Source: an uncultured Acidobacteriota bacterium
GTDB taxonomy: Bacteria; Acidobacteriota; Vicinamibacteria; Vicinamibacterales; UBA8438
Reading direction: 5' to 3'
Assembly: GCA_913043225.1 (NCBI GenBank)
Contig: CAJWLU010000002.1
Coordinates: 192,001-256,000 of the forward strand
Length of the DNA stretch: 64,000 bases
The position numbers and the translations under genes were made by a program. The notes under the pieces were generated by a model. That model was not told the origin of the DNA, did not search any database, and saw only the letters and a program-made list of their open reading frames with translations. This document shows positions 1-64,000 of the stretch, in pieces. Each line of letters starts with the position of its first letter. Within the stretch, counting starts at the first letter, position 1.

Positions 1-1193
1 CGATGGGGTACGTCGAGCACGCCATGCGCAAGCGGATACAGCGAGGTGAGGATCGACGGGGCCGACGCTTTCGTCCAAGTGGCTTGCGCCAGGGCGTCGT
101 CGAACCGGGCGCCGCCGGCGGCCAGTCTCGAGAGGGCGGGCGTGGTCTTGCGCTCGTAGCCATAGAGGTCCATGTGGTCGGGCCGGAGGGTGTCGGCCAT
201 GACCACGATGACCCCTTGGGGCGTCTCCTGCACCGGCGCGCGCCGGCGGATGACCGGGGCGCCCCAGAGCCCGATCACGGCCGGTTCCGGCGCTTCCACC
301 GAAAGGGCCAGCGTTATCTGACGACCCGCCACGGCCGTGAGGTCGACGGCGGCCGGCTCCCACCGGTCGGGGGTGGTGAGGGTTTGGCGGAACAGCTCAA
401 TCCGGTCGGTGTCCGACTCGGCCACCACGCGGAATGTAGTCGGCGTCGGAGTCATCGTCCCCAGCGCGAGGTCGAGCCAGGACCCGTCCGGGATGGTGAC
501 CGGTACCCGGAAGGTCTCGGGTGACTTGGCGACGACTGACTCGCGAAAAACGTTGGACTGACCTCGCCAGGCTACGCCGCTTGGGGTCTCGGCGAGATAC
601 TCGCGGTCGAACACCAGCCGGACCGAGGCGATCTCGAACTCGGCGCCGGCGACATCGCTCGGGCGGATGAATACCCTGTGGATAGCGGACGACGGTCTGG
701 CGTCCTTGGCTCGGATCTCGTAGGTCCGCAGCTCGTCGCCAGGGATCAAAGGACTCGAGAGTGCCCATGCCTCGTCGTCACGGACGCCTTCCAGGTCGAA
801 GGTCCCTCGGCTGCGGAACTCGACCTCCAGAGTGGTGCCCTCTGAGACTTGGATCTCGATCTCGACCGTGTGAAGTCGGTCAGTGCGGTGGCCATCGTCC
901 GGCCATTCCGCATAGACCATGCCCGTAGGGTCCGCACTGCGGCCACGGAGGCGACCTTGCCGCACCACGACGTCCTCGAGCCCGCCGCCTTCCTGCCAAG
1001 CCGTGGCCTCGTCCTCCACTGCGAATCGCCAGAGTGCTCGTGGCGGGGAGGATGCAGCCGGGGTGTCGGAGATAGTCGCCGGCCCGCCGCCGACCAGATC
1101 TACCAGGTGAATCGCGGTCGGAAGTCGGTCCGGCTGACCGCCGCAGGCGGCGCCGAAGAGGATGATGACGATGGCCGCACTGACGCGGGGCAC
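1..1193 (-). CDS. Sulfatase-like (alkaline phosphatase superfamily) lipoprotein, 3' end outside window
   Basis: Not in ORF track (no stop in window). Hand translation from GTG at 1193: signal/lipobox IVIILFGAAC, then GVIVVMADTLRPDHMDLYGYERKTTPAL...QATWTKASAPSILTSLYPLAHGV, a sulfatase-family N-terminal core. Confidence 0.85.
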   Translation of the reverse strand, partial: MPRVSAAIVIILFGAACGGQPDRLPTAIHLVDLVGGGPATISDTPAASSPPRALWRFAVEDEATAWQEGGGLEDVVVRQGRLRGRSADPTGMVYAEWPDDGHRTDRLHTVEIEIQVSEGTTLEVEFRSRGTFDLEGVRDDEAWALSSPLIPGDELRTYEIRAKDARPSSAIHRVFIRPSDVAGAEFEIASVRLVFDREYLAETPSGVAWRGQSNVFRESVVAKSPETFRVPVTIPDGSWLDLALGTMTPTPTTFRVVAESDTDRIELFRQTLTTPDRWEPAAVDLTAVAGRQITLALSVEAPEPAVIGLWGAPVIRRRAPVQETPQGVIVVMADTLRPDHMDLYGYERKTTPALSRLAAGGARFDDALAQATWTKASAPSILTSLYPLAHGVLDVPH

Positions 1194-1194
1194 C

Positions 1195-2025
1195 TCACAC
1201 CTCGACCCCGAGCACGCCCTTAAAGGCGAACCCGAAGAACATCGAAAACACGAAAAAGCCGATCAGCCAGTTGACGCCGAACCCGAGCAGGCTCATCTCG
1301 AGTGGGGGGTACGCGACCTCGATTGTCTCGATCGGGTGACCCGCGTCGATCGGCGGTTCTCCGGGGTAGAGCAGCGCATCCAGAGGGTTGGTGGTCCGGA
1401 GCTGACCGATGCTGCGCCAACCGCCGCCCCCGCTGAGCCCCTTCTCGAGCGCCTCGTCGCCGATGTGCACCAGGAGGACGTGGTCGCCGGCAGTGTCTAC
1501 CCGCACCCGCCATGCCACCTCTGGGTTGGTACGGACTCGCACCGGCGGTGTTTCCACGGTCACACCGTGAGGTGCTTCGAGGCTCAGCGGCTGGTCGAGC
1601 AGAGACGCATCGCGGACGATTGCCTTCAGCACGACCGATTCGCCCGGAGAGAGGGGGCGGACATCGAACCGCAGCGCCAGCTGGGTCATGATCAGCACCA
1701 CCGGCACCAACATCACCAGGAGCGGCACTAGCGCCAGCCGCATGAAGCCGAAGGTGTCGGTAAAGATCCGACGCTGCAGGCCGAGCACGACACCGATGTC
1801 GTGTTGGAACAGCCGGACGCCGATCAGGTTGCCTCGAATCCGGTCCCGCACCGCCTTGATCTGCTCCTGATCCGAGGTTTTGCCGAAGAGCCAGACGAGG
1901 AAGATACCAGCGCCGGCCGAGATCGCGGTCAAAGCCCAGACCGGGGCGAGGCTCCGAAATGGCCAGGTGATGACCTCGAAGATCGGCGTCATTACGACGT
2001 GCAGGACGTGGACAAGCGTAGACAT
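1195..2025 (-). CDS. Hypothetical integral membrane protein (N-terminal TM plus amphipathic segment, possibly DUF106/EMC3-like)
   Basis: 276 aa; about three hydrophobic segments with a beta-rich soluble middle; abuts both neighbours. Confidence 0.75.
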   Translation of the reverse strand: MSTLVHVLHVVMTPIFEVITWPFRSLAPVWALTAISAGAGIFLVWLFGKTSDQEQIKAVRDRIRGNLIGVRLFQHDIGVVLGLQRRIFTDTFGFMRLALVPLLVMLVPVVLIMTQLALRFDVRPLSPGESVVLKAIVRDASLLDQPLSLEAPHGVTVETPPVRVRTNPEVAWRVRVDTAGDHVLLVHIGDEALEKGLSGGGGWRSIGQLRTTNPLDALLYPGEPPIDAGHPIETIEVAYPPLEMSLLGFGVNWLIGFFVFSMFFGFAFKGVLGVEV

Positions 2026-2217
2026 CTACGAGATGTAGCCGAGTCCCTTCAGGCGCTTCTTGATCTCCTCTTCGGAATCGGCGCCCTCGAGCTGGACGAT
2101 CTCCTTCTCCAGCGCGTGGTTGACGAACTCTTCGACGGTCGAGTACCCAGCGATTTCAGCATAGCGGGTCGCTTTCTCGAGTAGTGCCTTGTCGATCTTG
2201 ACCTTGGAACCGAACAC
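2026..2217 (-). CDS. Small ribbon-helix-helix-like protein with C-terminal LxxLGY motif
   Basis: 63 aa, AAGGAGG RBS upstream; KVKIDKALLEKATRYAEIAGYSTVEEFVNHALEKE resembles CopG/RHH; ends EEIKKRLKGLGYIS. Confidence 0.8.
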   Translation of the reverse strand: MFGSKVKIDKALLEKATRYAEIAGYSTVEEFVNHALEKEIVQLEGADSEEEIKKRLKGLGYIS

Positions 2218-2243
2218 GTTGTCGTTCCTCCTTTGTTCCTGGC

Positions 2244-4241
2244 CTACCGATCCGAGATCACGTCCTGTCCGATCATCTCGGGCAGCGGAGCGACCCCGAA
2301 TTCGTTGAGCACGCTGACGGTCAAGTCCGCCAGTCCCGGGTTCTCCACGCTGACCTGGCGGTTGGTCAGGAGTATCCCAGGTACCAGTCGGTAGTCATTT
2401 GTGTGGTCACCGCTCCATGGATCGTCGTTGTCGACGACGATCTCTTCCGAGAACTCTCCGAGCGGGCTTTCCCACGAATAGCGGTAGCCGCGGTTGTAGC
2501 CGACGAGCAAATCCGGGCTCAGTTCGAGGTGAGGGCCAGTGAACTCCTCGCGCGTCTTGAGGACCAGACCGATCGGCGCGTTGCCGTTTCGCTCGTCCAC
2601 CAATGCCAGCAGGTCGCGCTCGAGCTCGTCGAGGAGCCGGTTGTACTCTTCACCCGGTCGGACGATGCCTCCCTGCTCGCGGCCCTCCAGGTTCACGAAC
2701 ACCCCGCCCATGCCAAAGGCGTAGGCTTGGGTCCGGGACCAATCGACGTTGGTGAACATAGGGAGATCGGTGACCCGCGTTGGGTCACGCAGGGTGATAT
2801 AGCCTCGTTCGAGCAGGTAGGTGTTCAGGTTGACGCCCCAGTAGAACGGCGAGAACCCGTGGTCGGACATCACCATCAACGTGGTGTCGTCGTCTACCGC
2901 GTCGAGTACCCGGCCCAGCGCCTCGTCCATTTCCTCGTAGAGCTGCCGGATGCCCTGCTCGAGCAGCTCGTCCGGCTCGTGAAGTGGATGCTCCGGATCC
3001 GCGTAGTGGTAGAGCATGTGCGAGCCCTGGTCGACGCTGGAGAAGTAAAAGAAGAGCAGGCCGTCGTCGAAGTCCTCGAGGAAATGATCGAGTGCCCGCC
3101 GCCGTTCCTGATAGACGAACTGCGCCTGTTCCCAGAACTCTCGGCCGCTGAAGATACCTTCGGAGAATGCCTTGGTCTCCTCGGGGAGCTCCTGCGTGTA
3201 GAAGGGTCCGAGGACGTCATGCAGATCCCCCGACCAGTCCTCGGGGCTCGACAGTGGCATCGCCGGGTTGTCCGGGTGGATCTGCAGTGGCGACACATAC
3301 AGCCGGAAGTCGGGTCGTACCTTCTGGAGATAGAAGCGGCCCATTGCACTCACGTTGACCAGATACGGGAGCGCCTCGAATTCCACGTCCACCCAGTCGC
3401 TCCACTCGCCCTCGTTGAGCACGAGCTCGGTCTCCTGAACGACGATCTTGGCCGCCGGAGCTTCCGGGTCGATGTGCACCTCGAAGTCGATCGTTAGCTC
3501 TGGGTTCTCATACTCCACCTCTCCCGCGCCGAACACGGTGGTGGTGGTCGGCTCTCGGCGGAGCGCATTTGGGGGGCCGTAGAGCTGGGCCTCGACTCTG
3601 CCGTTGACCACCTCCACCAGCTCGAGCCGGCCGGTCATCGCCTCCTGATTTTCTGGAGGGTAGTCAGTAAAGAAGGTGTAGATGCCGTGGAGGCCGAGGA
3701 TGTCTGGGGTGCCCATGCCGGCGAACGACCGCCCGCCGATCACCGGAGGAAAGTTCACCGGCATCCGGAAAATCGTCGTCTCGATGCCGGCCTGGTCGAG
3801 TAGCTCCCAGAAGGCTTGACCGCGGCGATAGAGTTCGACGTCGCCGCCGGAGAGCGGCACCACCCAGGAGCCGATGTTCAAACTGCGGCCTTCCGGGCCG
3901 ATTGCGTAAAACGGTTCGACGACCTCCATCGTGGCCGGGTCCCGGAGCAGGAAGTCGAAGACGCCATGACCACCTGGGTCGAGGCCGGTGATGAACGTCG
4001 ACCAGGCCACCGGACTGAGGGGGGGCATGGTGGTCTCGAGCGGACTGAGGCTGCCCTCGTCTGCCAGACGGGAAAAGTTGGGGAGCCGGCCCTCGCCCAT
4101 GAACTGCTCAAGCAGGCCATGGTCCATGCCGTCGATGCCGATCACGATGACTCTCTTGCCCGAGCCGCCGACGCGACAAGCGGCGGCCACGGCCGCCATC
4201 GCGACGAGTCCGAGCGCCGTCAGCAGCCGAAGGCGGGTCAT
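2244..4241 (-). CDS. Alkaline phosphatase superfamily / type I phosphodiesterase-like protein, predicted lipoprotein
   Basis: Lipobox-like AAAAC; motifs GIDGMD, PPLSPVAWSTFITG, DQGSH, SDHGF, WSGDH. Confidence 0.85.
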   Translation of the reverse strand: MTRLRLLTALGLVAMAAVAAACRVGGSGKRVIVIGIDGMDHGLLEQFMGEGRLPNFSRLADEGSLSPLETTMPPLSPVAWSTFITGLDPGGHGVFDFLLRDPATMEVVEPFYAIGPEGRSLNIGSWVVPLSGGDVELYRRGQAFWELLDQAGIETTIFRMPVNFPPVIGGRSFAGMGTPDILGLHGIYTFFTDYPPENQEAMTGRLELVEVVNGRVEAQLYGPPNALRREPTTTTVFGAGEVEYENPELTIDFEVHIDPEAPAAKIVVQETELVLNEGEWSDWVDVEFEALPYLVNVSAMGRFYLQKVRPDFRLYVSPLQIHPDNPAMPLSSPEDWSGDLHDVLGPFYTQELPEETKAFSEGIFSGREFWEQAQFVYQERRRALDHFLEDFDDGLLFFYFSSVDQGSHMLYHYADPEHPLHEPDELLEQGIRQLYEEMDEALGRVLDAVDDDTTLMVMSDHGFSPFYWGVNLNTYLLERGYITLRDPTRVTDLPMFTNVDWSRTQAYAFGMGGVFVNLEGREQGGIVRPGEEYNRLLDELERDLLALVDERNGNAPIGLVLKTREEFTGPHLELSPDLLVGYNRGYRYSWESPLGEFSEEIVVDNDDPWSGDHTNDYRLVPGILLTNRQVSVENPGLADLTVSVLNEFGVAPLPEMIGQDVISDR

Positions 4242-6403
4242 AGTGCCGCCGCCCGTGCCGCCCCGCCCGACATGGCGTCTCGGGGTGGAGAATCGGCAGC
4301 TGCCGGCATCAACGACTGGCCGTCGCAGTAGCCGGGCACCTTCACCCCGAAGAGATCGAGGACGGTGGGGCCGATGTCCATGATGCTCGGCGTGTCGCTA
4401 TTGATCCTTCTGTTCGAGAAGAGCATGCCGGGGACGTCGGGCGGGTTGAAGTTGTGGTCGCCGCTCCAGTAGCGGGTGTTGTCCTCGATGACCTCGGTGC
4501 CGACGCCGCCGGTGACCGACGTCCATCCCACCCGGTGCCCCGGGCGGAAGCCGACGATCAGATCCGGCGCCTCCGGCACATACGGGCCTGAGTAGACCTC
4601 GGTAGCGTCGTACACTTCCCGGACCGGCTGGACCTGCTCGACGTGGTCGACGAGCTCGAGCAGACCCTCGCGGATTGCCTGCTTTAGCGCGGGCACTTCC
4701 TCAGCTGTCACGGTGCCCTGGGCCTCGCGCCCGGCGAGGTTGAGGTAGATGCCGCCGAATCCCACCGCGTAGGCCTGGGTGCGCGACCAGTCGACGTCGC
4801 CGAACATGTCCGCACCGGTGGGGATGTCCCCTTTTAGCGCGAGGAATCCGCGTTGATACAGCCAGGTGTTCAGGTTGACGCCCCGACGGAACGGTTTGAA
4901 GCCGTGATCGGACATCACGAAGAGTGCGGTGTCGTCACCGGCGGCCTTCATCGTCTTGCCCACGAGTCGGTCCATCTCGATGTAGAGCTTCCGGATGGCG
5001 TCCTTGTGCTTCCCGTTCCGGCCGCGATTGGCGGGGTGGGTTTCGTCGAGGTGCCGGAAGAACATGTGCTGCAGGCGGTCGGTGATATCGAAGACGCAGA
5101 CCACGGCTCCCTGGCTGGTCTTGTCCAGCGCGTCGAAGAACATCCGTTCCCGCTCCTCGTGCACCAGATAGGTCTGCTCCAGGAACGCATCCTCATCGAC
5201 CACTTCTTCGTTCAGAGCCGACGTGTCTTCGGCCAGTCCGAGTGTGGCGTAGCGACCCTGGGTCTTCGAGAGGTATACCGCATAAGTGAACGGGTGTGAG
5301 ATCGGCAGCGCCGGCTGATCCGGGTCGATGTTAATCGGCGTCATGTACAGCTTCAGGTGCGGATCGGTCTCGAGTAGGTAGAAGCGCACGATGCCGGTCA
5401 CCGACATGCCGAGTCCTGGCTTAAAGGACAGCGTGATCCAGGGCGTGTGCTGGCGGCGAGGTAACGGGTGAGTTTCGTCACCGAGCAGCAGCGTGGCTGC
5501 GCCGTCCTCTGCGGCCTGGACCTCGAACTTGAGCAGCATCTCGCCGCCTGCCTCTAGGAGGCTGTTCTCGGGACCCGTGATGACGCTCTGGGCGCGGCCA
5601 CCGGTCCACGTGACTGGCACCCGCACGCCACTGGTCATCGAGAGCCGTTCGTCCGGGTCGCTGCTGTAGTAGTGGTAGGTGCCCTGGCTCCCGTTCAGGT
5701 CGGGCACGCTCATCGCCGATAGCAACGTTCCGTTGAATTTCTCGGCGGGGAAGGTGATGGGGACGCGGAGGATGGTGCTGACGATGCCGTGGTCGCCCAA
5801 CGTTTTCCAGAACGGTTGACTCTTGCGTCCCTGCTCGATGAGCGGCTTGCCGAGCGGAATCCGGAACGGTCCGAGCGGCAGCGAGCGCCGGGGCGGCTCG
5901 ACGCGGGCCGAGCAAAGTTCCGGCAGATGCGATTTTCGATTCGGGACGAGAAAATCGAAGATCCGGTGCTTGCCGGGGTTGCATCCGGTCTGGAATGAGG
6001 TCCACGCGACCGGGGACTCGGCGAGCAGGGTCGTACCGAGCCGGTTGAAGCTTCCGGCATCGCGGAGCTTCGCGAAGTTCGGCAGTACCCCTTCGTCCAT
6101 CAGGGCTTCGGTCAGCTCCGGATCCTGACCGTCGAGGCCAAGAACGATGACCCGTTTGACCCGGCTGGCGGCTAGCGCCCGGCTCCCGCGGATTTTCTGG
6201 ATGGCCAGGCGGACGGGCCAGGTCACCAGGGTCACCACTGCCAGCATCATGGTGACCAGCAGGATGAAGAGGGACGAGACGAAGGCGAAGCCGGCGCCCG
6301 GGCCGACGTAGGCGTGGACCGCGGCGGGAGCGATTAGCTCTCCGGCTGTCACCGCCAGCAGTGCGGCGGCAGGTAGGGACCCGCGAAGACTCTTGGGCAT
6401 CAA
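4238..6403 (-). CDS. Alkaline phosphatase superfamily / type I phosphodiesterase-like protein, membrane-anchored
   Basis: Signal-like N-terminus ending VHA-YVGPGAG then a TM helix; motifs GLDGQD, AESPVAWTSFQTG, DRLQH, SDHGF, WSGDH. Confidence 0.85.
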   Translation of the reverse strand: MMPKSLRGSLPAAALLAVTAGELIAPAAVHAYVGPGAGFAFVSSLFILLVTMMLAVVTLVTWPVRLAIQKIRGSRALAASRVKRVIVLGLDGQDPELTEALMDEGVLPNFAKLRDAGSFNRLGTTLLAESPVAWTSFQTGCNPGKHRIFDFLVPNRKSHLPELCSARVEPPRRSLPLGPFRIPLGKPLIEQGRKSQPFWKTLGDHGIVSTILRVPITFPAEKFNGTLLSAMSVPDLNGSQGTYHYYSSDPDERLSMTSGVRVPVTWTGGRAQSVITGPENSLLEAGGEMLLKFEVQAAEDGAATLLLGDETHPLPRRQHTPWITLSFKPGLGMSVTGIVRFYLLETDPHLKLYMTPINIDPDQPALPISHPFTYAVYLSKTQGRYATLGLAEDTSALNEEVVDEDAFLEQTYLVHEERERMFFDALDKTSQGAVVCVFDITDRLQHMFFRHLDETHPANRGRNGKHKDAIRKLYIEMDRLVGKTMKAAGDDTALFVMSDHGFKPFRRGVNLNTWLYQRGFLALKGDIPTGADMFGDVDWSRTQAYAVGFGGIYLNLAGREAQGTVTAEEVPALKQAIREGLLELVDHVEQVQPVREVYDATEVYSGPYVPEAPDLIVGFRPGHRVGWTSVTGGVGTEVIEDNTRYWSGDHNFNPPDVPGMLFSNRRINSDTPSIMDIGPTVLDLFGVKVPGYCDGQSLMPAAADSPPRDAMSGGAARAAAL

Positions 6404-7044
6404 GTGGCTCCTGATCCAGCGTCTTGTCCGGCACGATTCCGGTAGAGCTGGCTGTCCACGACGCCGCTCATCTTCTCGACGTCTAGGCTGCCGCCGAGGA
6501 ACGCGTTTACCCGTTCTGCCACCGCCGCAGGCTGGGTCACCGCCGCCCGGTGCTCGACATAGAGCACCTCGCAGTTCTTCCGCGCCGCCAGCTGCCGCTC
6601 GACCTTGCTCAGATGGGCCGCGAACACACGCGCCATCTCCGCATCGGCGGCGTCGCCGCCAGATGCGCCCCGACGATCTAGCATCTTTTGCTGGGAGGCG
6701 AGGACCTCCTGCAAACTCCGTCGAACGAAGACGATCTTGTAATGGTGGGTGGCGGGCAGATGCTGGAGCAGGAAGGAGATGATCTTCACGACTTTGCCGT
6801 GCGCGTCGTCGAGCCAGGCGGTGTCGCCGTTCTTGTCGAGGTCCTTGACCGCTTCGAGCTCGTGATATCCCCTCGGGTTGTCGTCGTCCGCCTGGCGGAC
6901 ACCGTCGACGACCTCCTCCAGGCCCCCGGCCGAGATCATGCTCATGAGCATGGAGGTGCCCGAGCGAGGCAGACCGGAGACCACAACCACCGATTTGTCT
7001 ACGCCAGGCGGGTCACCGGCGAAGAGCCGGCGCAAGAACTCCAT
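6400..7044 (-). CDS. PAPS-dependent sulfotransferase family protein
   Basis: 5'-PSB motif SGLPRSGTS and 3'-PB-like motif FVRRSLQEVLASQ; start set at ATG 7044. Confidence 0.85.
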   Translation of the reverse strand: MEFLRRLFAGDPPGVDKSVVVVSGLPRSGTSMLMSMISAGGLEEVVDGVRQADDDNPRGYHELEAVKDLDKNGDTAWLDDAHGKVVKIISFLLQHLPATHHYKIVFVRRSLQEVLASQQKMLDRRGASGGDAADAEMARVFAAHLSKVERQLAARKNCEVLYVEHRAAVTQPAAVAERVNAFLGGSLDVEKMSGVVDSQLYRNRAGQDAGSGAT

Positions 7045-7138
7045 CGTGACAGCTATTTCAATCGATGACCGGGGACCCGTCAAGCGGGTGCTCAGGCCGT
7101 TTGCGCCGCCGGGAGGGGGGCACTACACTGCGCACGCG

Positions 7139-7918
7139 ATGATGCAGATCGAGGCGGTGAACGAGGTCGCGCTGCGAGCCGGCGAAGTCGTCATGCGCCA
7201 CTACACGGCGCGCGATACCTGGGTGCGGGCCAAGGAGGACGGGTCGCCGGTGACCGGGGTGGACCTAGCGGCGGAGGAGATCATCTACGCCGGCCTGCGA
7301 GAGCTGGATCCGTCGATCCCCTACGTGTCCGAGGAGCGGGAGCTGCCGGACTACGAGACGCGGCGGGCGTGGGCGCGCTACTGGCTGGTCGATCCGCTCG
7401 ATGGCACCAAGGAGTTCATCAACCGGACCGACGAGTTCACCGTGAACATCGCGTTGATCGAGGCTGGACAGCCGGTGCTTGGGGTCGTGATGGCGCCAGC
7501 CTCTAACCTGCTCTACTACGCGACCAACGGCCAGGGGGCCTGGAGACGGAAGGGTGAGGGGGGCCCCGAGCGGCTGAGGTCCAGGCTCGCGGATCCGGCC
7601 GAGCCGCTCCGGATTGTGGAGAGCCGTTCTCATCCGAGCCCGGCGCTCGAGGCGTTTCTCGAGCCGTTCACGATCAGCGAACGGGTTAAAAGCGGCAGCT
7701 CGCTCAAGTTCTGTGTGGTTGCGGACGGACGGGCTGACATCTATCCACGTCTCGGGCCGACGATGGAGTGGGATGTCGCCGCCGGCGACTGCGTCTACCG
7801 CAACTCCGGAGACCCCGAGCCTCATCCGGGCACGCTGCGGTATAACAAGCCATCACTCAAGAACCCCAGCTTCGTTATCGGGCTGTCGCCTGGCAGCTAC
7901 GAGCTGCCTGAGGGCTGA
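7139..7918 (+). CDS. cysQ: 3'(2'),5'-bisphosphate nucleotidase
   Basis: KEDGSPVT, WLVDPLDGTKEF, GSSLKFC, PTMEWDVAAG motifs. Confidence 0.92.
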   Translation: MMQIEAVNEVALRAGEVVMRHYTARDTWVRAKEDGSPVTGVDLAAEEIIYAGLRELDPSIPYVSEERELPDYETRRAWARYWLVDPLDGTKEFINRTDEFTVNIALIEAGQPVLGVVMAPASNLLYYATNGQGAWRRKGEGGPERLRSRLADPAEPLRIVESRSHPSPALEAFLEPFTISERVKSGSSLKFCVVADGRADIYPRLGPTMEWDVAAGDCVYRNSGDPEPHPGTLRYNKPSLKNPSFVIGLSPGSYELPEG

Positions 7919-7953
7919 TCGAGGCCCCTCGCACTTGGGCGCGTCGCCATCCG

Positions 7954-8065
7954 TGATAAATTGAAGCGTTTGTCTACCCACCCAAGATGAGTGTGAGGAC
8001 AGTCGTCTCCGTTCGCACATTCCCCATACGCCGTTGCCGGCCTGGTCCGAAAGGGCCGGGCGGCA
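7954..8065 (+). promoter_or_regulatory. Putative promoter and structured 5' leader of sat
   Basis: TGATAAATT (extended -10-like) at 7954-7962; hairpin 7991-8018; GAAA-tetraloop hairpin 8035-8065 just before the GAGGAG RBS. Confidence 0.35.
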
Positions 8066-8088
8066 GGATAGTCAGAGGAGCCGGTACG

Positions 8089-9819
8089 TTGTCAGACCAT
8101 CTCATTGCCCCGCATGGCGGGACGCTTGTCGATCTGTTCGTCGATTCGGAACGCTCTGCCGCGCTGAAGGCCGAGTCACGCGATTGGGCGTCGCACGACG
8201 TGACCGCACGTCAGCTGTGCGACCTGGAACTGTTGCTTGGCGGTGGCTTCTCGCCGCTGACGGGGTTCATGACCTCGGCTGACCATAGCGCCGTGTGCGC
8301 GGACATGCGGTTGGCCGACGGCACGCTCTGGCCGATGCCGATCACGCTCGATATCTCGGAGGCAATGGCGGAGAAGACTGAGGTCGGCGGCACGCTGGCC
8401 CTCCGTGACCCCGAGGGCGTCATGCTCGCGGTGCTACATGTGGAGGATCTCTGGCGTCCCGATCGGGAGGGGGAGGCTCAGGCGGTGTTCGGCACCGCCA
8501 ACCCCGAGCATCCCGGTGTGGCTCAGTTGCTCGAACGGACCCAGCCGGTCTACGTCGGCGGACGGATCGAAGGGCTGCAAGCCGTGTCGCACTATGACTA
8601 CAAGCGCCTGCGTCACACCCCGGCTGAGCTGCGGGAGGCGTTTGCCAGCCTGGGATGGGCCAAGGTGGTCGCCTTCCAGACCCGCAACCCGATGCACCGC
8701 GCACACCAGGAGTTGACTCTGCGCGCGGCGAAGGAGATCGAGGCCAACCTCCTGATTCACCCGGTGGTCGGAATGACCAAGCCGGGCGACGTAGATCACT
8801 ACACGCGCGTCCGTTGCTACCAGGCGCTCCTGCCGCGGTATCCTGAGGACACCGCGATGCTGTCGCTGCTGCCGCTGGCGATGCGGATGGGCGGACCTCG
8901 CGAAGCGGTGTGGCACGCGATCATCAGGAAGAACCACGGTTGTACCCACCTGATCGTCGGGCGCGACCACGCCGGACCAGGCAGCGACTCTGCCGGTAAT
9001 CCGTTCTACGGACCGTACGACGCCCAGGAACTGCTCAGCCAGCACGAAGAAGAGCTGGGCGTAGCCATGGTGCCTTTCAAGCTGATGGTCTATGTCGAGG
9101 ACGACGATGCCTACTCACCGATCGACGAGGTGCCCGAGGGGAAGCGCTCACTGAATCTCTCTGGAACCGAGCTTCGTGACCGGCTGGCGAAGGGAAAGGA
9201 CATTCCGTCGTGGTTCACCTTCCCGGCGGTGGCCGACGAGCTCAAGAAGAGCCACCCTCCTCGGCATCAACAGGGGTTCACGCTGCTCTTTACCGGTCTT
9301 TCCGGCTCCGGCAAATCCACCATCGCCAACGTGTTGCTGGTCAAGCTCCTCGAGATGGGTGGTCGCCCGGTGACGTTGCTCGACGGCGATCTGGTGCGTA
9401 AGAACCTGTCGTCCGAACTGGGCTTCTCCCGCGAGCACCGCGACATCAACATCCGTCGAATCGGTTATGTCGCCTCCGAAATCACCAAGCATGGAGGGAT
9501 CGCTGTGTGCGCGCCCATTGCGCCATACGACAGTGTTCGCAAGCAGGTACGGGCGATGATCGAGCCGATCGGCGGATTCATGGTGGTTCATATCGCCACC
9601 CCGCTCGAGGAATGCGAGAAGCGAGATCGGAAGGGGCTCTACGCCAAGGCGCGGGCCGGCATCATCAAGGAGTTCACCGGCATTTCGGATCCGTACGAGG
9701 AGCCGGAGGATGCGGAGATCGTCATCGACACGACGGAGTTCACGGCCGAAGAGGCGGCGCAGCAGATCGTGCTGCACCTCGAGAAAGAGGGCTTCGTCGC
9801 CGGTCGGCTGACCAAGTAG
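8089..9819 (+). CDS. sat: Bifunctional sulfate adenylyltransferase / adenylyl-sulfate kinase (PAPS synthase)
   Basis: LIAPHGG, AFQTRNPMHRAH, GRDHAG; C-terminal APS kinase FTGLSGSGKST and KGLYAKAR; TTG start at 8089 after GAGGAG. Confidence 0.95.
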   Translation: MSDHLIAPHGGTLVDLFVDSERSAALKAESRDWASHDVTARQLCDLELLLGGGFSPLTGFMTSADHSAVCADMRLADGTLWPMPITLDISEAMAEKTEVGGTLALRDPEGVMLAVLHVEDLWRPDREGEAQAVFGTANPEHPGVAQLLERTQPVYVGGRIEGLQAVSHYDYKRLRHTPAELREAFASLGWAKVVAFQTRNPMHRAHQELTLRAAKEIEANLLIHPVVGMTKPGDVDHYTRVRCYQALLPRYPEDTAMLSLLPLAMRMGGPREAVWHAIIRKNHGCTHLIVGRDHAGPGSDSAGNPFYGPYDAQELLSQHEEELGVAMVPFKLMVYVEDDDAYSPIDEVPEGKRSLNLSGTELRDRLAKGKDIPSWFTFPAVADELKKSHPPRHQQGFTLLFTGLSGSGKSTIANVLLVKLLEMGGRPVTLLDGDLVRKNLSSELGFSREHRDINIRRIGYVASEITKHGGIAVCAPIAPYDSVRKQVRAMIEPIGGFMVVHIATPLEECEKRDRKGLYAKARAGIIKEFTGISDPYEEPEDAEIVIDTTEFTAEEAAQQIVLHLEKEGFVAGRLTK

Positions 9820-9838
9820 CTCGCGTCGCGAGGCGGAC

Positions 9839-10435
9839 ATGGACGGGAAGGGACGATTCACCCGGGCCGTCGAGCGGTTCGACGCGGCGAACGCGGACGA
9901 TCCCAACCACGAGACGGTCGATGGGGCAGACCAGCCCAAAGAGCTGGTCTACGCTCGTCGGATGACCGCTACGTTGGCGAGGTTCGCCCCGAACGCGTCA
10001 GAAATTGTCCGGCTGGCGGCCCGCAGCCAGCATATCCGTCGTTGGTCTGTGCCCCGTACCGACTACCCTAATGGGCGGGACGGCTACCGCCGATGGCGGA
10101 CACATCTTTACGGCGTGCACGCCGACACGGCCGCTACTATTCTGCGAGACGTAGGCTACGACGAGCCGACTGTGAGCCGCGTCGCCTCGCTTCTGCGCAA
10201 AGAGCGCCTCAAGGTCGACCCCGAGGTACAGCTGCTCGAAGACGTGGCATGCCTGGTGTTCCTGGAGCACTATCTATCTGACTTTGTGCCGAAACACGAC
10301 GAACAGAAGCTGACGGGGGTCTTGCAGAAGACCTGGCGCAAGATGTCGGCAGCCGGCCACGAGGCCGCGCTCGCGCTGGATTTTCCGTCTGAACTTCGAG
10401 CATTTCTCGCGCGCGCTGTCGGTCCTGTGCGTTGA
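9839..10435 (+). CDS. DUF4202 family protein
   Basis: FDAANADDP, LAARSQHIRRW, QLLEDVACLVFL, KTWRKMS patterns. Confidence 0.8.
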   Translation: MDGKGRFTRAVERFDAANADDPNHETVDGADQPKELVYARRMTATLARFAPNASEIVRLAARSQHIRRWSVPRTDYPNGRDGYRRWRTHLYGVHADTAATILRDVGYDEPTVSRVASLLRKERLKVDPEVQLLEDVACLVFLEHYLSDFVPKHDEQKLTGVLQKTWRKMSAAGHEAALALDFPSELRAFLARAVGPVR

Positions 10436-10594
10436 GCGGACCGGCAGCCTTTCCTCCGGCGACTCAATCTCACACAGTGCTACCGATAGGAGGGCCCGCG
10501 TAGCCACGTCCAGTGTCACGCCGCCACTCCATCGCAAGGCCATGTCTGACAGCTCGGATCATATGACCCGGGGTCGTGCGATCATCGAGTGAGG

Positions 10595-11020
10595 ATGGCG
10601 CTTGTCAAGCTGTCGGAGACGGTCGCGGTCGAGGAGCATGAGCTCGAGGAACGCTTCGTTCGCGCGTCGGGTCCCGGTGGCCAGAATGTGAACAAGGTGG
10701 CGACGGCTGTCGAATTGCGCTTCGACGTCGCCGGATCGTCGCTCGACCCAGGCGTCAAGGTGCGGCTCGAAGAGGCGGCCGGCACCCGGATGACTTCCGA
10801 CGGGGTGCTGGTGATCGACAGCCGTGAGCATCGGACCCAGGCGCAGAATCGCATCGCCGCCCGACGTCGTCTGGCCCGCTTTCTCGAAGAGGCCGCCCGT
10901 CCCCCGAAGACGCGCCGGCCGACTCGGCCGAGCCGAGCCTCTCGCGAGCAACGGCTCAACGACAAGCGGCGTCGCGCGCAGGTCAAGACCGGTCGCGGCC
11001 GGCCCGCACGGGACGACTGA
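10595..11020 (+). CDS. arfB: Alternative ribosome rescue peptidyl-tRNA hydrolase
   Basis: RASGPGGQNVNKV (GGQ) and basic C-terminal tail RRPTRPSRAS. Confidence 0.93.
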   Translation: MALVKLSETVAVEEHELEERFVRASGPGGQNVNKVATAVELRFDVAGSSLDPGVKVRLEEAAGTRMTSDGVLVIDSREHRTQAQNRIAARRRLARFLEEAARPPKTRRPTRPSRASREQRLNDKRRRAQVKTGRGRPARDD

Positions 11021-11025
11021 GTCAC

Positions 11026-11964
11026 TCAGGTCGCGCTGCCGGTATCCGGTTCGGAGCGGCTCCACCAGGCGGCCGCAAGGCTCCCGATTAGCGAATGACA
11101 GACCGTGGAGATGGCGCTGGGCACGGCCACCAGCGGGTTGGTGAAGTTGCCCCGTGCCAGGACCACTCCAAGCCCTGAGTTCTGCATGCCCACCTCGATT
11201 GCGACGGTTCGCGCCGCGTTCTCCCGTCGCAGCATCGCCTTCCCAGCCAGATAGCCGAACACGAAGCCGAGTGCGTGCAGGAGGAAGATCGCCAGCAGCA
11301 GCCGGCCGCCGGCATCGAAGATCTGTTCGCGGCTCGCGCCGATCACCGAGGCGACGATGAGCGTGATCGCCAGCACCGCCACCAGCGGCGCAGCTGGGAG
11401 CACTGGGGCGATGAGACGGGGGAACTTCCACTTCAACAGTGCCCCGCCAGCCACCGGGAGGATCACTACCTGCACGGTGTCCAGGAAGAGGCCCAGCGCC
11501 GACACTTCGATCCGGTTACCGGCCAGCAGCGCAGTCAGGGTCGGCGTCATCAGCGCGGCGAGCAGGGTCGAGAGTGCGGTCATCGTCACTGACAGCGCCA
11601 CGTCTGCCTTGGCGAGATAGGAGATGACGTTCGAGGCCGTGCCTCCGGGACAACAGGAGACCAGGACGAGACCAACGGCGAACGGCGTCGGCAACGCCAG
11701 GAGATACCCGATGCTCCAGCCGAGCGCCGGCATGACGGTGTATTGCAGCAACACGCCGGGCAGCACCCGCCCCCGCTCCCGGGCGACCCGGCGGAAGTCG
11801 TCGAATCCTAGAGTCATCCCCATGCTGAGCATGATCACGCCCAGTCCCAGCGTGATGAGCGGCCCGCTAAACCAGGTGAACAGTTCAGGACGGACCAGCG
11901 CGAGGACACTGCAGACCAGCACCCAGACTGGGAACGCCGAGGTCAACAGGGAGACAATGCGCAA
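11026..11964 (-). CDS. Bile acid:sodium symporter family transporter
   Basis: MLSMGMTL, CCPGGTASNV, EVGMQNSGL; multiple TM helices. Confidence 0.9.
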   Translation of the reverse strand: MRIVSLLTSAFPVWVLVCSVLALVRPELFTWFSGPLITLGLGVIMLSMGMTLGFDDFRRVARERGRVLPGVLLQYTVMPALGWSIGYLLALPTPFAVGLVLVSCCPGGTASNVISYLAKADVALSVTMTALSTLLAALMTPTLTALLAGNRIEVSALGLFLDTVQVVILPVAGGALLKWKFPRLIAPVLPAAPLVAVLAITLIVASVIGASREQIFDAGGRLLLAIFLLHALGFVFGYLAGKAMLRRENAARTVAIEVGMQNSGLGVVLARGNFTNPLVAVPSAISTVCHSLIGSLAAAWWSRSEPDTGSAT

Positions 11965-12005
11965 GACCGGCGCATTGTACGCCGAGCCATTCCGAGAGGA
12001 TTGAG

Positions 12006-12809
12006 ATGAGCTTTCAGATTGATCTGCTGGCCGGACGTTCGGCGCTGGTGACCGGCGGCGGCACTGGTATCTGTCGCGGGATCGCGCTCGCGCTGGCGCG
12101 TCACGGCTGCGACGTCGCCATTACCAGTCGGTCGGCCGATCACCTCGAGCCGACTGCGGAAGAGGTCCGTGCCACTGGACGACGTGGGCTGGCCGTGGTC
12201 GCTGATGTTCGTGACCCGGCCGCGGTTGAGGCGGCGGTGGAGCAGACCGTGGCCGATTTGGGCCGGCTAGACATCCTGGTGAACGGCGCGGCAGGCAACT
12301 TCCTCTGCCTGGCCGAGCAGCTCTCACCGAACGGTTTCGGTACGGTCGTCGACATCGACCTCAAGGGCACCTTCCATTGTTCGAAGGCGGCGCTGCCCCA
12401 TCTCAAGCGGCATCGTGGTACGGTGCTCAACATCAGTGCCACCCTGCATTACGTGGGGACGCCAGCCCAACTCCATGTGTCGTCGGCCAAGGCGGGCGTC
12501 GATGCACTGACCCGGGTCCTGGCCGTAGAGTGGGGGCCCTACGGGATCCGGGTGAACGGGATCGCGCCAGGACCGATCGCCGATACCGAAGGGGTGCGCC
12601 GGCTGCTCGATGAGGCGTCGACACGCCGAGCCACAGAGGCCACGCCGCTGCGGCGGTTGGGCTTGATTGATGATGTCGCCGCGGCGTCGCTGTTTCTCTG
12701 TTCCGAGGCGGCTTCATATGTGACCGGGCACACGCTGGTCGTCGATGGAGGATTGTGGCTGAGCGCGGGGAGGAGCCCGTTCGCGGAGCCCCCTGGTCAG
12801 GAGCAGTGA
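12006..12809 (+). CDS. SDR oxidoreductase (2,4-dienoyl-CoA reductase-like)
   Basis: TGGGTGI, NGAAGNF, HVSSAKAG, IAPGPI. Confidence 0.88.
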   Translation: MSFQIDLLAGRSALVTGGGTGICRGIALALARHGCDVAITSRSADHLEPTAEEVRATGRRGLAVVADVRDPAAVEAAVEQTVADLGRLDILVNGAAGNFLCLAEQLSPNGFGTVVDIDLKGTFHCSKAALPHLKRHRGTVLNISATLHYVGTPAQLHVSSAKAGVDALTRVLAVEWGPYGIRVNGIAPGPIADTEGVRRLLDEASTRRATEATPLRRLGLIDDVAAASLFLCSEAASYVTGHTLVVDGGLWLSAGRSPFAEPPGQEQ

Positions 12810-13261
12810 TGGGTAAGACACTGACGATCGTCGGAATTGCGCTGGGCATCTGGACACTACCAGTCTCGGCCGAGGAACAGACTACCCAATCGGCCCAAGA
12901 TGTGCTGATCGAACTGGAGCGCGGCTGGAACGATGCGGTCTACCGACAAGACGCGGACTTCGTCGACAACCTGCTGGCCGAGGAGTTCGTGGTCACCTAC
13001 GACGACGGGACGCGCGCCGATCGCAGCCACGAACTCCAGCTAATTACGGAGTTCAATCAAGCGGTCGAGTCGGCCACCCAGGAGAACTTCACGGTCCGGA
13101 TCTACGGGGAGACCGCCGTGGTTTGGTTCACCTTGCGGTTGGCTGGTTATCGTCAGGGCGAGCTGATCGAGATTCTGCTCAACTATACGGACGTCTGGGT
13201 GATGCGAGACGGACGGTGGCAGTGTGTGTCGTCTCAGAGTACTCGCGTCCGAGAACCGTAG
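12809..13261 (+). CDS. Secreted NTF2-like (DUF4440) protein
   Basis: Signal peptide; ELERGWNDA, VRIYGETAVV, YTDVWVMRDGRWQCVSSQ; TGATG overlap with upstream gene. Confidence 0.8.
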   Translation: MGKTLTIVGIALGIWTLPVSAEEQTTQSAQDVLIELERGWNDAVYRQDADFVDNLLAEEFVVTYDDGTRADRSHELQLITEFNQAVESATQENFTVRIYGETAVVWFTLRLAGYRQGELIEILLNYTDVWVMRDGRWQCVSSQSTRVREP

Positions 13262-13641
13262 CTGACGAAAGAAGACATAACTGGCCGAGCGAGCACGAGC
13301 ATGGCGAACGGGAGCACCGGTGAAGCTGTCTAGCGAGCTGCCGTGGTGGTGGTCGTTGTTCTCGAATCTGGCCGACTATCAGGAAGAGGCGTCGCTTGAG
13401 GGCGACTGATTGCTGGAAACGGACGGTGTAAAGGTTCCAACCGGTTGAATGGTCCGTATACTGGTCAGCCTGAGGATGCTACCGCCGGCGATGACCCCTC
13501 CGTCCTGGTGGGGGGCGTTTCTTCGCCTCGACCGCACCTAAGCGCATCAGGGGGTCGACCATGCAGGGTCGTCGCTGGGAGCATGCTGATGGCATGTGAC
13601 CGAGGACGCAACGCCGCCAGCGGTTTGTCTCGCGTGTCGGT

Positions 13642-14085
13642 CTAAACGCGATAGTAGTCGCCCTGCCAGTCCTGGATCTCTCTCTTGATTGACGTGGCTG
13701 AGGTGATCTGCTCGTCGAGCACCTTCCGCGCCAGGTCTGGCAACTCGGCATCGCCAGCGAAGCGGAGTCCTACCATTTGTTGAGGGGTGAACTGGTCGAT
13801 CCGGCCTTGCAGATCGTGAGGGAGCAGCTCCTTCATCCGTAGCCGCATCTCGAGTCTGATGACCCGGTCTTGGGCGCCGAGGGCGAAGAGGCGGGCGTAG
13901 AGCCAGGTGATCACGAGAGCCACCCCCATCAGGGCGTTCAGAACGGCATCAAAGGTCCAGATGCCCACCATGCTATAGAGGGCCCACACCGCGTTGACCA
14001 GAAGGATCGGCGATGCGATGAAGTGATACGCCGGTACCCACTTGGTGTGGTTGCCAAAGTCTTGTCCAGAGGAAGCGTCGGCCAT
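13642..14085 (-). CDS. DUF6526-like membrane protein
   Basis: QDFGNHTKWVPAYHF, QDRVIRLEMRLR, GLRFAGDAEL, IKREIQDWQGDYYRV. Confidence 0.75.
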   Translation of the reverse strand: MADASSGQDFGNHTKWVPAYHFIASPILLVNAVWALYSMVGIWTFDAVLNALMGVALVITWLYARLFALGAQDRVIRLEMRLRMKELLPHDLQGRIDQFTPQQMVGLRFAGDAELPDLARKVLDEQITSATSIKREIQDWQGDYYRV

Positions 14086-14194
14086 TGGTTCTCCTTGGTC
14101 ATCTACCCCGCAGCGGCGGGACCCACCCAGTATGATCAGTCTGCTGCCACTATAGTGCAGCCGTATCGACACTTGTTGAACAGGGAGGGTTAAG

Positions 14195-14524
14195 GTGAGT
14201 GACCTGGCGTCGAAGGAATGTGTTCCATGCCGCGGCGGCGTGCCGCCGCTCACAGGTGACGAACTGGTCACCTATCACGCCCAGCTTGGAGGAGGTTGGC
14301 AGGTGGTGGAAGACCACCATCTGGAGAAGACCTACGAGTTCGACGACTTTCGCCAGGCGCTCGACTACACGAACAAGGTGGGCGAGATGGCTGAAGAGCA
14401 GGGCCATCATCCGGACATCTACCTGGCCTGGGGAGTGGTGAAGGTGACGATCTGGACCCACAAGATCGACGGGCTCACCGAGAGTGACTTCGTTTTCGCC
14501 GCCAAGTGTGACACGTTGCGTTAG
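14195..14524 (+). CDS. phhB: 4a-hydroxytetrahydrobiopterin dehydratase
   Basis: CVPCRGG, EEQGHHPDI, WTHKIDGLTESDF. Confidence 0.9.
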   Translation: MSDLASKECVPCRGGVPPLTGDELVTYHAQLGGGWQVVEDHHLEKTYEFDDFRQALDYTNKVGEMAEEQGHHPDIYLAWGVVKVTIWTHKIDGLTESDFVFAAKCDTLR

Positions 14525-14539
14525 CGCCGGGGCGCTCGG

Positions 14540-14974
14540 TCAGGTCCAATCGACGGGATCGCCCACGGTGATCGCTCCGTCGTCAAGCGCCTGTGCGAAT
14601 ACGCCGCCCCGCCATCCAGGGGCCAGGGCCGCCTGGAGGCCGGGAGCAGCCTCATCCATGAGTGCGCATGGCCGGGTTTCCCCCCTGATGCGCAGCCGGC
14701 ATTCCCCTATCCGCAGCACCACCCCTCGAGTGTGAGCCAGCCGCACGCCTGATACCAGGAGGTTAGCGCGGCGGAGAGAGGCGTCGAGAGGGATTGCCAT
14801 CGCCTCGACCACTTCGTCCCAGGTAGCGGTGTCGAGCAACGTTACCTGCCGCCATCCACCCTGGTCGGCGTTACCCACGATGCCGAGGCCTGCTTGGAGC
14901 TCTACCCTCGCGGCCTCGTCCATCGGTCCCCGCCGCGTCCGTTTGACCCAGATGCTCTCCAGACGCCCGCCCAT
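14540..14974 (-). CDS. MOSC domain protein
   Basis: RQVTL, RRANLLVSG, ETRPCALMD, RGGVFAQALDDGAITVGD. Confidence 0.85.
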   Translation of the reverse strand: MGGRLESIWVKRTRRGPMDEAARVELQAGLGIVGNADQGGWRQVTLLDTATWDEVVEAMAIPLDASLRRANLLVSGVRLAHTRGVVLRIGECRLRIRGETRPCALMDEAAPGLQAALAPGWRGGVFAQALDDGAITVGDPVDWT

Positions 14975-15040
14975 AATCGCTCCCAGCGCTTCTCCCAGGC
15001 CACCGGGCCGTGGGACCTCCAATGATAAGATCACCAGTTC

Positions 15041-16144
15041 ATGAGTACGGAGAGTGCGGTGACCGACGGTAGAGCAACAGAGGCGCGGACAGGGCTTGAT
15101 GCGTGGGTGCGCGAGATCATCGAGTGGCACTTCAATCCTGATACCGGGTGCCCGTTCTGGCTTGATTGGGCACAGCAGGCGGGTTGGGATCCGCGGAGAG
15201 AGGTCGGCGGGTTCGGCGACCTCTGCAAGTTCCCCCATTTTGAGGACGAGTGGCTGCGCGGGGGGCCCGTGCGTCGCTGGGTGCCGAAAGCCTACGCCGA
15301 CCGCCCAGCGTTCGTCTTCGAGACGGGCGGCACCACCGGAATCCCGAAGAGCCGGGTGGCCCAGGAAGACTTCCGGATCGACTACGAGCTGTTTTCAGAC
15401 ACGCTTCCGGAAAAGTGTTTCCCGCGCGGTAGCAACTGGCTGATGTTGGGGCCCAGCGGTCCTCGTCGGTTGCGGCTCGCGGTCGAGCACTTGGCACAGC
15501 ACCGTGGCGGCATCTGCTTCTGTGTCGACCTTGATCCTCGCTGGGTCATCAAGCTCATCAAGAAGGGCTGGCACGAGCACCTCAAGGCCTACCAGGACCA
15601 TGTGATCGACCAGGCTGTCACCGTGCTGTCGGCCGGACACGACATCAAGTGCATGTTCTCGACGCCGAAGCTGCTCGAAGCGCTGGCTAACCGCTTGGAG
15701 GAGAACGGGTCGAGCCTCAAGGAGACTGGCATCCAGGGCATCTTCGCCGGCGGCACGGAGTTCACGCCGCAGTGGAATCGGTTCGCCCACGAAGAGTTGC
15801 TGGACGGTATCTACATGACCCCAACCTACGGGAACACCCTGATGGGCCTGGCGGCGAGCCCGCCGAGTGGACCCGAGAACGGCTACAAGATCACCTACTA
15901 CGCCCCGCAGCCGAGAGCGGTCATCCAGGTGGTAGACCCTGACGATGCCGAGAAGGTGGTTGGGTACGGGGAGACCGGGCGGGTGATGTTAACCACGCTG
16001 ACCAAGGAGTTCTTCGTTCCTCGGTTCCAGGAGCGGGACGAGGGCGAGCGAGAGCCACCCTGCGAGCAGTACCCCTGGGATGGCGTGAGTGGGGTCAGAC
16101 CGTTCAGTCGGCTGGCCTCGGCAACTACGGTCGGTGTCTACTAG
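15041..16144 (+). CDS. GriC/EhpF-like adenylate-forming component of an (aryl)carboxylate reductase
   Basis: WHFNPDTGCPFW, ETGGTTGIPK, DLDPRW, GGTE, YGNT, ERD and terminal GVY recall EhpF/GriC. Confidence 0.8.
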   Translation: MSTESAVTDGRATEARTGLDAWVREIIEWHFNPDTGCPFWLDWAQQAGWDPRREVGGFGDLCKFPHFEDEWLRGGPVRRWVPKAYADRPAFVFETGGTTGIPKSRVAQEDFRIDYELFSDTLPEKCFPRGSNWLMLGPSGPRRLRLAVEHLAQHRGGICFCVDLDPRWVIKLIKKGWHEHLKAYQDHVIDQAVTVLSAGHDIKCMFSTPKLLEALANRLEENGSSLKETGIQGIFAGGTEFTPQWNRFAHEELLDGIYMTPTYGNTLMGLAASPPSGPENGYKITYYAPQPRAVIQVVDPDDAEKVVGYGETGRVMLTTLTKEFFVPRFQERDEGEREPPCEQYPWDGVSGVRPFSRLASATTVGVY

Positions 16145-16194
16145 GGACCTTGACGGTGAGAGCGGAGTTAAAGAGAGGACAGGCAGCGGTGAGG

Positions 16195-16683
16195 ATGAGT
16201 GACAGAACGCGCTGGTGGATGACGGCGATGGCCGTTGTGATGATAGGAGCGGTGGCGTGCGGAGGTGGCGGTGAAGAGCCGATGCCGGCCGAAGATCCGA
16301 TGGAGGATGCTCCTGGTCCCGCCGAGGATCGGTCCTCGATGACCCCGAGCGTCGGCTTCGTGTCGCCTACTGACGGCGCGAACGTTTCGAGCCCAGTCTC
16401 GATGGAGTTCATCGTCTCGAATTACAACGTCTCTCCGGTGCCGCAGGAGGTGGAGACACCACGGCAAGGTATGGGGCATCACCACGTGGGCATCGACACC
16501 GAGTGTCTCCCGGTTGGGGAGGTCGTGCCACAGGGTGACCCCTGGGTGCACTTCGGCGACGGGTCTACGACGTTCGAGACGATGCTGGAGCCAGGCGAGC
16601 ACACCCTGACCCTGCAGTTGGGTGACGACGAGCATCGCACCCAAGAAGGCTTGTGCACGACCGTCACCATAACCGTCGAGTAG
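16195..16683 (+). CDS. DUF4399 domain lipoprotein
   Basis: Lipobox AVAC; GHHHVGID, VHFGDG, LEPGEHTLTLQLGD. Confidence 0.8.
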   Translation: MSDRTRWWMTAMAVVMIGAVACGGGGEEPMPAEDPMEDAPGPAEDRSSMTPSVGFVSPTDGANVSSPVSMEFIVSNYNVSPVPQEVETPRQGMGHHHVGIDTECLPVGEVVPQGDPWVHFGDGSTTFETMLEPGEHTLTLQLGDDEHRTQEGLCTTVTITVE

Positions 16684-16693
16684 GAGTCGCGCC

Positions 16694-18118
16694 GTGATTC
16701 ATTTTCCAGTCCTTCGGTGGGGTGAGCCCTATCAGAGTCTTGAAACGACCGAGGTGTGCCACTTTTCGACCGGCGAGCCGGTGGCCGCGGTCAGTCAGGC
16801 CAATCCCGGGATCGTGGCTCGCGATCTCCGGAAAGGGTCTGAACGGGCGCGCGACGTGCTTAGGGAGATTCCCTGCGCGGATCTGCTCGCCATGGTCAAG
16901 AAGGGCGGCGAGCTGTTCAAGACGGCCGATCTCCCGCTGGGCGACGGCGTGCAGACTCCGGACGACTTTGTCCGTCAGCAGTCGGCGACCACCGGGCTGC
17001 CCGAGCACATGTGTCGGATGAACATGGGTAAGCTGGAGTACGTCCTGAGTCATCTGGATAAGGTGCTGACTTCGCTGACTCGAAAGCTCGACTACGACAT
17101 CCTGACCCGCGGCTATGGCGAAGAAGACGGTGTCATGCGCAGTTACCAGGCGACCACGCCAGTGTTGGGCATGGTGCTGCCGTCGAACTCCCCAGGGGTG
17201 CACAGCCTGTGGCTCCCGATCATCCCGTTGCAGATCGGATTGGTACTGAAGCCTGGTCCCCAAGAGCCGTGGACTCCTTGGCGCATGGCCCAGGCGTTCT
17301 TCCAAGCGGGTATTCCCAAGGAAGCGATCGCGCTCTATCCGGGTATGGGCGAAGTGGGTGCGGCGGTTCTCAACAATACCCATCGCAGCCTGATCTTCGG
17401 CGGCACCGCGACGGTCGAACAGTACGCCGGAAACCCGGGCGTCCAGGTCCATGGCCCGGGCTTCAGTAAGATCCTGATCGGCGACGACGTGGTCGACAAC
17501 TGGGAGCGGCATCTCGATCTCATGGTCGACAGTGTCCTCACCAACAGCGGGCGGGGTTGCATAAATTGTTCGGGCATCTGGGCGTCCCGTCACACCCGGG
17601 AGATTGCCCAAGCGGTGGCGGAGCGGATCGGGCCGATAGCGCCGTTGCCACCCGAGGACCCGGAGGCCGCGCTGGCGGCGTTCACGGTTCCGGGCCAGGC
17701 GGCTGCTATCTCAGGAGACATCGACAGCGCCTTAAAGGAGGACGGTGTCGAAGAGATTTCGGAGAAGTTCCAAGACGGTGGACGACTCGTGTCCCAGGAG
17801 CACTGCGATTACATCCGCCCAACGGTCATGCACTGCGCCTCTCCTGAGGTGGCGATGTCGAAGAAGGAGTACATGTACCCCTTCGTGACGGTGGTCGAGT
17901 GCCCGCAAGAACAGATGATCAAGGCCATCGGGACCACGCTGGTCGCGACTGGGCTGACCGAAGACCCCTCGTTTACCCGAGCGTTGCTTGATGCCCGCAA
18001 CATCGACCGGTTGAACATTGGTCCGGTGCCAACCATTAAGCTCAATTGGCTGCAGCCTCACGAGGGCAATATCGTCGACTTTCTCTTTCGCCCGCGCGCG
18101 TTCCAGCAGGCCGGGTAA
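16694..18118 (+). CDS. Aldehyde dehydrogenase-fold reductase (GriD/EhpG/LuxC-like)
   Basis: PSNSPG, LVLKPG, catalytic Cys in NSGRGCINCS; VHGPGFSK in place of ELGGK. Confidence 0.8.
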   Translation: MIHFPVLRWGEPYQSLETTEVCHFSTGEPVAAVSQANPGIVARDLRKGSERARDVLREIPCADLLAMVKKGGELFKTADLPLGDGVQTPDDFVRQQSATTGLPEHMCRMNMGKLEYVLSHLDKVLTSLTRKLDYDILTRGYGEEDGVMRSYQATTPVLGMVLPSNSPGVHSLWLPIIPLQIGLVLKPGPQEPWTPWRMAQAFFQAGIPKEAIALYPGMGEVGAAVLNNTHRSLIFGGTATVEQYAGNPGVQVHGPGFSKILIGDDVVDNWERHLDLMVDSVLTNSGRGCINCSGIWASRHTREIAQAVAERIGPIAPLPPEDPEAALAAFTVPGQAAAISGDIDSALKEDGVEEISEKFQDGGRLVSQEHCDYIRPTVMHCASPEVAMSKKEYMYPFVTVVECPQEQMIKAIGTTLVATGLTEDPSFTRALLDARNIDRLNIGPVPTIKLNWLQPHEGNIVDFLFRPRAFQQAG

Positions 18119-18129
18119 AGGTAACGACC

Positions 18130-18801
18130 TTGCTGGAAGTCTCCGGCCTCGCCAAGTCGTATCCGACCCCGCGGGGGGAGTTGGAGATTCTCAAGGACCT
18201 TACGTTCACGCTCGCGCCGGGTGAGGCGGCGTCCATCGTGGGACCTTCCGGCAGCGGGAAGAGTACACTGCTATACATCCTCGGGGCGCTTGAGCCGCCC
18301 ACCCGTGGAACCGTCACGCTTGACGGCGTTGACCCATTCACACTCGGGTCCACCGAGCTGGCCGTTTTCCGTAATCAGCGTGTCGGGTTTGTCTTCCAGG
18401 ATCACCTGCTTCTGCCGCAATGCTCGGTGCTCGAGAACGTCCTGGTACCGGTCCTGGTCGGCCCCGCCGACGAAGAGGCCCCCGAGCGGGCACGAACCCT
18501 GCTCGACCGGGTGGGACTGGTCGACCGGATGGACCATCGTCCGTCTGAACTATCGGGAGGGGAGCGCCAGCGCGTAGCGCTGGCCCGAGCTCTGATCCGC
18601 CAGCCACCGTTGCTGCTTTGTGACGAGCCGACCGGAAACCTCGACGGCGCGGCGGGCGATACGGTGGCCGCCATGCTGTTCGATCTGCATCAGCAGCAGG
18701 AGACCGTGCTGCTTGTCGTGACTCACAACACTGGGTTAGCAGCTCGTTGCCCGATTCGATTCGAGCTGCGCGGGCAATGTCTCGAACGCGCTGTCCAATG
18801 A
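18130..18801 (+). CDS. ABC transporter ATP-binding protein (LolD/MacB-like)
   Basis: GPSGSGKS, LSGGERQR, CDEPTGNLD; start codon uncertain. Confidence 0.9.
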   Translation: MLEVSGLAKSYPTPRGELEILKDLTFTLAPGEAASIVGPSGSGKSTLLYILGALEPPTRGTVTLDGVDPFTLGSTELAVFRNQRVGFVFQDHLLLPQCSVLENVLVPVLVGPADEEAPERARTLLDRVGLVDRMDHRPSELSGGERQRVALARALIRQPPLLLCDEPTGNLDGAAGDTVAAMLFDLHQQQETVLLVVTHNTGLAARCPIRFELRGQCLERAVQ

Positions 18802-21800
18802 CCTTCTGGACCGTCCTTCGGAGGAGCCTGGCCCATTTTTGGCGCACCAACCTGGCCGTGGTCGCCGGGGTGGCGGTAGCCGTTTCCGTGCTGTCCGGTG
18901 CGTTTCTCGTGGGCAGCTCGGTTCGTGCGAGCCTGCGCGACTTGGCGTTGGAGCGGCTGGGGCGGGTCGACCATGTCGTCACCTCCGGGTTGTTCTTCCG
19001 CGACGAGTTGGCCGCCGAACTGGTTTCTTCGGGCGCGCTCGGGGAGGCCGCGTCGGAGGCAGTCCCGCTGATCGCCATCGAAGGACACACCACCCACCAG
19101 GAGAGCGGCAGTCGCGCCGGCGGTATCCAGGTCTACGGGGTGGATGCCAGGTTCTGGGAGTTCCACGGTCTCGAGCCGGGCGACCGAGTGCCCGAGGCTG
19201 GTGAGGTGCTGGTGTCAGAGGGCCTAGCCCGCGAGCTGGGGCTGTCGACTGACGAGACCCTACTGGTGCGGGTGCAGAAGCCCTCTTCGATCCCGGTCAG
19301 CTCACTGCACGGACGTCGCGATGATCTTGGGCAGACGATGCGCCTCCGGGTGCAGGCTGTGCTCGGACCCGATGAGCTTGGCGCCTTTTCGTTCCGACCG
19401 CAGCAGGGCGTGGCGCGCGCTGTGTTCGTACAGCTGGGACGGATGCAGCGCGAACTCGAGCTCGAGGCGCAAGCCAACACGCTGTTGCTCGGTGGGAGCT
19501 TAACGAAGGACGCCCCGGCCTCGGTCGAGGTCATCGAAACAGCGCTCCGGGCCACGACTCGGCTGGGAGATTTAGGGCTGCGGGTGCGCGAGCTCGATCC
19601 ACAGGGTGTGCTCGTCGTCGAGTCTGTCGCGGGGCTGCTGGACGACGATACGGTGGCGGCGGCCCGAGCCGCAGCGCTCGACGCCGGAATGCCTGACCAG
19701 TCGGTGCTGACCTATCTGGCTAACGAGATCCGGATGGGAGAGCGCGTGACGCCCTACTCGCTCGTCACCGGATTGGATCTCGCCCTGCTCGGGGTGTCGC
19801 CCCCGGCAGGCGGGGCTGTGCCACCGATCGTGCTCAACGACTGGACGGCCGAGGACTTGGACGCCGCCGTCGGCGACCGGATCGAGGTGGAGTACTTCCT
19901 ATGGGAGGACGCGGGCGCACTCCTCACCGAGGTGGCCGAGTTCGAAGTGGCCGCCGTCATCCCGATCGCAGGATTGGCCGCCGACCAGGACTTCGCCCCC
20001 GACTATCCAGGTATCACCGAGGCGACCGACGTTTCTGACTGGGACCCGCCCTTCCCGATCGACCTCGAACTCGTTCGTGACAAGGACGAGGATTACTGGG
20101 ACGAGTATCGTACCGTGGCCAAGGGCTTCGTGAGCTTGGAAGCAAGCCAGGCGTTGTGGGAGTCGCGGTGGGGTCGCGTTACTTCACTGCGGGTCGCGCC
20201 GCCGGCTGGTCTCGGTGCCTCGGCGACGCAGGCGTTTCGTGAGTCGTTCCGGAGCGCCCTCGACCCCCTGACTGCCGGGTTCGTCGTCTACCCGGCCAGG
20301 AGTCTGGCCCTCGAGGCGTCGGTCGGTGTCACCGACTTCGGCGAGTACTTCACCTACTTCAGCTTCTTCCTGGTGGTCTCAGCGCTGCTGTTGGCCAGCC
20401 TCTTCTTCCGGCTGGGGGTCGAACAGCGGTTGCGTGAGGTCGGAGCGCTGCAGGCGCTTGGGTTCGATCGGCGCGGTGTCCGGCGTCTGTTCTTGGGCGA
20501 AGCCGCGATCCTTTCTTTCGCCGGGAGTGTGCTCGGGATGGCCGGGGCTGTGGCCTATGCCGACGTCATCATGTGGGGCCTGCGCACGTGGTGGGTGGAT
20601 GCGGTTGGCACGACCCGGCTGATCCTGCACGTGTCGCTTTTCTCGCTGGGCGCCGGGCTGGCCGGGGGAATGCTGGCCGCCGTGGGGTCCATCGCCTGGA
20701 CACTGCGGTCGGTCGAGGCGGCGAGCCCGCGTGCCTTGATCAGCGGCTCACTGCCAGATTCGTCCAGCGCCGAGGGCGGGCCGTCCGTGCTCGTTCGGTG
20801 GGCCCCGGCGCTCCTGGCGTTACTTGGGCTGACGGCGCTCGGGGCGACATTGGCCGGCCTCATCGACGACACGGCCGGGTTCTTCAGCGCCGGTCTGTTG
20901 CTGCTGGCTGCGATGTTGACCCTATCCTGGGTGCTCCTGGCCGTGCAGGAGGGCCGCGCCGAGGCGCTTGCTCCCGGATGGTCAGTGGCACGGATCGGGG
21001 TCCGCAACACCACAGCTCGGCCCGGCCGGTCCGTGCTCTGCATCACGCTGATCGCCTTCGCCGCCTTTATCATCGTGGCCGTGGATGCGTTCCGGCGCGA
21101 CGGCTCGGCAGGCACCACCGACCCGAAGTCGGGTACCGGAGGCTACCCGTTGCTGGCCGACGCCCTGCTGCCGCTGGTGCATGACCTGTCTAGCGAGGAG
21201 GGCCGTACGGAACTTGGGATCTCAACCTTCGACGATGAGATCTTCGGGTCGGCGACTTTCGCACGTTTTCGGGTCCGACCTGGCGAAGATGCCAGTTGCT
21301 TGAACCTCTATCAGGCCAAGAACCCGAAGCTCCTGGCACCCGACCCGGCCTTCGTGGCCGAGGGGCGGTTCGGGTTCGGTGCCTCGCTGGCTGAGACTCC
21401 TGCGGAGGAAGCTAATCCTTGGCTGCTGCTGCGGCGCGAGTTCCCTGACGGCGCCATTCCCGCCATCGCCGACGCGACGTCGCTGGCCTACGCGCTTCAT
21501 CTGTCGGTTGGCGACGATTTCGTGCTGAATCGAGACAGCGACAACCCGATCACGTTGCGGATCGTCGCCGCACTGACCGACAGCATCTTCCAAGGAGAGT
21601 TGCTGATTGGCGAGACCGCGTTCCTCCGAGAGTTCCCAGAGTACGACGGTTATCGGTTCTTCTTGGTCAACAGTCCTGCGGAGCAGATCGGCGAGGTGAC
21701 CGCCGCGCTTGAGGATCGGCTTTCGGACTACGGCTTCGATATCACGTCGGCGTCCGAGCGGCTCGCCGCGTTCCACCGGGTGGAGAACACCTATCTGGCC

Positions 21801-22169
21801 ACCTTTCAGACGCTGGGAGCGCTCGGTCTGCTACTGGGGACCCTGGGGCTCGGCGCGGTGCTTCTCCGCAATGTGCTGGAGAGACGAAAGGAGCTCGCGC
21901 TGCTGCGGGCGGTAGGCTACGACCCCAGCGCGGTGTCGCGCATGGTCCTGGTGGAGAACGGCCTACTGCTGTTCGGCGGGCTGGGAACTGGGACCGTCTG
22001 TGCGGTTATCGCCATCGCGCCAGCCTTCCTCGAGCGGGGCGGCGGTTTTCCCTTTGCCTCTCTCGGTGGACTGCTGCTTGCCGTGGCGCTGGCTGGTCTG
22101 CTGTCCTCGCTCGTCGCCACCGTCGTGGCCGTGCGTTCGCCGTTGCTGGCCGCGCTTCGATCCGAGTAG
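18798..22169 (+). CDS. FtsX/MacB-like ABC permease with duplicated domains
   Basis: About 1120 aa; two TM clusters (QRLREVGALQALGF; ERRKELALLRAVGY) with large extracytoplasmic loops; ATGA overlap with ATPase. Confidence 0.88.
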   Translation: MTFWTVLRRSLAHFWRTNLAVVAGVAVAVSVLSGAFLVGSSVRASLRDLALERLGRVDHVVTSGLFFRDELAAELVSSGALGEAASEAVPLIAIEGHTTHQESGSRAGGIQVYGVDARFWEFHGLEPGDRVPEAGEVLVSEGLARELGLSTDETLLVRVQKPSSIPVSSLHGRRDDLGQTMRLRVQAVLGPDELGAFSFRPQQGVARAVFVQLGRMQRELELEAQANTLLLGGSLTKDAPASVEVIETALRATTRLGDLGLRVRELDPQGVLVVESVAGLLDDDTVAAARAAALDAGMPDQSVLTYLANEIRMGERVTPYSLVTGLDLALLGVSPPAGGAVPPIVLNDWTAEDLDAAVGDRIEVEYFLWEDAGALLTEVAEFEVAAVIPIAGLAADQDFAPDYPGITEATDVSDWDPPFPIDLELVRDKDEDYWDEYRTVAKGFVSLEASQALWESRWGRVTSLRVAPPAGLGASATQAFRESFRSALDPLTAGFVVYPARSLALEASVGVTDFGEYFTYFSFFLVVSALLLASLFFRLGVEQRLREVGALQALGFDRRGVRRLFLGEAAILSFAGSVLGMAGAVAYADVIMWGLRTWWVDAVGTTRLILHVSLFSLGAGLAGGMLAAVGSIAWTLRSVEAASPRALISGSLPDSSSAEGGPSVLVRWAPALLALLGLTALGATLAGLIDDTAGFFSAGLLLLAAMLTLSWVLLAVQEGRAEALAPGWSVARIGVRNTTARPGRSVLCITLIAFAAFIIVAVDAFRRDGSAGTTDPKSGTGGYPLLADALLPLVHDLSSEEGRTELGISTFDDEIFGSATFARFRVRPGEDASCLNLYQAKNPKLLAPDPAFVAEGRFGFGASLAETPAEEANPWLLLRREFPDGAIPAIADATSLAYALHLSVGDDFVLNRDSDNPITLRIVAALTDSIFQGELLIGETAFLREFPEYDGYRFFLVNSPAEQIGEVTAALEDRLSDYGFDITSASERLAAFHRVENTYLATFQTLGALGLLLGTLGLGAVLLRNVLERRKELALLRAVGYDPSAVSRMVLVENGLLLFGGLGTGTVCAVIAIAPAFLERGGGFPFASLGGLLLAVALAGLLSSLVATVVAVRSPLLAALRSE

Positions 22170-22279
22170 CGCCGTGACCCTTGCCCTCAGGTCGAACGCT
22201 CCATCGAAAAGATCAAACGGATGATTCGCGAAGATCCGCGGATGCTGCCTAGGCGCCCAGAGCCTCCAGTGAAGACTCC

Positions 22280-24352
22280 ATGACGGTGTTAGACGCCAGA
22301 GCGGCTGAGGTGCCCCGCGCCCGGGTCGACCCGACCGGCTTCAAGCATCACGGCGTGACCCGGGTCGACGACTACTACTGGTTGCGGGAACGGGGCAGTG
22401 CCGAGGTCACGGGCTACCTGGAGGCGGAGAACAGTTACACCGAAGAGGTCATGGCGCCGACTGGTGACTTGCAGGAGACGCTCTTTGAAGAGATCAAAGG
22501 GCGGATCAAGCAGACCGACATGTCGGTGCCCTATCGACAGGGAGACTACACCTACTTCACCCGTTACGAGAATGGTCGCGAGTATCCGATCCACTGTCGG
22601 CGACCGTTGACTGCCGCCAATGACACCGGGGTGGACCAGGTCCTCGTCGACGTCAACGTCGTGGCCGAGGGGCATGACTTCTGCCAGGTGGCTGGGCTGG
22701 TGGTCAGTCCGGACCAGCGGCGGCTCGCCTATTCCACCGACCTCGAAGGACGTCGCGTCTACACCGTTCGTATCAAGGACCTGGAGACCGGCGAGCTGCT
22801 CGCGGACACACTCGAGAATGTCACGCCCAACGTGACCTGGGCGGCTGATAGCCAGACCCTCTTTTACACGCGGCAGGATCCGACGACGCTTCGCTGGCAT
22901 CAGATCTACCGCCACCGGCTCGGGACGCCACAGGAGGAAGACGTCCTCGTCTATCAGGAAGACGACGACACCTTCAACTGTGAGGTGGGCAAGACCCGTT
23001 CGAAGCAGTTCTTGCTGATCGCGTCGTCACAGACGGTGTCGACCGAGTATCGCTACCTCAACGCTGATACGCCCGACGGCGAGTTTCAGCTCTTCCTTGG
23101 GCGCGAGCGCGATCACGAATATCACCTTGACCATTTCCAGGGCCGTTTCTTCATCCGGACCAACCGCGAGGCACAGAACTTCAAGCTGATGGAGACGGCC
23201 GAGCAGGAGTTGTCCGAGGAGCGTTGGTCGGTGCTGGTGCCCCACAGCGACGATGTGTTACTCGGTGCGTTCGAGCTGTTCGACGACTATCTCGTGCTTC
23301 AGGAGCGACGCGAAGGATTGGTACATCTGCATGTGCGTCCCTGGGCAGGGGATGGGGCGCACCACGTCGCCTTTGACGAGCCGGTCTTCGACAGCTACAT
23401 CGGCGTCAACCGAGAGCCGGACACGCAGGTTTTGCGTTTTGGCTACGAGTCGCTGACCACGCCGTCCTCCACCTACGACTACGACATGGCGAGCCGTAAC
23501 CGGATCCTGTTGAAGCGGGAGGAGGTGCTGGGCGGCTTCGACCCCGAGCAGTACGAAGCAGAGCGGCTGTTCGCCACTGCTGCCGACGGCGAGCGGGTGC
23601 CGATCTCTCTGGTGGCTGGGAAGGGTACGCCTCGAGACGGGTCGGCGCCGCTGCTGCTTTATGGCTACGGTGCCTACGGCATCTCCATGGATCCGGCTTT
23701 CAACTCTGCGCGGTTGAGCCTGCTCGACCGGGGGTTCATCTATGCCATTGCCCACATCCGTGGCGGGCAGGAGCTCGGGCGGCGGTGGTACGACGCCGGC
23801 CGTTTGGGACAGAAGCAGAACACGTTCTCTGACTTCATCGCCTGCGCCGAGTTCCTGGTTCGCGAACGGCGCACGGGCGCAGGCCAACTGTTCGCCATGG
23901 GAGGAAGCGCGGGTGGATTGCTGCTGGGGGCCGTTGTGAATCAGCGGCCAGACCTGTTTGCTGGCGCGGTCGCTCAGGTCCCCTTCGTCGACGTGGTCAC
24001 GACGATGCTCGACGAGACGATCCCCTTGACCACAGGCGAATACGATGAGTGGGGTAACCCGAGCGAGCGGCAGGCGTTCGAGGACATCCTGGCCTATTCG
24101 CCCTATGACAACGTCACCGCACAGGATTATCCCGCGCTCCTGGTTCTGGCGGGCCTACACGACTCGCAAGTACAGTACTGGGAGCCGGCCAAGTGGGTGG
24201 CTAAGCTCCGCGCGTTCAAGACCGACAATCGGCCCCTGTTGTTGAAGACCAACATGGACGCCGGTCACGGTGGAGTGTCCGGGCGCTACCGTCGCTACCG
24301 TGAAGTGGCTCTCCAGTACGCCTTTCTGCTGGCCGAGGCCGATCTCGTCTGA
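22280..24352 (+). CDS. ptrB: Oligopeptidase B (S9A)
   Basis: DDYYWLR, GGSAGG nucleophile, DSQVQYWEPAKW, AGHGG. Confidence 0.92.
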   Translation: MTVLDARAAEVPRARVDPTGFKHHGVTRVDDYYWLRERGSAEVTGYLEAENSYTEEVMAPTGDLQETLFEEIKGRIKQTDMSVPYRQGDYTYFTRYENGREYPIHCRRPLTAANDTGVDQVLVDVNVVAEGHDFCQVAGLVVSPDQRRLAYSTDLEGRRVYTVRIKDLETGELLADTLENVTPNVTWAADSQTLFYTRQDPTTLRWHQIYRHRLGTPQEEDVLVYQEDDDTFNCEVGKTRSKQFLLIASSQTVSTEYRYLNADTPDGEFQLFLGRERDHEYHLDHFQGRFFIRTNREAQNFKLMETAEQELSEERWSVLVPHSDDVLLGAFELFDDYLVLQERREGLVHLHVRPWAGDGAHHVAFDEPVFDSYIGVNREPDTQVLRFGYESLTTPSSTYDYDMASRNRILLKREEVLGGFDPEQYEAERLFATAADGERVPISLVAGKGTPRDGSAPLLLYGYGAYGISMDPAFNSARLSLLDRGFIYAIAHIRGGQELGRRWYDAGRLGQKQNTFSDFIACAEFLVRERRTGAGQLFAMGGSAGGLLLGAVVNQRPDLFAGAVAQVPFVDVVTTMLDETIPLTTGEYDEWGNPSERQAFEDILAYSPYDNVTAQDYPALLVLAGLHDSQVQYWEPAKWVAKLRAFKTDNRPLLLKTNMDAGHGGVSGRYRRYREVALQYAFLLAEADLV

Positions 24353-24356
24353 TTTC

Positions 24357-24657
24357 CTAGACCCGCGGGATCGGATTTTGTCCTAAAGCATGGTCCATCA
24401 GTTGCGAGCCGATGCTCTGACCGCGTCGGTTGTCCCCGATCCAGACGAAGTCGATGAACTGATTGTCGAGGGCCGGTCATGTGCGGCCACACGCGCGCGA
24501 CGTAATCGTCGACGTCGGTGCCTTCAATCCAGGAGTGCGTCTTCTCGCGCATTATGAAGTCGGCGTAGGTGGTGACAAGCGAGCGCCTGCAGAGGCCGAT
24601 GATGGCCGGCTGGTCGGCCGCCGTAGCCGGGCGAAACTCAAGACACGGCTGAGTCAA
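24357..24657 (-). pseudogene. GNAT acetyltransferase pseudogene
   Basis: EFRPATAADQPAI...VWPHMT in one frame; FIDFVWIGDNRRGQSIGSQLMDHA (acetyl-CoA motif) in another frame after about 24475; truncated. Confidence 0.65.
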
Positions 24658-24737
24658 GTGGCCATCGGGGCGGCGCGGAGCACGCCCGCGAAACGCTGGT
24701 GTTCGTCCACACGCCGGCCGGATATCAGACGTGGGTG

Positions 24738-25010
24738 CTATTGCTGCTCGCCGGGGTCGGCGTCGTCCTTGATGGCGAGTTCGCCCCGCTCCACGCGGGC
24801 CAGCAGGTCGCGGGCCCGCTCCGCCTTGTCGACCGGGACCAGGACCTCGGCGGCGCCGATGCCGTCGATCGAGATGGCGTGGGTCACCCGCAGCGACTCT
24901 CCGCGCAACTGGCACGGAATGTCGTAGGCTTCGAGGAATGACTTTAGCTGGGCCTCCACATACGGCCCCTGCACGGTGGAGATGACGATGTATCCGTCCT
25001 GCTCGATCAT
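24738..25010 (-). CDS. DUF2007 (putative signal transducing) protein
   Basis: EAQLKSFLEAYDIPC...GIGAAEVLVP...AERARDLL. Confidence 0.75.
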   Translation of the reverse strand: MIEQDGYIVISTVQGPYVEAQLKSFLEAYDIPCQLRGESLRVTHAISIDGIGAAEVLVPVDKAERARDLLARVERGELAIKDDADPGEQQ

Positions 25011-25444
25011 CCAGCCTCTCCGCCCGAGTCTCCCTGCTGGACGATGTTCAGCTGGAGCATGAGTCCTAGCAGGTCCGCTTGCTCCCACCGTTCAACGATC
25101 TTCCCGTCGCGTAGGCGCAGGAACAACATGGAGGTCAGGGCGATCGGGTTTCCGGTGGGCTGGGCGCCCATGAGGGCCCCCTGGCTCGTTCCGCTGAAAG
25201 TGGCGCGGACCGCCACCAGATCCCGTTCTGCCACCATCTCGTGCATGTCGACCCTCAAGTCTGGAAATGCGTTGCGGAACACCGTATACATCGCCCGGGC
25301 CCCGTCAGGGCCAGGGGGCTGGCCCGTCAGGGCGCCGTGGTCCACGTAGTCGTCGCCGATCAGCTCATCAATGGTTTCGTCCCGGCCCTCGTTGAACACC
25401 TCGTCGAGTAACCGTCTGGCCAGTGCTTTGTGCTGATCGGACAT
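25007..25444 (-). CDS. SnoaL-like ester cyclase
   Basis: FRNAFPDL, DLVAVR, GKIVERW, DLLGLMLQL. Confidence 0.85.
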   Translation of the reverse strand: MSDQHKALARRLLDEVFNEGRDETIDELIGDDYVDHGALTGQPPGPDGARAMYTVFRNAFPDLRVDMHEMVAERDLVAVRATFSGTSQGALMGAQPTGNPIALTSMLFLRLRDGKIVERWEQADLLGLMLQLNIVQQGDSGGEAG

Positions 25445-25466
25445 GGCGGTTGTCGGTGTTGTGGGT

Positions 25467-25883
25467 CTACTTCATCGGCGAGTAGTCGGTGGCGTCCATG
25501 AAGACGCTCTCGACCTGGACGCGCCCCACCCCGGATGCCTGCGCGATACCTGGCCAGTCTGGGTCCTCTCGGAACGCGCCCCAGTTCTCGCGGGCTGCGT
25601 CGCGGCTGTCGTGGGCGATGATGTAGATCAGGGTGTTAGGAGTGTCCTGCGGCACCCAGTAACCCACGTTCTCCATGTTGTGGCGCTCGAAGATCCCCAT
25701 GGTGTGGTCGCGGAACCGGGCATTTAGGTTCGGGAGCTTGCCGTCGTCTGTAGCGTAGGTCCGGAGCTCGAACACCTTATTACCCTGGGCCGAGACACCA
25801 TCGGTTGTCCAGAGATTACCGGCCATGAAGCCGAGCACGAAGACTGCGATGCCGCACGCCGTGAGTACGTTTCGATTCGTCAT
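25467..25883 (-). CDS. NIPSNAP family protein with signal peptide
   Basis: VFELRTY, ARFRDHT, FREDPDW, TDYSPMK. Confidence 0.85.
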   Translation of the reverse strand: MTNRNVLTACGIAVFVLGFMAGNLWTTDGVSAQGNKVFELRTYATDDGKLPNLNARFRDHTMGIFERHNMENVGYWVPQDTPNTLIYIIAHDSRDAARENWGAFREDPDWPGIAQASGVGRVQVESVFMDATDYSPMK

Positions 25884-26317
25884 GTTGTCTTCTCCTGTTC
25901 CGACGGTTTTATTCCGCGACTGAGGAGCGCGACTGCTTGGTTGAACACCAGGCTGACGCCTCGCCCGTCAAGCAGTCGAGCCGCGACCTCAGGTGACGTC
26001 CACTGCCGTTGTCTGACCATTTGTTCGTCCCACTCGTCGTCGACCTGCTCCGCTGTAAGCAGATATACGGCGACGGTGTCGGTGCCTCCGTACTTGGTGA
26101 TGTCATAGTAGCCGACCGGGTCGCCAACCACACGGCCATGCACGCCAGCCTCCTCCTCCGCCTCGCGGCCTGCCGTCTCGTGCGGACTGTCTCACGGGTC
26201 GATGAAACCCTTTGGGATCGACCATTTCCCAGAGCTGATTGTGGTGATCAGACAGACCTCAAGGCCGCCCCTGCTGAGTCGGTAGGGGACGGCGGCGGCT
26301 TGCTGCACATCCGGCAT
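25880..26317 (-). pseudogene. NUDIX hydrolase interrupted by in-frame TGA
   Basis: QAAAVPYR...WSIPKGFIDP*DSPHETAGREAEEEAG; TGA at 26192-26194 lies inside the Nudix box and both halves share a frame. Confidence 0.8.
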
Positions 26318-26730
26318 CACCGGTCGGGCAATTGTCTGGCCAGCCAGAGGGTGGCGAGCCCCAGCGGGATAACGAGCGGACCCTCGAACAGGGTCCAGGA
26401 CATCGGGAGGCCCTCGTAGGTGTCGATGCCCAGCAGCGCGACTCCGAAGAGGGCCTGCGCCCATCCCAGGTAGATGAGTACCTCTCGGTGGCGGGTGAGG
26501 TCGAAGGACACCACCCACATCAGTCCCCCCAGCATCGCGTAGAAGGCCGAGGTCGAACGGGCCAGATAGCCGACGATCGGGTCTCGAGGTAGCTCGCCGA
26601 GTCCCAGCCACGCATGGATGCTGACCATCCACGACTCGGGTGCGACGATGAAAATCAGGGCGAAGAGCTCGATGGTACCGGCCACCCGCAGTAACCACCG
26701 GAAGATGCGGTCGCGGGCGTCTTGACGCAT
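26317..26730 (-). CDS. Hypothetical membrane protein (about 4 TM)
   Basis: 137 aa, hydrophobic helices, TGATG coupling to the NUDIX gene. Confidence 0.7.
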   Translation of the reverse strand: MRQDARDRIFRWLLRVAGTIELFALIFIVAPESWMVSIHAWLGLGELPRDPIVGYLARSTSAFYAMLGGLMWVVSFDLTRHREVLIYLGWAQALFGVALLGIDTYEGLPMSWTLFEGPLVIPLGLATLWLARQLPDR

Positions 26731-26763
26731 CTTCGACTGCTTCGCGCTACGGTCGAGCAGAGC

Positions 26764-27222
26764 CTACTGCCGGCTGCGAGGCTGATGAGTGCCGAAGACC
26801 TCCAGCTCACCGTCTTCGGTGAACGAGTAGCTCGAGTACTGTCGCCCGCCGGAAATTCCTTCCATGCCCGGCGAGCCGATCGGCATACCCGGTACCGCGA
26901 TGCCCTTGACGTCAGGCCGTTCGGTCAGCAGTTTCTTGATGTCCTCTGCGGGGACGTGACCTTCGACCACGTAGCCATCGACGATCGCGGTGTGGCACGA
27001 CCCGAGCCGTGGCGGCACGCCCTCTTCGATCTTCTTGGGCGTCACGTCAGGCATGTCCGTGGTTGTCACCTTGAATCCGGCGTCTTTGAGATGATTGACC
27101 CATCCCATGCAACAGCCTCAAGTCGGGGCCTTGAAGACCTCCACTACCGGTTCCTGGCTGCGAACGGTCAGGGAGCCGATGCCGACCAGGGCGGCGAACA
27201 GCGCGATCTGAAGCTTACGCAT
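26764..27222 (-). CDS. DUF411/CopG-like secreted metal-binding protein, candidate selenoprotein (UGCC)
   Basis: GGAGG RBS, signal peptide, VEVFKAPT-TGA-GCC-MGWVNHL, then SCHTAIVDGYVVEGHVPA and AVPGMPIGSPGME in the same frame. Confidence 0.8.
27088..27106 (-). promoter_or_regulatory. Putative bacterial SECIS hairpin
   Basis: GGGAUGG-GUCAA-UCAUCUC stem-loop starting 11 nt after the UGA. Confidence 0.55.
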
Positions 27223-27274
27223 GACGTGTGATCCTCCGCGTGAACCTGCGCCCCTGAGGGCGTCGGACTTCAGG

Positions 27275-27844
27275 CTACTCTGTGGCCGCGTCTTCCGCAA
27301 CCCATCGTAGCGCCGGCAGGCCATCGACGCTGGTGGCGTTGTTCTCCTGCTGATAGCGACGGAGCCCGCTTTCGCCTTTGCGAGTGGTCCAGTCGTCGAG
27401 CTGGGGTCGGTCGGTCGTGAACGTGTACTCAGGCACGCCGTAGCCGCAGGAACCGGTGATCCGGTCGACGTCCACGACAATGATAGCTCGACCGGCCGTG
27501 CCGGGATCGAAGCGGGCGCGTGCTCTGGGCCAGTGCTCGTCCTGGGGCTCCAGGACCTGACCTCGTCCGTGGAGTCTCACGATGTTGGGAGGGCCCTCGA
27601 AGGCGCAGAACATCACGACGATGCGTCCGTTCTCTCGCAGGTGCGCAATGGTCTCAGTGCCGCTCCCCACCTGGTCGAGGTAGGAGGCCTGGGTTGGACC
27701 AATCACTCGGAAGCTGTCGAGCCCCTTCGGAGATAGGTTGACGTGGCCGTCGGCTGAGAGCGGCGCCGTCGCGACAAAGAACAGGTGCTGTCGCTCGATA
27801 AACTGACGAAGCTGCGTGTCGAGTGTGTCGTAGTGCTTGCCCAT
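27275..27844 (-). CDS. Pyridoxamine 5'-phosphate oxidase-like FMN-binding protein
   Basis: FFVATAP, NLSPKG, GSGTETIAHLRENGR, SCGYGVP. Confidence 0.85.
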   Translation of the reverse strand: MGKHYDTLDTQLRQFIERQHLFFVATAPLSADGHVNLSPKGLDSFRVIGPTQASYLDQVGSGTETIAHLRENGRIVVMFCAFEGPPNIVRLHGRGQVLEPQDEHWPRARARFDPGTAGRAIIVVDVDRITGSCGYGVPEYTFTTDRPQLDDWTTRKGESGLRRYQQENNATSVDGLPALRWVAEDAATE

Positions 27845-27845
27845 G

Positions 27846-28724
27846 TCATTGATTCTGCCAGCGCCGAAGCAGGTCGTCGTGTAACCGACAGGTCTCGTCG
27901 GCGGTTTCGGCGTTGAGCAGGATGAAGCTGTCCTCGGTATTGACCAGCAGATAGGGTGGTTCGTCCGCCCGGGTGAACAGGAGCCCGTCGCCCAGGGTGT
28001 GGACTCGGAACCGGCCTCGCCGAGTGCCCCCGGCGGAGAACCCCCGAAGTCGGTGACGTACCCGAGGGTGGCCAGGTTCGAGGGAGACGGACGTGATGTC
28101 GTCGAGCTCGATCGTGGCGCCGTAGTTCCCGCTGACGATGAACTCTGCGGCGGTGACCTGCGCGGTTGACGGCTGACCGCTGCGGTAGAACATCACGCCG
28201 GTCACGAGGAGGAGGGGTACGCCAATGACGATGACCGGCGCGAGAGCGACGCCAGGAATCGTGGAGTCGCCGGCTACCTCCAGTTCTTTCTCCTCACGGC
28301 TCTCGAATCCGTGGACCGCGATGGAAGGATTGTGCCGGCTCAGGATGGCGACGAATCCGTCCCGGTCACGGGGTGATACCTGAGTTCGGCCAGTCGCATG
28401 CACGAGCTCGATCCGGTCCAGAGAGAGGGCTAGCGCCGAGAGCAGGCTCCGGCTCGGTCGCAGCGAGCGGATTGAGTCGAGGGGGATCAGTTCCCTGAGC
28501 CACATGCACCGTACGTCGAGCTCGTAATTCGTCACCGTGTAGCTGGTCGAGGAGAGTCCCCAGCCTATCAGCGCGACCGGAGTGAAGACGACCAGCGGGA
28601 CCCAGATGTGGCCCTCGGTCGCCGCGCGCCCGGCGGGGTACAGCCCGATGAGGACAGGAAGGACGGTGGCGGTGATGACCCAGCCGTCGATCTTTAACCG
28701 GAAACGCAGATCGGTCGCAGTCAC
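27846..28724 (-). CDS. Membrane protein with bacterial PH-like domains
   Basis: FRLKIDGW, two TM, SALALSLDRIEL, VSPRDRDGF; second TM plus PH-like segment; GTGA overlap with plsC. Confidence 0.65.
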   Translation of the reverse strand: MTATDLRFRLKIDGWVITATVLPVLIGLYPAGRAATEGHIWVPLVVFTPVALIGWGLSSTSYTVTNYELDVRCMWLRELIPLDSIRSLRPSRSLLSALALSLDRIELVHATGRTQVSPRDRDGFVAILSRHNPSIAVHGFESREEKELEVAGDSTIPGVALAPVIVIGVPLLLVTGVMFYRSGQPSTAQVTAAEFIVSGNYGATIELDDITSVSLEPGHPRVRHRLRGFSAGGTRRGRFRVHTLGDGLLFTRADEPPYLLVNTEDSFILLNAETADETCRLHDDLLRRWQNQ

Positions 28725-29470
28725 GAATTCGCTCCGGCACGTTTGGCCGACCACTCGTCGAGTGTGTCCTGGATCGCGGCGCGGGTATGTGAGATCAGCT
28801 CGTTAATCTGGGCGTCGGTGTAGTCGGCTGTGTCGATCGGCTCGCCGATGATGACATCGACCCGACCTGGTCGCGGAGCCAGAGTTGTCTTAGGGAGCAG
28901 AGCAAAAGTCCCGCAGATGGTGACCGGAATGATCGGCACGCCCGCCTTCATCGCGATCTTGAATGTGCCTGGTTGGAATTTCTGGAGCTGTCCATCGGGC
29001 GTCCGGGTGCCCTCCGGGAACACGGCCAGTGAGCGCCCGCCGCGCACCCCCTCGATGGTGCGTCGCACGCTGGCTACCGTGCGCCTGGCGTTGCCCCGGT
29101 CGATCGGAAAGTGTCCCGCGGTCCACAGATGCCAGCCCATGAACGGGACGTAGAATAGCTCCCGCTTTGCCATGATTCTGAACGGGTAGGGCAGGTAGGC
29201 AAAGAGCGCCGGTGTGTCGATCAGACTGGAATGGTTGGCCATGTAGACGTAGGGCCGTCCAGGCTCGACGTGTTCGTTGCCGTGGACCCGGATCCGCGCG
29301 AAGATCGACCACGCCACGAGCCGGCACCACCATCGAGCGCACCAGAACTGCCGATTACCCGTCCGGTCGAATGGCCAGACCAGGAGCGACAGCGACCCCA
29401 TCACCACCGTGTGGGTGTACCAGAGCAGGTTGGCGAGCGGCGCCCAGAGATAGACGAGGAGGAGTCGCAC
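28721..29470 (-). CDS. plsC: 1-acyl-sn-glycerol-3-phosphate acyltransferase
   Basis: NHSSLID, AKREL, FPEGTR, IIPVTI. Confidence 0.88.
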   Translation of the reverse strand: MRLLLVYLWAPLANLLWYTHTVVMGSLSLLVWPFDRTGNRQFWCARWWCRLVAWSIFARIRVHGNEHVEPGRPYVYMANHSSLIDTPALFAYLPYPFRIMAKRELFYVPFMGWHLWTAGHFPIDRGNARRTVASVRRTIEGVRGGRSLAVFPEGTRTPDGQLQKFQPGTFKIAMKAGVPIIPVTICGTFALLPKTTLAPRPGRVDVIIGEPIDTADYTDAQINELISHTRAAIQDTLDEWSAKRAGANS

Positions 29471-29479
29471 GGTTCGTGG

Positions 29480-29587
29480 CTAGGCCGGTCTGGTGGCCTT
29501 CAGGTTGGCAAGGACGGCGCGTCCACGCGCCGAGAGGGAATACCCGGTCTTGTGGCTGATGGTTAGCCCGAGGTTCTTGAGCAGCAT
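29480..29587 (-). pseudogene. C-terminal stub of a winged-helix-like conserved hypothetical protein
   Basis: LKNLGLTISHKTGYSLSARGRAVL* with no N-terminal part. Confidence 0.45.
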
Positions 29588-29626
29588 CAGTCCGTCCGCC
29601 CGGCGATTTTATCCCCGCGCGAGCGC

Positions 29627-30325
29627 TTAGCGGGGAAGTGCCGCCCTTGTGTAGAAGATGTTGATGAGGGCTTGACCGCGGGCCAGTGCGTCCGGTTGTT
29701 CGAGGAGACCGAGACGGTCCAGAGGTTCGATGTCGATCAGCTGGGCGACGCCGTTGACCACATCCTCGTCGGCGAGTCCGTCTGGGATCTGGATGCCAGG
29801 GAGTCCGATTGGCAGCAGTCCCGCCAATTCGTCTCGGAGATCCTCGAGCTCGAGCCGTTCAGAGGGTGACAGCACCTCCGGAATCGGTTCGATGTTGGCA
29901 AGTCGATAGGAGCGACTATGGTCTTCACTGGTGATCCGGAACTTGCTGATACCGCCCAGCACGATGTTGTAGCGGCCGTCGGGCAGCTCTTCGGCCTCGG
30001 CGATGACCCCGACGCAGCCCACCGAGAACACCGGGGGGTTCCCCTCGTAGTTTCCCTCGCGGCTCGGTTCGAGCAGCACCATTCCGATCAGTCGATCGCC
30101 GGCCAGCGCGTCGGCCACCATGTCCCGATACCGCTGCTCGAAGATATGCAACGGGCGGGTCGCCCGCGGGAACAGCATGATGTCCTGCAGCGGGAAAATT
30201 GGGATCGTGCTGGGCAGCACGGTGGGGGCGTACCCACGGGTGGTGGAACCCTGTGCCTCGGACGGCGTTGCCGTCGCGAGCACAGAGACGCACAGGATCA
30301 CGGCGGTTAGTCGACACACGAGCAT
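29627..30325 (-). CDS. LON peptidase substrate-binding domain protein
   Basis: IPIFPL, PLHIFEQRYRDMV, LPDGRYNI. Confidence 0.85.
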   Translation of the reverse strand: MLVCRLTAVILCVSVLATATPSEAQGSTTRGYAPTVLPSTIPIFPLQDIMLFPRATRPLHIFEQRYRDMVADALAGDRLIGMVLLEPSREGNYEGNPPVFSVGCVGVIAEAEELPDGRYNIVLGGISKFRITSEDHSRSYRLANIEPIPEVLSPSERLELEDLRDELAGLLPIGLPGIQIPDGLADEDVVNGVAQLIDIEPLDRLGLLEQPDALARGQALINIFYTRAALPR

Positions 30326-30615
30326 CTGTGAGGTCCCCTCGCGCGCCCGGCAGCCGCGTTAGGAGGCCATTCGGTCGCGGGCGCTGAGTCCGTGCTGGCG
30401 ATAGCCGATAGGTCGCGCCACACTGTCTCCAGAGGGGCAGGCTATCACGGTCTGACGGTCCTGGGCGTCGCGGAGCGGAGTCACGACCGTTCGTGTGCAG
30501 GACGGGGATCGTCCGGGTTGAGCGCGACTGCCGATATTTTCCGACGCCGGATCCGAGCGGGTCCAGTCACACCCTGTCCATACGCCGATTGCCTTCTTTT
30601 GGTTCACCGCTGTGT

Positions 30616-31476
30616 TCAGGAGCGGACGGCGGTGAGTCCGAACAGACCTGCGGAGGCGGTCTCCTCGTCCGACGCCAGGGAACTGTGTACTTCGATCTGT
30701 TCGAGGCCGGCTTTCCGCAGCGTCTCGGCCAGTTTGTCCGTCTCCCAAGCACAGGTCGACATGGCGTGTCGTTTGACCGCTCCTGAGGCGAGGTCCACGA
30801 CGTGCCAGCGTTCGGTGGCGGTACGCGACGCTGTGTCCCAGAACGGCTCGTGGAGTAGCAGGTGGGGGTGGGGTGAGAACAATCCGGCATCTAGGGTTTC
30901 CCAGGTGGGAATGCCCTCGCCCGTGTCCCGAACCGATTCGGCGAGCTGAGGTTCGAGGATCAATGTGCCGCCTGGCGCGAGCGCCGTCCCGGCCCGCGTG
31001 AGCAGCTCGCGGGCAATTGATCGGGGGAAGACGTTCAGCTGACCGAAGAGCAGCATCACCACGTCATACCCCTCGCCGAAGGCTGCGGTGCGGAGATCAA
31101 CCTCCTCGAACTCACAGTCGAGCACGTCTGTTTTGGCCACGGTGCGGGCATGGCGGATGGCGGCTGGTGCGAAGTCGAGGCCGCGTCCATGGTGACCGAG
31201 TTCGGCGAGCCCGTGCAGGTACAGTCCGGGACCACAGGCCAGATCTAATACGCGCCCCGTGGTGGGAGGCACACGGGCGGCGATGAACCGGAGTTGGGCG
31301 TCGATGACCTGCTGGCGTCGACTGGCCCGGTCGTGGTCCTGTGACAGATGTTCGACTAGCACCCGTTCGCTGAATGCCGGGTCATTCCATGGCAGGTTGT
31401 CGCCGTCCTGCCATGGCACGGCCGGAATCGCTCGACCGGCTATCGTCGCGAGCCGGCTCGCTTCGTTCGTGGTCAT
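30616..31476 (-). CDS. Class I SAM-dependent methyltransferase
   Basis: VLDLACGPG, GLDFAP, ALAPGG. Confidence 0.85.
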   Translation of the reverse strand: MTTNEASRLATIAGRAIPAVPWQDGDNLPWNDPAFSERVLVEHLSQDHDRASRRQQVIDAQLRFIAARVPPTTGRVLDLACGPGLYLHGLAELGHHGRGLDFAPAAIRHARTVAKTDVLDCEFEEVDLRTAAFGEGYDVVMLLFGQLNVFPRSIARELLTRAGTALAPGGTLILEPQLAESVRDTGEGIPTWETLDAGLFSPHPHLLLHEPFWDTASRTATERWHVVDLASGAVKRHAMSTCAWETDKLAETLRKAGLEQIEVHSSLASDEETASAGLFGLTAVRS

Positions 31477-31581
31477 GCCGCTATCTGACGTAGCCCGGTC
31501 GTTACCACCTCCGCGAACGCTGCCGACTATTCGACGAACGGCTTCCGGAGGGGGCCGACCACGAACAGGCGGTATTAGGCC

Positions 31582-33483
31582 TTACCGGGGCCGGTTGAGG
31601 GCGAAGACTACGCCGAACAGGACAACGCCAGCCGCATCGAGAATCGGCACCGGCAGGCCTGCGAGCGCCACCGAAGGTCCGGGGGCAAGGAGCAGTGCCG
31701 CGGCGCCGAACATGGCGATCCGGAGCGGGGCGGGCAAGGCTGTTCTGAGTTGGCCCGTGATCCCGGAGGCGAAGCAGAGCACGCCGAGGACCCCGATGAC
31801 CACCGGGACCAGCATTTCCGACGGACTGGCCGCATCACCGGTCGCGGTGAGCATCAGTAACTCGGGGCGGTACACGAAGATATAGGGCAGCGTGAAGCCG
31901 ACCAGGGCGAAGCGGAAGGCCGCCAGGCTGGTCTGCATGATGTTCGTACCGGCAATGGAGGCGGCGGCGTAGCCTGCCAGGGCCACCGGTGGGGTAACCA
32001 TCGACATCATGCCGAAGTAGAAGATGAAGAAGTGGGCGGCCAGAGTCACCACGCCCAGGTTTTCCAGCACGGATCCGATCAGAGTGGCCAGCAGGAGATA
32101 ACAGACGGCCGAGGGTAGGCCCATGCCTAGGATAATCGACGACACCATGATCAGCACCAGCGCGAGGAAGAGGCTCTGCTCGGCCAGCGGAAGGATCGTG
32201 GCTGGCAAGCGGGTGCCGATGCCGGTCAGGGTGACGATGCCGATGATGATGCCCACTGACGCCGACGCCGCCACCAGCGAAATGACATCACGGGCCGACT
32301 TGACGAAGGCCTTGAAGATAGCGCCTACCTCCAGACGGGTGCGCGGGTGGAATGCCCCCACCACCACGATGGCTAGCAGCGACATGCTTACGGCGCGGAA
32401 GGGCGTGTAGCCGACGATCAATAGCGTGATCAGAGTGCCGAGCGCGGTCACGAAGACCATCCCCTCGGGACGCAGCTCCGCCAGCGACTTGGTCTGGGTC
32501 GGCTCGGCGTCGTCGACCGAGGCGGTGGCGGAGACGCTTCGCGCCTGGAAGTGAGTGATCAGGAACAGCGACAGGTAGTACAGGACCCCTGGGATCAGGG
32601 CGGCGCGGATGATCTGGAGATAGGTTACCCCGGGGATGATCTCCAGCATCATGTAGGCGCCGGCGCCCATCACTGGTGGCATCAGCGCGCCGCCGGAGCT
32701 GGCGGCGGCCTGAATGCCTGCGGCCGTCGTCGCCTTGAAGCCGGCACTCCGCATCATCGGGATCGTAAAGGTGCCGGTGGTCGCGGTATTGGCCACCGCG
32801 CTTCCCGAGAGCGATCCCATGAGCCCGCTGCTGAGCACCGCCACCTTGGCCGGGCCGCCCGGGCTTCGGCCGAAGACCGACTGCGCGAAATCGATGATGA
32901 ACTTCGTAGCCCCGGTGGCGCTCAGGAATGCTCCGAAGATGACGAACAGGAACACGTACGTGAACATCACCCCCAAGGCCACGCCAAAGGTGCCCTGCGC
33001 TTGCAGGAACGTCTGTGCCACGATGCGGGGCAGCGTGTAGCCACGGTGGGGGAATAGCCAGTCGGGCATGCTGGGCCCGATATAGGCGTAGATCAGGAAG
33101 AGCCCGCACAGAATCGGGAGCGCCCAACCGAGCGATCGCCGCGCCGCCTCGATCACCAGTACGAGGCCGATGACACCCACCAGTATGTCGGTTGGCGTTT
33201 CGAATCCGGCCCGATTCCCGAGGGTCGACCCGTTCTGCCAGAACGCCTCAAAGTACGGCTCGTTCTGCATCATGACCCAGCCGCAGCAGGCAGCGGCGAG
33301 CAACGCCAGGACCACGTCGCTGGCCTTGGCTACCGGATGGTTTTTGAGCGAAGGGTGAAGCGGAACGTTGAGGAAGCAGATGACGAGCCCCAGCAGGGCG
33401 AATAGCGCTAGCTGGGGGAGCGGGGCCAGCAGCGGATAGTTCACTTGTACCAGTGTGAACACGCAAAGCCCGACCGCCAGCAC
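31582..33483 (-). CDS. TRAP transporter fused permease (4TM/12TM, TAXI-type)
   Basis: GGPAKVAV, SGSAVAN, MPPVMGAGAY, ILGMGLP, TPPVAL; start uncertain. Confidence 0.9.
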   Translation of the reverse strand: MLAVGLCVFTLVQVNYPLLAPLPQLALFALLGLVICFLNVPLHPSLKNHPVAKASDVVLALLAAACCGWVMMQNEPYFEAFWQNGSTLGNRAGFETPTDILVGVIGLVLVIEAARRSLGWALPILCGLFLIYAYIGPSMPDWLFPHRGYTLPRIVAQTFLQAQGTFGVALGVMFTYVFLFVIFGAFLSATGATKFIIDFAQSVFGRSPGGPAKVAVLSSGLMGSLSGSAVANTATTGTFTIPMMRSAGFKATTAAGIQAAASSGGALMPPVMGAGAYMMLEIIPGVTYLQIIRAALIPGVLYYLSLFLITHFQARSVSATASVDDAEPTQTKSLAELRPEGMVFVTALGTLITLLIVGYTPFRAVSMSLLAIVVVGAFHPRTRLEVGAIFKAFVKSARDVISLVAASASVGIIIGIVTLTGIGTRLPATILPLAEQSLFLALVLIMVSSIILGMGLPSAVCYLLLATLIGSVLENLGVVTLAAHFFIFYFGMMSMVTPPVALAGYAAASIAGTNIMQTSLAAFRFALVGFTLPYIFVYRPELLMLTATGDAASPSEMLVPVVIGVLGVLCFASGITGQLRTALPAPLRIAMFGAAALLLAPGPSVALAGLPVPILDAAGVVLFGVVFALNRPR

Positions 33484-33530
33484 ACGGGTGACGTGCTGCC
33501 GCGGAGTGACCAGGCCAGAGGGTGCCGTCT

Positions 33531-34511
33531 TTACGGCCAGATTCCGATCTCCTGATAGAAGCGGATGGAGCCGGGGTGAAACTCTGTGCCGCTGTCACGC
33601 ACCACGTTGGCGGCCACGATGGCCCGACCGGCACCGTGGCGCTCCACCACGCTGGCCGCGTTCTCGTAGAGCGTCTTCGTGACGTTGTAGACCAATTCCT
33701 CGTCGGCGTTTGACGAGGTGATTAGGTGCATCGACCCGACGTCGAGTCCCTCGAACGCCTCGTTCTGGCCGCGGTAGGTGTCGGCTGGGATCGTCGCCGG
33801 GCGGAAGAACAGATACTCGTCGATCAGTCCCTGCTTGGCGGTCTCGTCGAAGGGAATGAAGTGGATGTCCTGCGACGCCGACGCCTGGGTGATGGCCGGG
33901 TTGGGAATCGCGCCGCCCACGAACACTGCCGCCGCCGAACCGTCGGCCAGCAGGTCGACGGCCCCGGACTGGGTGGCATTGACCGGGTCGAAATCGTCGT
34001 AGGTGATGCCATGCGCGCCGAGCAGCGGACGGATGAAGTACTCGAAGCCAGCTCCTGCCACGCCGACGCCGACACGTTCACCGCGCAGATCCGCCATCGT
34101 CTCGACACCCGAGTCGGTCGGCGTGATCCAGAGCGCGACATTGGGCGCCAGCGTCATCACCGTGCGCATCGGGTAGGCCTGGTCCCAGCCCTCGGTGCCA
34201 CGCACGGCGAAGTAGGTGATGGCGGCGTTCGATAGAGCGAAATCGAGCTCGCCGCTCACTAGTCGACGGATGTTCTCCTGCGAGCCGCTGGTCGCCTCAG
34301 CGGTGGTGTTCCAGCCAAAGCCGGCGCCGAACTCGTTCATGACCTCGGCCAGCGCGCTCCCGAAGACGAAGAAGGTCCCGCCCGGGGGCGCGGTGCCCAT
34401 ACTCACGAAGACCCGCGACGGCGCGTCATCGTTACCGCCACCGTCCCCGCCGCCGCACGCGACGGCGGTCGCGGCGAGAGTGAGCGCTATACAAAACCCA
34501 AGTCGACGCAT
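33531..34511 (-). CDS. TAXI family TRAP solute-binding lipoprotein
   Basis: Lipobox AVAC; GTAPPGGTF, TSGSQENI, IPADTY, FHPGSIRFY. Confidence 0.9.
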   Translation of the reverse strand: MRRLGFCIALTLAATAVACGGGDGGGNDDAPSRVFVSMGTAPPGGTFFVFGSALAEVMNEFGAGFGWNTTAEATSGSQENIRRLVSGELDFALSNAAITYFAVRGTEGWDQAYPMRTVMTLAPNVALWITPTDSGVETMADLRGERVGVGVAGAGFEYFIRPLLGAHGITYDDFDPVNATQSGAVDLLADGSAAAVFVGGAIPNPAITQASASQDIHFIPFDETAKQGLIDEYLFFRPATIPADTYRGQNEAFEGLDVGSMHLITSSNADEELVYNVTKTLYENAASVVERHGAGRAIVAANVVRDSGTEFHPGSIRFYQEIGIWP

Positions 34512-34659
34512 CTGCTTGCTTCTCCTGGCCCGGACCGCTCGTGGTCAGGGCGAAGTCCCTTGGATCGAACCCGTGACCGCGAGCGGTCAGAGCGGAATCG
34601 TCCAGGTCGGACCCGTAATGGTACCCCAGGGCCGACGCGGGGACCGCACGGACGGCAAA

Positions 34660-35019
34660 GAAACCGGTCCGAAGATGGAGAGCAGGTGTCCGTCTAGATC
34701 CCGGAAGTTGGCGGCCTACTGGTCACGTTTCGTGGTGCGGCGAGAAATTCGATGCCGCGGGCCGAGAGTGTCACTTGGGCTTGGTTAACGTCGTCGACCA
34801 CGAACACGATTTCCGTGTCGTGTGCGACCGGCTCGGAGAGTTTGGCGTGCGCCGTGCTCAGCGTCAGCGTGATCCCGCCATTACCAAGAAACACGGACCC
34901 CTCGCGTTCTGAGACTGCATCGCACGATCGAGCGTTTCGACGTAGAAGTCGACCGACCGGACCAGGTCCGTCGTGCCCAGCATGACCTTCGAGACACCCT
35001 TGAGCTTGACGTTAGTCAT
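34660..35019 (-). pseudogene. VOC/glyoxalase family pseudogene
   Basis: Three frames: MTNVKLKGVSKVMLGTTDLVRSVDFY / FLGNGGITLTL...IVFVVDDV...RGIEF / *AANFRDLDGHLLSIFGP. Confidence 0.7.
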
Positions 35020-36334
35020 CGGCCGAATCCTTCACCACGAACCGCCGCGATTTCAGTTCGAATCGAGGCAGCGTACCCGCGTCGACGGCGCACACGGGCA
35101 CGGTCAGACCGAGTGCCTCCTGCACCACCTGACCGACCCTGGCGGCGACCGTCTCTGGTTCGCCCGTCGTCGGCGCAACCTCGACTTCGATCGACAGCTC
35201 GTGGAGCGGACTCGTGGCGTTCACGGTCGAGCGGAATTCGGTCACTTGGGTTACCTGTCGAACTAGCGCTTCGATCGCAACCGGATAGACGTTGACTCCT
35301 CGCACACAAACCATGTCGTCCGCGCGTGACAGCACCCCGCCCTCGATCTGGCGGAGTGTACGGCCGCATGTACAGGGCGTCGATCGAAGTCTGACGATGT
35401 CCCTGGTGCGGTAGCGAATGACGGGGCTGGCGATGCGCCCCAGGTTGGTGACGACGAGCTCCCCTGGCTCGCCCTCCGCCGCTGGCCGGTCCGAGCCGGG
35501 ATCGAGGAGCTCACAGATGAACTGCGTCTCGTTTAGGTGAAGCGCGCCCGGGTGTTCCCAGCACTCGAAGCTCACCGGGCCCACCTCGGTCAGTCCGTGG
35601 TGATCGATCACCCTGGCGCCCCAGCCTTGCTCGATCTGCCAGCGCGTGGCGTCGATGCTGCCGCCTGGTTCTCCGGCGACCACGATGGTGCGCACCGTCG
35701 AGATGGGCAGATCTAGGCCCATGGCCCGCGCCACCTCGAGAAGACGGAGCGCATAGGTGGGGGTGCAGCAGACGACCTCGGGAGCCACCGCGTCGAGGAG
35801 CTTGAGCCTGGTCTCGCTCGACATGCCTCCCGCCGGCACGACTCGGGCCCCGAGCTGAGTCGCCGCGTCGAAGGCCGACCAGAACCCGAGGAACGGTCCG
35901 AAGCCGAACGGGAACAGGATAGTGTCGCCAATCCCGATGCGGGCGGCGTGGAACACCGAACGCCAGCAGTCGGCGACCCAGCGCCAGCTCTCCGGAGTGT
36001 CGAGCCAGCGGAGCGGCGGGCCGGTGGTGGACGAAGTTTGGTGATAGCGGGTGTAGCGGGTCAGCGGTTCGGTGTGCGCGGTGCCCCAAGGAGGCGTGGC
36101 TGCCTGGTCCGATGCGAGCTCCTGCTTCGTGGTTAGGGGAAGCCGCGCCAGGTCTTCCAGGGTACGGATCTCGCTGAGATTGACCCCAGCGGACAGGAAT
36201 TTCTCCGTATAGAAGCGATTCGTGCCGTCCACTGCACCGAGTAGCTCCGTCAGTCGGACGAACTGCTGGTGCCGACGTTCGTCACTCGAGAGGCACTCCG
36301 ACGGGGGCGGTGCCCACCGCGGGTCGCCCGTCAT
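35012..36334 (-). CDS. Phenylacetate-CoA ligase (PaaK)-family aryl-CoA ligase
   Basis: HQTSSTTG, DHHGLTEVG, IRYRTRD, RADDMVCVRGVNVYP, LPRFELKSRR. Confidence 0.88.
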   Translation of the reverse strand: MTGDPRWAPPPSECLSSDERRHQQFVRLTELLGAVDGTNRFYTEKFLSAGVNLSEIRTLEDLARLPLTTKQELASDQAATPPWGTAHTEPLTRYTRYHQTSSTTGPPLRWLDTPESWRWVADCWRSVFHAARIGIGDTILFPFGFGPFLGFWSAFDAATQLGARVVPAGGMSSETRLKLLDAVAPEVVCCTPTYALRLLEVARAMGLDLPISTVRTIVVAGEPGGSIDATRWQIEQGWGARVIDHHGLTEVGPVSFECWEHPGALHLNETQFICELLDPGSDRPAAEGEPGELVVTNLGRIASPVIRYRTRDIVRLRSTPCTCGRTLRQIEGGVLSRADDMVCVRGVNVYPVAIEALVRQVTQVTEFRSTVNATSPLHELSIEVEVAPTTGEPETVAARVGQVVQEALGLTVPVCAVDAGTLPRFELKSRRFVVKDSADD

Positions 36335-36795
36335 AACGACCCTGCTCCCGGTGCTTCCGTGAAGCGCTCGGCGATTTCGGCCGGGATGGGCGTGCCCCGC
36401 ATCGGCTCACCGGGCACTTTGGTGACGCAAGCGATGGTGAGGGCGCCTCTCGCCACGGTATCTCCTGCCGACTTGATCTCGGCGGTGTAGGAGAGGCTCT
36501 TCCCCGACTTCCGCGCGATCCTGAGCACAACCTCGAACTCGTCCTCAAAGCGCAGCGGTCTCAAGAACTCGAAATTCGTGGCGACCCGAGGGAATCCGAT
36601 GCGGGCCGAGGGCGGCGCGATGCTCAGACCGGCTTTCCGCCACATGGCGTGTTCGGCTTCCTCCATGTACCGAAAGAACACGCTGAAGTGGACGATGCCG
36701 GCGGTGTCGGTCTCGTAGAACTGAACGCGACGCTTGAGGCGGAACTCGCTGATCGGAGTAAACATGGCAGGGGTTTGACCACTCCCGCCTCTCAA
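36331..36795 (-). CDS. Hot-dog acyl-CoA thioesterase (4HBT/YbgC family)
   Basis: RVQFYETDTAGIVHFSVFFRYMEEAE, PLRFED; alternative start ATG 36765. Confidence 0.88.
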   Translation of the reverse strand: MRGGSGQTPAMFTPISEFRLKRRVQFYETDTAGIVHFSVFFRYMEEAEHAMWRKAGLSIAPPSARIGFPRVATNFEFLRPLRFEDEFEVVLRIARKSGKSLSYTAEIKSAGDTVARGALTIACVTKVPGEPMRGTPIPAEIAERFTEAPGAGSL

Positions 36796-38045
36796 CTCGC
36801 CACCGGGGCCGGACGCGGGCCGCCCTGCGCCAGGTAGCTGTTCATCGCCTCGAACAGCGGTTGCAGGTCCTTGTAGACGTTTCCGACCAGAGCATCGACA
36901 AGTTGCGGCTGCAGATCTGGGTGCTCGCTAACAAACTCGCCGAAGTTGAAGGTCCGGTCGTAGAACGCCATGACCAAGTGCCGGAAGCTGTCCAGGCCGT
37001 GCCGCACGTCCCGTGTGTAGCTCTCGAATGCGGCGGCAGACACATCACCCTGATCGAGCGCCGTATGGATGGCGTCGGCCGCAAGTTCGCCCCCTTTGAG
37101 CGCGAGAAAGACACCGGATGAAAAGACGGGATCCAGGAACGAGAAGGCGTCACCGACCAGCACGAAGCCGTCGCCGGCCGCCTGGGTGGCCCGATAGCTA
37201 AACTCTCCGGTGACCCGCATCGGTCCCAGATAGGTGCCAGGCGTGATGTGGTCCTTGATCCAGGAGCATCCATTGGCCTCGCGGCAGAAGATCTCTTCAG
37301 GGTCGCGGCTGTTGCGATAGAGATATTCGTGATCCGCGACCAGGCCGACGCTTACGGTATCGTCCGCCAACGGGATGTACCAGAACCACCCTTTGTCGGC
37401 GATGTAGGCCACCGTCGTAGCGCCTTCGTCCAGTCCGGGGTCCCGTTTGGCGCCCTTGAAGTAGGTGAAGATTGCCAGCTTCTTGAGGTCAGGGTCTCGT
37501 CGTTTCCACCCCAGGCGGCTCGCTAGTAGGGTGTCGCGTCCGGTGGCGTCGACGACCACCTTTGATGACAGCTCCTCGGTTGTGTTGCCCGACTGCGCCG
37601 TGACGCCGACGACCTGGTTGCCGTCTCGAATGATGTCTTGCACCCGAACGCCCTCGCGCACCTCAACGCCGTGCGACGCGGCGTTCTCCAGCATCATCCG
37701 GTCGAAGTCGCTGCGCAGGATCTGCCAGGTGCTCGCGCATTCGTGCTCGATTGTTTGGAAGAAGTAGAACGGCTGACTGACCTTGCCCGAGGTCGACACG
37801 AACTGGACACTGTGTTTGAGCGGGCTCCCCGAGGTCTTCAGCCAGTCGAGTACCCCGAGGCGCTCGAAGCTGAACCAGGTGTAGGGCATCAGCGATTCAC
37901 CGATGTGATGCCTGGGGAACTGTTCCCGCTCGAGCAGGAGCACCCTGCGCCCGTGCTGCGCCAGCACTGTCGCCGTGGCCGCCCCGGCCGGTCCTCCGCC
38001 AGCCACGACCGCATCCCAGGTTCCGTTCGTGCTCATGCCGCTCAC
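36792..38045 (-). CDS. Flavin-dependent halogenase-like oxidoreductase
   Basis: GGGPAG, RHHIGES, Lys77 at the usual catalytic position, WFWYIP, GDAFSFLDPVFSSGV. Confidence 0.75.
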   Translation of the reverse strand: MSGMSTNGTWDAVVAGGGPAGAATATVLAQHGRRVLLLEREQFPRHHIGESLMPYTWFSFERLGVLDWLKTSGSPLKHSVQFVSTSGKVSQPFYFFQTIEHECASTWQILRSDFDRMMLENAASHGVEVREGVRVQDIIRDGNQVVGVTAQSGNTTEELSSKVVVDATGRDTLLASRLGWKRRDPDLKKLAIFTYFKGAKRDPGLDEGATTVAYIADKGWFWYIPLADDTVSVGLVADHEYLYRNSRDPEEIFCREANGCSWIKDHITPGTYLGPMRVTGEFSYRATQAAGDGFVLVGDAFSFLDPVFSSGVFLALKGGELAADAIHTALDQGDVSAAAFESYTRDVRHGLDSFRHLVMAFYDRTFNFGEFVSEHPDLQPQLVDALVGNVYKDLQPLFEAMNSYLAQGGPRPAPVAS

Positions 38046-38046
38046 C

Positions 38047-38628
38047 TCACACGAGTGGCAACACCTCGACGATGTCGCCGACTTTCCGACCCCCGCTCGC
38101 CATCTCCGTGCGGCGCCCGTAGAGCGTCCGTGACTCGCGCATCCAGAACACTCCCATCATCTCCGGGTTCGGTTCAAGAGCGAGGAACGCCTTCGCATGG
38201 CTGTCGTAGTTGAATCGCCTCTCGCGGAGCAGCCGCCCGAGAGGCACCTCGTTGCGCAGAATCTGCTGGGTCAGTTTCGTGCCGAACGCGTCCAGCTTGA
38301 TCCGGATTGCGCCCATCTCTACCGGTCGCCCCGTGTACTCCTGCACCAGTAGCACCCGCCTGAAATACCACCCGCCAAGCGTGAACGTGCCGAGTGCGCG
38401 GAGCACGACCCGTCCCCCGTAGTGGTGCTCCAGCCGGCTGGTCATATCCTCTCCATGGACCAGCAACGAATGATACGGGGCCGGGATTTGCTCCGGCGTG
38501 ACGATCTTCCAAATCGGCATTTCGATACCGGCGCGACCATAGACCTTGTCCAGCGGATACAGTGTGCCGCTGACTGATGACCGTTTCTTCGGCATGGTGT
38601 GGAGCCGTCGGACCGAAGAACTCGTCAT
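38047..38628 (-). CDS. Chorismate pyruvate-lyase (UbiC)-like protein
   Basis: HGEDMTSRLE, RRVLL, VPLGRLL, LYGRR parallel the UbiC motifs. Confidence 0.6.
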   Translation of the reverse strand: MTSSSVRRLHTMPKKRSSVSGTLYPLDKVYGRAGIEMPIWKIVTPEQIPAPYHSLLVHGEDMTSRLEHHYGGRVVLRALGTFTLGGWYFRRVLLVQEYTGRPVEMGAIRIKLDAFGTKLTQQILRNEVPLGRLLRERRFNYDSHAKAFLALEPNPEMMGVFWMRESRTLYGRRTEMASGGRKVGDIVEVLPLV

Positions 38629-38635
38629 TGCGGTC

Positions 38636-38662
38636 CTCCTGTCTCCTGTCTCCTGTCTCCTG
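38636..38662 (-). repeat. Tandem heptamer repeat (ACAGGAG) about 4 copies
   Basis: Plus strand CTCCTGT x3 + CTCCTG, between the radical SAM stop and the UbiC-like start. Confidence 0.85.
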
Positions 38663-38667
38663 GCGAG

Positions 38668-39999
38668 CTAGGTGTACCTAATCTTCGTGTGCTCTGGCAG
38701 GAAGAAGCGTGGCAGCAGACTGTCGACTCGGAGCAATCCGGCTCTCGTTAGTGCGACCTGTTCGCCGTCGGCTGCTAGCAAATAGCCGTCTCTACGCAGC
38801 GACGTGAGCGGCTCGCCGAAGCGTTCGATCACGTCGACGCCGTACTTCTGTCTGAAGGAGCCTGGCTGGATCGAGCCGAGCTTGAGCTGGAGCACAAACT
38901 CCCGGATTAAACGCTCTTCGTCGGTCGGTCTGAACGCCCGGTTGAGCGGTAGCTTCCCGCCCTGGACGGCTGCGGCATAGGGTCCCCACGTGTCGAGGTT
39001 CTGCATATGCACGCCGTTGACGTGCCCAAACGACGCTACCCCGAGCGCCGCGAGATCAGCCCCACGCCACAGTTGGTCTCGATAGACGAACCTGGTCCGA
39101 TCCGGTTGCTTGACTGCGGTGTAAGCGCTCCCGACGGTGTAGCCTGCTGCTTCGAGCGCGGCGAACGCCTCATCCACCCAGCGCCGCTTGGTATCCCAGT
39201 CGGCTACCCGTTCGGCGAACTGCCCGGTGCCCTGCAGCAGGTCGCTGCTGATTGTCGTGTTGTAGGGCAGCTCCATCTGATAGATGGTCACGCTGTCCGG
39301 GCTCATGTCGATGGTGCGCGCGACGGCGTTGCGCCACCGTTCGTCGGTGTCGCCCAGCATCCCGGCGATGAGGTCGATGTTGATCTGCGGAAAGTCGAGC
39401 GACTGCGCGAACCCGTAGGCACGAAAGATTTCGGCCGACCGGTGGGCACGTCCGTTCAGTTCGAGGACCTCGTCGTCGAAGTGTTCGAGGCCCAGGCTGA
39501 GCCGGGTGATGCCCATGTCGCGAATCTGGGCCAGCTTCGGTTCGGTCAGTGTTCCCGGCTCGCACTCGAACGTGATCTCCTCGGCGCTCGTCCATGGCGT
39601 CACGGCGGTGAGCCGGTCCACCAGGCTCTGCAGTTGCTTGACGGAGAGAAACGACGGGGTGCCGCCCCCGAAGTACACGAAGTTCAACGGGCGGCCGGCG
39701 ATGGCCGGTTGAGTGGCATAGAGCTCCCATTCGCGTGCCACCACATCGAGATACTCCGCGACCTCGCTGGCGTTCTTGTCGGTGTACACCCGGTAGTAGC
39801 AGAAGTGGCACCGTTTTCGGCAGAACGGAATATGGAGATAGAGGCCGAGCGGGACCTCGGCTGGAGGCTGGTTCAGGGCCGGCCGCGCCTCGGACTCCAC
39901 TGCCTCGTGTGTCCAGAGTGAGAAAGGTGGGTAGTTGGCGACGAAGTAGCTGCCGACTTCGGTGGAATCTGCCGGGCGGGTCGGTGAGGTGTCGCTCAT
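38668..39999 (-). CDS. HemN-like radical SAM enzyme
   Basis: LYLHIPFCRKRCHFC, YFGGGTPS, INIDLIAG. Confidence 0.9.
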   Translation of the reverse strand: MSDTSPTRPADSTEVGSYFVANYPPFSLWTHEAVESEARPALNQPPAEVPLGLYLHIPFCRKRCHFCYYRVYTDKNASEVAEYLDVVAREWELYATQPAIAGRPLNFVYFGGGTPSFLSVKQLQSLVDRLTAVTPWTSAEEITFECEPGTLTEPKLAQIRDMGITRLSLGLEHFDDEVLELNGRAHRSAEIFRAYGFAQSLDFPQINIDLIAGMLGDTDERWRNAVARTIDMSPDSVTIYQMELPYNTTISSDLLQGTGQFAERVADWDTKRRWVDEAFAALEAAGYTVGSAYTAVKQPDRTRFVYRDQLWRGADLAALGVASFGHVNGVHMQNLDTWGPYAAAVQGGKLPLNRAFRPTDEERLIREFVLQLKLGSIQPGSFRQKYGVDVIERFGEPLTSLRRDGYLLAADGEQVALTRAGLLRVDSLLPRFFLPEHTKIRYT

Positions 40000-40051
40000 G
40001 CTCGAAATATACCTGTGTGCCGACGATGGGGTCAGATCGGCCCGTCCGAGA

Positions 40052-41185
40052 CTAGCCGAAGCAATACAGCACGCCGTCGCCGGACCCGATTACCAACTTG
40101 CCCTCGGCGATCGCCGGCGACGCTACTAGCGGGGCGGCGGTATCGAACTCCCACAGTTTCTCTCCGCTCTCGAGATCTAGGACATAGAGACGTCCGTCGC
40201 TCGAGCCGGCATAGACGCGGTCGCCGCTGGCCGCTGGAGACGAGTCCACTCTGGCGCGGGTCGTGAACGTCCACTTCGCTTCGCCAGTCGCCTCGTCGAT
40301 GGCGTGGACCATCTTGTCCCGCCCACCGACGACGATGGTCCCGTCGATGGCTAGGGCCGAGGAGTAGTAAGGGAAGTGGCGACGCGGATGTTCGTATCGC
40401 CACAGCAGTTCGTGGGTTTTGAGATCGAGACCAATTACTTCGTTGTCGTAGGTGCCGAAGAAGACCTTGCCGTCGCTGATGACCGGTGACGCGATAGTAT
40501 AGGCGCCCGCCGAGACTGCCACCACCTCCTCACCATCGCTGACCCGCACGCCGTGGAAGATCTCGTCGCATCCCCCGAAGTAGGCGATACCGTCGTGCAC
40601 GGCGGGTGTGGCGTGCACGTAGTTCGCAGTCTCGTACTGCCAGGTCATCGAGCCGTCTTCTATGGCAAGCGAGTAGAGGAACCCGTCGTAGGAGCCGATC
40701 ATGACGTGGTCGCCCACGATGACCGGTGACGACTTGATTTCGCCGAGCGTCTCGTAGGTCCAGCGCGCCTCGCCGGTCTGGACGTCGATGGCGTGGAACA
40801 CCCCTCCCAGGTCGCCGATGAACACCAAGCCGTCAGCCACCGCTGGCGATGATTCACCGATGCCCATGTCGCCGGTGGAATAGGTCCACTTCTCCTCTCC
40901 CGACTCGAGGTCAAGCGCCACTACTGTGCCCGCCCAGGTGCCAAAGTAGACGGTGCCGTCGACGATGGCCGCTGACGAATCGATGGCTTCGTCAGCCTCA
41001 TACGTCCACTGCAGCGTGAGCTCGGCCGGCAGCGTGGAGCCGGAGACACCGGTGAGAGAGGTATTGCCCCGGAACTGTGGCCAGGCGTCTGGGGAAGTGG
41101 TGGTGGGCCCCTGGGCTCCCAGAGGGCTGACGAGCCCGAGCGCCCCGAGGGTAAGTGCTGCGAAGGCCGTAACTAGAACGCGCAT
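40052..41185 (-). CDS. Secreted PQQ-like repeat beta-propeller protein
   Basis: Signal peptide; WPQFRG; repeated SSPA...G.V.....G.L.A.D..TGE..W units. Confidence 0.88.
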
Positions 41186-42363
41186 CGGTATACCTCCAAA
41201 GCGTGCGCTGCGGTGAGCGGCCGCGGATTGAACGTGCCGGTCCACTGCTGGGCGGCATCCTCGGCCAGGACTGGGAGCGCGTTTTGCTCCACCCCTTCCG
41301 GTCCGAGGCGGGCTGGCAGTCCGCCGAGCGTGGCCAGCGTGCGCAGTCGCTCAGCGAGCCGTGCGCTGGCCTGTTCACTGTTGGCGGCGTCCACGAGACG
41401 CGCATACAGTGCTCCCGCGGTCTCGCCGTTCCAGCGAACCACATGTGGAAGCAGAATACCTAACGCGACGCCGTGGGTCATCCCGTAGCGGGCGGTCAGG
41501 GGGTTGGCCAGGGCGTGGGCGGCGCCCAGCATCGACTGCTCGATGGCCCAGCCGGCGTGGAATGCCCCCAGTTGCATGGCGGCGCGGGCCTCTATGTCGT
41601 CGGGCGTTGTCAGCACTCGCTCATAGGCGCCTTCGAGCAGTCGCCAAGCCTCGCGTGCCAGCGCCTCTGAGAGCACAGTGCCTCGCGTAGTCACCGCGGT
41701 CTCGACTGCGTGGGCGATTGCGTCGAATCCTGACGTCGCAGTCACCCTGGCAGGTTGCGACAGGGTCAATGACGGATCCAGTAGTGCGACGCGGAAAGCG
41801 GCCTTAGGGTCGCCGCAGGCCATCTTGAGGTGCGTGGTCGCGTCGGCGATGACGGCGTAGCTCTGTGCCTCGCTGCCTGTTCCGGCCGTGGTTGGTACCC
41901 CGATCATCGGCAGCATTGGTCGGTTCGCCTTACCGTAGCCCCGGTAGTCGGACATCGCGCCGCCGTTGCTGAGTAGGAAGTTGATCCCCTTGGCACAGTC
42001 CATGGAACTGCCGCCACCAAGCCCCACGATCCCATCAATCCCCAGGGGGTGGGCCAGCGCGCACCCTGCCTCGACCATCGCGGTGTCGGGATTGACGTCG
42101 AACTCGTGGAACCGGTTCACCGTGAGTCCCGCATCACTGAGCAGCCGCTCGGCGACCGCCACGTGACCCGCGTCGACCAGTCCCTGGTCGGCGACCAGGA
42201 GCGGCCGCTGGAATCCCAATTCTGCCGCGACTGTACCGAGGCGCTCCATCACGCCTGCCCCGAACAGCAGTCGCGTTCGCGGTTCGAATTCGAAGGCCGT
42301 CGAGACTGGCCGTGGGCTATCGGTCAGCGCGTCTGACGCCAGGGGGTCGCTGGTAGCGGCCAT
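41173..42363 (-). CDS. Iron-containing alcohol dehydrogenase
   Basis: [37 protein letters not shown]. Confidence 0.9.
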
Positions 42364-42379
42364 GAGGTGGGGTGTGGGG

Positions 42380-45300
42380 TCAGAACAGCAGCTTGATTCC
42401 AAGCTGCAGTCGGCGTGCCGGCTGAGCCGAGAGAATCTGGCCGAAGGTTGGCGAACCGAGGAAGGCATCGGGCAGGTTGAAATTGGTGCGGTTGAACAGG
42501 TTGAACGCTTCGAGTCGAAGCTGCAGGTCGGTCGATTCGCTCAGGCCGACCCGCTTGAGCAACGCCAGGTTGACGTTGGCGAAGCCGGGGCCATCGAAGC
42601 CGTTGCGCGGACTGTCCCCAAAGGTGCCGAAGGCTGGAAATGCGAACGCGTCGGTGTTGAACCACCCGTCGGGGCTAGGGTTCTCTGCCGCGGCGCTGTC
42701 CACCAGATTCGGGCGGTCGTTGGCGCCAAAGCCGAGAGCCGCGCGTCCGGTGTTGCTGTTGTCGATCTCGGGGAGCAGCGCCACCGTGAAGGGGCTGCCA
42801 CTTTGCGTCGAGATCACCCCCGCCAACTGCCAGTCGCCGAAGACGCTCGCTAGCCCGCCCGTGTCCCCCTGGTTCCGTCCGTAGGGTAGCTCGTAGGCGA
42901 AGCTCACAGATAGGCGGTGGCGGACGTCGAAGTTGGACCGGCTGAACTCGGCGTCCGGATTGTTGCTGTCCTGAGGGAAGTTCGGGTCTCCGGCGCTCGA
43001 GAAGAAATCGGATCCGTCGTCCTCGGACTTGCCGAGCGTGTAGGCGGCCAGTAGGGACAGGCCACTGCGATAGCGCTGTTCACCGGTGATCTGCACTGCG
43101 TGATAGCGTGACCGGCCCCGTGACTCGAGTGACACGATATCTGCAAAGAGCGGGTTGGGACGTAGATTCAGAGGGTTCGGGCTGGCGTCAGCCTGATTGA
43201 TGTCGCGCCCGCGGAGCAGATTGTTCCCGCGCGAGCCGACGTAGGCCATCTCGATCGAGCGCCCTGGTCCGATCTCCTGCTGGACGGTCGCGTTCCAGTG
43301 TTGCAGGTACGGCGTCTCGAGGTCGCGCTGAATCGTTAGCGCCGACGGCGGCAGCGCGAATGGGAAGAAGCTCGGGAACGGATCGAATAACGTGAGCGGG
43401 AGCCCAGGTAGCGGGAAGAACAGGTTGAAGTCAAAAAACGGTGGGTTGAAGTAGAGCCCCTCACCCGGTGCCAGGGCCGCCTGATCGTAGTAGACCCCCC
43501 AGCCGCCGCGGATGATTGTCCGGCCACCGTTGAGGGCCAGCGCGGCGCCCAGCCGCGGCGCCAGGTTGTTACGGTCGGGGTCGTAGCCGGCGCGTGGGAT
43601 GCCGCCGGTGCCCACCGCGACGAGTGAGCCGGTGGCCGGGTCGTAGACATTAGCCCGGTCGTCGGCGTCCACGGCGGGCGAGGCATAGTCGTAACGGAGG
43701 CCGGCCGAGACGGTCAGGTTCGACCCGATCTGGATGTCATCCTGGACGAACAGGTTGTAGCTCGAGGTGCGCAGCTGCTGCGGGTTGTCGAGGCGTGCGC
43801 CGCCGGTTACCAGAGGCAATCCCAGCAGCAGGTCAGCGAGCGCGTTACCGGTGAACGCCATCGGGAACGATGAAAAGGTCAGGAGCCCTCTCGACTGGAC
43901 GTCCCGGAAGGCGTCTTGCTGCGTGAACTGCAGGTCGGCGCCGAATTTGAACAGGTGCGCTCCGCGGGCGTAGGTCAAAGTGTCGAGGACCTGCACCGTG
44001 CCGGTGCTACTGTCCTGCGGATTGTTGTACTCGTCCCCCAGCGGCGAGTAGCCGGTGATCGTGATGAAGCTTAGGCCGTGGTCGCGGACGTTGTCCGAGA
44101 GCTCTGGGAGGCCAAGCGCCTGATTTAGGCTGTTCCCGCTATTTTCGTGGAAGGCGGCGCTCGAGACCCGGGTGTAGCTCACGCGCAGGTCGTTGACGAC
44201 AGACGATGACATGACCCCGGTGAAGCTGCCGAGCACGTTGTGGGCCCGTTGCGGCACGTTCGTGCCGAAGCCCGGTACTTGGCTGAAACCGGGACCCGAG
44301 AACGGCTCGTAAAAGTCACGGTCGGCCACGCTGTAGCGCAGCGTGAGGTTCGACGAAGGTCCGGCCCGGTGGTCGATGCGCGCGTCGAACTGGTCGTTGC
44401 GGTCGGTCAACAACGGCGAGGACACGTAGTTGGCAAATGGCGCGTCGCGGTTCGGGAGAGGATAGAGATTGGCAATCGCTTGCCCGATCGGATTGATGAA
44501 CGGCGCTGGCAGCTGACTGCCGGGGAACGGGAACGGCGTACCGGGCACGAGCGGGGCGGGAAACAGGCTGTCCGAGAAATCGCCCTGGCGCTCGGCTAGG
44601 GTGGGGACGTTGGTCACTCGCGTGATGCTCTCCCGCAGCCGCGTCCCTTCGTAGTCGACGAAGAAGAAGGTCCGATCTTCGATCAGCTTGCCACCGAGTG
44701 AGCCGCCGAACTGGTTCCGTCGGTAGTCTGGGTCCGGCTCGCCCTGGGGAGCATAAAAATTGGAGGCGTTGAGCGAGTCGTGCCGAAAGAACTCATAGAG
44801 GGTACCGTGGAACTGATTGGAGCCAGCCTTGGTGATGACGTTGATCTGCGCGCCGGCGTGTCGGCCGTAGGCGGCGTCGTAGCTGCCGGTCACGACCCGG
44901 AATTCCTCGATCGCGTCGACTGGGGGACGGACCGCCACCGTGTTGAGCTTGGGGTCGACGTTGTAGGCGCCGTCTAGGAGGTACGCGTTCGCCCCTTCCC
45001 GGGCGCCGTTGACGTTGAGCGTGAAGGCACCCCGCACCGAGCCAGCTGAGCCCTGTGCGGCCGTCGTGGTGCCCGGGACGAGCAATGACAGGTCCAGGAA
45101 GTTCCGGCCGTCGAGCGGCAGGCTGGTCACCTGTACGTTGTCGATGACGGTGCTCAGGCCGTGCGCCGCGAACGCCACGGTTGGTTCCCCCGTGACCACA
45201 ACCTCCTCGGAGACCGCGCCGACCTCCAGCGTCAGCTGGAGCTGAAGTTGTTGACCGACCTGCAGGGTCGTCTCGCGGATCAGTCTACGATGTCCGCTGG

Positions 45301-45544
45301 CAGCCGTCTCGACCCGGTAGCGGCCCGGTGCGAGCTGGGACACCGCGAAGCGACCCTGGTCATCGGTCGTCGCGGTACGGGCCAGCGCCGTGGCTTCGTC
45401 GACGACCGTGACGTCGGCGTTTTCTACCCTCGCTCCCGTGGCGTCGGACACCGTGCCGCGGATGACAGCAAGATGGGTCTGTGCCGTTGCGCCGACGCCC
45501 CCAAAAAAGACAAGAGCGGCACCGGCAAGGGTTCGTTCGAACAA
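42380..45544 (-). CDS. TonB-dependent receptor (Oar-like) with carboxypeptidase-regulatory-like N-domain
   Basis: GTVSDATGA, LPLDGRNF, RNQFGGSLGG, LRLEAFNLFN, terminal LGIKLLF. Confidence 0.9.
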   Translation of the reverse strand: MFERTLAGAALVFFGGVGATAQTHLAVIRGTVSDATGARVENADVTVVDEATALARTATTDDQGRFAVSQLAPGRYRVETAASGHRRLIRETTLQVGQQLQLQLTLEVGAVSEEVVVTGEPTVAFAAHGLSTVIDNVQVTSLPLDGRNFLDLSLLVPGTTTAAQGSAGSVRGAFTLNVNGAREGANAYLLDGAYNVDPKLNTVAVRPPVDAIEEFRVVTGSYDAAYGRHAGAQINVITKAGSNQFHGTLYEFFRHDSLNASNFYAPQGEPDPDYRRNQFGGSLGGKLIEDRTFFFVDYEGTRLRESITRVTNVPTLAERQGDFSDSLFPAPLVPGTPFPFPGSQLPAPFINPIGQAIANLYPLPNRDAPFANYVSSPLLTDRNDQFDARIDHRAGPSSNLTLRYSVADRDFYEPFSGPGFSQVPGFGTNVPQRAHNVLGSFTGVMSSSVVNDLRVSYTRVSSAAFHENSGNSLNQALGLPELSDNVRDHGLSFITITGYSPLGDEYNNPQDSSTGTVQVLDTLTYARGAHLFKFGADLQFTQQDAFRDVQSRGLLTFSSFPMAFTGNALADLLLGLPLVTGGARLDNPQQLRTSSYNLFVQDDIQIGSNLTVSAGLRYDYASPAVDADDRANVYDPATGSLVAVGTGGIPRAGYDPDRNNLAPRLGAALALNGGRTIIRGGWGVYYDQAALAPGEGLYFNPPFFDFNLFFPLPGLPLTLFDPFPSFFPFALPPSALTIQRDLETPYLQHWNATVQQEIGPGRSIEMAYVGSRGNNLLRGRDINQADASPNPLNLRPNPLFADIVSLESRGRSRYHAVQITGEQRYRSGLSLLAAYTLGKSEDDGSDFFSSAGDPNFPQDSNNPDAEFSRSNFDVRHRLSVSFAYELPYGRNQGDTGGLASVFGDWQLAGVISTQSGSPFTVALLPEIDNSNTGRAALGFGANDRPNLVDSAAAENPSPDGWFNTDAFAFPAFGTFGDSPRNGFDGPGFANVNLALLKRVGLSESTDLQLRLEAFNLFNRTNFNLPDAFLGSPTFGQILSAQPARRLQLGIKLLF

Positions 45545-45669
45545 CTGGGTCTCCTAGTGTCACTGAGGGGCATCTTCGAGTTTCAATGGTAACAGTGAAT
45601 CCAGGGACAGGGCTATTATGGCGGGAGCTGGCGGTGATGGACGTTCGTGGCTGATTCCCCAGGCCCGCT

Positions 45670-46998
45670 ATGTACGAGGATTATTACCGTTTCCGTCGTC
45701 AGCCCTTCAGTCCGACCCCGGACCCAGAGTTCCTGTACAAGAGCGGCTCTCACCAGGAGGCGCTCGAGCAGCTCCTTCGCGGAGTGCGTCGCCGCGAGGG
45801 CATCCTACTGCTCAGCGGTGCCGTCGGGACTGGCAAGACGACCACAACCCGGGCGCTCTTGCAGTTTCTTGACCGTGACGTGTTCACTGCGCTGGTTCTG
45901 AATCCCTTCGTGACGGCGGATGAGCTGCTGCGGGTGCTGCTCCAGGACTTCGGTGTGGTGTCCGACGGGCGTACCCTGCAGGACGCCAGCCGACAGAGTC
46001 TGGTCGAGACCCTCAACCGATTCCTGCTCTCGCTGTCGACCGTTGGGGCGAGCGCGCTAGCCGTGGTCGACGAAGCACAGAACCTGCCGGCTGAGACTCT
46101 CGAGCAGTTGCGGGTGCTGACCACGCTGGAAACCGACCGCCAAAAGCTGTTGCAGATCCTGCTGGTCGGACAGCCGGAGCTGTTGACGGTGCTCGGCAGC
46201 TCCGAGATGCGTCCGCTGAATCAGCGAGTCGCCAGACGGTGCGAGCTCTTTCCTCTCAACCGGGACGAGGTCGAGAAGTACATCGAGTTCCGTATCCGGA
46301 TGGCGCAAGGGGCGTCGGAAACGATGTTCGTCGCACGTGCCATCGATCTCGTGTACCAGCTGAGCGAGGGCGTGCCCCGGAAGATCAACCTGATCTGCGA
46401 TCGGTCGCTCGAGGCTGGGTGCGCCGGGCTCAAGCCAACGATCGACGAGGTCATCGTGGCCAAGGCGGCCGAGGCCCTGGACCTAGCGGGAAGGGTTCCC
46501 ACTCTGGGGAGTGTGTCCCTGCCCACCGTCCGGAGCCCTGGCCGCCTCGGACCACAGACCCGCCGCATGCTGGCGGCAGCGGCGGGTGTGGTCGCCGGTG
46601 TCGGTTTCGCCGTGTTGCTCGCGGTCTACGGTCCAGAGGTCTTGAGCGGCCGCCCGGCCGTGTCGGGGCCCTCCCCCCAGCTGGCCCCCATCGAGTTGCC
46701 CCAGCCGATCGATCTGTCCACCGCGACTGACGCGGTGCTCGACGAGACGTATGTGCTGAGGACCGGCGTCTTCGAGACGACCGAGGCGGCAGAGGCGGGC
46801 GCGGAAATGCTGCGAGATCTCGGAGCGCCTGCGATTCTTGCGCCCGTGACCCTCAATGACGGCACGACGGGCCAGGCCATCTGGATTGGTCCCTACGCTT
46901 CTGAGGCGGATGCCGAGCAGCTCAGGTTGATCGTCACCGACCGGTACGGATTCGGCGACGTTCAGGTGGTTGCCGTGTTACTGCCGGACGCCCAGTAG
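45670..46998 (+). CDS. ExeA-like AAA ATPase with TM helix and C-terminal SPOR-like domain
   Basis: PFSPTPDP, GAVGTGKTT, VDEAQNL, LVGQPEL, GVPRKIN; IWIGPY. Confidence 0.85.
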   Translation: MYEDYYRFRRQPFSPTPDPEFLYKSGSHQEALEQLLRGVRRREGILLLSGAVGTGKTTTTRALLQFLDRDVFTALVLNPFVTADELLRVLLQDFGVVSDGRTLQDASRQSLVETLNRFLLSLSTVGASALAVVDEAQNLPAETLEQLRVLTTLETDRQKLLQILLVGQPELLTVLGSSEMRPLNQRVARRCELFPLNRDEVEKYIEFRIRMAQGASETMFVARAIDLVYQLSEGVPRKINLICDRSLEAGCAGLKPTIDEVIVAKAAEALDLAGRVPTLGSVSLPTVRSPGRLGPQTRRMLAAAAGVVAGVGFAVLLAVYGPEVLSGRPAVSGPSPQLAPIELPQPIDLSTATDAVLDETYVLRTGVFETTEAAEAGAEMLRDLGAPAILAPVTLNDGTTGQAIWIGPYASEADAEQLRLIVTDRYGFGDVQVVAVLLPDAQ

Positions 46999-47030
46999 CC
47001 CGTGCCCGCACGACCGCCCATGCGACGGCG

Positions 47031-48953
47031 CTACACATCGAGCGCGTCGGCGTCCTCGGCGTGGTCCATGATGAAGCGAAAACGCGCCGAGGCATCCCGT
47101 CCCATCAGGTCGCTGATGACCCGGTCGGTGTGGATCTGATCCGCGACTCCCACCCGAAGCAGCCGACGGGTCTTCGGGTTCAGGGTGGTGTTCCAGAGGA
47201 TCTTGGGCATCATCTCGCCGAGTCCCTTGAACCGCGTCACTTCGGCCCGTGCCCGGCCTTTACTCTTGCCGAGATCGGAGAGCACCTCGTTCTTCTGTCC
47301 ATCATCCAGGGCCCAGAAGGTCTCCTTTCCTGCGTCGATCCGGTAGAGCGGAGGCTGGGCGAGGTAGACCTTGCCGTTGGTGATGAGCTTGGGTAGATAC
47401 CGATAGAGGAAGGTCAGCAGTAGCGTGGCGATGTGATTGCCATCGGCGTCGGCGTCGGCCAGGATGATGAGTCGGTCGTAGCGCAGTTTGCTCAGCTCAA
47501 AGTTCTTGCCCATACCGCAGCCCAGGGCCGTGACGAGATCCGAGAGCTCCTTGTTCTCGAGCACCTTTGTCAGCGGTGCGTTCTCGACGTTGAGCACCTT
47601 ACCTCGCAGCGGTAGGATCGCTTGATGGATGCGGTTACGCCCTTGCTTGGCTGACCCGCCAGCCGAATCCCCTTCCACGACAAACAGTTCGCTTTCCGCC
47701 GTGCCCGGCGAGGTGCAGTCGCTCAGCTTGCCGGGTAGGTTCAGCCGGTTCGAGGTGGCGCTCTTGCGAGAGACCGCCTGCTGAGCGGCGCGACTGGCCG
47801 CCCGGGCGCGGGCCGCCAGAATAATTCGCGCGACGATGCCCTCGGCCACGCTGATGTTGTGGTTCAGCCAGTGCTCGAGCGAGGGCCGAACAAGTCCGTC
47901 GACCACCCCGGCCAGCTCAGGGTTGTTGAGCCGGTCCTTGGTCTGTCCCTGGAACTGCGGGTCGGAGATGAACACGCTCACCACCCCGGTCATGCCTTCC
48001 CGAATGTCGTCGGTGGTTAACGTGACCCCCTTCGGACTCAGCCCGTGGGTGTCGATGAAGTTCCGGATGGCCTTGCCGAGGCCCGCGCGCAGCCCGTTCT
48101 CGTGGGTGCCTCCCGAGGCGGTCGGGATGCCGTTGACATAGCTCCGCAGGTGTTCGTCGGTGGACTCGGTCCATTGGAGGACGAGATCCAGCCTTGACGA
48201 GCTGGCTTCGTGTTCGCGGGTTAGCGCGAACGGGACGGGATGGACCGGCGTGGCCTCTCGGGTTTCGAGAATCTTGCCGAGAAAGTCCGACAGTCCTTCG
48301 TCGTGCTTGAATGTCTCGGTGCGTCCGGCCGCTTCGTCCTCGAACACGACGGTCACGCCGCGGTGCAGGTAGCTGGCGATCTCCAGTCGTTCGGCAATCA
48401 GGTCGGCGTCGAAAGCGGTCTTCGGAAAGATCGTGGGGTCGGGTCTGAAGAAGACGGTGGTGCCGGCGCCACGCGCCGCGCTGACCCGCTTCAGCTTGGT
48501 CGTCGGTTTGCCCTGGGCGAAGCGCTGTTCCCAACGGGCACCCTCGCGCTTCGAGGTGGCGACGAGCTCTTTCGAGAGGGCGTTCACGACGCTCGCCCCC
48601 ACCCCGTGCAGGCCGCCCGCCGTGCGATAGGTGCGATGCTCGAACTTGCCTCCTGCATGCAGGGTCGTGAAGATGACCTCCAGGGCGCTCTTGCGAGTTT
48701 TCTTGTGGGTGTCCACCGGAATGCCGCGGCCGTCGTCCGAGATCGTGACTGACGTCCCGTCGGTGTGCAGCGTCACTCCGATCCGGGTCGCATGGCCGTT
48801 CATTGCCTCGTCGACCGCGTTGTCCATTACCTCCCAGACCAGATGGTGGAGTCCGGCCGGACCCACGCCGCCGATGTACATGCCGGGGCGACGGCGGACC
48901 GGTTCCAGGCCCTCCAGAACGGTGATGTCCTTCGCTGTATAGCTCTTCTCCAT
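47031..48953 (-). CDS. parE: Type IIA topoisomerase subunit B (topoisomerase IV-like)
   Basis: LEGLEPVRRRPGMY, DNAVDE, HAGGKF, VEGDSAGG, PLRGK, DADADG, RFKGLGEM. Confidence 0.8.
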   Translation of the reverse strand: MEKSYTAKDITVLEGLEPVRRRPGMYIGGVGPAGLHHLVWEVMDNAVDEAMNGHATRIGVTLHTDGTSVTISDDGRGIPVDTHKKTRKSALEVIFTTLHAGGKFEHRTYRTAGGLHGVGASVVNALSKELVATSKREGARWEQRFAQGKPTTKLKRVSAARGAGTTVFFRPDPTIFPKTAFDADLIAERLEIASYLHRGVTVVFEDEAAGRTETFKHDEGLSDFLGKILETREATPVHPVPFALTREHEASSSRLDLVLQWTESTDEHLRSYVNGIPTASGGTHENGLRAGLGKAIRNFIDTHGLSPKGVTLTTDDIREGMTGVVSVFISDPQFQGQTKDRLNNPELAGVVDGLVRPSLEHWLNHNISVAEGIVARIILAARARAASRAAQQAVSRKSATSNRLNLPGKLSDCTSPGTAESELFVVEGDSAGGSAKQGRNRIHQAILPLRGKVLNVENAPLTKVLENKELSDLVTALGCGMGKNFELSKLRYDRLIILADADADGNHIATLLLTFLYRYLPKLITNGKVYLAQPPLYRIDAGKETFWALDDGQKNEVLSDLGKSKGRARAEVTRFKGLGEMMPKILWNTTLNPKTRRLLRVGVADQIHTDRVISDLMGRDASARFRFIMDHAEDADALDV

Positions 48954-49102
48954 GCCTGTTTCAGCGTTCTACGAAGGCGGGCTGGGCGGCCGCCGGAGGG
49001 GGGATCACGCTGACCGGACAGCAGTGTAGCATGCCGACTTTCGTCCTATATTCGTCATGTGCAGCTGTTACTCATCACGCTGCGCGGCCCGCCGGAGCGA
49101 AG

Positions 49103-49130
49103 CCCCCTGGACGTCTAGCCGTCCAGGGGG
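49103..49130. other. Perfect 11-bp inverted repeat with the parC stop codon in its loop
   Basis: CCCCCTGGACG-tctagc-CGTCCAGGGGG. Confidence 0.7.
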
Positions 49131-51511
49131 GATACGGCCACGGGGGCGGAGACGACTTTGCTGAACTGTCCCCGCTGGAGCAGTTCCCGTCCCTTCCCTC
49201 CTCGGCCGGTCACGCCATACTTTGCGGTGGAGATTGTCTGGCTGGCGCCCCGATTTGTCTCGACGGTCAGTAGGTCCCGATCACCGGTGGAGGCTATGAA
49301 CCCCAGGACTCGGTCGGTACCCCGGGGCAGCTTGACGAGGATGACCCCCTTGCCGGGGCCGGAGAGGAAGTTGATCTCAGCGGCCGGGCAGAGCATTGCT
49401 CTGGCCTGGGCGGTGGCGGTGATGATGGTTTCCTCACCGGAGGTCCAGGCCACGTCGACCACCTCGGCGCCCCCCGCCGGGCGCGCGTAGCGCCGACCGG
49501 CACGCGTGCTCGGCTCGATGAACGTCTCGAGCCCAAAGCGCAGCGCGTAGCCGTCGGTGGTGACGGCGATTGCATGACGAGCCGGCTCGTCGCCCGCCCG
49601 CCGCGGGGTGATGTTCCTGGCCACCCTGGGGTCGAGGCTGAAGGCAGCCACGATCCGCTCACGGTCCTTGAGTTTGAAGCGTCGCTGAATCGGCTCACCG
49701 TGTCCGGTGGTGGCTGGGATGTCGGCAATGCGCGCCGTGTAGGCGACGCCGAAGTTCGAGAAGAAGACACAGGTGGCTCGAGTGCTTCCGGTGAGCGCTG
49801 CCAGTAGCGAGTCGCCCTCTCGCAGACGGGTCGTGGTGACGTCCTTTACCTCCTTCTGTCGCTTCACCCACCCATCGGTGGTGACGAGTACGATGGCGTC
49901 TTCGGCGACGATGAAGTCGTCGGCGGTGTAATCAACTTCTTGCTCGGCCGGCTGGATGATCGTGCGGCGCATGTCGGTTTTGCCCTTGCCGTAGGTCTGC
50001 TGAACCTCCTTTATCTCGTCGCGCACGATGGCCCAGCGCTTCGGCTCGCTCTTGAGCAGACCGCCGATCTGGCGGGACCGTCTCCGCTTTTCTTTCAGCT
50101 CCTCCCGGATGATCAGGATCTCGAGCCGGGCCAGTCGATAGACCTTCAGCTCGAGGATGGCGTCGGTCTGTTCGGCGTCGAGAGGAAAGCGCTTCATCAG
50201 CTTCGCCGCCGCGTCCGCTTTGCCATCCGACTTTCGTACGATCCGTAGCACCTCATCGAGAGTGTCGAAGACGGTCTCGAAGCCTTCCAGGATATGGATC
50301 CGCCGGGCCAGGTCGGCCATCTCATGCTCGAGACGCCGGGTCACCACGTCGAGACGGAAGCGGAGGAAATGCCAGAGCAGCTCGTGGAGTCCCAGGCGCT
50401 CGGGACGGCCGATGTCTTCCTGTCCGGTCGGTACCAGGCAGGTGAGGTTCACCGCGAAGTTCGTTTGGAGTGGGGTGTGGCGGAACAGATACGCCATCAC
50501 CATTTGTTCGTCGGCGTCGCGCTTGAGCTCAAGCACGATGCGCACGTCGTCGGTGGACTGGTCGTTGACGTCGACCAGCGGCGGGAGCTTTCGGGCGACG
50601 ATTACCTCGGCGATCCGCTCGACGAGCTGCCCCTTGTTCGTCGCATATGGAATGCTGGTGATCTGGATCGTCTTGCCTCCGCGGGTGGTTGGTCCCTGCT
50701 CCCAGGTGGCTCGCAGCCGGATGCTGCCGCTCCCGGTCTTGTAGATCTGCTTGAGCTCGTCGGGTGTGTTCAGTACCTGGCCGCCGGTCGGGAAGTCGGG
50801 ACCCTTGACGTACCGACAGAGCCGCTCGCTGCTCAGCTCCGGGTTGTCCAGTAGTTTGAGGAGCGCAGTGCAGACCTCGCCGATGTGGTGCGGTGGGATG
50901 TTGGTGGCCATCCCCACCGCGATGCCGGTCGTTCCATTGATCAGTAGGTTGGGGAGTCGCGCCGGGAGGACGACCGGTTCTTGGCGGGTGCCGTCGTAGT
51001 TGGGCCGAAACGGCACCGTATCCTGTTCGATCTCTCCCAGTAGGTCGGCGCTCGGTGTAGCCAGCCGGCACTCCGTGTAGCGCATGGCGGCCGCCGCGTC
51101 CCCGTCGAGGGACCCGAAATTGCCATGACCGTCGACCAGCGGATAACGCAAGGCGAAGGGCTGGGCCATCCTGACAAGCGTGTCGTAGAGTGCCGTATCG
51201 CCGTGTGGGTGGTAGCTGCCCATCACGTCGCCCACAACCTTGGCCGACTTGCGCGGCTTGGCGTCGGCGCGCAAGCGCTGCTCCCACATCGTGTAGAGAA
51301 TCCGCCGCTGCACCGGCTTCAGTCCGTCCCGCACGTCTGGCAGCGCGCGTGAGGTGATGACCGACAGTGCGTAGTTGAGGTAGCGCGACTCTGCCGCGTC
51401 GATGAGCTCTACGCTCGGTTCGCGGGTCTCCGCCGCGGACTGGTCGCCGTCGGTCTCAGAGGTCGGGGAATCGAACAGCGGCGCCGTTCGGCGCCCTCGT
51501 TGTTTCGCCAT
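49115..51511 (-). CDS. parC: Type IIA topoisomerase subunit A (topoisomerase IV-like)
   Basis: [29 protein letters not shown]; no GyrA box at start of CTD; TAATG coupling at 51511. Confidence 0.8.
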
Positions 51512-52206
51512 TACGGTCTCGGGGTCCATCTTGGCTCGGACAGCCCGGGTTCAGGGGAATCGGTGCCTGAGGCGTCGAGCCGCAGCAGCTGCACGAGTTC
51601 GCTGAGGACCATCGCGGTGGCGCCCCAGACCCGCTCACCGCACAGTGCGAAGAACGGCACCGTAATCGTTTCGCTCCCGCGCCACAACCACCCCGGACGA
51701 AGACTGTGCGGAGACAGCAGATCGTCGAGGGCCACCTCCAGAATATGGGCCACCTCGTGGGCGGATGCGAGTAGTGATGGGCGTTCGGAGAGCATGCCGA
51801 GCACCGGATACAGCGCGAAGTTCGAGACCGGGATGTAGAGCGGCGTCAGCCGGCCCAGTACCCGTAGCCCGTCGCCGTCAAGCCCGATCTCCTCGTATGC
51901 CTCACGGAGTGCGGCCCGCTCGATCGTCTCACCGTCGTCCACGGTGCCTCCCGGCAACGAAATCTGGCCGGCGTGGGTTCCGAGCGACCCGGCTCGTCGG
52001 GTCAGACAGACGTGTGCACGGTTGCCAATCGGGTAGAGGAGCAGTAGCGCGGCTGCGGTTCGCGACCCTTCGGGGATGACCCCTGCTTGCCAGCCAACAC
52101 GGGGACGAGGGGCCATCCGGGAATGCGCGTCGGGGCAGGGACCAGGGTCTCTGAGAGCGGAACGGAGGCGCGCTTCAATCTGATAAAGTGTCGGAGTAGT
52201 ATCCAC
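51511..52206 (-). CDS. CoA pyrophosphatase, NUDIX family
   Basis: [37 protein letters not shown]. Confidence 0.88.
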
Positions 52207-52262
52207 GATCGGAACTTGATCCTATCGCGTCTGCCGATGGTGTCTGTATTCGGTCCAACCGT

Positions 52263-53723
52263 ATGACAGACTCCGAGCCTGTTCGACAGCCGATAGAGGA
52301 TCCCCCTACCGAGACAGACGCTCCCCAAGAACAGACGTTCGACCGTTCCATCGTCGAGGGGCCTCTGGGCCGTGCGGTTTGGCATCTCGCCTGGCCCACG
52401 ATGGTGCAGAACGTCATCGGCGGTCTGCAGGGCATCATCGACCAGGCGATGGTCGGCAACTATGTTGGCCATACCGGAAACGCCGCCATCGGCGTCAGCC
52501 TGCAGATCTTCATCCTGGTGATCGTCTTCGTGGCGTCGGTGTTTACCGGCATGGGCGTGCTGGTCGCCAGGTTTGCCGGCGCTGGCGACCCGGAGAAGGT
52601 CAACCGCGCCGTCTATCAGGCGTTCATCGTCGCGTTGTTCCTTGCCGTGGGCGTGATGGCGCCGGTCGGATACTGGGCGGCGCCGACGCTACTGACGATG
52701 ATCAACGCCGCGCCCGAGGTGCAGGTCGAGGCGCTGCCCTACATCCGGATCATGTTCGTGTTCAGCTTCGGCATGCTGATGTTTTTCATGTTCAGCGGCG
52801 CGCTCAGAGCCGCCGGTGACGCTAAGACGCCGATGCGTCTCGGCATCTTCATGACCACTTTGAACATCACGCTGAACATCATACTCATTCGGGGGCTGGG
52901 GCCGATTCCGGCGTTCGGTACCACCGGTGCGGCGATGGGCACGGCGATCGCCAGCGGGGTGACTGGCCTGGTGTTTATCTGGCTGCTGTTCTCCAGCCGT
53001 CTGGTGATCCACTTCTCCAGGACGATGTCCTATCGGCCCGACTGGAGCGTCATCCGGCAGCTGTTTAAGTTCGGTCTGCCGGCCGGGTTCCAGGGTATCG
53101 CCATGAACCTGGGAGGCGTGCTGATGCTCCGTTTCATCGGTTCGCTGACCTACAGCGCTGAGGCGCAGGCCGCTTACGCTGTTGGCTACACCGAGCTCTT
53201 TTCGCTGATCACCTGGACGTCGGTGGGGCTGATGGGGGCGACCGCCGCAGTGGCCGGGCAGAACCTCGGCGCCGGGTATCCTGAGCGGAGCCTCAGGTCG
53301 GTCCACGTGGCGTCGCTCATCGGCCTCTTGGTCGCGGTGGTGGTCGGGCTGCTCTTCCTCGCCATCCCGCGGACTTTGCTCGGCCTGTTCGGCATGGAGG
53401 AAGGTGTGGTCGTCGAGGTCGGCGTGCAACTGCTGGGCTACCTCGCGGTCTCCGGACTGTTCATCACCGTGGCCCTCGTCTATACCGGCGGTCTCCAAGG
53501 GACCGGCGACACTCGCAGCCCCCTCTACATCTCGATCGTGTCGCAAGTCATCGTCCCGCTGGGCACCTGCGCAGTCGTGCAGGCGGTCTACGGGCTCGAG
53601 GTACAGCACATCTGGACCGCCATCGTGATCGGACACATGACGCGTTGCGGTCTCAGCGTGATACGGTTCCGCCAAGGTAAGTGGCGGGAGATCAAGGTCG
53701 AGATCGGTCCCGCCTCAGCTTGA
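52263..53723 (+). CDS. MATE family efflux transporter / flippase
   Basis: LAWP, GALRAAGDAKTP, GQNLGAG, GTGDTRSP; about 12 TM. Confidence 0.9.
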   Translation: MTDSEPVRQPIEDPPTETDAPQEQTFDRSIVEGPLGRAVWHLAWPTMVQNVIGGLQGIIDQAMVGNYVGHTGNAAIGVSLQIFILVIVFVASVFTGMGVLVARFAGAGDPEKVNRAVYQAFIVALFLAVGVMAPVGYWAAPTLLTMINAAPEVQVEALPYIRIMFVFSFGMLMFFMFSGALRAAGDAKTPMRLGIFMTTLNITLNIILIRGLGPIPAFGTTGAAMGTAIASGVTGLVFIWLLFSSRLVIHFSRTMSYRPDWSVIRQLFKFGLPAGFQGIAMNLGGVLMLRFIGSLTYSAEAQAAYAVGYTELFSLITWTSVGLMGATAAVAGQNLGAGYPERSLRSVHVASLIGLLVAVVVGLLFLAIPRTLLGLFGMEEGVVVEVGVQLLGYLAVSGLFITVALVYTGGLQGTGDTRSPLYISIVSQVIVPLGTCAVVQAVYGLEVQHIWTAIVIGHMTRCGLSVIRFRQGKWREIKVEIGPASA

Positions 53724-53760
53724 CGGCAGTCGCCTGTGACCCGGGCCGTCAACGTTCGAC

Positions 53761-54903
53761 ATGGCAGACTCCCGCGACCACCTGTCCACCTTGGCGGCCC
53801 AGGCGCTGGGCTGGATCGACGAGACCACTCGAGCGGTGGTGCCGCCGATTCATCCGTCGGCCACCTACGAACGGGCTCCGGACGGCAGCTACCCCGGGGG
53901 ACGGACCTACACGCGGGATCACAACCCGACCTACGATCAGACCGAGACGCTACTGGCGCGCCTCGAGGGTGGGGAAGCTGCCCTTCTGTTCAGCTCGGGA
54001 ATGGCCGCGGCCACCACCTTCCTTGAAACTCTCGACCCGGGTGCACATGTCATTGCGCCCCGTCACATGTACTGGACGATTCGCCGGTGGCTCGAGGAGC
54101 TGGCCGAGCGCGATCGCATTGCGCTTGACCTTGTCCCCGCCGGCGATCTCGGGGTTCTTGAGCGTGCGTTGCAACCGGGTCGGACCGCAGTCGTCTGGGT
54201 AGAAACCCCGGCGAACCCGACTGGTGAGGTGACTGACATCGCCGCCACCGTACGGCTTGCTCATGCGGCCGGAGCAAGGGTGGTCGTTGATTCGACAGTG
54301 GCGACGCCCGTGCTCTGCAGGCCGTTGTCGCATGGCGCCGATCTGGTACTCCATTCAGCTACCAAGCAGTTGAACGGTCATGCCGATGTGCTGGCCGGCG
54401 TGCTCGTGACGGCCCGCCGGGATGACGGGTGGGAGCGGATCGCCCACGACCGGGGTTACCGGGGAGCGGTGCTGGGTCCGTTCGAGTGCTGGCTGCTCTT
54501 GCGTGGGATGCGCACGCTGTTTCTGCGGGTGTCGCGGTCGGCGGAGACCGCGCTGCGGATCGCCGAATGGCTCGACGCGCAGTCGACAGTTGCCGAGGTT
54601 TTCTATCCGGGCCTCGTTACCCATCCGGGCCACGAGATCGCGGCTCGGCAGATGGTGGGTGGCTTTGGGATGATGGTCTCGTTCCGACCGCATGGGGGTG
54701 CAGCCGGGGCTCGCCAGGTCGCGGGCCGGTTGCGGCTGTTCAAGAATGCCACATCGCTTGGTGGTGTTGAGAGTCTGGTCGAGCATCGGGCTCCGGTCGA
54801 GGGGCCTGGTACCCCGGTGCCCGATGACCTGCTCCGGTTGTCGGTCGGAATCGAGGCAGTTGAGGACCTGATCGCGGATCTGGTGTCCGCGTTGCGGGAA
54901 TAG
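53761..54903 (+). CDS. Cys/Met metabolism PLP-dependent enzyme (cystathionine gamma-synthase-like)
   Basis: SSGMAA, ETPANP, HSATKQLNGH, SLGGVESL, LRLSVGIE. Confidence 0.88.
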   Translation: MADSRDHLSTLAAQALGWIDETTRAVVPPIHPSATYERAPDGSYPGGRTYTRDHNPTYDQTETLLARLEGGEAALLFSSGMAAATTFLETLDPGAHVIAPRHMYWTIRRWLEELAERDRIALDLVPAGDLGVLERALQPGRTAVVWVETPANPTGEVTDIAATVRLAHAAGARVVVDSTVATPVLCRPLSHGADLVLHSATKQLNGHADVLAGVLVTARRDDGWERIAHDRGYRGAVLGPFECWLLLRGMRTLFLRVSRSAETALRIAEWLDAQSTVAEVFYPGLVTHPGHEIAARQMVGGFGMMVSFRPHGGAAGARQVAGRLRLFKNATSLGGVESLVEHRAPVEGPGTPVPDDLLRLSVGIEAVEDLIADLVSALRE

Positions 54904-54916
54904 GGCTCCGGCCACG

Positions 54917-54991
54917 ATGACTGGTTCCGAGCTCCAGCTCACCATCCGGGAAGCCACTGCGGCGGATGTGCCGCTGGTGCTGATTTCCTAG
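54917..54991 (+). pseudogene. N-terminal stub of a GNAT acetyltransferase
   Basis: MTGSELQLTIREATAADVPLVLIS*. Confidence 0.45.
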
Positions 54992-55332
54992 CCTGCCCTG
55001 GGTCGTCTCAGGCCCGGCGTCGCCAGCCAGATCCCGAGGGCGGTTGCGGTCGCCACGCTGCACCATCGGACTGTCAGGCGCCGACCGTCGATCCGTGACT
55101 CCCACCGTCTCAACGGCAGACCCTGGTAGGTCGGTAGACCACGACGTCTGGGATGGTTCCCGTCGTCGGCCGCGTCGGGGCGAACTGGGGTGCCGACCGT
55201 GATCAACGCGCTGCTAGCTGCCACCCGGAACTCGGGATCGTCGACCCGCACATGCATCCAGGGCGGCACTAGTCCGACGAGACTGAAGGTCACCATGCCG
55301 AGGCTGAGGATCACGTGTTGGGTGGTCGTCAT
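54988..55332 (-). CDS. Hypothetical two-TM protein
   Basis: 114 aa; GLVPPW and IDGRRL flanked by hydrophobic helices; ATGA overlap. Confidence 0.55.
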   Translation of the reverse strand: MTTTQHVILSLGMVTFSLVGLVPPWMHVRVDDPEFRVAASSALITVGTPVRPDAADDGNHPRRRGLPTYQGLPLRRWESRIDGRRLTVRWCSVATATALGIWLATPGLRRPRAG

Positions 55333-58139
55333 CCCGCTTGTTCACCCACGTCCTGCGAGATCAGCCGACGAGCGTTATCACGCAGCCGCACTACCTCTTC
55401 GAAGGTGTCGGCGGTCGGTTGTTGCGGAGGGTGCACGGTCAGGGTGACCGTGCCCGGTCGAAGCAGGATGGTGTCGGCCGGGAAGATGTCGCGGGTTCCC
55501 TCAAGCGAAATCGGAACGACGGGGCGTCGGGCCGAGACCGCCGCTCGGAATGCGCCGAGGCGGAACGGGAGCAGTCCCGGCGCTCGGACGAAGGTGCCTT
55601 CGGGAAACACGAACATTGATTCGCCGGCCCTTAGCGCAGTGCTGACTTCGTCGGAGCTTTCCATCTTTTCCGTGTGGTCGCGCTTGTCGATGGTGATGTA
55701 GCCTGCCTTCGGGATGATGGTGCCGAGGATCGGATAGGTGGTCAGGCGTCCCTTCGCGGCAAAGCGGACGTCCACCGGTAAGGTGGCTAGGATGACGACC
55801 ACATCGAGGAAGCTGGCGTGGTTGGCGACGAAGATCGCCGGTTCCAGGCCGTCGAGATGGCGGAGACCACGTAACTCAAGTCGGCAGCCGGACACCGTCA
55901 CCACCCACTGGGCCGCGCGCTTGAGTCGGCGTCTGGCGGCGGCCACCGATCCACTGGCGGCTACCAGGGCCCAGACCACCGGCACGGTCACCACCAGGTG
56001 CGCCACAATGTAGCTGGTGTAGACCAGGCTGCCCGTCAGCGCCGCCACCCGTGCCACGCGCCCGGCGACCGCGCCCCAGGCCAGTCTGGCCCACTGGCGT
56101 GCCATGGAGCCCGTGCCTCCGTCGAGTTGTCCCGAAAGATACGCGTCGCGGGTCGCCGCGCGGCGGATCTTGCCGCTCGAGGTCTTGAGCACGGCACTGG
56201 GTTGCGCTAGTACCACCACGTCTGGGGGGAGGCCAAGCGCGGTGGTGACTTGGTCGAAGATTCGCTGGCGGAGCGTATCCCGTGTCCCGGTGTCGTTCGC
56301 CCGGGTCTCGGCCACGACGACCAGTTGCTCGGTGCCGGCGTCTTCGTCGACGACCCCGAACACCGCGACGCAACCCTTGCGCACCCCGTCGATGCCGGCG
56401 ACGATCGCCTCGGCCTCGTGGGGGTAGACGTTCCGGCCTGCCTTGATGATCACGTCCTTGTGACGTCCGGTGAGAAACAGCTCCCTGTTGGCTAGGTAGC
56501 CGAGGTCGCCGGAGTCAATCCAGCCGTCGTCGGTCGTGATCGCGGCGGTAGCCTCGGGGTTCCGGTAGTAGCCGGACATCATCGAAGGGCCCCGGAACTG
56601 AACCCGTCCCTCTCGCCGTTCGCCGAGCAGGGAGCCTGACGGATCGGCGATGCGGATTTCGTGCCGGGGCAGGGGAAGCCCGCAGGCGACAAATGCCAAT
56701 GCGTCGGCCGCCTCGCTAGGCTCGGCCCGGCCGTCTTGCCGGAACGTCCGGGCAATCCGGTCGACACGCGGCGGCTGGCGTTGCGGGGTGACGGCGAGAC
56801 CGACCGAACACTCGGCGAGGCCGTAGACCGGACGCATGACATCGGATCGGAGACCTGCCTCGGCGAAGCGTTTAGTGAATCGCTCCAGGGTCGCCGGGAG
56901 CACGGCCTCCGAGCCATTCAGCATGAGGCGGACCGAACTCAGGTCGACCCCGTCGATCTCCTCGTCGGTGATCTTGTTCGCGCACAGATCGAACGCGAAG
57001 TTGGGGCCGACGGCGACCGTCGCCCGGTGCGCGTGGATGGTCCAGAACCAGCGTGCCGGCCGGGCCAGGAAGGTGAGCGGCGACAGTATCGTCACCGGAA
57101 TGGCGAAGTACATGGTGCCGAGCCACGCTCCGATGAGGCCCATGTCGTGGTAGAGCGGAAGCCAGCTCACCGCGACGTCGTCCGGTTGGATCTCCAGCCC
57201 CTCTCCGATGGCCCGAACGTTAGCGAGAAGGTTCGCGTGGGTAAGGAGGACGCCCTTCGGCTGGCCGGTGCTGCCCGATGTGTACTGAATGAGGGCGGGG
57301 TCGTCACCGATCAGGCTCAACGGGGGCGCCGCAGGGAGTTCAGTACCGCCCTCTTCCAGGTCCGGGCAAAGATCCTCAAGGGTGGTGACGCCCGACAAGG
57401 TAGGGATCCGCCCGCGCAGCAGGTTGGCCAACCGCTCCACCTCGGCGAACGTGATCATTAGACGCGTGCCGGCGTTCGACAGGATGCCGACCTGGCGCTC
57501 GGCGTACTCCGCAATCCGATCGGGTCGGAACGGTGGATAGATTGGCACCGGCACCGCACCGGCCATCAGGGTTCCGAAGAACGCGGGGAAGAATGCGGCT
57601 TCGGTGCGGAGCATAAGCGTGACGGTGTCGCGCCGGCCGATGCCGCGCCGGCCGAGGGCGTGGGCGACCCGGACCGAACGACGCCACAGCTGCCCGTAGG
57701 TAATAGGCAGCTCGCTGCCGTCTTCTTCGCGCAGAAAGATGTGGGTCCGGTCTGGACGCTCCCTGGCGTGCCAACGGAGCACGTCGACGAGGGTTTCCGC
57801 GTCGTCGGGGGCAGGGGTGGCGAGATCGAGCGGGGTGACGATCTGCGGTCGACGTTCGTCGAGCGCAGGCTCCGCCGCCAGGATGGCCAGAGCCAGGTCG
57901 CGAGGCGACTCGATCGAGGCGATGGTCGCGTCGTTTAAGCGGACGCCCAGCTGCTGCTCGACCCGCGAGACCAACTCGATCCGTTCGAGCGAGCCGAGAC
58001 CCAGGTCACGCTCGAGAGTATCGTCGGGTCCGATCCCGGCGGCGGTCGAGCCGCGGCGCACCTCCCCAACAAGCTGTCCGACGAGCTGCAGTACCCGGTG
58101 CTCGAGTGCGGCGTGATCGTCGGGAGGCAGATTGGACAT
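55329..58139 (-). CDS. ACP - fatty acyl-AMP ligase - PlsC-type acyltransferase fusion
   Basis: LGLGSLER (ACP Ser), YTSGSTGQPKG, WLPLYHDMG, YGLAE, KTSSGK, NHASFLD, FPEGT. Confidence 0.88.
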   Translation of the reverse strand: MSNLPPDDHAALEHRVLQLVGQLVGEVRRGSTAAGIGPDDTLERDLGLGSLERIELVSRVEQQLGVRLNDATIASIESPRDLALAILAAEPALDERRPQIVTPLDLATPAPDDAETLVDVLRWHARERPDRTHIFLREEDGSELPITYGQLWRRSVRVAHALGRRGIGRRDTVTLMLRTEAAFFPAFFGTLMAGAVPVPIYPPFRPDRIAEYAERQVGILSNAGTRLMITFAEVERLANLLRGRIPTLSGVTTLEDLCPDLEEGGTELPAAPPLSLIGDDPALIQYTSGSTGQPKGVLLTHANLLANVRAIGEGLEIQPDDVAVSWLPLYHDMGLIGAWLGTMYFAIPVTILSPLTFLARPARWFWTIHAHRATVAVGPNFAFDLCANKITDEEIDGVDLSSVRLMLNGSEAVLPATLERFTKRFAEAGLRSDVMRPVYGLAECSVGLAVTPQRQPPRVDRIARTFRQDGRAEPSEAADALAFVACGLPLPRHEIRIADPSGSLLGERREGRVQFRGPSMMSGYYRNPEATAAITTDDGWIDSGDLGYLANRELFLTGRHKDVIIKAGRNVYPHEAEAIVAGIDGVRKGCVAVFGVVDEDAGTEQLVVVAETRANDTGTRDTLRQRIFDQVTTALGLPPDVVVLAQPSAVLKTSSGKIRRAATRDAYLSGQLDGGTGSMARQWARLAWGAVAGRVARVAALTGSLVYTSYIVAHLVVTVPVVWALVAASGSVAAARRRLKRAAQWVVTVSGCRLELRGLRHLDGLEPAIFVANHASFLDVVVILATLPVDVRFAAKGRLTTYPILGTIIPKAGYITIDKRDHTEKMESSDEVSTALRAGESMFVFPEGTFVRAPGLLPFRLGAFRAAVSARRPVVPISLEGTRDIFPADTILLRPGTVTLTVHPPQQPTADTFEEVVRLRDNARRLISQDVGEQAG

Positions 58140-58155
58140 GGAGCGGCGGGACTGG

Positions 58156-58770
58156 CTATCCCGCCGGGACTTCGACGCGACGGATTGATTCGATGATCAC
58201 GGGGTCGTTCGGGACGTCGAGCAGTGGGCCTTGGCTGCCGGTGCGTACGCGTCCGATCTCACTGATTACGTTCATGCCCTCGGTCACCCGTCCGAAGACG
58301 GCGTAGCCGATCCCGGCGTCGGTGGGATTCTTGAAGTCGAAGCTCGAATTGTCGTCCAGGTTGATGAAGAACTGCTGGCGGGCAGTGTTTCCCCCAGGCC
58401 CTCGCGCCATGGCAACCGTGCCGCGGCGGTTCTGGAGCGAACGGCTTGCCTGGTTGACGATGCTGCCACGGAGACCCTCTGACTTCGGTGCGAGCTGTTC
58501 CTCGGCTTCGACAGTGAAGCCACCACCCTGGATGATCGTGTCTCGAATTACCCGGTGGAACACCGTCCCGTCGTAGTAGCCCTCGATCACATAGGTCAGA
58601 AAGTTCACGACGGTGGCCGCGACCCGGTCGCGGTAGAGCTCGATCTCGAACGACCCCATGTTGGTCGTCACGAGAACGCGGGGATTCGGGGGCGGGTCCT
58701 GAGCCAGGACGGGAGTAACTGTGCCCAGGAGCGACAGTATCAGAGCGAGCGAGACGAGACGTGGTTGCAC
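58156..58770 (-). CDS. Exported cyclophilin-type peptidyl-prolyl isomerase (divergent copy)
   Basis: FHRVIRDTIIQGGG, GTVAMAR, QFFIN, YAVFGRV. Confidence 0.88.
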   Translation of the reverse strand: MQPRLVSLALILSLLGTVTPVLAQDPPPNPRVLVTTNMGSFEIELYRDRVAATVVNFLTYVIEGYYDGTVFHRVIRDTIIQGGGFTVEAEEQLAPKSEGLRGSIVNQASRSLQNRRGTVAMARGPGGNTARQQFFINLDDNSSFDFKNPTDAGIGYAVFGRVTEGMNVISEIGRVRTGSQGPLLDVPNDPVIIESIRRVEVPAG

Positions 58771-58812
58771 CGGGTCCTTCTTTCCTGAAGCGCGGCCGAC
58801 GGCCGCCGTGGG

Positions 58813-59394
58813 TCACTGCTGGACGGTAATCGACTCGATCACCACGGGGGTGTTCGGCAAGTCTCGGAACGACCCACGCGAGCCGGTGGCCACGTTCTCG
58901 ATCTGGTCTACGACATCAAGCCCTTCGGTGACGCGGCCGAAGACGGCATACCCGTAGGTCTGCGGTGTCGAGCCTCGATTGTTCAGCGCGTTGTTGTCGA
59001 CGGTGTTGATGAAAAACTGACGAGTCGCGCTGTCGACGACGTTGGTCCGCGCCATGGCCAGGGTGCCGCGATCGTTGGTCAGGCCATTGGTTGCCTCGTT
59101 CTTGATCGGATCGCGGGAGGAGAGCTGTTCCATCTCTGCCGTGAAGGCGCCGCCCTGAATCATGAACCCCTTGATGACCCGGTGGAAGACGGTGCCGCTA
59201 TAGGCTTCTTCTTCGACGTAGGATAAGAAGTTCTCGACCGAGATCGGCGCGTTCGCTCGATCGAGCTCCGCAGTGATGGTTCCCAGGCTTGTCTCGATGA
59301 CGACCACCGGGTTCTCTTGGGCGCGTGCTTCGATGCCGCCGATGGCCGACGTCAGACCGATGGTGGTTAGGGCAAGCAGCTGTCGTAGAGACAT
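58813..59394 (-). CDS. ppiA: Exported cyclophilin-type peptidyl-prolyl isomerase
   Basis: FHRVIKGFMIQGG, GTLAMART, SATRQFFIN, YAVFGRV. Confidence 0.9.
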   Translation of the reverse strand: MSLRQLLALTTIGLTSAIGGIEARAQENPVVVIETSLGTITAELDRANAPISVENFLSYVEEEAYSGTVFHRVIKGFMIQGGAFTAEMEQLSSRDPIKNEATNGLTNDRGTLAMARTNVVDSATRQFFINTVDNNALNNRGSTPQTYGYAVFGRVTEGLDVVDQIENVATGSRGSFRDLPNTPVVIESITVQQ

Positions 59395-59623
59395 GACGAT
59401 TTCCTCTGGCTGAACAGAAGCGGCGTCCGGAACGGCCCCGCTCATTCAAAATTTGGTATATCTGATCCAATCAGGCGTAGAACCGGCAGCACAGTAGGCG
59501 TAAAGTGCCAGGTTCTTCGGCGCTTATTTAACTACGCTCGCCAGGCACCGAGTATGCATAATTCAATGGAGAGCTGTCCAGTGGGGGTCGCGCCGTGGTG
59601 TTCCCGTCGTGTCGGAATTCAAC

Positions 59624-62611
59624 ATGAGCCTGCTTGATCGATTTCGTAGCCAGCCTGAGTGGCAGCATGACGATCCGTCAGTGCGCGCTTCGGCGGTCGA
59701 TGACCTTGGGGACGACGCGCAGGATTTGTTGACGGCGATCGCGTCTGAGGACGCCGACCCAAGGGTGCGGATGGCGGCTGTCGCGCGACTAACCGACCCC
59801 GACGCACTCGGCCGCATCCAGGCGTCGGAGCAGGACGAGCGCGTGCGCGACGAGGCGGCTGCCGTCTTGCGCGAGATCGCATTATCGGGCGCGGAGCCGG
59901 CGCGTGCGGCGCGTGCGGTCGCGGCGCTGGCAACGCCACGGGATCTGGGCGAGGTGGCCAGGATCACCGAATTGGAGGCCGTGAGTTTGGCCGCGCTGGC
60001 TCGATTGGATCGGCCGAAGGCCATCGGCGCGGTGGCCAGACGTGCCGCTCTGGCCGCCACCCGGCGGGCGGCCCTCGAACGTCTCGCCGATCACGAAGAG
60101 CTGTTGGCGGTCGCCGTTAAGAGCGAGCATCGGGATGTGGCGGTGGCGGCGTTCGAACGTGTTGTGCCAGACGAGAGCGACGATCTCACTTTGCTGCAGA
60201 GCATCGCCGTGCGCGCCCGCTCGAAGCCGGTGGCCCGCAAGGCACGGACGCGGCTGGCCGAGTTAGTAGGTCGACCCAAGGCACCGACCGCGAGCCAGCG
60301 CCAGGAGCGCCGCGAGCTGATGTGCGGACGGCTGGAAGCACTGGCGGTGGCCGACGGCGCGTCGGATGAGACGCGATTGGGCACCAAGCTCGAAGAGCTG
60401 GAGCGTGAGTGGGAGTCTCTGGCCGGGGATGTGTCCCCACCGGGAGAGGAGGATGCTACCGGGGTTACTGAACGCTGGCAGGCGGCCGTCGCGGGAGCCA
60501 AGCGCCGGCTGACCGAATTGGCTGACACTCGCATCGAAGCGCAGGGGCTTCCCCAGGCGGTGGCCGAAGCCGATGCCGCTCAGGTGGCGTTGTGCGATCG
60601 GTTGGAGGCTCGCCTCGACCAGTCCGACGAGGCTGGCGAGTCGCTGGAAGACACCCTGACGTCACTTCGGAGCGAATGGGAGGTGAGCGCTGGTGGCGAG
60701 TCGAGGTCCGGAGACAGCGATCCCAGACCGATCGACCAGCGGTTCCAGGCATTGCTCGCCCGCGCGGATGGGCAGATTCAACGCCGGCGGTCTGCAGCCG
60801 AGCGGCGCACCAGGCTGGAAGAGTTAGCCGCGGCGCTCGAAGAACTAAGTCAGGCGGATGACGTGGCCCGACTGACGCGCCAGTGGACGCGTCCGCGCGC
60901 CGAGTGGGCCGAATTGGTCGGGGCGTCCGAGCCCGAGGCCGTGGCCGATCTGGTGACTCGAGTCGAGGCGGCCGTCGCTCGCCGTGACGAACGGGTCGAG
61001 GCGATCCGTGCGCAGCAGCGCAAGCGAGAGCACGTGACGTTGGCCAAGCAGACGCGTCGCGCCGAGGAGATCGAAGAGGCGTTGACGAACGAACAGCTCG
61101 AGCTTCGCGAGGCCGAGCGGTGGCTCCGAATCACCCGTTCAGTACTCGGCAACATGGGCCGCCTACCGACCCGTGAGGATCGAGACGCACTCACCGAACG
61201 GTTCCAGGCAGTACAAGTGGCCTTGATCGGTCGAGTACGAGAGCTCCGCGGGTTCGCCGAATGGAAGCAGTGGGCCAATCTGGGTGTACAAGTAGCCTTG
61301 TGTCAGCGGATGGAGAAGCTGGCCACGCTCGAGGATGAAGCCGCCATGGCGCGCGAGTACCGGGACGTCATGACGGCCTGGCGCGATGCCGCCGATGTGC
61401 CGCGCGGCGAGGGAGACGAGATCTGGAAGCGCTTCAAGGCTGCGCATGAGGCGATCCAGCCTCGCGTCGATGCGCTTCAAGCCGCCCAGGATGCGCTTCG
61501 TGAGCAGCGGTTGTCTAAGAAGGTCTCCTTGTGCGAAGAGGCCGAGCGCCTGGCCGACTCGACCGACTGGGTCAAGACCGCTAAGAGGTTCACCGAGCTG
61601 CAGGCCGAGTGGAAGCAGGTCGGAGCAGCGACCCGCAGGCAGGAGCGCGAACTATGGAGCCGGTTCCGGGCCGCGTCGGGCCAGTTCTTCAGGCGACGGC
61701 GAGACGACCTCGCCGAGCGCCGCAAGGTGTGGGGAAAGAACGCCGAGGCCAAGGAGGCGTTCTGCGCCCAAGCTGAGGCGCTGGCCGACGAGAAGGACCT
61801 GGAGTCGGCCAAGAACACCGTCAAGCGGATGCAGGCGGAATGGAAGAATGTCGGTCCGGTGAAGCGGTCGCGCTCCGACGCGCTGTGGATCCGTTTCCGC
61901 GCGGCATGCGATGCCGTCTTCGATCGGGCCCAGGCGGAGGTCGACGCCGAGTTCGCCGACAAGATCGACGCCCGCGCAGCGGTGTGTGAGCGGCTCGAGC
62001 AGTTGGTGCCAGAGTCCGAGGGTGCCGAAGTCTCGGAGCCGCCCGAGGATCTCGCCGCGACGGTGTCGGCGACGCGATCCGAGTGGCGTCAGCTCCCGCA
62101 CGTGCCACGGCCTCATGAGCGAGGCCTGAGCACACGCTTCCAGGACGCGCTCGCTCGCGTAGTCGAGCGGTATCCGTCGGCGTTTGCCGGCACGGATCTG
62201 GATCCGGCACGTAATCGCGCCAAGCTCGAGCGCCTCTGCGGGACGGTCGAGGCGCTTCTCGAGGAGGCGTCTGCCCCATCGTCCACCGGGCAGAGTCCGG
62301 CCGAGGTTTTGGCGTCCCAGTTGCGCGAGGCCCTGGCCAGCAACACGATGGGCGCACGCATGGACACGGCCGCCAAGCAGCGCGCCGACACTGAGACCGT
62401 CCGTCAGGTGCAGTCCGAACGTCGGTCACTGGGCGTGATCCCCGGCGACGAAGGACGTCAGCTGTCGGATCGCTTCCGGAAGGCGTGCGAGCGGTTCTTC
62501 GCCAAGTTCCCGCCGCTCGACGATGCCCGCCCCGCGTCTCGGCGTGACGGACAGGCCCGTCGGCGTCGGCCCCGCCAGAAGGCGGTGTCTGGTCCCAGGG
62601 ATCGCGCCTGA
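59624..62611 (+). CDS. DUF349 repeat helical protein
   Basis: WQHDDPSVR, WKQWAN, repeated LQAEWKQVG...LWSRFRAA units. Confidence 0.85.
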   Translation: MSLLDRFRSQPEWQHDDPSVRASAVDDLGDDAQDLLTAIASEDADPRVRMAAVARLTDPDALGRIQASEQDERVRDEAAAVLREIALSGAEPARAARAVAALATPRDLGEVARITELEAVSLAALARLDRPKAIGAVARRAALAATRRAALERLADHEELLAVAVKSEHRDVAVAAFERVVPDESDDLTLLQSIAVRARSKPVARKARTRLAELVGRPKAPTASQRQERRELMCGRLEALAVADGASDETRLGTKLEELEREWESLAGDVSPPGEEDATGVTERWQAAVAGAKRRLTELADTRIEAQGLPQAVAEADAAQVALCDRLEARLDQSDEAGESLEDTLTSLRSEWEVSAGGESRSGDSDPRPIDQRFQALLARADGQIQRRRSAAERRTRLEELAAALEELSQADDVARLTRQWTRPRAEWAELVGASEPEAVADLVTRVEAAVARRDERVEAIRAQQRKREHVTLAKQTRRAEEIEEALTNEQLELREAERWLRITRSVLGNMGRLPTREDRDALTERFQAVQVALIGRVRELRGFAEWKQWANLGVQVALCQRMEKLATLEDEAAMAREYRDVMTAWRDAADVPRGEGDEIWKRFKAAHEAIQPRVDALQAAQDALREQRLSKKVSLCEEAERLADSTDWVKTAKRFTELQAEWKQVGAATRRQERELWSRFRAASGQFFRRRRDDLAERRKVWGKNAEAKEAFCAQAEALADEKDLESAKNTVKRMQAEWKNVGPVKRSRSDALWIRFRAACDAVFDRAQAEVDAEFADKIDARAAVCERLEQLVPESEGAEVSEPPEDLAATVSATRSEWRQLPHVPRPHERGLSTRFQDALARVVERYPSAFAGTDLDPARNRAKLERLCGTVEALLEEASAPSSTGQSPAEVLASQLREALASNTMGARMDTAAKQRADTETVRQVQSERRSLGVIPGDEGRQLSDRFRKACERFFAKFPPLDDARPASRRDGQARRRRPRQKAVSGPRDRA

Positions 62612-62642
62612 GCTAAACCCCCCGGGCGCCGGTCGGTTATTC

Positions 62643-62765
62643 ATGCAGGATTCCCAATCTCTCGTCAGCGAGTGGTTCACCATTCGCTTTCGTGCTGCGA
62701 TCCCCGCCCACACGTCGAGCTGGTTTCGGCGCCGACCGAGTCAGGAAAGACCCTCGCGTCATCCC
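62643..62765 (+). pseudogene. Remnant of an Lhr-like DEAD/H helicase N-terminus
   Basis: LVSEWFTIRFRAAIPA then, in a shifted frame, VELVSAPTESGKTLA. Confidence 0.45.
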
Positions 62766-62954
62766 GGAAGGAGCTGCTGGCGGCTCGGCGGCGCATGAAG
62801 GAGCGGAGTGAGATCCGAGGCGGCCGAGCTGCCTCGGTTGACACGTGCACAGCTTCGGTTCAGAGTGAAACGATCGGCGGCGGCTGAGCGAAAGCGTTGT
62901 GGATGCGGGGTTGACCCGTCCGGCCTGCGCTTGGTTCGAACATTGAGGTAGACG

Positions 62955-64000
62955 ATGAGTAGGCTCCGGTTCCCGGCGGCGTTGGCCTTTGCGCTTGCGA
63001 CGGCCTGTGGCGTGCCGCCACCTGAGTCGTCGTCGATTCGGGAGAATGTCGAGCGATTGGCGTCGGACGAATTCGGAGGCCGCCTGACCGGGACCGACGG
63101 GATCCGGCTGGCGGCGGATCACATCGTGACCGAGCTTCAGGCTATCGGCGCGGTGCCTCTGCCTGGCGCCGACGGATTTCGGCTGTCGTTCGACTACACC
63201 GGTAGCACTGAGGATGGCGGCACGTCGCTCGCGGTCGATGGCGTTGAGGCGACCGAGACTGGGGCCGTTCAGGCGCTTTCGTTCTCAGAGTCCGGCCAGG
63301 CGACCGGACCCCTGGTCTTCGCCGGGTACGGGTTGGTCGTGCCGGAGGTGGACGGTTTCAGCTACGACAGCTACGCCACGCTCGATGTCACCGACAAAAT
63401 CGTGGTGGTGCTGCGCTACTTTCCGGAGGATGCAGAGACCGACATCCGGGCGGCGCTCTCGAGATATGCCGGGCTGCGCTTTAAGGCGCAAGCCGCCCGC
63501 CAGCGCGGCGCTCTGGGTCTGCTCGTGGTGACTGGTCCGCGTTCTCCGAATGCCGGCGAGCTCGTGCGCATGACCGGGGACACGGCGGCCGCTGATTCCG
63601 GCATCGTCGCAGCAAGTGTCGACCAGGCCATGGGCGACACGCTGTTCGATCTGGTTCCGGGTCGAACGTTGGAAGAGGTGCAGGCCGAACTGGATTCAGG
63701 GAACCCGCATGTCGCCGGATTCGACATGGGGGCCGAGGCGACTCTTAACGTGCAAGTGGTGCGCGAGCAGCGGACTGGTTATAACGTGGTGGCCTACCTG
63801 CCAGAGACGACAGAGACGTTGACCGAGAAGCCCTATGTCATGCTCGGTGCGCACTACGACCACCTCGGTTTGGGTGAGGGCGGCAACTCCCTGGCCACGG
63901 GCGACGACGCGGGGCAGGTTCACAACGGTGCGGACGACAACGCGTCGGGGGTGGCCGCGGTGTTGTCCGCTGGTGGCGAGCTGGCCGACGAGGAGCGCGA
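62955..64000 (+). CDS. M28 family metallopeptidase with PA domain, lipoprotein (3' end outside window)
   Basis: Not in ORF track; lipobox LATAC, LASDEFGGRLTG, LVFAGYG, LGAHYDHLG, NGADDNASG. Confidence 0.9.
   Translation, partial: MSRLRFPAALAFALATACGVPPPESSSIRENVERLASDEFGGRLTGTDGIRLAADHIVTELQAIGAVPLPGADGFRLSFDYTGSTEDGGTSLAVDGVEATETGAVQALSFSESGQATGPLVFAGYGLVVPEVDGFSYDSYATLDVTDKIVVVLRYFPEDAETDIRAALSRYAGLRFKAQAARQRGALGLLVVTGPRSPNAGELVRMTGDTAAADSGIVAASVDQAMGDTLFDLVPGRTLEEVQAELDSGNPHVAGFDMGAEATLNVQVVREQRTGYNVVAYLPETTETLTEKPYVMLGAHYDHLGLGEGGNSLATGDDAGQVHNGADDNASGVAAVLSAGGELADEER

Follow-up and report, generated by a model that had tools for sequence, protein, structure and literature searches.

In the two-step sulfation of caprazamycin, a PAPS-using enzyme, Cpz8, reportedly makes an aryl sulfate. 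The second enzyme, Cpz4, and the periplasmic arylsulfotransferases are PAPS-independent and use an aryl sulfate as donor; a 2026 review, in its accessible text, calls the natural substrates of arylsulfotransferases unidentified (PMC13426309). The available part of a study of Halobacterium describes Agl30 and Agl31 as sulfatase-like members of the AlkP superfamily that are needed for glycan sulfation (PMC11980604). A precedent for protein-bound shuttling is provided by DltX and PatA, which are tyrosine acyl shuttles according to the accessible portion of the source (PMC12148441).

We have analyzed a locus at the start of a 64,000-nucleotide stretch of Acidobacteriota DNA, referred to here as the window. 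As read from its sequence, the locus holds a conserved bacterial gene set, so far uncharacterized, which probably moves activated sulfate outward across the inner membrane on a tethered tyrosine, for the sulfation of molecules beyond that membrane. Our literature search, with subscription journals and supplements outside its scope, found no description of the cassette, its LxxLGY tail, its microprotein or this sulfation route.

Results

Organization of the locus

The features of the locus are listed in Table 1. Their families and two-strand layout agree with a preliminary description of this DNA, in which the divergent gap, measured here at 94 bp, was put at about 95; the tight coupling that it noted on the minus strand is borne out by gene junctions that overlap or are separated by 0, 1 and 26 bp. 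Sat-CysC makes PAPS and CysQ removes PAP. The sat-cysC reading frame is open from position 7987 (7987-9819), with the TTG at 8089 as its likely start. The sulfotransferase was assigned from its Pfam Sulfotransfer_3 score and from a GLPRSGTS loop read in the sequence, the G-x-P-R-S-G-T loop being what we take to be a sulfotransferase motif; a PDB search with the single sequence gave nothing meaningful and no solved relative. An Rfam search of the locus (L001) gave no match.

Table 1. Positions of features in the window
Feature	Position	Strand	Basis or remark
Sulfatase-like lipoprotein, 5' part	1..1193	-	whole gene 785 aa, G000:C2:190836-193193
Oxa1-like membrane protein (predicted)	1195..2025	-	
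63-aa RHH-like microprotein	2026..2217	-	
AlkP665	2244..4241	-	AlkP/PF01663, NPP-type
AlkP721	4238..6403	-	AlkP/PF01663, NPP-type
Proposed shuttle, Tyr32-x-GPGAG then membrane helix	6215..6310	-	within AlkP721
PAPS-dependent-type sulfotransferase, 214 aa	6400..7044	-	PF13469, 36.1 > 27 bits
Divergent intergenic region	7045..7138		94 bp
cysQ, PAP 3'-phosphatase	7139..7918	+	TIGR01331, 271 bits > cut-off 228.8
sat-cysC fusion	8089..9819	+	NF004040, 924 > 669 bits; PRK05537 full-length equivalog

The preliminary description had also proposed a self-contained sulfation locus, in which PAPS serves sulfation rather than assimilation since no reductase is encoded in the window. The absence of a reductase is literally true of the window and is nevertheless misleading: cysH, the siroheme genes (a cysG N-terminal gene and cobA) and a reductase lie on the same strand just outside it, beginning 269 bp past the lipoprotein stop codon. 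The cysH product exceeded the cut-offs of NF002537 (255 > 154) and TIGR00434 (234 > 165), and the 778-aa NirA/Sir-type reductase had NF007126 as its best model (E 3e-77, below the cut-off of that model). We found a single Sat-CysC in the genome, common to the assimilatory operon and the cassette, so that the locus is not a sulfation-only island here and the argument from a missing reductase fails for this genome. The cysH operon is preceded by its own promoter-like sequence and a poly-Cys attenuator and thus appears to be regulated apart from the cassette. As cysH adjoins 20 of 42 close loci and sir 19 of the 42, nearby PAPS genes need not serve the cassette. The assignment of PAPS to sulfation fares better across the Acidobacteriota, where cysC, the APS kinase gene, was found in 82 of the 88 genomes that carry the membrane gene and in 44/111 without the long AlkP (counts in which kin genomes are not independent), and cysH in only 17 of 80 cassette genomes, none being seen in the other 63.

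Conservation of the cassette

Conservation of the gene neighborhood, which the preliminary description had offered as a check, was observed. A core of four genes, encoding the predicted inward-facing AlkP (AlkP721), the exported AlkP (AlkP665), the RHH LxxLGY microprotein and the Oxa1/EMC3-like protein, was complete in 41/42 and 38/40 loci when the membrane gene served as anchor, and in 52/80 when AlkP721 did, many of these last being on short contigs. The cassette also co-occurs with PAPS and sulfotransferase genes, the former by the cysC counts given above and the latter in 36/42, 23/40 and 21/80 loci (80/162). At the remaining loci a short AlkP may be found: counts of sulfotransferase, short AlkP and both were 36, 1 and 0; 23, 10 and 0; and 21, 18 and 0, so that the two were never together at a locus. 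Genome-wide exclusion is only partly supported. Of 18 genomes with a sulfotransferase-free locus, 10 yielded no sulfotransferase ortholog, a count for which PF13469 was not used, as that model missed the window's own sulfotransferase in a genome search; and 4 of 11 short-AlkP genomes still carry a sulfotransferase elsewhere.

The membrane gene is present in 88 of 301 Acidobacteriota genomes, in 8/61 genomes of the phylum to which a Sumerlaeota genome belongs, and in 7/35 of a third phylum. The long AlkP occurs without it in 102 of the 301, only 58 of which have cysC, and at 20 inspected loci of this kind the neighbors were envelope or housekeeping genes rather than sulfur genes. We had suspected a concealed free Tyr microprotein in genomes that have one exported AlkP, which the search did not support (0/50 tested with this query).

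The two AlkP proteins and the lipoprotein

From a PF01663 fold, two-metal ligands and a Ser/Thr nucleophile, both cassette AlkPs appear to be NPP-type, with ligands that we take to be equivalent to those of Xac NPP. AlkP721 matched Xac NPP (7n1s) at E 5e-10, and D91, S130, D442, H446, D499, H500 and H650 are invariant in it. In order, it has a signal peptide, the Tyr segment, a single membrane helix and the AlkP domain, which is predicted to face the cytoplasm. AlkP665 has a Ser nucleophile (Ser in 75/80 orthologs) and a lipoprotein or export signal; in its family 82 of 124 members have a Cys shortly before the first strand, and most others have a hydrophobic leader. It is predicted to be periplasmic, which would place the two AlkPs on opposite faces of the membrane. 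A PDB search with the single AlkP665 sequence gave no match.

The lipoprotein has, by eye, a lipobox-like GAAC. Aligned with 4upl and 4upi, it has Thr at the Cys/FGly position and Ala in place of the conserved Arg, and in the absence of the C/S-x-P-x-R signature we rejected a classical FGly (type I) sulfatase. Among 62 sulfatase-like neighbors, 29 have a Thr nucleophile and 33 could not be parsed; neither Cys nor Ser was seen in those parsed. Such genes are near in only 17/42, 15/40 and 30/80 loci. LtaS/EptA-type models gave at best 41.9 bits on the lipoprotein, against a cut-off of 500, with only the Thr nucleophile in common. Its C-terminal LxxLGY tail, which lies beyond the window, is also carried by a paralog on C3.

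The Tyr segment and its free homologs

Signal cleavage and topology were read by eye. Tyr32 of AlkP721 is the first residue after the A-x-A signal-peptide site, and Y, G, P, G, A and G of the segment are unchanged in every one of 65 diverse members; the Tyr-x-GPGAG motif was present in 35/36 and 68/68 N-termini. An Atlas search with the segment returned nothing but fragments of the family itself (score 0.75).

The segment also occurs as a free protein of 66-87 aa, with 4729 short matches, fragments included, among 8000 candidates. In 5 of 7 plasmid hits the Tyr microprotein shares its operon with genes for a PF13469-type sulfotransferase and for an arylsulfotransferase anchored in the membrane (ASST; PF14269 was confirmed in both of the two scanned); the sixth adjoins a sulfotransferase and sat-cysC, and the seventh has no informative context. 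These ASST operons, of three to four genes, are on plasmids of cultured Rhodobacterales. A single-sequence tblastn search of the plasmids with the cassette membrane protein gave no match, and a profile search then found one: the operon of Paroceanicella profunda runs ASST, Tyr microprotein, membrane-protein homolog, sulfotransferase, and the homolog aligns with the Oxa1-like protein by hhalign at 98.7% (E 4e-16, 219 columns). We had considered a small membrane protein in 4/5 ASST operons as a minimal Oxa1; no homology was detected (hhalign 2%). No ASST (PF14269/PF05935) was found in the cassette, nor any in the genome (96% complete) with a profile of 5 ASSTs. Related Tyr microproteins, of YLDPG type, precede membrane sulfatase-like genes at 2 loci with no sulfur gene detected nearby.

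The microprotein and the membrane protein

The 63-aa microprotein is ribbon-helix-helix-like and ends in LxGLGY (Tyr61 codon at 2035-2037). It was present in all loci anchored on the membrane gene (42/42 and 40/40); L56, G58, L59, G60 and Y61 are invariant in 33/33 members, 11 of which match RHH_1 weakly (best E 0.002), and the tail is more conserved than the predicted DNA-binding strand. The LxxLGY motif occurs in 133/190 genomes with the long AlkP versus 18/111 without. Predicted pairing of AlkP721 with the RHH tail gave weak support, with a score of 0.50 against a best control of 0.00, runs sharing at least 86% of contacts and a partner pLDDT of at least 52. The pairing mark was attained by 116 of 157 solved pairs and by 2 of 215 mismatched ones; at scores of 0.60 or less, by only 18 of the 157 and by both mismatched passes.

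The membrane protein can be placed, from sequence and model comparisons, in the Oxa1/EMC3/TMCO1/DUF106 superfamily, with an inserted beta-rich (Ig-like) domain. It is matched by MJ0480 (5c8j, E 2e-7); PF01956 was found in 10 of 129 relatives, and the window protein on its own does not reach that model. Its top VIA hit was 7tut_8 (Z 10.4, rmsd 3.0, 134 aligned), and Atlas gave TM 0.65-0.68 to archaeal EMC3_TMCO1 clusters. A Foldseek search returned nothing at E ≤ 0.001, the only matches, above E 0.001, being Ig-like. Oxa1-family proteins are insertases, and a canonical YidC is encoded on C43 in addition. The preliminary description mentioned neither the Tyr as likely carrier, nor the Oxa1-like identity, nor the LxxLGY tail.

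Discussion

We suggest, with a confidence slightly better than even, that the cassette is a PAPS-fed relay moving sulfate across the inner membrane, in which a DltX-like tyrosine carries sulfate outward. Sat-CysC, shared here with assimilation, would make PAPS, and CysQ would clear PAP. Sulfate would be loaded by the sulfotransferase, or in some lineages by the short soluble AlkP that takes its place in the gene order, and would reach the N-terminal Tyr of AlkP721, an invariant residue that a Gly-rich arm tethers to the outer end of the membrane helix; the Oxa1-like protein may offer a hydrophilic groove through which the arm gains access to the cytoplasmic side. Periplasmic AlkP665 would accept sulfate on its Ser, a role taken by arylsulfotransferase in sister operons, and would hand it on to sulfatase-like lipoproteins of the Thr type, which would sulfate an acceptor in the envelope, most probably a glycan. 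A refinement in which the LxxLGY tails also act as sulfo-Tyr carriers, on the RHH microprotein at the inner face and on the lipoprotein at the outer, is less probable.

The relay is favored by conservation of the four-gene core; by the frequency of cysC and rarity of cysH in cassette genomes; by the invariant Tyr-x-GPGAG after the A-x-A site, found also as a free protein beside sulfotransferase and arylsulfotransferase; by the P. profunda operon, which joins ASST, Tyr microprotein, Oxa1-like homolog and sulfotransferase; by the failure of sulfotransferase and short AlkP to occur in one locus; by enrichment of LxxLGY with the long AlkP; weakly, by the AlkP721/RHH-tail pairing; and by the precedents of Agl30/Agl31 and of DltX and PatA. 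The transfer by AlkPs to the outside put forward in the preliminary description receives partial support, from the predicted opposite faces, the Thr-type lipoprotein and the Tyr segment in sulfotransferase/arylsulfotransferase operons. Against the relay, the Tyr is predicted on the outer side while the donor is cytoplasmic; there are long-AlkP genomes without the membrane gene, patchy sulfatase-like neighbors and partial replacement of the sulfotransferase; and the small membrane protein in 4/5 ASST operons shows no homology to the Oxa1-like protein by hhalign.

The AlkP fold also matches NPP, PhnA and PafA, enzymes of phosphoryl chemistry, and in PAPS the usual target of an NPP would be the phosphorus. 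This favors phosphoryl transfer, and the same two-sided Tyr shuttle might carry a phosphoryl or nucleotidyl cargo (e.g. AMP, phospho-AMP from APS/PAPS, or a phosphodiester head group), with NPP, LtaS and EptA chemistry as a guide and the sulfur genes supplying the nucleotide or merely co-located. The full two-metal site, the weak EptA/MCR-type matches of the lipoprotein (far below cut-offs), the absence of cysC from 44 of the 102 genomes with the long AlkP alone and the two YLDPG loci agree with such a cargo. We consider it unlikely, as the closest free Tyr-segment homologs lie between two sulfuryl enzymes, sulfotransferase and arylsulfotransferase, and as sulfotransferase is found in 80/162 loci and cysC in 82/88 genomes. 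To the absence of any relay we give still less credence: a lipid or glycan precursor would be sulfated in the cytoplasm, the AlkPs would be editing or recycling hydrolases, one per face, the Oxa1-like protein a dedicated AlkP721 insertase, as the known activity of its family suggests, and the RHH protein a mere operon regulator, its fold suggesting DNA binding. Agl31, as described in the available text, is soluble and works on a lipid-linked glycan (PMC11980604). Such an arrangement leaves unexplained the invariant N-terminal Tyr, which recurs as a free microprotein alongside ASST and the same Oxa1-like protein, and fits poorly with an RHH gene in mid-operon whose tail outconserves the predicted DNA-binding strand.

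The cysH-cysG-sir genes adjoining here and in about half of close loci, together with the sulfatase-like fold of the lipoprotein, would suit an inward relay, with sulfate stripped from periplasmic esters, carried in on Tyr and used by a reversed sulfotransferase to convert PAP to PAPS for assimilation. It is improbable, however: cysH was not seen in 63/80 cassette genomes, CysQ would break down the PAP on which such a relay depends, the lipoprotein has no Cys/Ser-x-P-x-R motif, and the cysH operon seems to be separately regulated.

If the outward sulfate relay is correct, it would show how bacteria could sulfate envelope molecules in a place where no PAPS is made, beyond the cytoplasm; the Tyr arm would be a concrete, testable donor for arylsulfotransferases; an Oxa1-family protein would gain a role other than insertion; and Thr-type 'sulfatase' annotations in Acidobacteriota, abundant in soils and the sea, may be misleading as to direction. 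The ASST-version plasmids of cultured Rhodobacterales make the shuttle testable now. Taken as one, the observations might describe a general bacterial sulfo-tyrosine bucket chain, with LxxLGY carrier tags on both faces, a YxGPG arm moving sulfate through an Oxa1-family protein turned from insertase into group conduit, and AlkP-fold sulfotransferases. In it the arm would be the natural donor that is still missing for many membrane-anchored arylsulfotransferases, and Acidobacteriota proteins annotated as exported 'sulfatases' would in many cases add sulfate; this is speculative, and we would sooner expect it to fail than to hold.

The cassette AlkPs share the fold and two-metal site of the NPP branch (Xac NPP, ENPP1, PhnA, PafA) and differ from it in a Ser rather than Thr nucleophile, in 8-12% identity, in large insertions and in their predicted location on opposite faces. 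Like archaeal Ylp1/MJ0480, TMCO1, EMC3 and Get1, the membrane protein has an N-terminal amphipathic helix, TM1, a helical hairpin on the cytoplasmic side, TM2 and TM3; unlike other members of the superfamily, it is bacterial, has a beta-rich insert between TM2 and TM3, is tied to one operon and coexists with YidC. Agl30/Agl31 resemble the cassette lipoprotein in superfamily and in the role proposed for it; they are archaeal, and the accessible text names no sulfate donor and describes no membrane relay for them (PMC11980604). In the Cpz8/Cpz4 and arylsulfotransferase systems, as far as the sources at hand describe them, the shuttle is a diffusible small molecule, whereas we propose a membrane-tethered Tyr, at a locus without ASST. 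No MBOAT or SGNH domain was found in the cassette. As in DltB/DltX/DltD and PatA/PatB, to the extent covered by the available text, an invariant Tyr sits on a short arm that a membrane helix, in a separate or a fused protein, extends outside the cytoplasm (PMC12148441), placed between the donor in the cytoplasm and a Ser enzyme on the outside, the outer location and carrier role in the cassette being our proposal from its sequence. In contrast to the C-terminal FxYxxF motif of those shuttles, the cassette Tyr follows a signal peptide at the N-terminus, within YxGPGAG; its partner is Oxa1-like rather than MBOAT, its outer enzyme AlkP or ASST rather than SGNH, and its proposed cargo sulfate.

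Results

Our analysis bore out the gene order, the tight coupling and the divergent gap of the preliminary description, the gap measuring 94 bp. In profile searches of the window, cysQ and sat-cysC passed NCBIfam cut-offs, the sulfotransferase scored above the PF13469 cut-off, and the 2 large proteins, AlkP721 and AlkP665, both matched PF01663; the window spans G000:C2:192001-256000 (contig C2 of the source genome, G000), and the closest named relatives are Vicinamibacterales. The lipoprotein gene extends past the window edge, and on the same strand, 269 bp beyond its stop, lies cysH, which exceeds 2 family cut-offs and is followed by siroheme synthesis genes and a NirA/Sir-type reductase gene. 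Within the intervening gap are a leader carrying 5 Cys codons in a row and a terminator, the 5' arm of which pairs with part of the leader. Folding gave the antiterminator for RNA free from just past the Cys codons; with only the segment beyond the stop codon free, it gave the terminator. A pattern search over a narrow range placed a Cys-rich leader ahead of cysH in 6/20 related loci; 2 further matches there look like chance. Assimilation is therefore present beside the cassette, under separate control. It had been argued, from the lack of a reductase gene in the window, that PAPS here serves sulfation and not assimilation; because assimilation genes adjoin the locus with their own Cys attenuator, that argument from absence fails for this genome.

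Beyond the assimilation operon (L001:195-9505, in a stretch that includes sequence just left of the window) are GlnB/PII-like, sigma-54 activator-like, glutamate synthase-like and LysR genes, all but LysR named by eye. Behind sat-cysC (window 9839-11020) are genes for a DUF4202 protein and a short RF-1-domain protein, which we take to be ArfB-like; both are apparently unconnected with the cassette.

Positions of leader, microprotein and tailed ORFs (G000, source genome, with contig numbers C; L, fetched loci)
Feature	Position	Setting
Cys leader ORF with terminator/antiterminator ahead of cysH	L001:16610-16771 = G000:C2:190610-190771, minus strand	just left of window
Tyr microprotein between sulfotransferase/sat-cysC block and ACP-MBOAT cluster	L219:5643-11912	Rhodobacteraceae plasmid
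854-aa lipoprotein paralog, LxxLGY end	G000:C3:79724-82288	
524-aa sulfatase-like protein, LxxLGY end	G000:C13:3181-4755	among glycosyltransferase-like ORFs (by eye)
54-aa ORF, LxxLGY end, may be remnant	G000:C25:18885-19049	

The cassette is real and widespread. The full set of AlkP721, AlkP665, RHH-LGY microprotein and membrane protein is present in 41/42 loci retrieved from GTDB with the membrane protein as query, in 38/40 loci picked for family diversity from 88 strong matches among 301 Acidobacteriota genomes (2 weak matches, E about 5e-4, were left out), and in 52/80 metagenome loci, the best of 599 that AlkP721 matched, many of them short contigs. The sulfotransferase is nearby in 36/42, 23/40 and 21/80 loci, respectively (the last again the best 80 of 599). 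A short soluble AlkP of 430 aa is nearby in 1/42, 10/40 and 18 of the same best 80 of 599, often directly upstream of AlkP721, the sulfotransferase's place in the window, and the 2 genes were never together in one locus of the three sets. This exclusion is weaker genome-wide than per locus: 4/11 short-AlkP genomes keep a sulfotransferase match elsewhere, and of 7 genomes whose locus lacks both genes, 3 gave no sulfotransferase match genome-wide. Every genome with the membrane gene (88/88) has a long AlkP, and 85/88 have two or more; the membrane gene was also found in 8/61 and 7/35 genomes of 2 other phyla.

Among genomes that have the membrane gene, 82/88 gave an APS kinase match, against 58/102 of those with a long AlkP but no membrane gene and 44/111 of those having neither; these figures are indicative and do not amount to a test, the genomes being related and incomplete. 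Of the 6 membrane-gene genomes lacking a match, 4 are <82% complete. As cysH, with the same caveat, was matched in only 17/80 cassette genomes searched (a count from which the source genome, G000, and seven among the least complete genomes are omitted), most carriers seem to produce PAPS while lacking a sink of the cysH type.

The membrane protein is a member of the Oxa1 superfamily, since its family profile matches archaeal MJ0480 (E 2e-7), PF01956 is matched by 10/129 relatives, and the top structural match is a multipass translocon chain (Z 10.4, rmsd 3.0, 134 aligned), to be treated with caution as matches between helical proteins should be. An ordinary YidC is encoded elsewhere in the genome. 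Both AlkPs keep the full metal site and Ser nucleophile, and the AlkP721 model resembles Xanthomonas NPP, ENPP1, PhnA and PafA. AlkP665 has a lipoprotein or export leader. The AlkP721 N-terminus comprises, in order, a signal peptide, an A-x-A site, Tyr-x-Gly-Pro-Gly-Ala-Gly, one membrane helix and a basic stretch, from which, read by eye, we predict that the catalytic domain lies inside and the Tyr at the outer helix end. The Tyr motif was present in 35/36 and 68/68 AlkP721 N-termini examined. In the lipoprotein, Thr replaces the sulfatase Cys/formylglycine and the signature Arg is missing.

A profile search with the Tyr segment retrieved free proteins of 66-87 aa consisting only of signal peptide, Tyr-x-GPGAG and membrane helix, one of which matches 7 alphaproteobacterial plasmids. 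On 5/7 it shares an operon with genes for a sulfotransferase and an arylsulfotransferase; on the sixth its neighbors are a sulfotransferase gene, sat-cysC and an MBOAT cluster; those on the seventh are uninformative. In the Paroceanicella profunda operon the gene between Tyr microprotein and sulfotransferase encodes a full-length homolog of the window membrane protein (hhalign 98.7%, E 4e-16), and in the other four arylsulfotransferase operons this place is taken by a small membrane domain for which no homology to the Oxa1-like protein could be detected. A YLDPG[TS]GS variant of the microprotein (L226:7769-8137, L227:7677-7955) is followed by a conserved gene of unknown function and by one for a membrane sulfatase-like protein, and is possibly a sister shuttle for another group.

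LxxLGY ends both the lipoprotein and the RHH protein, and occurs on 5 ORFs of this genome. In related loci it also ends APS kinases, CysD-like proteins, a second RHH protein and other AlkPs, the first three of these in sat-cysC-short AlkP clusters adjoining the cassette (L029, L077, L085, L093, L139, L156, L174, L196). The tail DNA pattern was found in 133/190 genomes with a long AlkP vs 18/111 without, and the reversed pattern, used as control, gave near zero. Complex prediction for the AlkP721 catalytic part with the RHH tail scored 0.50 vs 0.00 for the best control (contact agreement at least 86%, partner pLDDT at least 52), which weakly supports a pairing of the two; 116/157 solved pairs reach the mark, as do 2/215 mismatched ones, but scores at or below 0.60 account for only 18/157 solved pairs and for both mismatches.

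Discussion

We regard it as somewhat probable that the cassette is a sulfate relay. Sulfate from PAPS would be taken by the sulfotransferase, or by the short AlkP in its stead, and passed, possibly via the RHH tail Tyr and Ser130 of AlkP721, to Tyr32 of AlkP721, which would carry it across the membrane via the Oxa1-like groove. Outside, it would move to the AlkP665 Ser, then to exported sulfatase-like lipoproteins, on their tail Tyr and their Thr, and finally to an envelope acceptor. Our guess that this is a glycan is prompted by the tailed sulfatase-like gene on contig C13, among glycosyltransferase-like ORFs, and by one plasmid operon with a Tyr microprotein, which adjoins annotated glycosyltransferases. 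The strongest clue comes from the plasmids: a sulfate shuttle would be expected to look like this, with a PAPS enzyme inside, a Tyr on a tether and an aryl-sulfate enzyme outside. Arylsulfotransferases use aryl sulfate donors and accept tyrosine peptides, their natural substrates being unidentified (PMC13426309). The window cassette carries this Tyr arm in fused form, with AlkP665 in the arylsulfotransferase's place.

Against the relay, the modeled NPP fold of the AlkPs points to phosphoryl chemistry, and the groove analogy is all that would account for the route from outer Tyr to inner donor. The lipoprotein is an optional neighbor. Further, the membrane gene is absent from 102 genomes with a long AlkP, only 58 of which have cysC. 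In 20 such loci inspected, the long AlkPs are single exported proteins amid envelope and housekeeping genes, tied to LGY-rich genomes and not to cysC, and the Tyr microprotein was found in 0/50 genomes with a long AlkP and no membrane gene. As the tail correlation persists without the membrane gene (66/102 long-AlkP-only genomes vs 18/111 without long AlkP), neither the tail nor the outer AlkP requires the proposed supply line. In many of these 20 loci (L114-L133) the lone AlkP gene is upstream of EnvC/M23- and S41-peptidase-like ORFs, named by eye.

The cassette is undescribed: no published account of cassette, tail or shuttle was found in the literature searched, which covers few subscription journals. 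Parts of the proposed relay have precedents. AlkP-superfamily sulfatase-like proteins can add sulfate, since deletion of Agl30 or Agl31 abolishes glycan sulfation in Halobacterium and expression in Haloferax adds it (PMC11980604). The Tyr shuttles DltX and PatA follow the same logic as that proposed here, with the Tyr free or fused (PMC12148441). The individual protein families are all known, yet we know of no system that brings them together or in which sulfate is exported in this way.

Follow-up and report, generated by a model that had tools for sequence, protein, structure and literature searches.

CopG of Pseudomonas aeruginosa, a member of the DUF411 family (PF04214), is described as a periplasmic thioredoxin-like copper-thiol oxidoreductase that binds a cysteine-bridged Cu4 cluster through a CxCC motif and two methionines (PMC7558416, PMC8456105, PMC9240420). 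One of these reports names CxCC and M-x6-M as copper-binding motifs and describes CutG of Rhodobacter capsulatus as largely dispensable for copper tolerance (PMC8456105). Bacterial UxxC selenoproteins (Trx, Grx, DsbA-like, TIGR02187, SaoT and the UGC-containing TlpA family) have a thioredoxin-like fold in which selenocysteine (Sec) takes the place of the N-terminal Cys of a CxxC motif, where helix 1 begins, and they are encoded with an in-frame UGA and a hairpin within the coding region. Sec also replaces Cys in the heavy-metal motifs of predicted metal-handling selenoproteins (CopZ-family 2Fe-2S proteins, E1-E2 ATPases with UxxC, the SO_0444 Cu/Zn transporter and MerT-like proteins), whose folds are unrelated to DUF411 and none of which is a DUF411 protein (PMC13188914).

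The gene described here lies on the minus strand at positions 26764..27222 of the window, by which we mean the whole 64,000-nucleotide stretch of DNA that was analysed; the window features given below are all on this strand. Its product resembles CopG and CutG in its CxCC and M-x6-M motifs and its thioredoxin-like domain, and would also share their N-terminal export signal. Unlike in CopG, the first Cys of the motif (C13 in PDB 6WIS) is encoded by TGA and accompanied by a SECIS-type hairpin, and unlike copG and cutG the genes of the host's own taxonomic family stand outside any cop, cus or cut cluster. With the UxxC selenoproteins it shares the fold, the Sec position, the in-frame UGA and the hairpin within the coding region, yet it belongs to a different protein family, has extra Cys, His and Met metal ligands and carries a UGCC motif.

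The 152-codon frame runs from an ATG at 27222-27220 to a TAG at 26766-26764, and the TGA at codon 35 (27118..27120, context APT*GCC) is its single internal stop. The read-through protein matched Pfam PF04214 (E 7.5e-29, 99.7 bits against a cut-off of 27) and P. aeruginosa CopG 6WIS (E 1e-31), with the TGA opposite Cys13 of the CGCC motif. The original prediction had this TGA split the gene exactly at the first Cys of a PTCGCC motif, which frame reading and the 6WIS alignment confirmed, and it placed the remaining family motifs in frame downstream, which was borne out by the same two matches and by a 123-sequence alignment. With U read as C, the positions of the U-G-C-C motif (UxxC/UxCC, 27109..27120) were invariant in this alignment, as were C37, C38 and the candidate metal ligands C76, H77, H89, M113 and M120 (26863..26997), the last two of which form the M-x6-M pair.

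Upstream of the TGA, the predicted ribosome-binding site was found as a Shine-Dalgarno-like GGAGG 10 nt 5' of the start codon (27233..27237), while the predicted signal peptide stands as a putative one, based on hydrophobicity, upstream-frame conservation and homologue ends. This Sec-pathway signal peptide would cover approximately residues 1-22 (27157..27222): the N-terminus is basic and then hydrophobic, with an 11-residue Kyte-Doolittle mean of up to 2.3, an open hydrophobic frame precedes the TGA in 143/146 TGA loci, and the signal regions of homologues have ends of the xRA-QE type. From these features we infer a signal peptide with cleavage before Gln23. Scanning for promoters and terminators produced no useful signal close to the gene.

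An AlphaFold2 model built from 123 sequences, with U folded as C, reached a pLDDT of 92.5, and Foldseek placed it closest to CopG 6WIS and 6WJE (TM 0.87-0.89, rmsd 1.4-1.9, 46% identity), followed by thioredoxins and glutaredoxins (E >0.01). In the model, residue 35 falls in the stretch from strand 1 to helix 1 of the thioredoxin-like fold, where it is the N-terminal residue of a thioredoxin-type CxxC. By analogy with CopG, a copper role for this protein is somewhat probable, the copper chemistry being drawn from homology.

DUF411/CopG genes often, but not always, adjoin copper-resistance genes. The genomic surroundings, surveyed with six copper-gene queries in 1.5-kb flanks, differed between lineages. 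No copper-gene homologue was found within 1.5 kb of the 31 Sec loci of the host's family or of ten other genome Sec loci, whereas 18/80 Cys loci had one; among the matches listed, 12/108 metagenome Sec loci did as well. Neighbours in the window are a PNPOx-like gene upstream, PH-domain, acyltransferase, LON-domain, NIPSNAP and SnoaL genes, and a membrane-like ORF of 137 residues without a Pfam match directly downstream (26317-26730). The multicopper oxidase and two heavy-metal ATPases of the host are sited elsewhere in its genome. Overall, the Sec form has copper genes as neighbours in some lineages, but in the host's family it is a stand-alone gene, which makes a housekeeping redox role possible. 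The periplasmic metal-redox protein of the original prediction is backed by homology to CopG, while the genes around it include no copper genes.

These observations bear on the alternative that survives best, namely that Sec is real but the protein in this lineage is a thiol/selenol oxidoreductase of general function in the periplasm, or a cuproenzyme-assembly chaperone, and not a copper-resistance factor. The distance from copper genes at all 31 loci of the host's family favours it, together with the genes that recur there instead (NUDIX, PNPOx-like, acyltransferase, holA, rpsT, citrate synthase and DUF520) and the thioredoxins and glutaredoxins that come next in the structural comparison. 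However, the CopG-specific extra ligands C37, C76, H77, H89, M113 and M120 are all invariant, and some other Sec forms adjoin homologues of multicopper oxidase, CusB/F, cupredoxin or P1B-ATPase, so that we regard this alternative as rather unlikely.

Sec incorporation depends on the host, and the original prediction held that a genome lacking the machinery would speak against it. In this genome (3.85 Mb, 96% complete, 64% GC) selA (E 6e-132), selB and selD (both above cut-off) and selC were all present, the last as a tRNA-Sec scoring 69.9 bits with a TCA anticodon. The SelD of the host (C10, ~20030-22300) has Cys, not Sec, in its catalytic motif, and is fused at its N-terminus to a domain that by eye looks oxidoreductase-like. 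The prediction of Sec at codon 35 was thus supported by a full Sec machinery and by a TGA that is kept in close orthologues (see below), and codon 35 is almost certainly read as Sec, although incorporation itself is a conclusion drawn from these lines of evidence. A further possibility is that UGA encodes Cys or Trp here, either because the codon is reassigned across the genome or because a variant Sec system inserts Cys. Some bacteria do have tRNA-Sec-like systems of the latter type, and Cys occupies the site in every non-TGA homologue, which agrees with such a reading. Against it, TGA terminates 663/1512 long open frames of the host genome and is therefore not reassigned; ARAGORN identified SeC as the only tRNA with a TCA anticodon and found a Trp tRNA with its normal CCA anticodon; neither SelA nor SelD is disrupted; and the genome encodes canonical selenoproteins. 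We consider decoding as Cys or Trp highly improbable.

Seven other in-frame-TGA genes of the host (G000) matched FdhA, peroxiredoxin-like, TIGR02187, rhodanese-like and UGSC families, four of the seven above a curated cut-off. They lie at C23:51172-54183 (L257), C6:60725-61954 (L258), C14:23342-24097 (L259), C11:65244-65819 (L260) and C20:2702-3142 (L261), and, for the two UGSC genes, at C28:37493-38050 (L262) and 28495-29055 (L263); by sequence they are candidate selenoproteins of already catalogued kinds. In the FdhA, Prx-like and TIGR02187 genes the hairpins have GU or GGU loops at +18 to +21, while in the UGSC genes the hairpin loop begins approximately 12 nt past the UGA, compared with 16-37 nt in the consensus model. 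The Prx-like candidate L260 and the rhodanese-like candidate L261 have hydrophobic N-termini resembling export signals, and the host may therefore export several selenoproteins. Further Prx-like and DsbA-like TGA contexts were seen on contigs C1, C50 and C15. Scanning the whole genome for SECIS elements passed 1957/97505 TGAs, a specificity too low for the selenoproteome to be delimited in this way.

The gene was present in 44/61 related genomes, with TGA in 33 and Cys (TGC or TGT) in 11. Within the host's family, a marine lineage, 31 of the 34 gene-bearing genomes had TGA, spanning 14 genera, and the three Cys forms came from a single genus, g10; the TGA is accordingly not the private nonsense mutation that the original prediction had named as its possible undoing. 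Codon 35 was TGA at 41, TGC at 57 and TGT at 26 of 124 genome loci, and no other codon was seen there; because two tools returned some of the same genomes, the distinct sequences number 38 TGA and 79 Cys. The closest named homologues came from Acidobacteriota and Vicinamibacterales genomes. Among 80 named GTDB loci, eight had TGA, including one Desulfuromonadales and one Anaerolinea genome, both selA-positive. In a sample of the phylum, 23/161 genomes had the gene, and all nine with TGA at codon 35 also had selA. A metagenome pattern scan returned at least 120 matches, 117 of them with a blastp match; ten were dropped (three without homology and seven with fewer than 40 downstream residues), and at least 110 contigs were retained as TGA forms, which indicate breadth and not frequency, the pattern itself imposing TGA, both Cys codons, Trp and Val/Ile.

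Presence of the TGA went together with the Sec machinery. selA was found in 32 of the 33 TGA-bearing relatives, and the 33rd (G032, 86% complete) has a tRNA-Sec; TGC is the codon in G041 and G060, the only two genomes that carry the gene and lack Sec machinery. This co-occurrence is consistent with Sec decoding but weak, because most genomes sampled have selA (58/61 relatives and 128/161 genomes of the phylum sample). The g10 Cys forms (L034, L037 and L118), whose genomes retain selA, have a hairpin weakened to -4.1 kcal/mol; a clade with support of 97/92, though without internal resolution, unites them with 12 Sec forms of the family. This placing, together with the family-wide distribution of TGA, suggests that the genus reverted from Sec to Cys and that its hairpin decayed. 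The number of Sec/Cys changes was 14 on a FastTree tree of 221 sequences and 10 on an IQ-TREE tree of 77 selected sequences, of which well-supported branches force only two. One genome, G115, carries TGA and TGT paralogues of DUF411 (L254 and L256).

The same loci allow a split gene to be weighed, in which the TGA would stop translation and a restart at Met39, with GAGG (formed by the TGA and the next codon) as ribosome-binding site, would yield a 114-residue cytoplasmic protein. An ATG does lie four codons past the TGA, and exactly this 114-residue downstream fragment is present in protein databases. Codon 39 is, however, ATG, GTG or TTG in only 20/140 TGA sequences, the two Cys codons that a restart would skip are kept in 38/38 genome-derived TGA sequences (the metagenome set having been selected for them), and the signal-like frame upstream is conserved as described above, leaving this reading with a very slim chance. 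A nonsense mutation, pseudogene or assembly error, which the two fragments of the annotation might suggest, is refuted by conservation and can be neglected, given that the TGA occurs in 14 genera of the family and in other phyla, that neither TAA nor TAG was seen at codon 35, that the frame has no further internal stop, and that independent RNA-run contigs carry the TGA. Contigs from the marine RNA runs X1, X2 and X3 (two studies) bridge it with 1, 2 and 2 differences, all elsewhere, and one from X6 does so with 7 differences, of which 4 were located; such contigs may include DNA and are uninformative on expression level or strand.

Downstream of the TGA, folding and homologue comparison identified a bSECIS-type hairpin (27087..27107) with an 8-bp stem and the 5-nt loop GUCAA (27099-27095), spanning +11 to +31 past the UGA; the loop occupies +19..+23 and begins 18 nt after the UGA, the energy is -7.6 to -8.4 kcal/mol, and a weaker lower stem reaches 27117/27079. 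The original prediction of a GGUC-containing hairpin 11 nt past the UGA was right as to the hairpin, the spacer being 10 nt, or 11 nt when the terminal U-A pair is left out. The GGUC letters, for their part, stem from the Trp-Val codons and are present in Cys homologues too, and GGUC by itself is therefore not evidence. Taken alone, the hairpin of the window was not significant (z -1.39 for a 61-nt region; p 0.26 against synonymous recoding). A z of -3.3 was discounted as biased, the segment having been cut around the hairpin. The hairpin is convincing only through comparison across homologues.

Published bSECIS constraints comprise a loop of 3-9 nt, a stem of 4-16 bp, a G within the first two loop positions, a spacing of 16-37 nt and an energy of at most -7.5 kcal/mol, as given in PMC13188914. 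We applied our own implementation of them, not bSECISearch, in place of a -7.0 kcal threshold that had been picked after viewing the data. The hairpin of the window passed (loop 5, stem 8, loop start GU, spacing 18), clearing the energy limit narrowly (-7.6 against -7.5). In a set of 140 TGA sequences, made up of genome loci and of metagenome loci among the matches listed, 72 passed, compared with 5/79 Cys sequences and 553/6000 random genomic TGAs; several sequences of the host's family were among the 68/140 that failed this strict rule, and L102 and L114 have weak hairpins. A perfect stem of at least 7 bp was found in 105/140 TGA sequences versus 8/79 Cys sequences, and for genome loci only, the mean energy of the +10..+36 segment was -8.4 kcal/mol in 38 TGA sequences versus -5.4 in 79 Cys sequences.

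The pairing itself was also maintained. At the pair +19:+27, TGA sequences had G-C in 93 cases, G-U in 22 and A-U in 17, with 8 mismatched, and a stem-pairing Leu codon, CTA, which is outside the eight commonest codons of the Cys set, occurred in 25/140. Over 68 disjoint Sec pairs, synonymous change was seen at 92/288 codons of the upper hairpin versus 1223/2405 control codons, and over 36 disjoint Cys pairs at 56/109 versus 707/1271. These counts overstate significance because related sequences are not independent. The hairpin tracks the TGA, with compensatory pairs and suppressed synonymous change.

Together, the data make it very likely that the product is an exported member of CopG/DUF411 with Sec at residue 35, inserted with the help of SelB and the hairpin, and somewhat more likely than not that it performs a CopG-like copper/thiol job. 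SelB would bind the hairpin, 11-31 nt past the UGA, and bring Sec-tRNA(Sec) to that codon, and the full 152-residue precursor would then be exported, leaving a mature protein of approximately 130 residues that would take the CopG fold, with Sec at the N-terminal, reactive-thiol position of the thioredoxin-type CxxC (UGCC). Its likeliest job would be that of CopG, a periplasmic copper/thiol oxidoreductase binding copper through the CxCC, His and Met ligands. The protein could thereby shift the Cu(I)/Cu(II) balance, and a selenolate might make the site more reactive or less prone to over-oxidation. When Sec is scarce, the UGA would terminate translation after 34 codons and no functional protein would result. 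Export, copper binding and the benefit of selenium are our deductions from homology and sequence features. More tentatively, Sec35 could be a direct ligand of the tetranuclear copper cluster of CopG. To our knowledge, no protein in which Sec ligates a copper cluster has been characterised.

DUF411/PF04214/CopG has no row in Table 1 of the 119-family 2026 selenoprotein inventory (PMC13188914), and a term search did not find it in the main texts of BSepDB and deep-Sep (PMC13326102, PMC12013277). No NCBIfam model matched the Sec protein above cut-off, and searches of the open literature, judged by titles and the openings of abstracts, found no report of a DUF411 selenoprotein. Among the best 120 database homologues, none had U and 115 had Cys; the other five, which are also the closest (69-97% identity), are all fragments of 108-114 residues starting from Met39, without signal peptide and active-site motif. 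Another database protein, P0017 (230 residues), contains two copies of the DUF411 domain in tandem, with the start of the first copy missing. The gene is a real and apparently uncatalogued Sec variant of CopG/DUF411, and the evidence points to a widespread selenoprotein family shortened by gene callers.

This family adds an apparently uncatalogued and widespread member to the bacterial selenoproteome and corrects a systematic annotation error, in which gene products are cut at the TGA. It also connects the use of selenium with periplasmic copper chemistry, insofar as the copper role suggested by homology applies. Should Sec35 ligate copper, the family would represent a widespread natural copper-selenolate cluster protein in the periplasm, and the repeated Cys/Sec switches, including the g10 reversion and G115 with both forms, would provide matched natural pairs. 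In either case, natural Sec and Cys orthologue pairs allow a test of the effect of selenium at a copper-thiol redox site.

Follow-up and report, generated by a model that had tools for sequence, protein, structure and literature searches.

The likely tailoring half of a conserved acidobacterial pathway: eight genes around a halogenase-like flavoprotein and a HemN-like radical SAM enzyme

The eight genes considered here occupy positions 35012 to 45544 of the window, the 64-kb stretch of DNA from an uncultured Acidobacteriota bacterium that was analysed, and in all likelihood they represent the tailoring half of one conserved pathway. This conclusion rests on their content, folds and motifs, on operon linkage, and on a nested pattern of co-occurrence. 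The second half of the system is present in the same window, 13 kb away (15041-22169). The gene set is common to many acidobacteria, has related loci in other phyla, and is not a sporadic cluster. Our proposal for its chemistry, derived from sequence data, is tentative, and we rate its chances as slightly less than even: a 4-hydroxybenzoate-type acid would be made or imported, probably halogenated, and modified by the radical SAM enzyme; reduction would then give a benzyl alcohol, which would receive a sugar before its export to the cell envelope, all without the participation of a carrier protein.

The earlier note on this DNA had described a compact, co-directional operon, and this description is correct: eight minus-strand open reading frames fill the interval, their third-position GC content is 0.77-0.82 throughout, and the gaps between them, with the most likely start codons, are +16, -13, +52, +39, +10, +26 and -4 bp. 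A family search of 35012-45544 likewise bore out that the span lacks KS, NRPS, carrier-protein and prenyltransferase genes. The order of the seven genes from the alcohol dehydrogenase to the ligase, all of them at more than 50% identity, recurs in 51 of 80 related loci, some of which are short contigs, and is not due to chance. The limits originally drawn for the operon, however, did not stand. At the ligase end, the unit runs on into a VOC/glyoxalase-family gene with two frameshifts (34665..35019, minus strand, three-frame reading, end approximate), unbroken relatives of which occur in 13/80 loci, and then into a TAXI-family TRAP transporter, whose solute-binding protein (33531..34511, minus strand; TIGR02122 over cut-off) and fused permease (31582..33483, minus strand; TIGR02123 over cut-off) are found in 55/80 and 54/80 loci, respectively. 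At the opposite end, the TonB receptor gene lies within 10 kb of the cluster in only 7/80 loci. The methyltransferase gene further downstream (30616-31476) is not a member (0/80 loci). A promoter and terminator scan of the locus performed no better than chance. Four RNA runs with small shares yielded scattered contigs of low depth that covered intergenic DNA as well; neither transcription nor co-transcription follows from them.

The flavoprotein (36792..38036, minus strand, 414 aa; Trp_halogenase/FAD_binding_3, with PF04820 matched at 117 bits) carries the halogenase hallmarks that had been ascribed to it: GxGxxG (G13/G15/G18), K74 and W217-F-W219-Y-I221-P222. K74, W217 and W219 are invariant in 25/25 aligned orthologues (42-76% identity) and kept in 54/54 BLAST matches (loci L101-L246), and the catalytic Lys aligns with that of CndH and Bmp2. 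The ten best halogenase matches in profile searches scored 215-339 bits, versus at most 101 bits for reductases, and the ten best Foldseek matches were halogenases throughout, with TM values of 0.86-0.91 to PltA, ChlB4, FasV and Bmp2; the nearest structures are halogenases, apart from 3nix, which is unassigned. Both lines of evidence place the protein with the thioester-acting halogenases of the PltA/Bmp2/CndH/ChlB4 group and not with reductases, as had been anticipated. With PltA, Bmp2, Mpy16, ChlB4, CndH and FasV it shares the fold (TM 0.81-0.91), the catalytic Lys, the WxWxIP motif and its size, at about 30% identity. These halogenases depend on carrier proteins, whereas the cluster contains neither a carrier protein nor a flavin reductase partner; hence, the substrate would be tethered to CoA or as a thioester to an enzyme. 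A complex prediction for the radical SAM enzyme and the halogenase returned a score of 0.00, which carries no verdict.

The 193-aa protein encoded at 38047..38628 (minus strand) had been likened to chorismate lyase. It has no Pfam match at E<=0.01, and thus matches neither PF04345 nor PF01947, domains present on 11-19% of the members of related Atlas clusters. Its resemblance to DUF98/UbiC holds at the level of the fold, since Foldseek of the model (pLDDT 89) retrieved AF1396 (TM 0.66) and UbiC (TM 0.54), and the predicted structure is a chorismate-lyase fold without a DNA-binding domain; non-enzymatic UTRA ligand-binding domains share this fold at TM 0.4-0.53. M62, R90, P129-L-G131, R172 and E188 vary little or not at all among 44 diverse members, and they may correspond to the residues with which E. 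coli UbiC binds its product (Met, Arg, a PLG loop, Arg and Glu). In one case (P0305, locus L147) the domain is fused to the radical SAM enzyme. The PaaK-like aryl-CoA ligase (35012..36334, minus strand, 440 aa; PDB PaaK E 3e-55) scores below the PaaK cut-off and matches PF00501 with 39 bits. The expected association of the UbiC-like protein with this ligase was recovered in 16/18 genomes. As a universal halogenase substrate, however, 4-hydroxybenzoyl-CoA had to be abandoned: the ligase orthologue is absent from 27 and the UbiC-like gene from 30 of the 48 halogenase genomes, so that the two appear to form an optional supply module. The YbgC/4HBT-type hotdog thioesterase (36331..36765, minus strand, 144 aa; Pfam 4HBT) keeps D20 in all 33 of its 34 matches that cover this column, and it is found in 33/52 radical-SAM-positive versus 2/28 radical-SAM-negative genomes (E<=1e-22).

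The most constant gene of the tailoring half encodes the radical SAM enzyme (38668..39999, minus strand, 443 aa; radical SAM plus HemN_C). Its nearest solved structures are HemN and NocN, and it has the CxxxCxxC motif (C60/C64/C67, invariant in 26/26), the HemN_C domain and the architecture in common with the class C/HemN-like proteins HemN, NocN, ChuW/HutW, HemW and MenK. Yet it constitutes an unnamed subfamily of its own, distinguished by YQMELP and a C-terminal RY motif, and it stays below every NCBIfam cut-off, including those of HutW (175/400 bits), HemN (165/325), HemW (143/205) and HemZ. An identity as a MenK-type menaquinone methylase was rejected in view of the weak score and the absence of the MenK motif. 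No plasmid match was found at E<=1e-40. The halogenase accompanies the radical SAM enzyme in 48/52 genomes and occurs in 0/28 genomes without it, and the iron-containing alcohol dehydrogenase (41173..42363, minus strand, about 396 aa; Pfam Fe-ADH), with conserved D214, H218, H283 and H297, is present in 49/52 radical-SAM-positive genomes, 5/12 genomes with only the EhpF-like gene and 1/16 double-negative genomes. The PQQ-like/BamB-like beta-propeller (40052..41185, minus strand; Pfam Beta-prop_ACSF4, PQQ_2) falls below every NCBIfam cut-off and is likely periplasmic, given an apparent signal peptide read from its sequence. The TonB-dependent receptor (42380..45544, minus strand, 1054 aa; Pfam OMP_b-brl_4 E 3e-228 plus CarboxypepD_reg), of the acidobacterial Oar-like type, is an accessory member: orthologues occur in 19/62 EhpF-positive versus 2/18 EhpF-negative genomes.

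The second half is encoded on the plus strand. Here the core of the whole system, an EhpF/GriC-type adenylating enzyme of 367 aa (15041..16144; PDB EhpF 3l2k/3hgu, E 3.5e-41), adjoins an EhpG/GriD-type acyl reductase of the ALDH fold (16694..18118, 474 aa; Pfam Aldedh on an orthologue, weak PDB ALDH matches), in which the catalytic Cys, C289, is conserved and HGPG stands at what is presumably the position of the Glu motif of hydrolytic ALDHs. EhpF and EhpG function as an adenylation/reduction pair. A DUF4399 gene (16150..16683; Pfam DUF4399) sits between the two reductase genes, and does so in L101, L106, L116, L117 and L119 as well. Next to these are genes for an ABC ATPase (18130..18801, start approximate; 62% to an ABC_tran orthologue) and a duplicated MacB_PCD/FtsX permease of about 1120 aa (18810..22169, start approximate). 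In the host's family each half forms a unit of its own, and the two converge; in other lineages they share single operons, as in L130, L140 and L146 (EhpF, EhpG, Fe-ADH, propeller, radical SAM, TonB receptor, halogenase, GT4, thioesterase, ABC ATPase, permease), L162 (SSS, EhpF, EhpG, Fe-ADH, propeller, radical SAM, UbiC-like, halogenase, GT4, thioesterase) and L151 (EhpF, EhpG, Fe-ADH, radical SAM, UbiC-like, halogenase, thioesterase, ligase). The earlier idea of a self-contained pathway is overturned by the reductase, ABC/FtsX exporter and GT4 genes in these operons, and release by the thioesterase is probably not its end.

The genes show a nested distribution in 301 Acidobacteriota genomes, with the EhpF-like gene in 71, the radical SAM gene in 61, about a fifth of those sampled, and the UbiC-like gene in 26. 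Fifty-nine of the 61 radical SAM genomes also possess the EhpF-like gene, an overlap for which 14 would be expected under independence, although related genomes are not independent. All 26 genomes with the UbiC-like gene carry both of the others, even when it is distant from them. Conversely, the radical SAM gene is missing from 12 of the 71 genomes with the EhpF-like gene; consequently, the core of reductase, GT4 and ABC transporter works without the tailoring genes and may act on something other than a hydroxybenzoate. In the host's family the cluster is retained in 22-24 of 24 genomes, the EhpF-like enzyme in 24/24. A housekeeping trait is distributed in this way, and a sporadic antibiotic cluster is not.

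Taken together, these data suggest a six-step scheme. The UbiC-like protein would form 4-hydroxybenzoate from chorismate, and the PaaK-like ligase would convert it into the CoA thioester; lineages without these two genes might import the acid (via SSS, TRAP or TonB receptor) and tether it in another way. Subsequently, the halogenase would introduce Cl or Br adjacent to the phenol, and the ring would be modified by the HemN-like enzyme, most likely through C-methylation, before the thioesterase frees the acid. The EhpF/EhpG-type pair would then reduce the acid to the aldehyde, which gives the Fe-ADH a role as the candidate aldehyde-to-alcohol enzyme. Finally, the GT4 glycosyltransferase would attach a sugar, and the ABC/FtsX machine would pass the product on to propeller proteins in the periplasm. 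Importers of the TAXI-TRAP, SSS and siderophore-type TonB kinds are unusual, though, where a product is only exported. Two other destinations of 4-hydroxybenzoate were rejected. The host would not need it for its respiratory quinone, since its genome contains genes of the futalosine pathway and lacks a classical UbiC; the cluster has no UbiA. The single FabF (the only full KS match of the genome) and the one stand-alone ACP beside it leave no aryl-polyene PKS, and dedicated KS or ACP genes for a xanthomonadin- or flexirubin-type pigment were found neither in the genome nor recurring in the 80 loci.

The product might instead serve as a diffusible cofactor or chelate metals, leaving the cell and being recaptured, with the PQQ-like propellers as its clients, and the chemistry may even match that of our main proposal. 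The operons of several lineages encode a 720-aa receptor that passes the TonB siderophore-receptor cut-off (251 versus 223.5 bits), receptors of the type found in the window also adjoin the cluster in other lineages (L110, L129, L161, L163), the operons include several propellers as well as importers of the SSS or TRAP type, a CobW-like GTPase adjoins the cluster in some genomes, and family-wide retention would suit a housekeeping molecule. We nevertheless regard this possibility as unlikely because NIS or NRPS chelator machinery is absent from the loci examined and the propellers score far below the quinoprotein cut-offs. A more specific version, in which a halogenated cofactor or metal carrier derived from 4-hydroxybenzoate is exported by the FtsX-type ABC system, recaptured by a dedicated TonB receptor and loaded onto the 'empty' PQQ-like propellers of Acidobacteriota, Planctomycetota and Verrucomicrobiota, seems very unlikely.

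That the flavoprotein hydroxylates, and together with a ring-methylating radical SAM enzyme yields a head group of the catechol or quinone type that is prenylated where polyprenyl synthase and cyclase genes are present, we consider quite unlikely. The close pairing with the radical SAM enzyme would fit such a role, as would L217 and L218, in which genes for the radical SAM enzyme, a DUF116-polyprenyl synthase, the UbiC-like protein and a cyclase-like protein stand in a row. QhpG, a hydroxylase of the same superfamily, matches at 162 bits, below cut-off, LodB-type maturases are related as well, and the 96%-complete host genome has no PF01613 flavin reductase and only one PF03358 protein, encoded elsewhere. 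Against it stand the invariant K74 and WxWxIP and the halogenases among the nearest structures, 3nix excepted; moreover, prenyl genes were not found in the host genome.

Two further readings are highly improbable. The system could operate in the uptake direction, importing an aromatic alcohol or acid (TAXI-TRAP, SSS, MFS and TonB importers) that Fe-ADH and the ALDH-type enzyme oxidise via the aldehyde to a CoA thioester for processing or detoxification. An ALDH that lacks the hydrolytic Glu can act as a CoA-acylating enzyme, and ligase, thioesterase and VOC genes would fit; a chorismate-lyase fold, a halogenase, GT4 and an exporter do not suit catabolism, and ring-cleavage or beta-oxidation genes do not recur among the 80 loci. 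Alternatively, the eight genes could end in a free, halogenated and modified hydroxybenzoic acid, independent of the reductase and export half, as the separate halves in the host's family, the mobile UbiC-like/halogenase/thioesterase/ligase block of L231 and L232, and a genome with radical SAM, halogenase and thioesterase genes and no EhpF-like match (G262) might suggest, but the halves are interleaved elsewhere, nearly all radical SAM genomes have the EhpF-like gene, and the Fe-ADH would be roleless without a source of aldehyde.

If the halogenase of our preferred scheme is active, these bacteria could be a steady source of organohalogens that has been overlooked, and candidate producers of the orphan halogenated aromatics known from sponges and planctomycetes; if the cofactor reading were true, halogenation would belong to the core metabolism of abundant soil and ocean bacteria, a widespread natural source. 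Besides the HemN-like subfamily, the system offers a halogenase that would need no carrier protein, and it provides a starting point for finding the role of PQQ-like propellers and giant FtsX permeases in these phyla.

As the earlier note had it, the combination matches no pathway described in the literature searched; two preprints describe similar clusters. Diagnostic names were absent from the readable parts of Tn-seq supplements for Planctopirus limnophila and Verrucomicrobium spinosum, strains not shown to carry the cluster. The first preprint reports uncharacterised 'Halo_AMP' orphan clusters from sponge and seawater metagenomes, 16% of whose families belong to Acidobacteriota, defined by a Trp_halogenase and an AMP-binding domain no more than 5 kb apart (bioRxiv 10.64898/2026.08.03.742642). 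Our locus probably falls under this rule, as its two domains lie less than 0.5 kb apart, and the parts of the preprint available to us list similar components: a halogenase with Bmp2 as the commonest match, a BagE/YtkN-like aryl-CoA ligase, radical SAM, PQQ-like domains, thioesterase, glycosyltransferase and TonB receptors. Its focal cluster, CC A, differs by P450s and is proposed for barettins; the main text does not contain 'chorismate', and the sections consulted describe no EhpF/EhpG pair or phylum-wide profile.

The second preprint proposes baaA/baaB of Planctomycetales strain 10988 for 3,5-dibromo-p-anisic acid (bioRxiv 10.1101/723874). There, as in bmp, a chorismate-lyase-like gene adjoins that of a flavin halogenase for which 4-hydroxybenzoate is the proposed substrate. 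BaaB, in the accessible account, is compared with Bmp5 (about 44%), however, whereas our flavoprotein is Bmp2/PltA-like; the original comparison with the chorismate-lyase-fed brominase of bmp clusters had therefore picked the wrong enzyme, and, judged from this likeness and the description of baaB, the protein is not a Bmp5-type brominase acting on free 4-hydroxybenzoate. The baa locus as described has no ligase, thioesterase, radical SAM, reductase or glycosyltransferase. Alichondrichlorin from Alienimonas chondri, a planctomycete metabolite with 4-hydroxybenzoate and chlorine (PMC11848864; PMC12078418), differs, according to the portions consulted, in bearing the chlorine on its alkyl chain and the benzoate as an unreduced ester. 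The reductase half, finally, resembles two-protein adenylation/reduction pairs: GriC/GriD of grixazone biosynthesis, which adenylate and reduce 3-amino-4-hydroxybenzoate (PMC10179220, in part), and EhpF/EhpG of the D-alanylgriseoluteic acid system (PDB 3hgu/3l2k; PMC11278526, in part). Unlike these, the loci examined here lack phenazine and AHBA synthesis genes; their pair shows much stronger conservation, with 60-96% identity across the phylum, and its genes are linked to those for GT4, ABC/FtsX and propellers.

The earlier note described eight co-directional genes, and its observation is confirmed by ORFs, families and hallmarks: eight minus-strand ORFs occupy 35012-45544, spaced at their likeliest starts by +16, -13, +52, +39, +10, +26 and -4 bp, with a third-position GC of 0.77-0.82. 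Pfam and NCBIfam searches assigned them to an acidobacterial TonB-type receptor, an iron-type alcohol dehydrogenase (Fe-ADH), a PQQ-like propeller, a HemN-like radical SAM protein, one ORF without a match, a halogenase-like flavoprotein, a 4HBT thioesterase and a PaaK-like ligase. No member of the set exceeds an equivalog cut-off. The genome containing the window is 96% complete, and its nearest relatives are labelled Vicinamibacterales/Acidobacteria. Among the 24 genomes of its family, 22 carry the UbiC-like gene and 23 the radical SAM gene. The genome collection yielded 149 loci; in the best 80, neighbours comprise radical SAM (78), thioesterase (77), ligase (77), halogenase (70) and Fe-ADH (52) genes. 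Of these 80 loci, 51 have seven genes in the same order as the window, and none has the window's downstream methyltransferase as a neighbour. The cluster is a lineage trait. A VOC gene lies 3' of the ligase gene and is frameshifted in the window's genome.

About 14 loci have a CPA2-type cation:proton antiporter gene inside the cluster (between thioesterase and ligase in L073, L077, L083 and L095); in these the TRAP importer is absent, and the halogenase gene is displaced or beyond the fetched DNA. The radical SAM gene occurs twice in tandem, with identical scores, at L023:1284-4300, which may be an assembly artefact. One family genome has a second, diverged pair of radical SAM (45%) and halogenase (45%) genes (L126:9526-13247), and a few other genomes have similar second copies. 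A WGxYG motif marks a small membrane-like protein that several lineages encode within or next to the system (L105:12733-13275, L110:2564-3046, L155:14854-15402, L196:15625-16116); the one copy tested has no Pfam match. Two genes for a type II topoisomerase, which look ParE/ParC- or gyrase-like in the sequence, occupy 47031-51529 of the window (minus strand); in relatives such a pair often stands directly upstream of the Fe-ADH gene, 24 of 80 loci having the B subunit there.

In some relatives, genes for an adenylating enzyme, an aldehyde dehydrogenase (ALDH), a GT4 glycosyltransferase, an ABC ATPase and a giant FtsX permease immediately precede the radical SAM gene. Four of these five are found in the window at 15041-22169, oriented towards the eight-gene unit, and the system's GT4, with an N-terminal CxxC, lies on another contig of the same genome (C20:40365-41660). 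The first gene of the block encodes an EhpF homologue (E 3.5e-41) that is present in all 24 family genomes at 80-96% identity. The ALDH retains C289 and has HGPG at what we take to be the site of the Glu motif in hydrolytic ALDHs. Other acidobacterial families have a single operon (L130, L140, L146) of the order EhpF-EhpG-FeADH-propeller-radical SAM-TonB receptor-halogenase-(SSS importer)-GT4-thioesterase-ABC-permease, without UbiC-like and ligase genes, and in the metagenome loci L151 and L162 EhpF-EhpG-FeADH is linked to radical SAM-UbiC-halogenase-thioesterase. A related pair, GriC/GriD, adenylates and reduces 3-amino-4-hydroxybenzoate (PMC10179220).

A propeller pair of 740 and 488 aa (G000:C2:261681-265366) lies some 24 kb past the TonB receptor gene; its 488-aa member has 56% identity to a propeller type preceding EhpF in other lineages. 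Window positions 1-9819 carry sulfatase-like, two phosphodiesterase-like, sulfotransferase-like, CysQ-like and ATP sulfurylase/APS kinase genes, by names read from the sequence, and this block also stands upstream of EhpF-like genes in L102, L106 and L117. In a 936-aa protein (55329-58139, minus strand), an AMP-dependent ligase is joined to a carrier domain and to what looks like an acyltransferase domain. The genome has three PP-binding matches, this one included, and no link of the protein to the cluster was seen in relatives.

Of the 301 Acidobacteriota genomes in one sample, 71 had an EhpF-like and 61 a radical SAM gene (both called at E<=1e-90), and 26 matched the UbiC-like profile, for which only 11 candidates were scored per genome. 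EhpF-like was present in 59/61 radical SAM genomes, being split in one of the two exceptions, and all 26 UbiC-like genomes had both genes, the UbiC-like gene often being located elsewhere. A follow-up set of 80 hand-chosen genomes comprised 52 with radical SAM, 12 with EhpF-like only and 16 with neither. Here, the halogenase occurred in 48/52 radical SAM genomes versus 0/28 others, Fe-ADH in 49/52, 5/12 and 1/16, and the thioesterase, with a cut-off so strict that known neighbours are lost, in 33/52 versus 2/28. Ligase orthologues (23 genomes; six with 34-40% matches excluded) were present in 16/18 UbiC-like genomes and absent from 27/48 halogenase genomes. Because kin are not independent, such counts are patterns rather than tests. 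The patterns give three layers. EhpF-EhpG-GT4-ABC-permease-propellers form the core; the tailoring layer holds the radical SAM, halogenase, Fe-ADH and thioesterase genes; and the supply layer, which is optional, consists either of the UbiC-like and ligase genes or of importers.

The system appears to extend to other phyla. At least 598 metagenome loci match the radical SAM; in the best 80, mostly short contigs from records without taxonomy, neighbours were halogenase (36), UbiC-like (33), thioesterase (23), Fe-ADH (17) and ligase (11) genes; Atlas clusters indicate Planctomycetota and Verrucomicrobiota, and source names Nitrospiraceae and Lentisphaeria. L217 and L218 have radical SAM, DUF116-polyprenyl synthase, UbiC-like and cyclase-like genes in series, and prenyl genes lie beside the cluster in some family members; none were found in the window's genome. 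A further module in varying subsets stands beside the cluster in L121, L023, L026, L049, L058, L187, L195 and L219: GcvH-like, CobW-like GTPase, small Cys protein, 4Fe-4S protein, second radical SAM, DUF116-polyprenyl synthase, prenyltransferase and squalene-cyclase-like genes. It was likewise not found in the window's genome.

The simplest route employing every layer would begin with the conversion of chorismate to 4-hydroxybenzoate. The UbiC-like model (pLDDT 89) aligns to AF1396/DUF98 at TM 0.66 and to UbiC at 0.54, with UTRA domains also resembling it (0.4-0.53). Its M62, R90, PLG loop, R172 and E188, presumably counterparts of UbiC product-binding residues, are kept across 44 diverse members of a family of 886 proteins by word search, or 1,583 representatives at E<=0.001. 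In one lineage (protein P0305 and L147, 91% alike; 1/80 loci) it is fused to the radical SAM protein. The window's genome, at 96% completeness, yielded no classical UbiC and no dedicated KS/ACP; it has futalosine genes for menaquinone. The ligase, closest to PaaK, would then form the CoA thioester, to be halogenated and modified by the radical SAM enzyme, probably by C-methylation; the latter has CxxxCxxC, and its similarity to HemN and NocN is remote. The thioesterase, its Asp retained, would release the acid, reduction would lead via the aldehyde to the alcohol (the Fe-ADH keeps its metal ligands), and glycosylation would precede export to the envelope propellers. Against this route, most genomes with the halogenase lack the supply layer, the core can occur without the tailoring layer, and the importers are not accounted for.

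A recaptured cofactor or chelator as the product is the foremost rival, though an unlikely one. The 720-aa receptor of the L130/L140/L146-type operon scores over the siderophore-receptor cut-off; the TonB receptor is a neighbour in 7 of the best 80 of 149 loci, and orthologues occur in 19/62 EhpF-positive versus 2/18 EhpF-negative chosen genomes (nine candidates scored per genome, one 44% match excluded). Somewhat less probable is a flavoprotein acting as a hydroxylase on the way to a quinone-type head group. A PF01613 flavin reductase is missing from the 96%-complete genome, which has one PF03358 protein. The flavoprotein does retain the claimed halogenase hallmarks GxGxxG, K74 and WFWYIP, with K74, W217 and W219 invariant in 25/25 aligned orthologues and 54/54 further hits; its nearest solved relatives are CndH, FasV, Bmp2, Mpy16, PltA and ChlB4. 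The top ten matches of a family profile score 215-339 bits, versus at most 101 for reductases, and the model (pLDDT 90) matches PltA, ChlB4, FasV and Bmp2 at TM 0.86-0.91. Uptake or catabolism seems improbable even with TAXI and TRAP importer genes at 55 and 54 of the best 80 of 149 loci. Just as improbable is the self-contained eight-gene route of the earlier note, whose interpretation is supported in part: its halogenase-type flavoprotein and UbiC fold stand, but self-containment is not supported, the second half being joined in single operons elsewhere.

Each part can be assigned to an established enzyme family, and comparable clusters have been sighted before. In the literature searched, which lacks most subscription papers, no description was found of the joined pathway, of its near-core distribution or of its product. 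A review lists five planctomycete compound classes, one of them alichondrichlorin, for which no genes are known (PMC12078418; PMC11848864). The baaA/baaB pair couples a chorismate-lyase-like gene to a Bmp5-like brominase, an assignment made without genetic test (10.1101/723874); the window's flavoprotein, in contrast to BaaB, has Bmp2 and PltA among its solved relatives. A 2026 preprint catalogues 840 uncharacterised 'Halo_AMP' (halogenase plus AMP-binding) clusters with Bmp2-like halogenases, BagE-like ligases and radical SAM, PQQ-like, thioesterase, glycosyltransferase and TonB genes, Acidobacteriota making up 16% of the families (10.64898/2026.08.03.742642). The window's cluster fits the Halo_AMP rule and may be among the preprint's own clusters.
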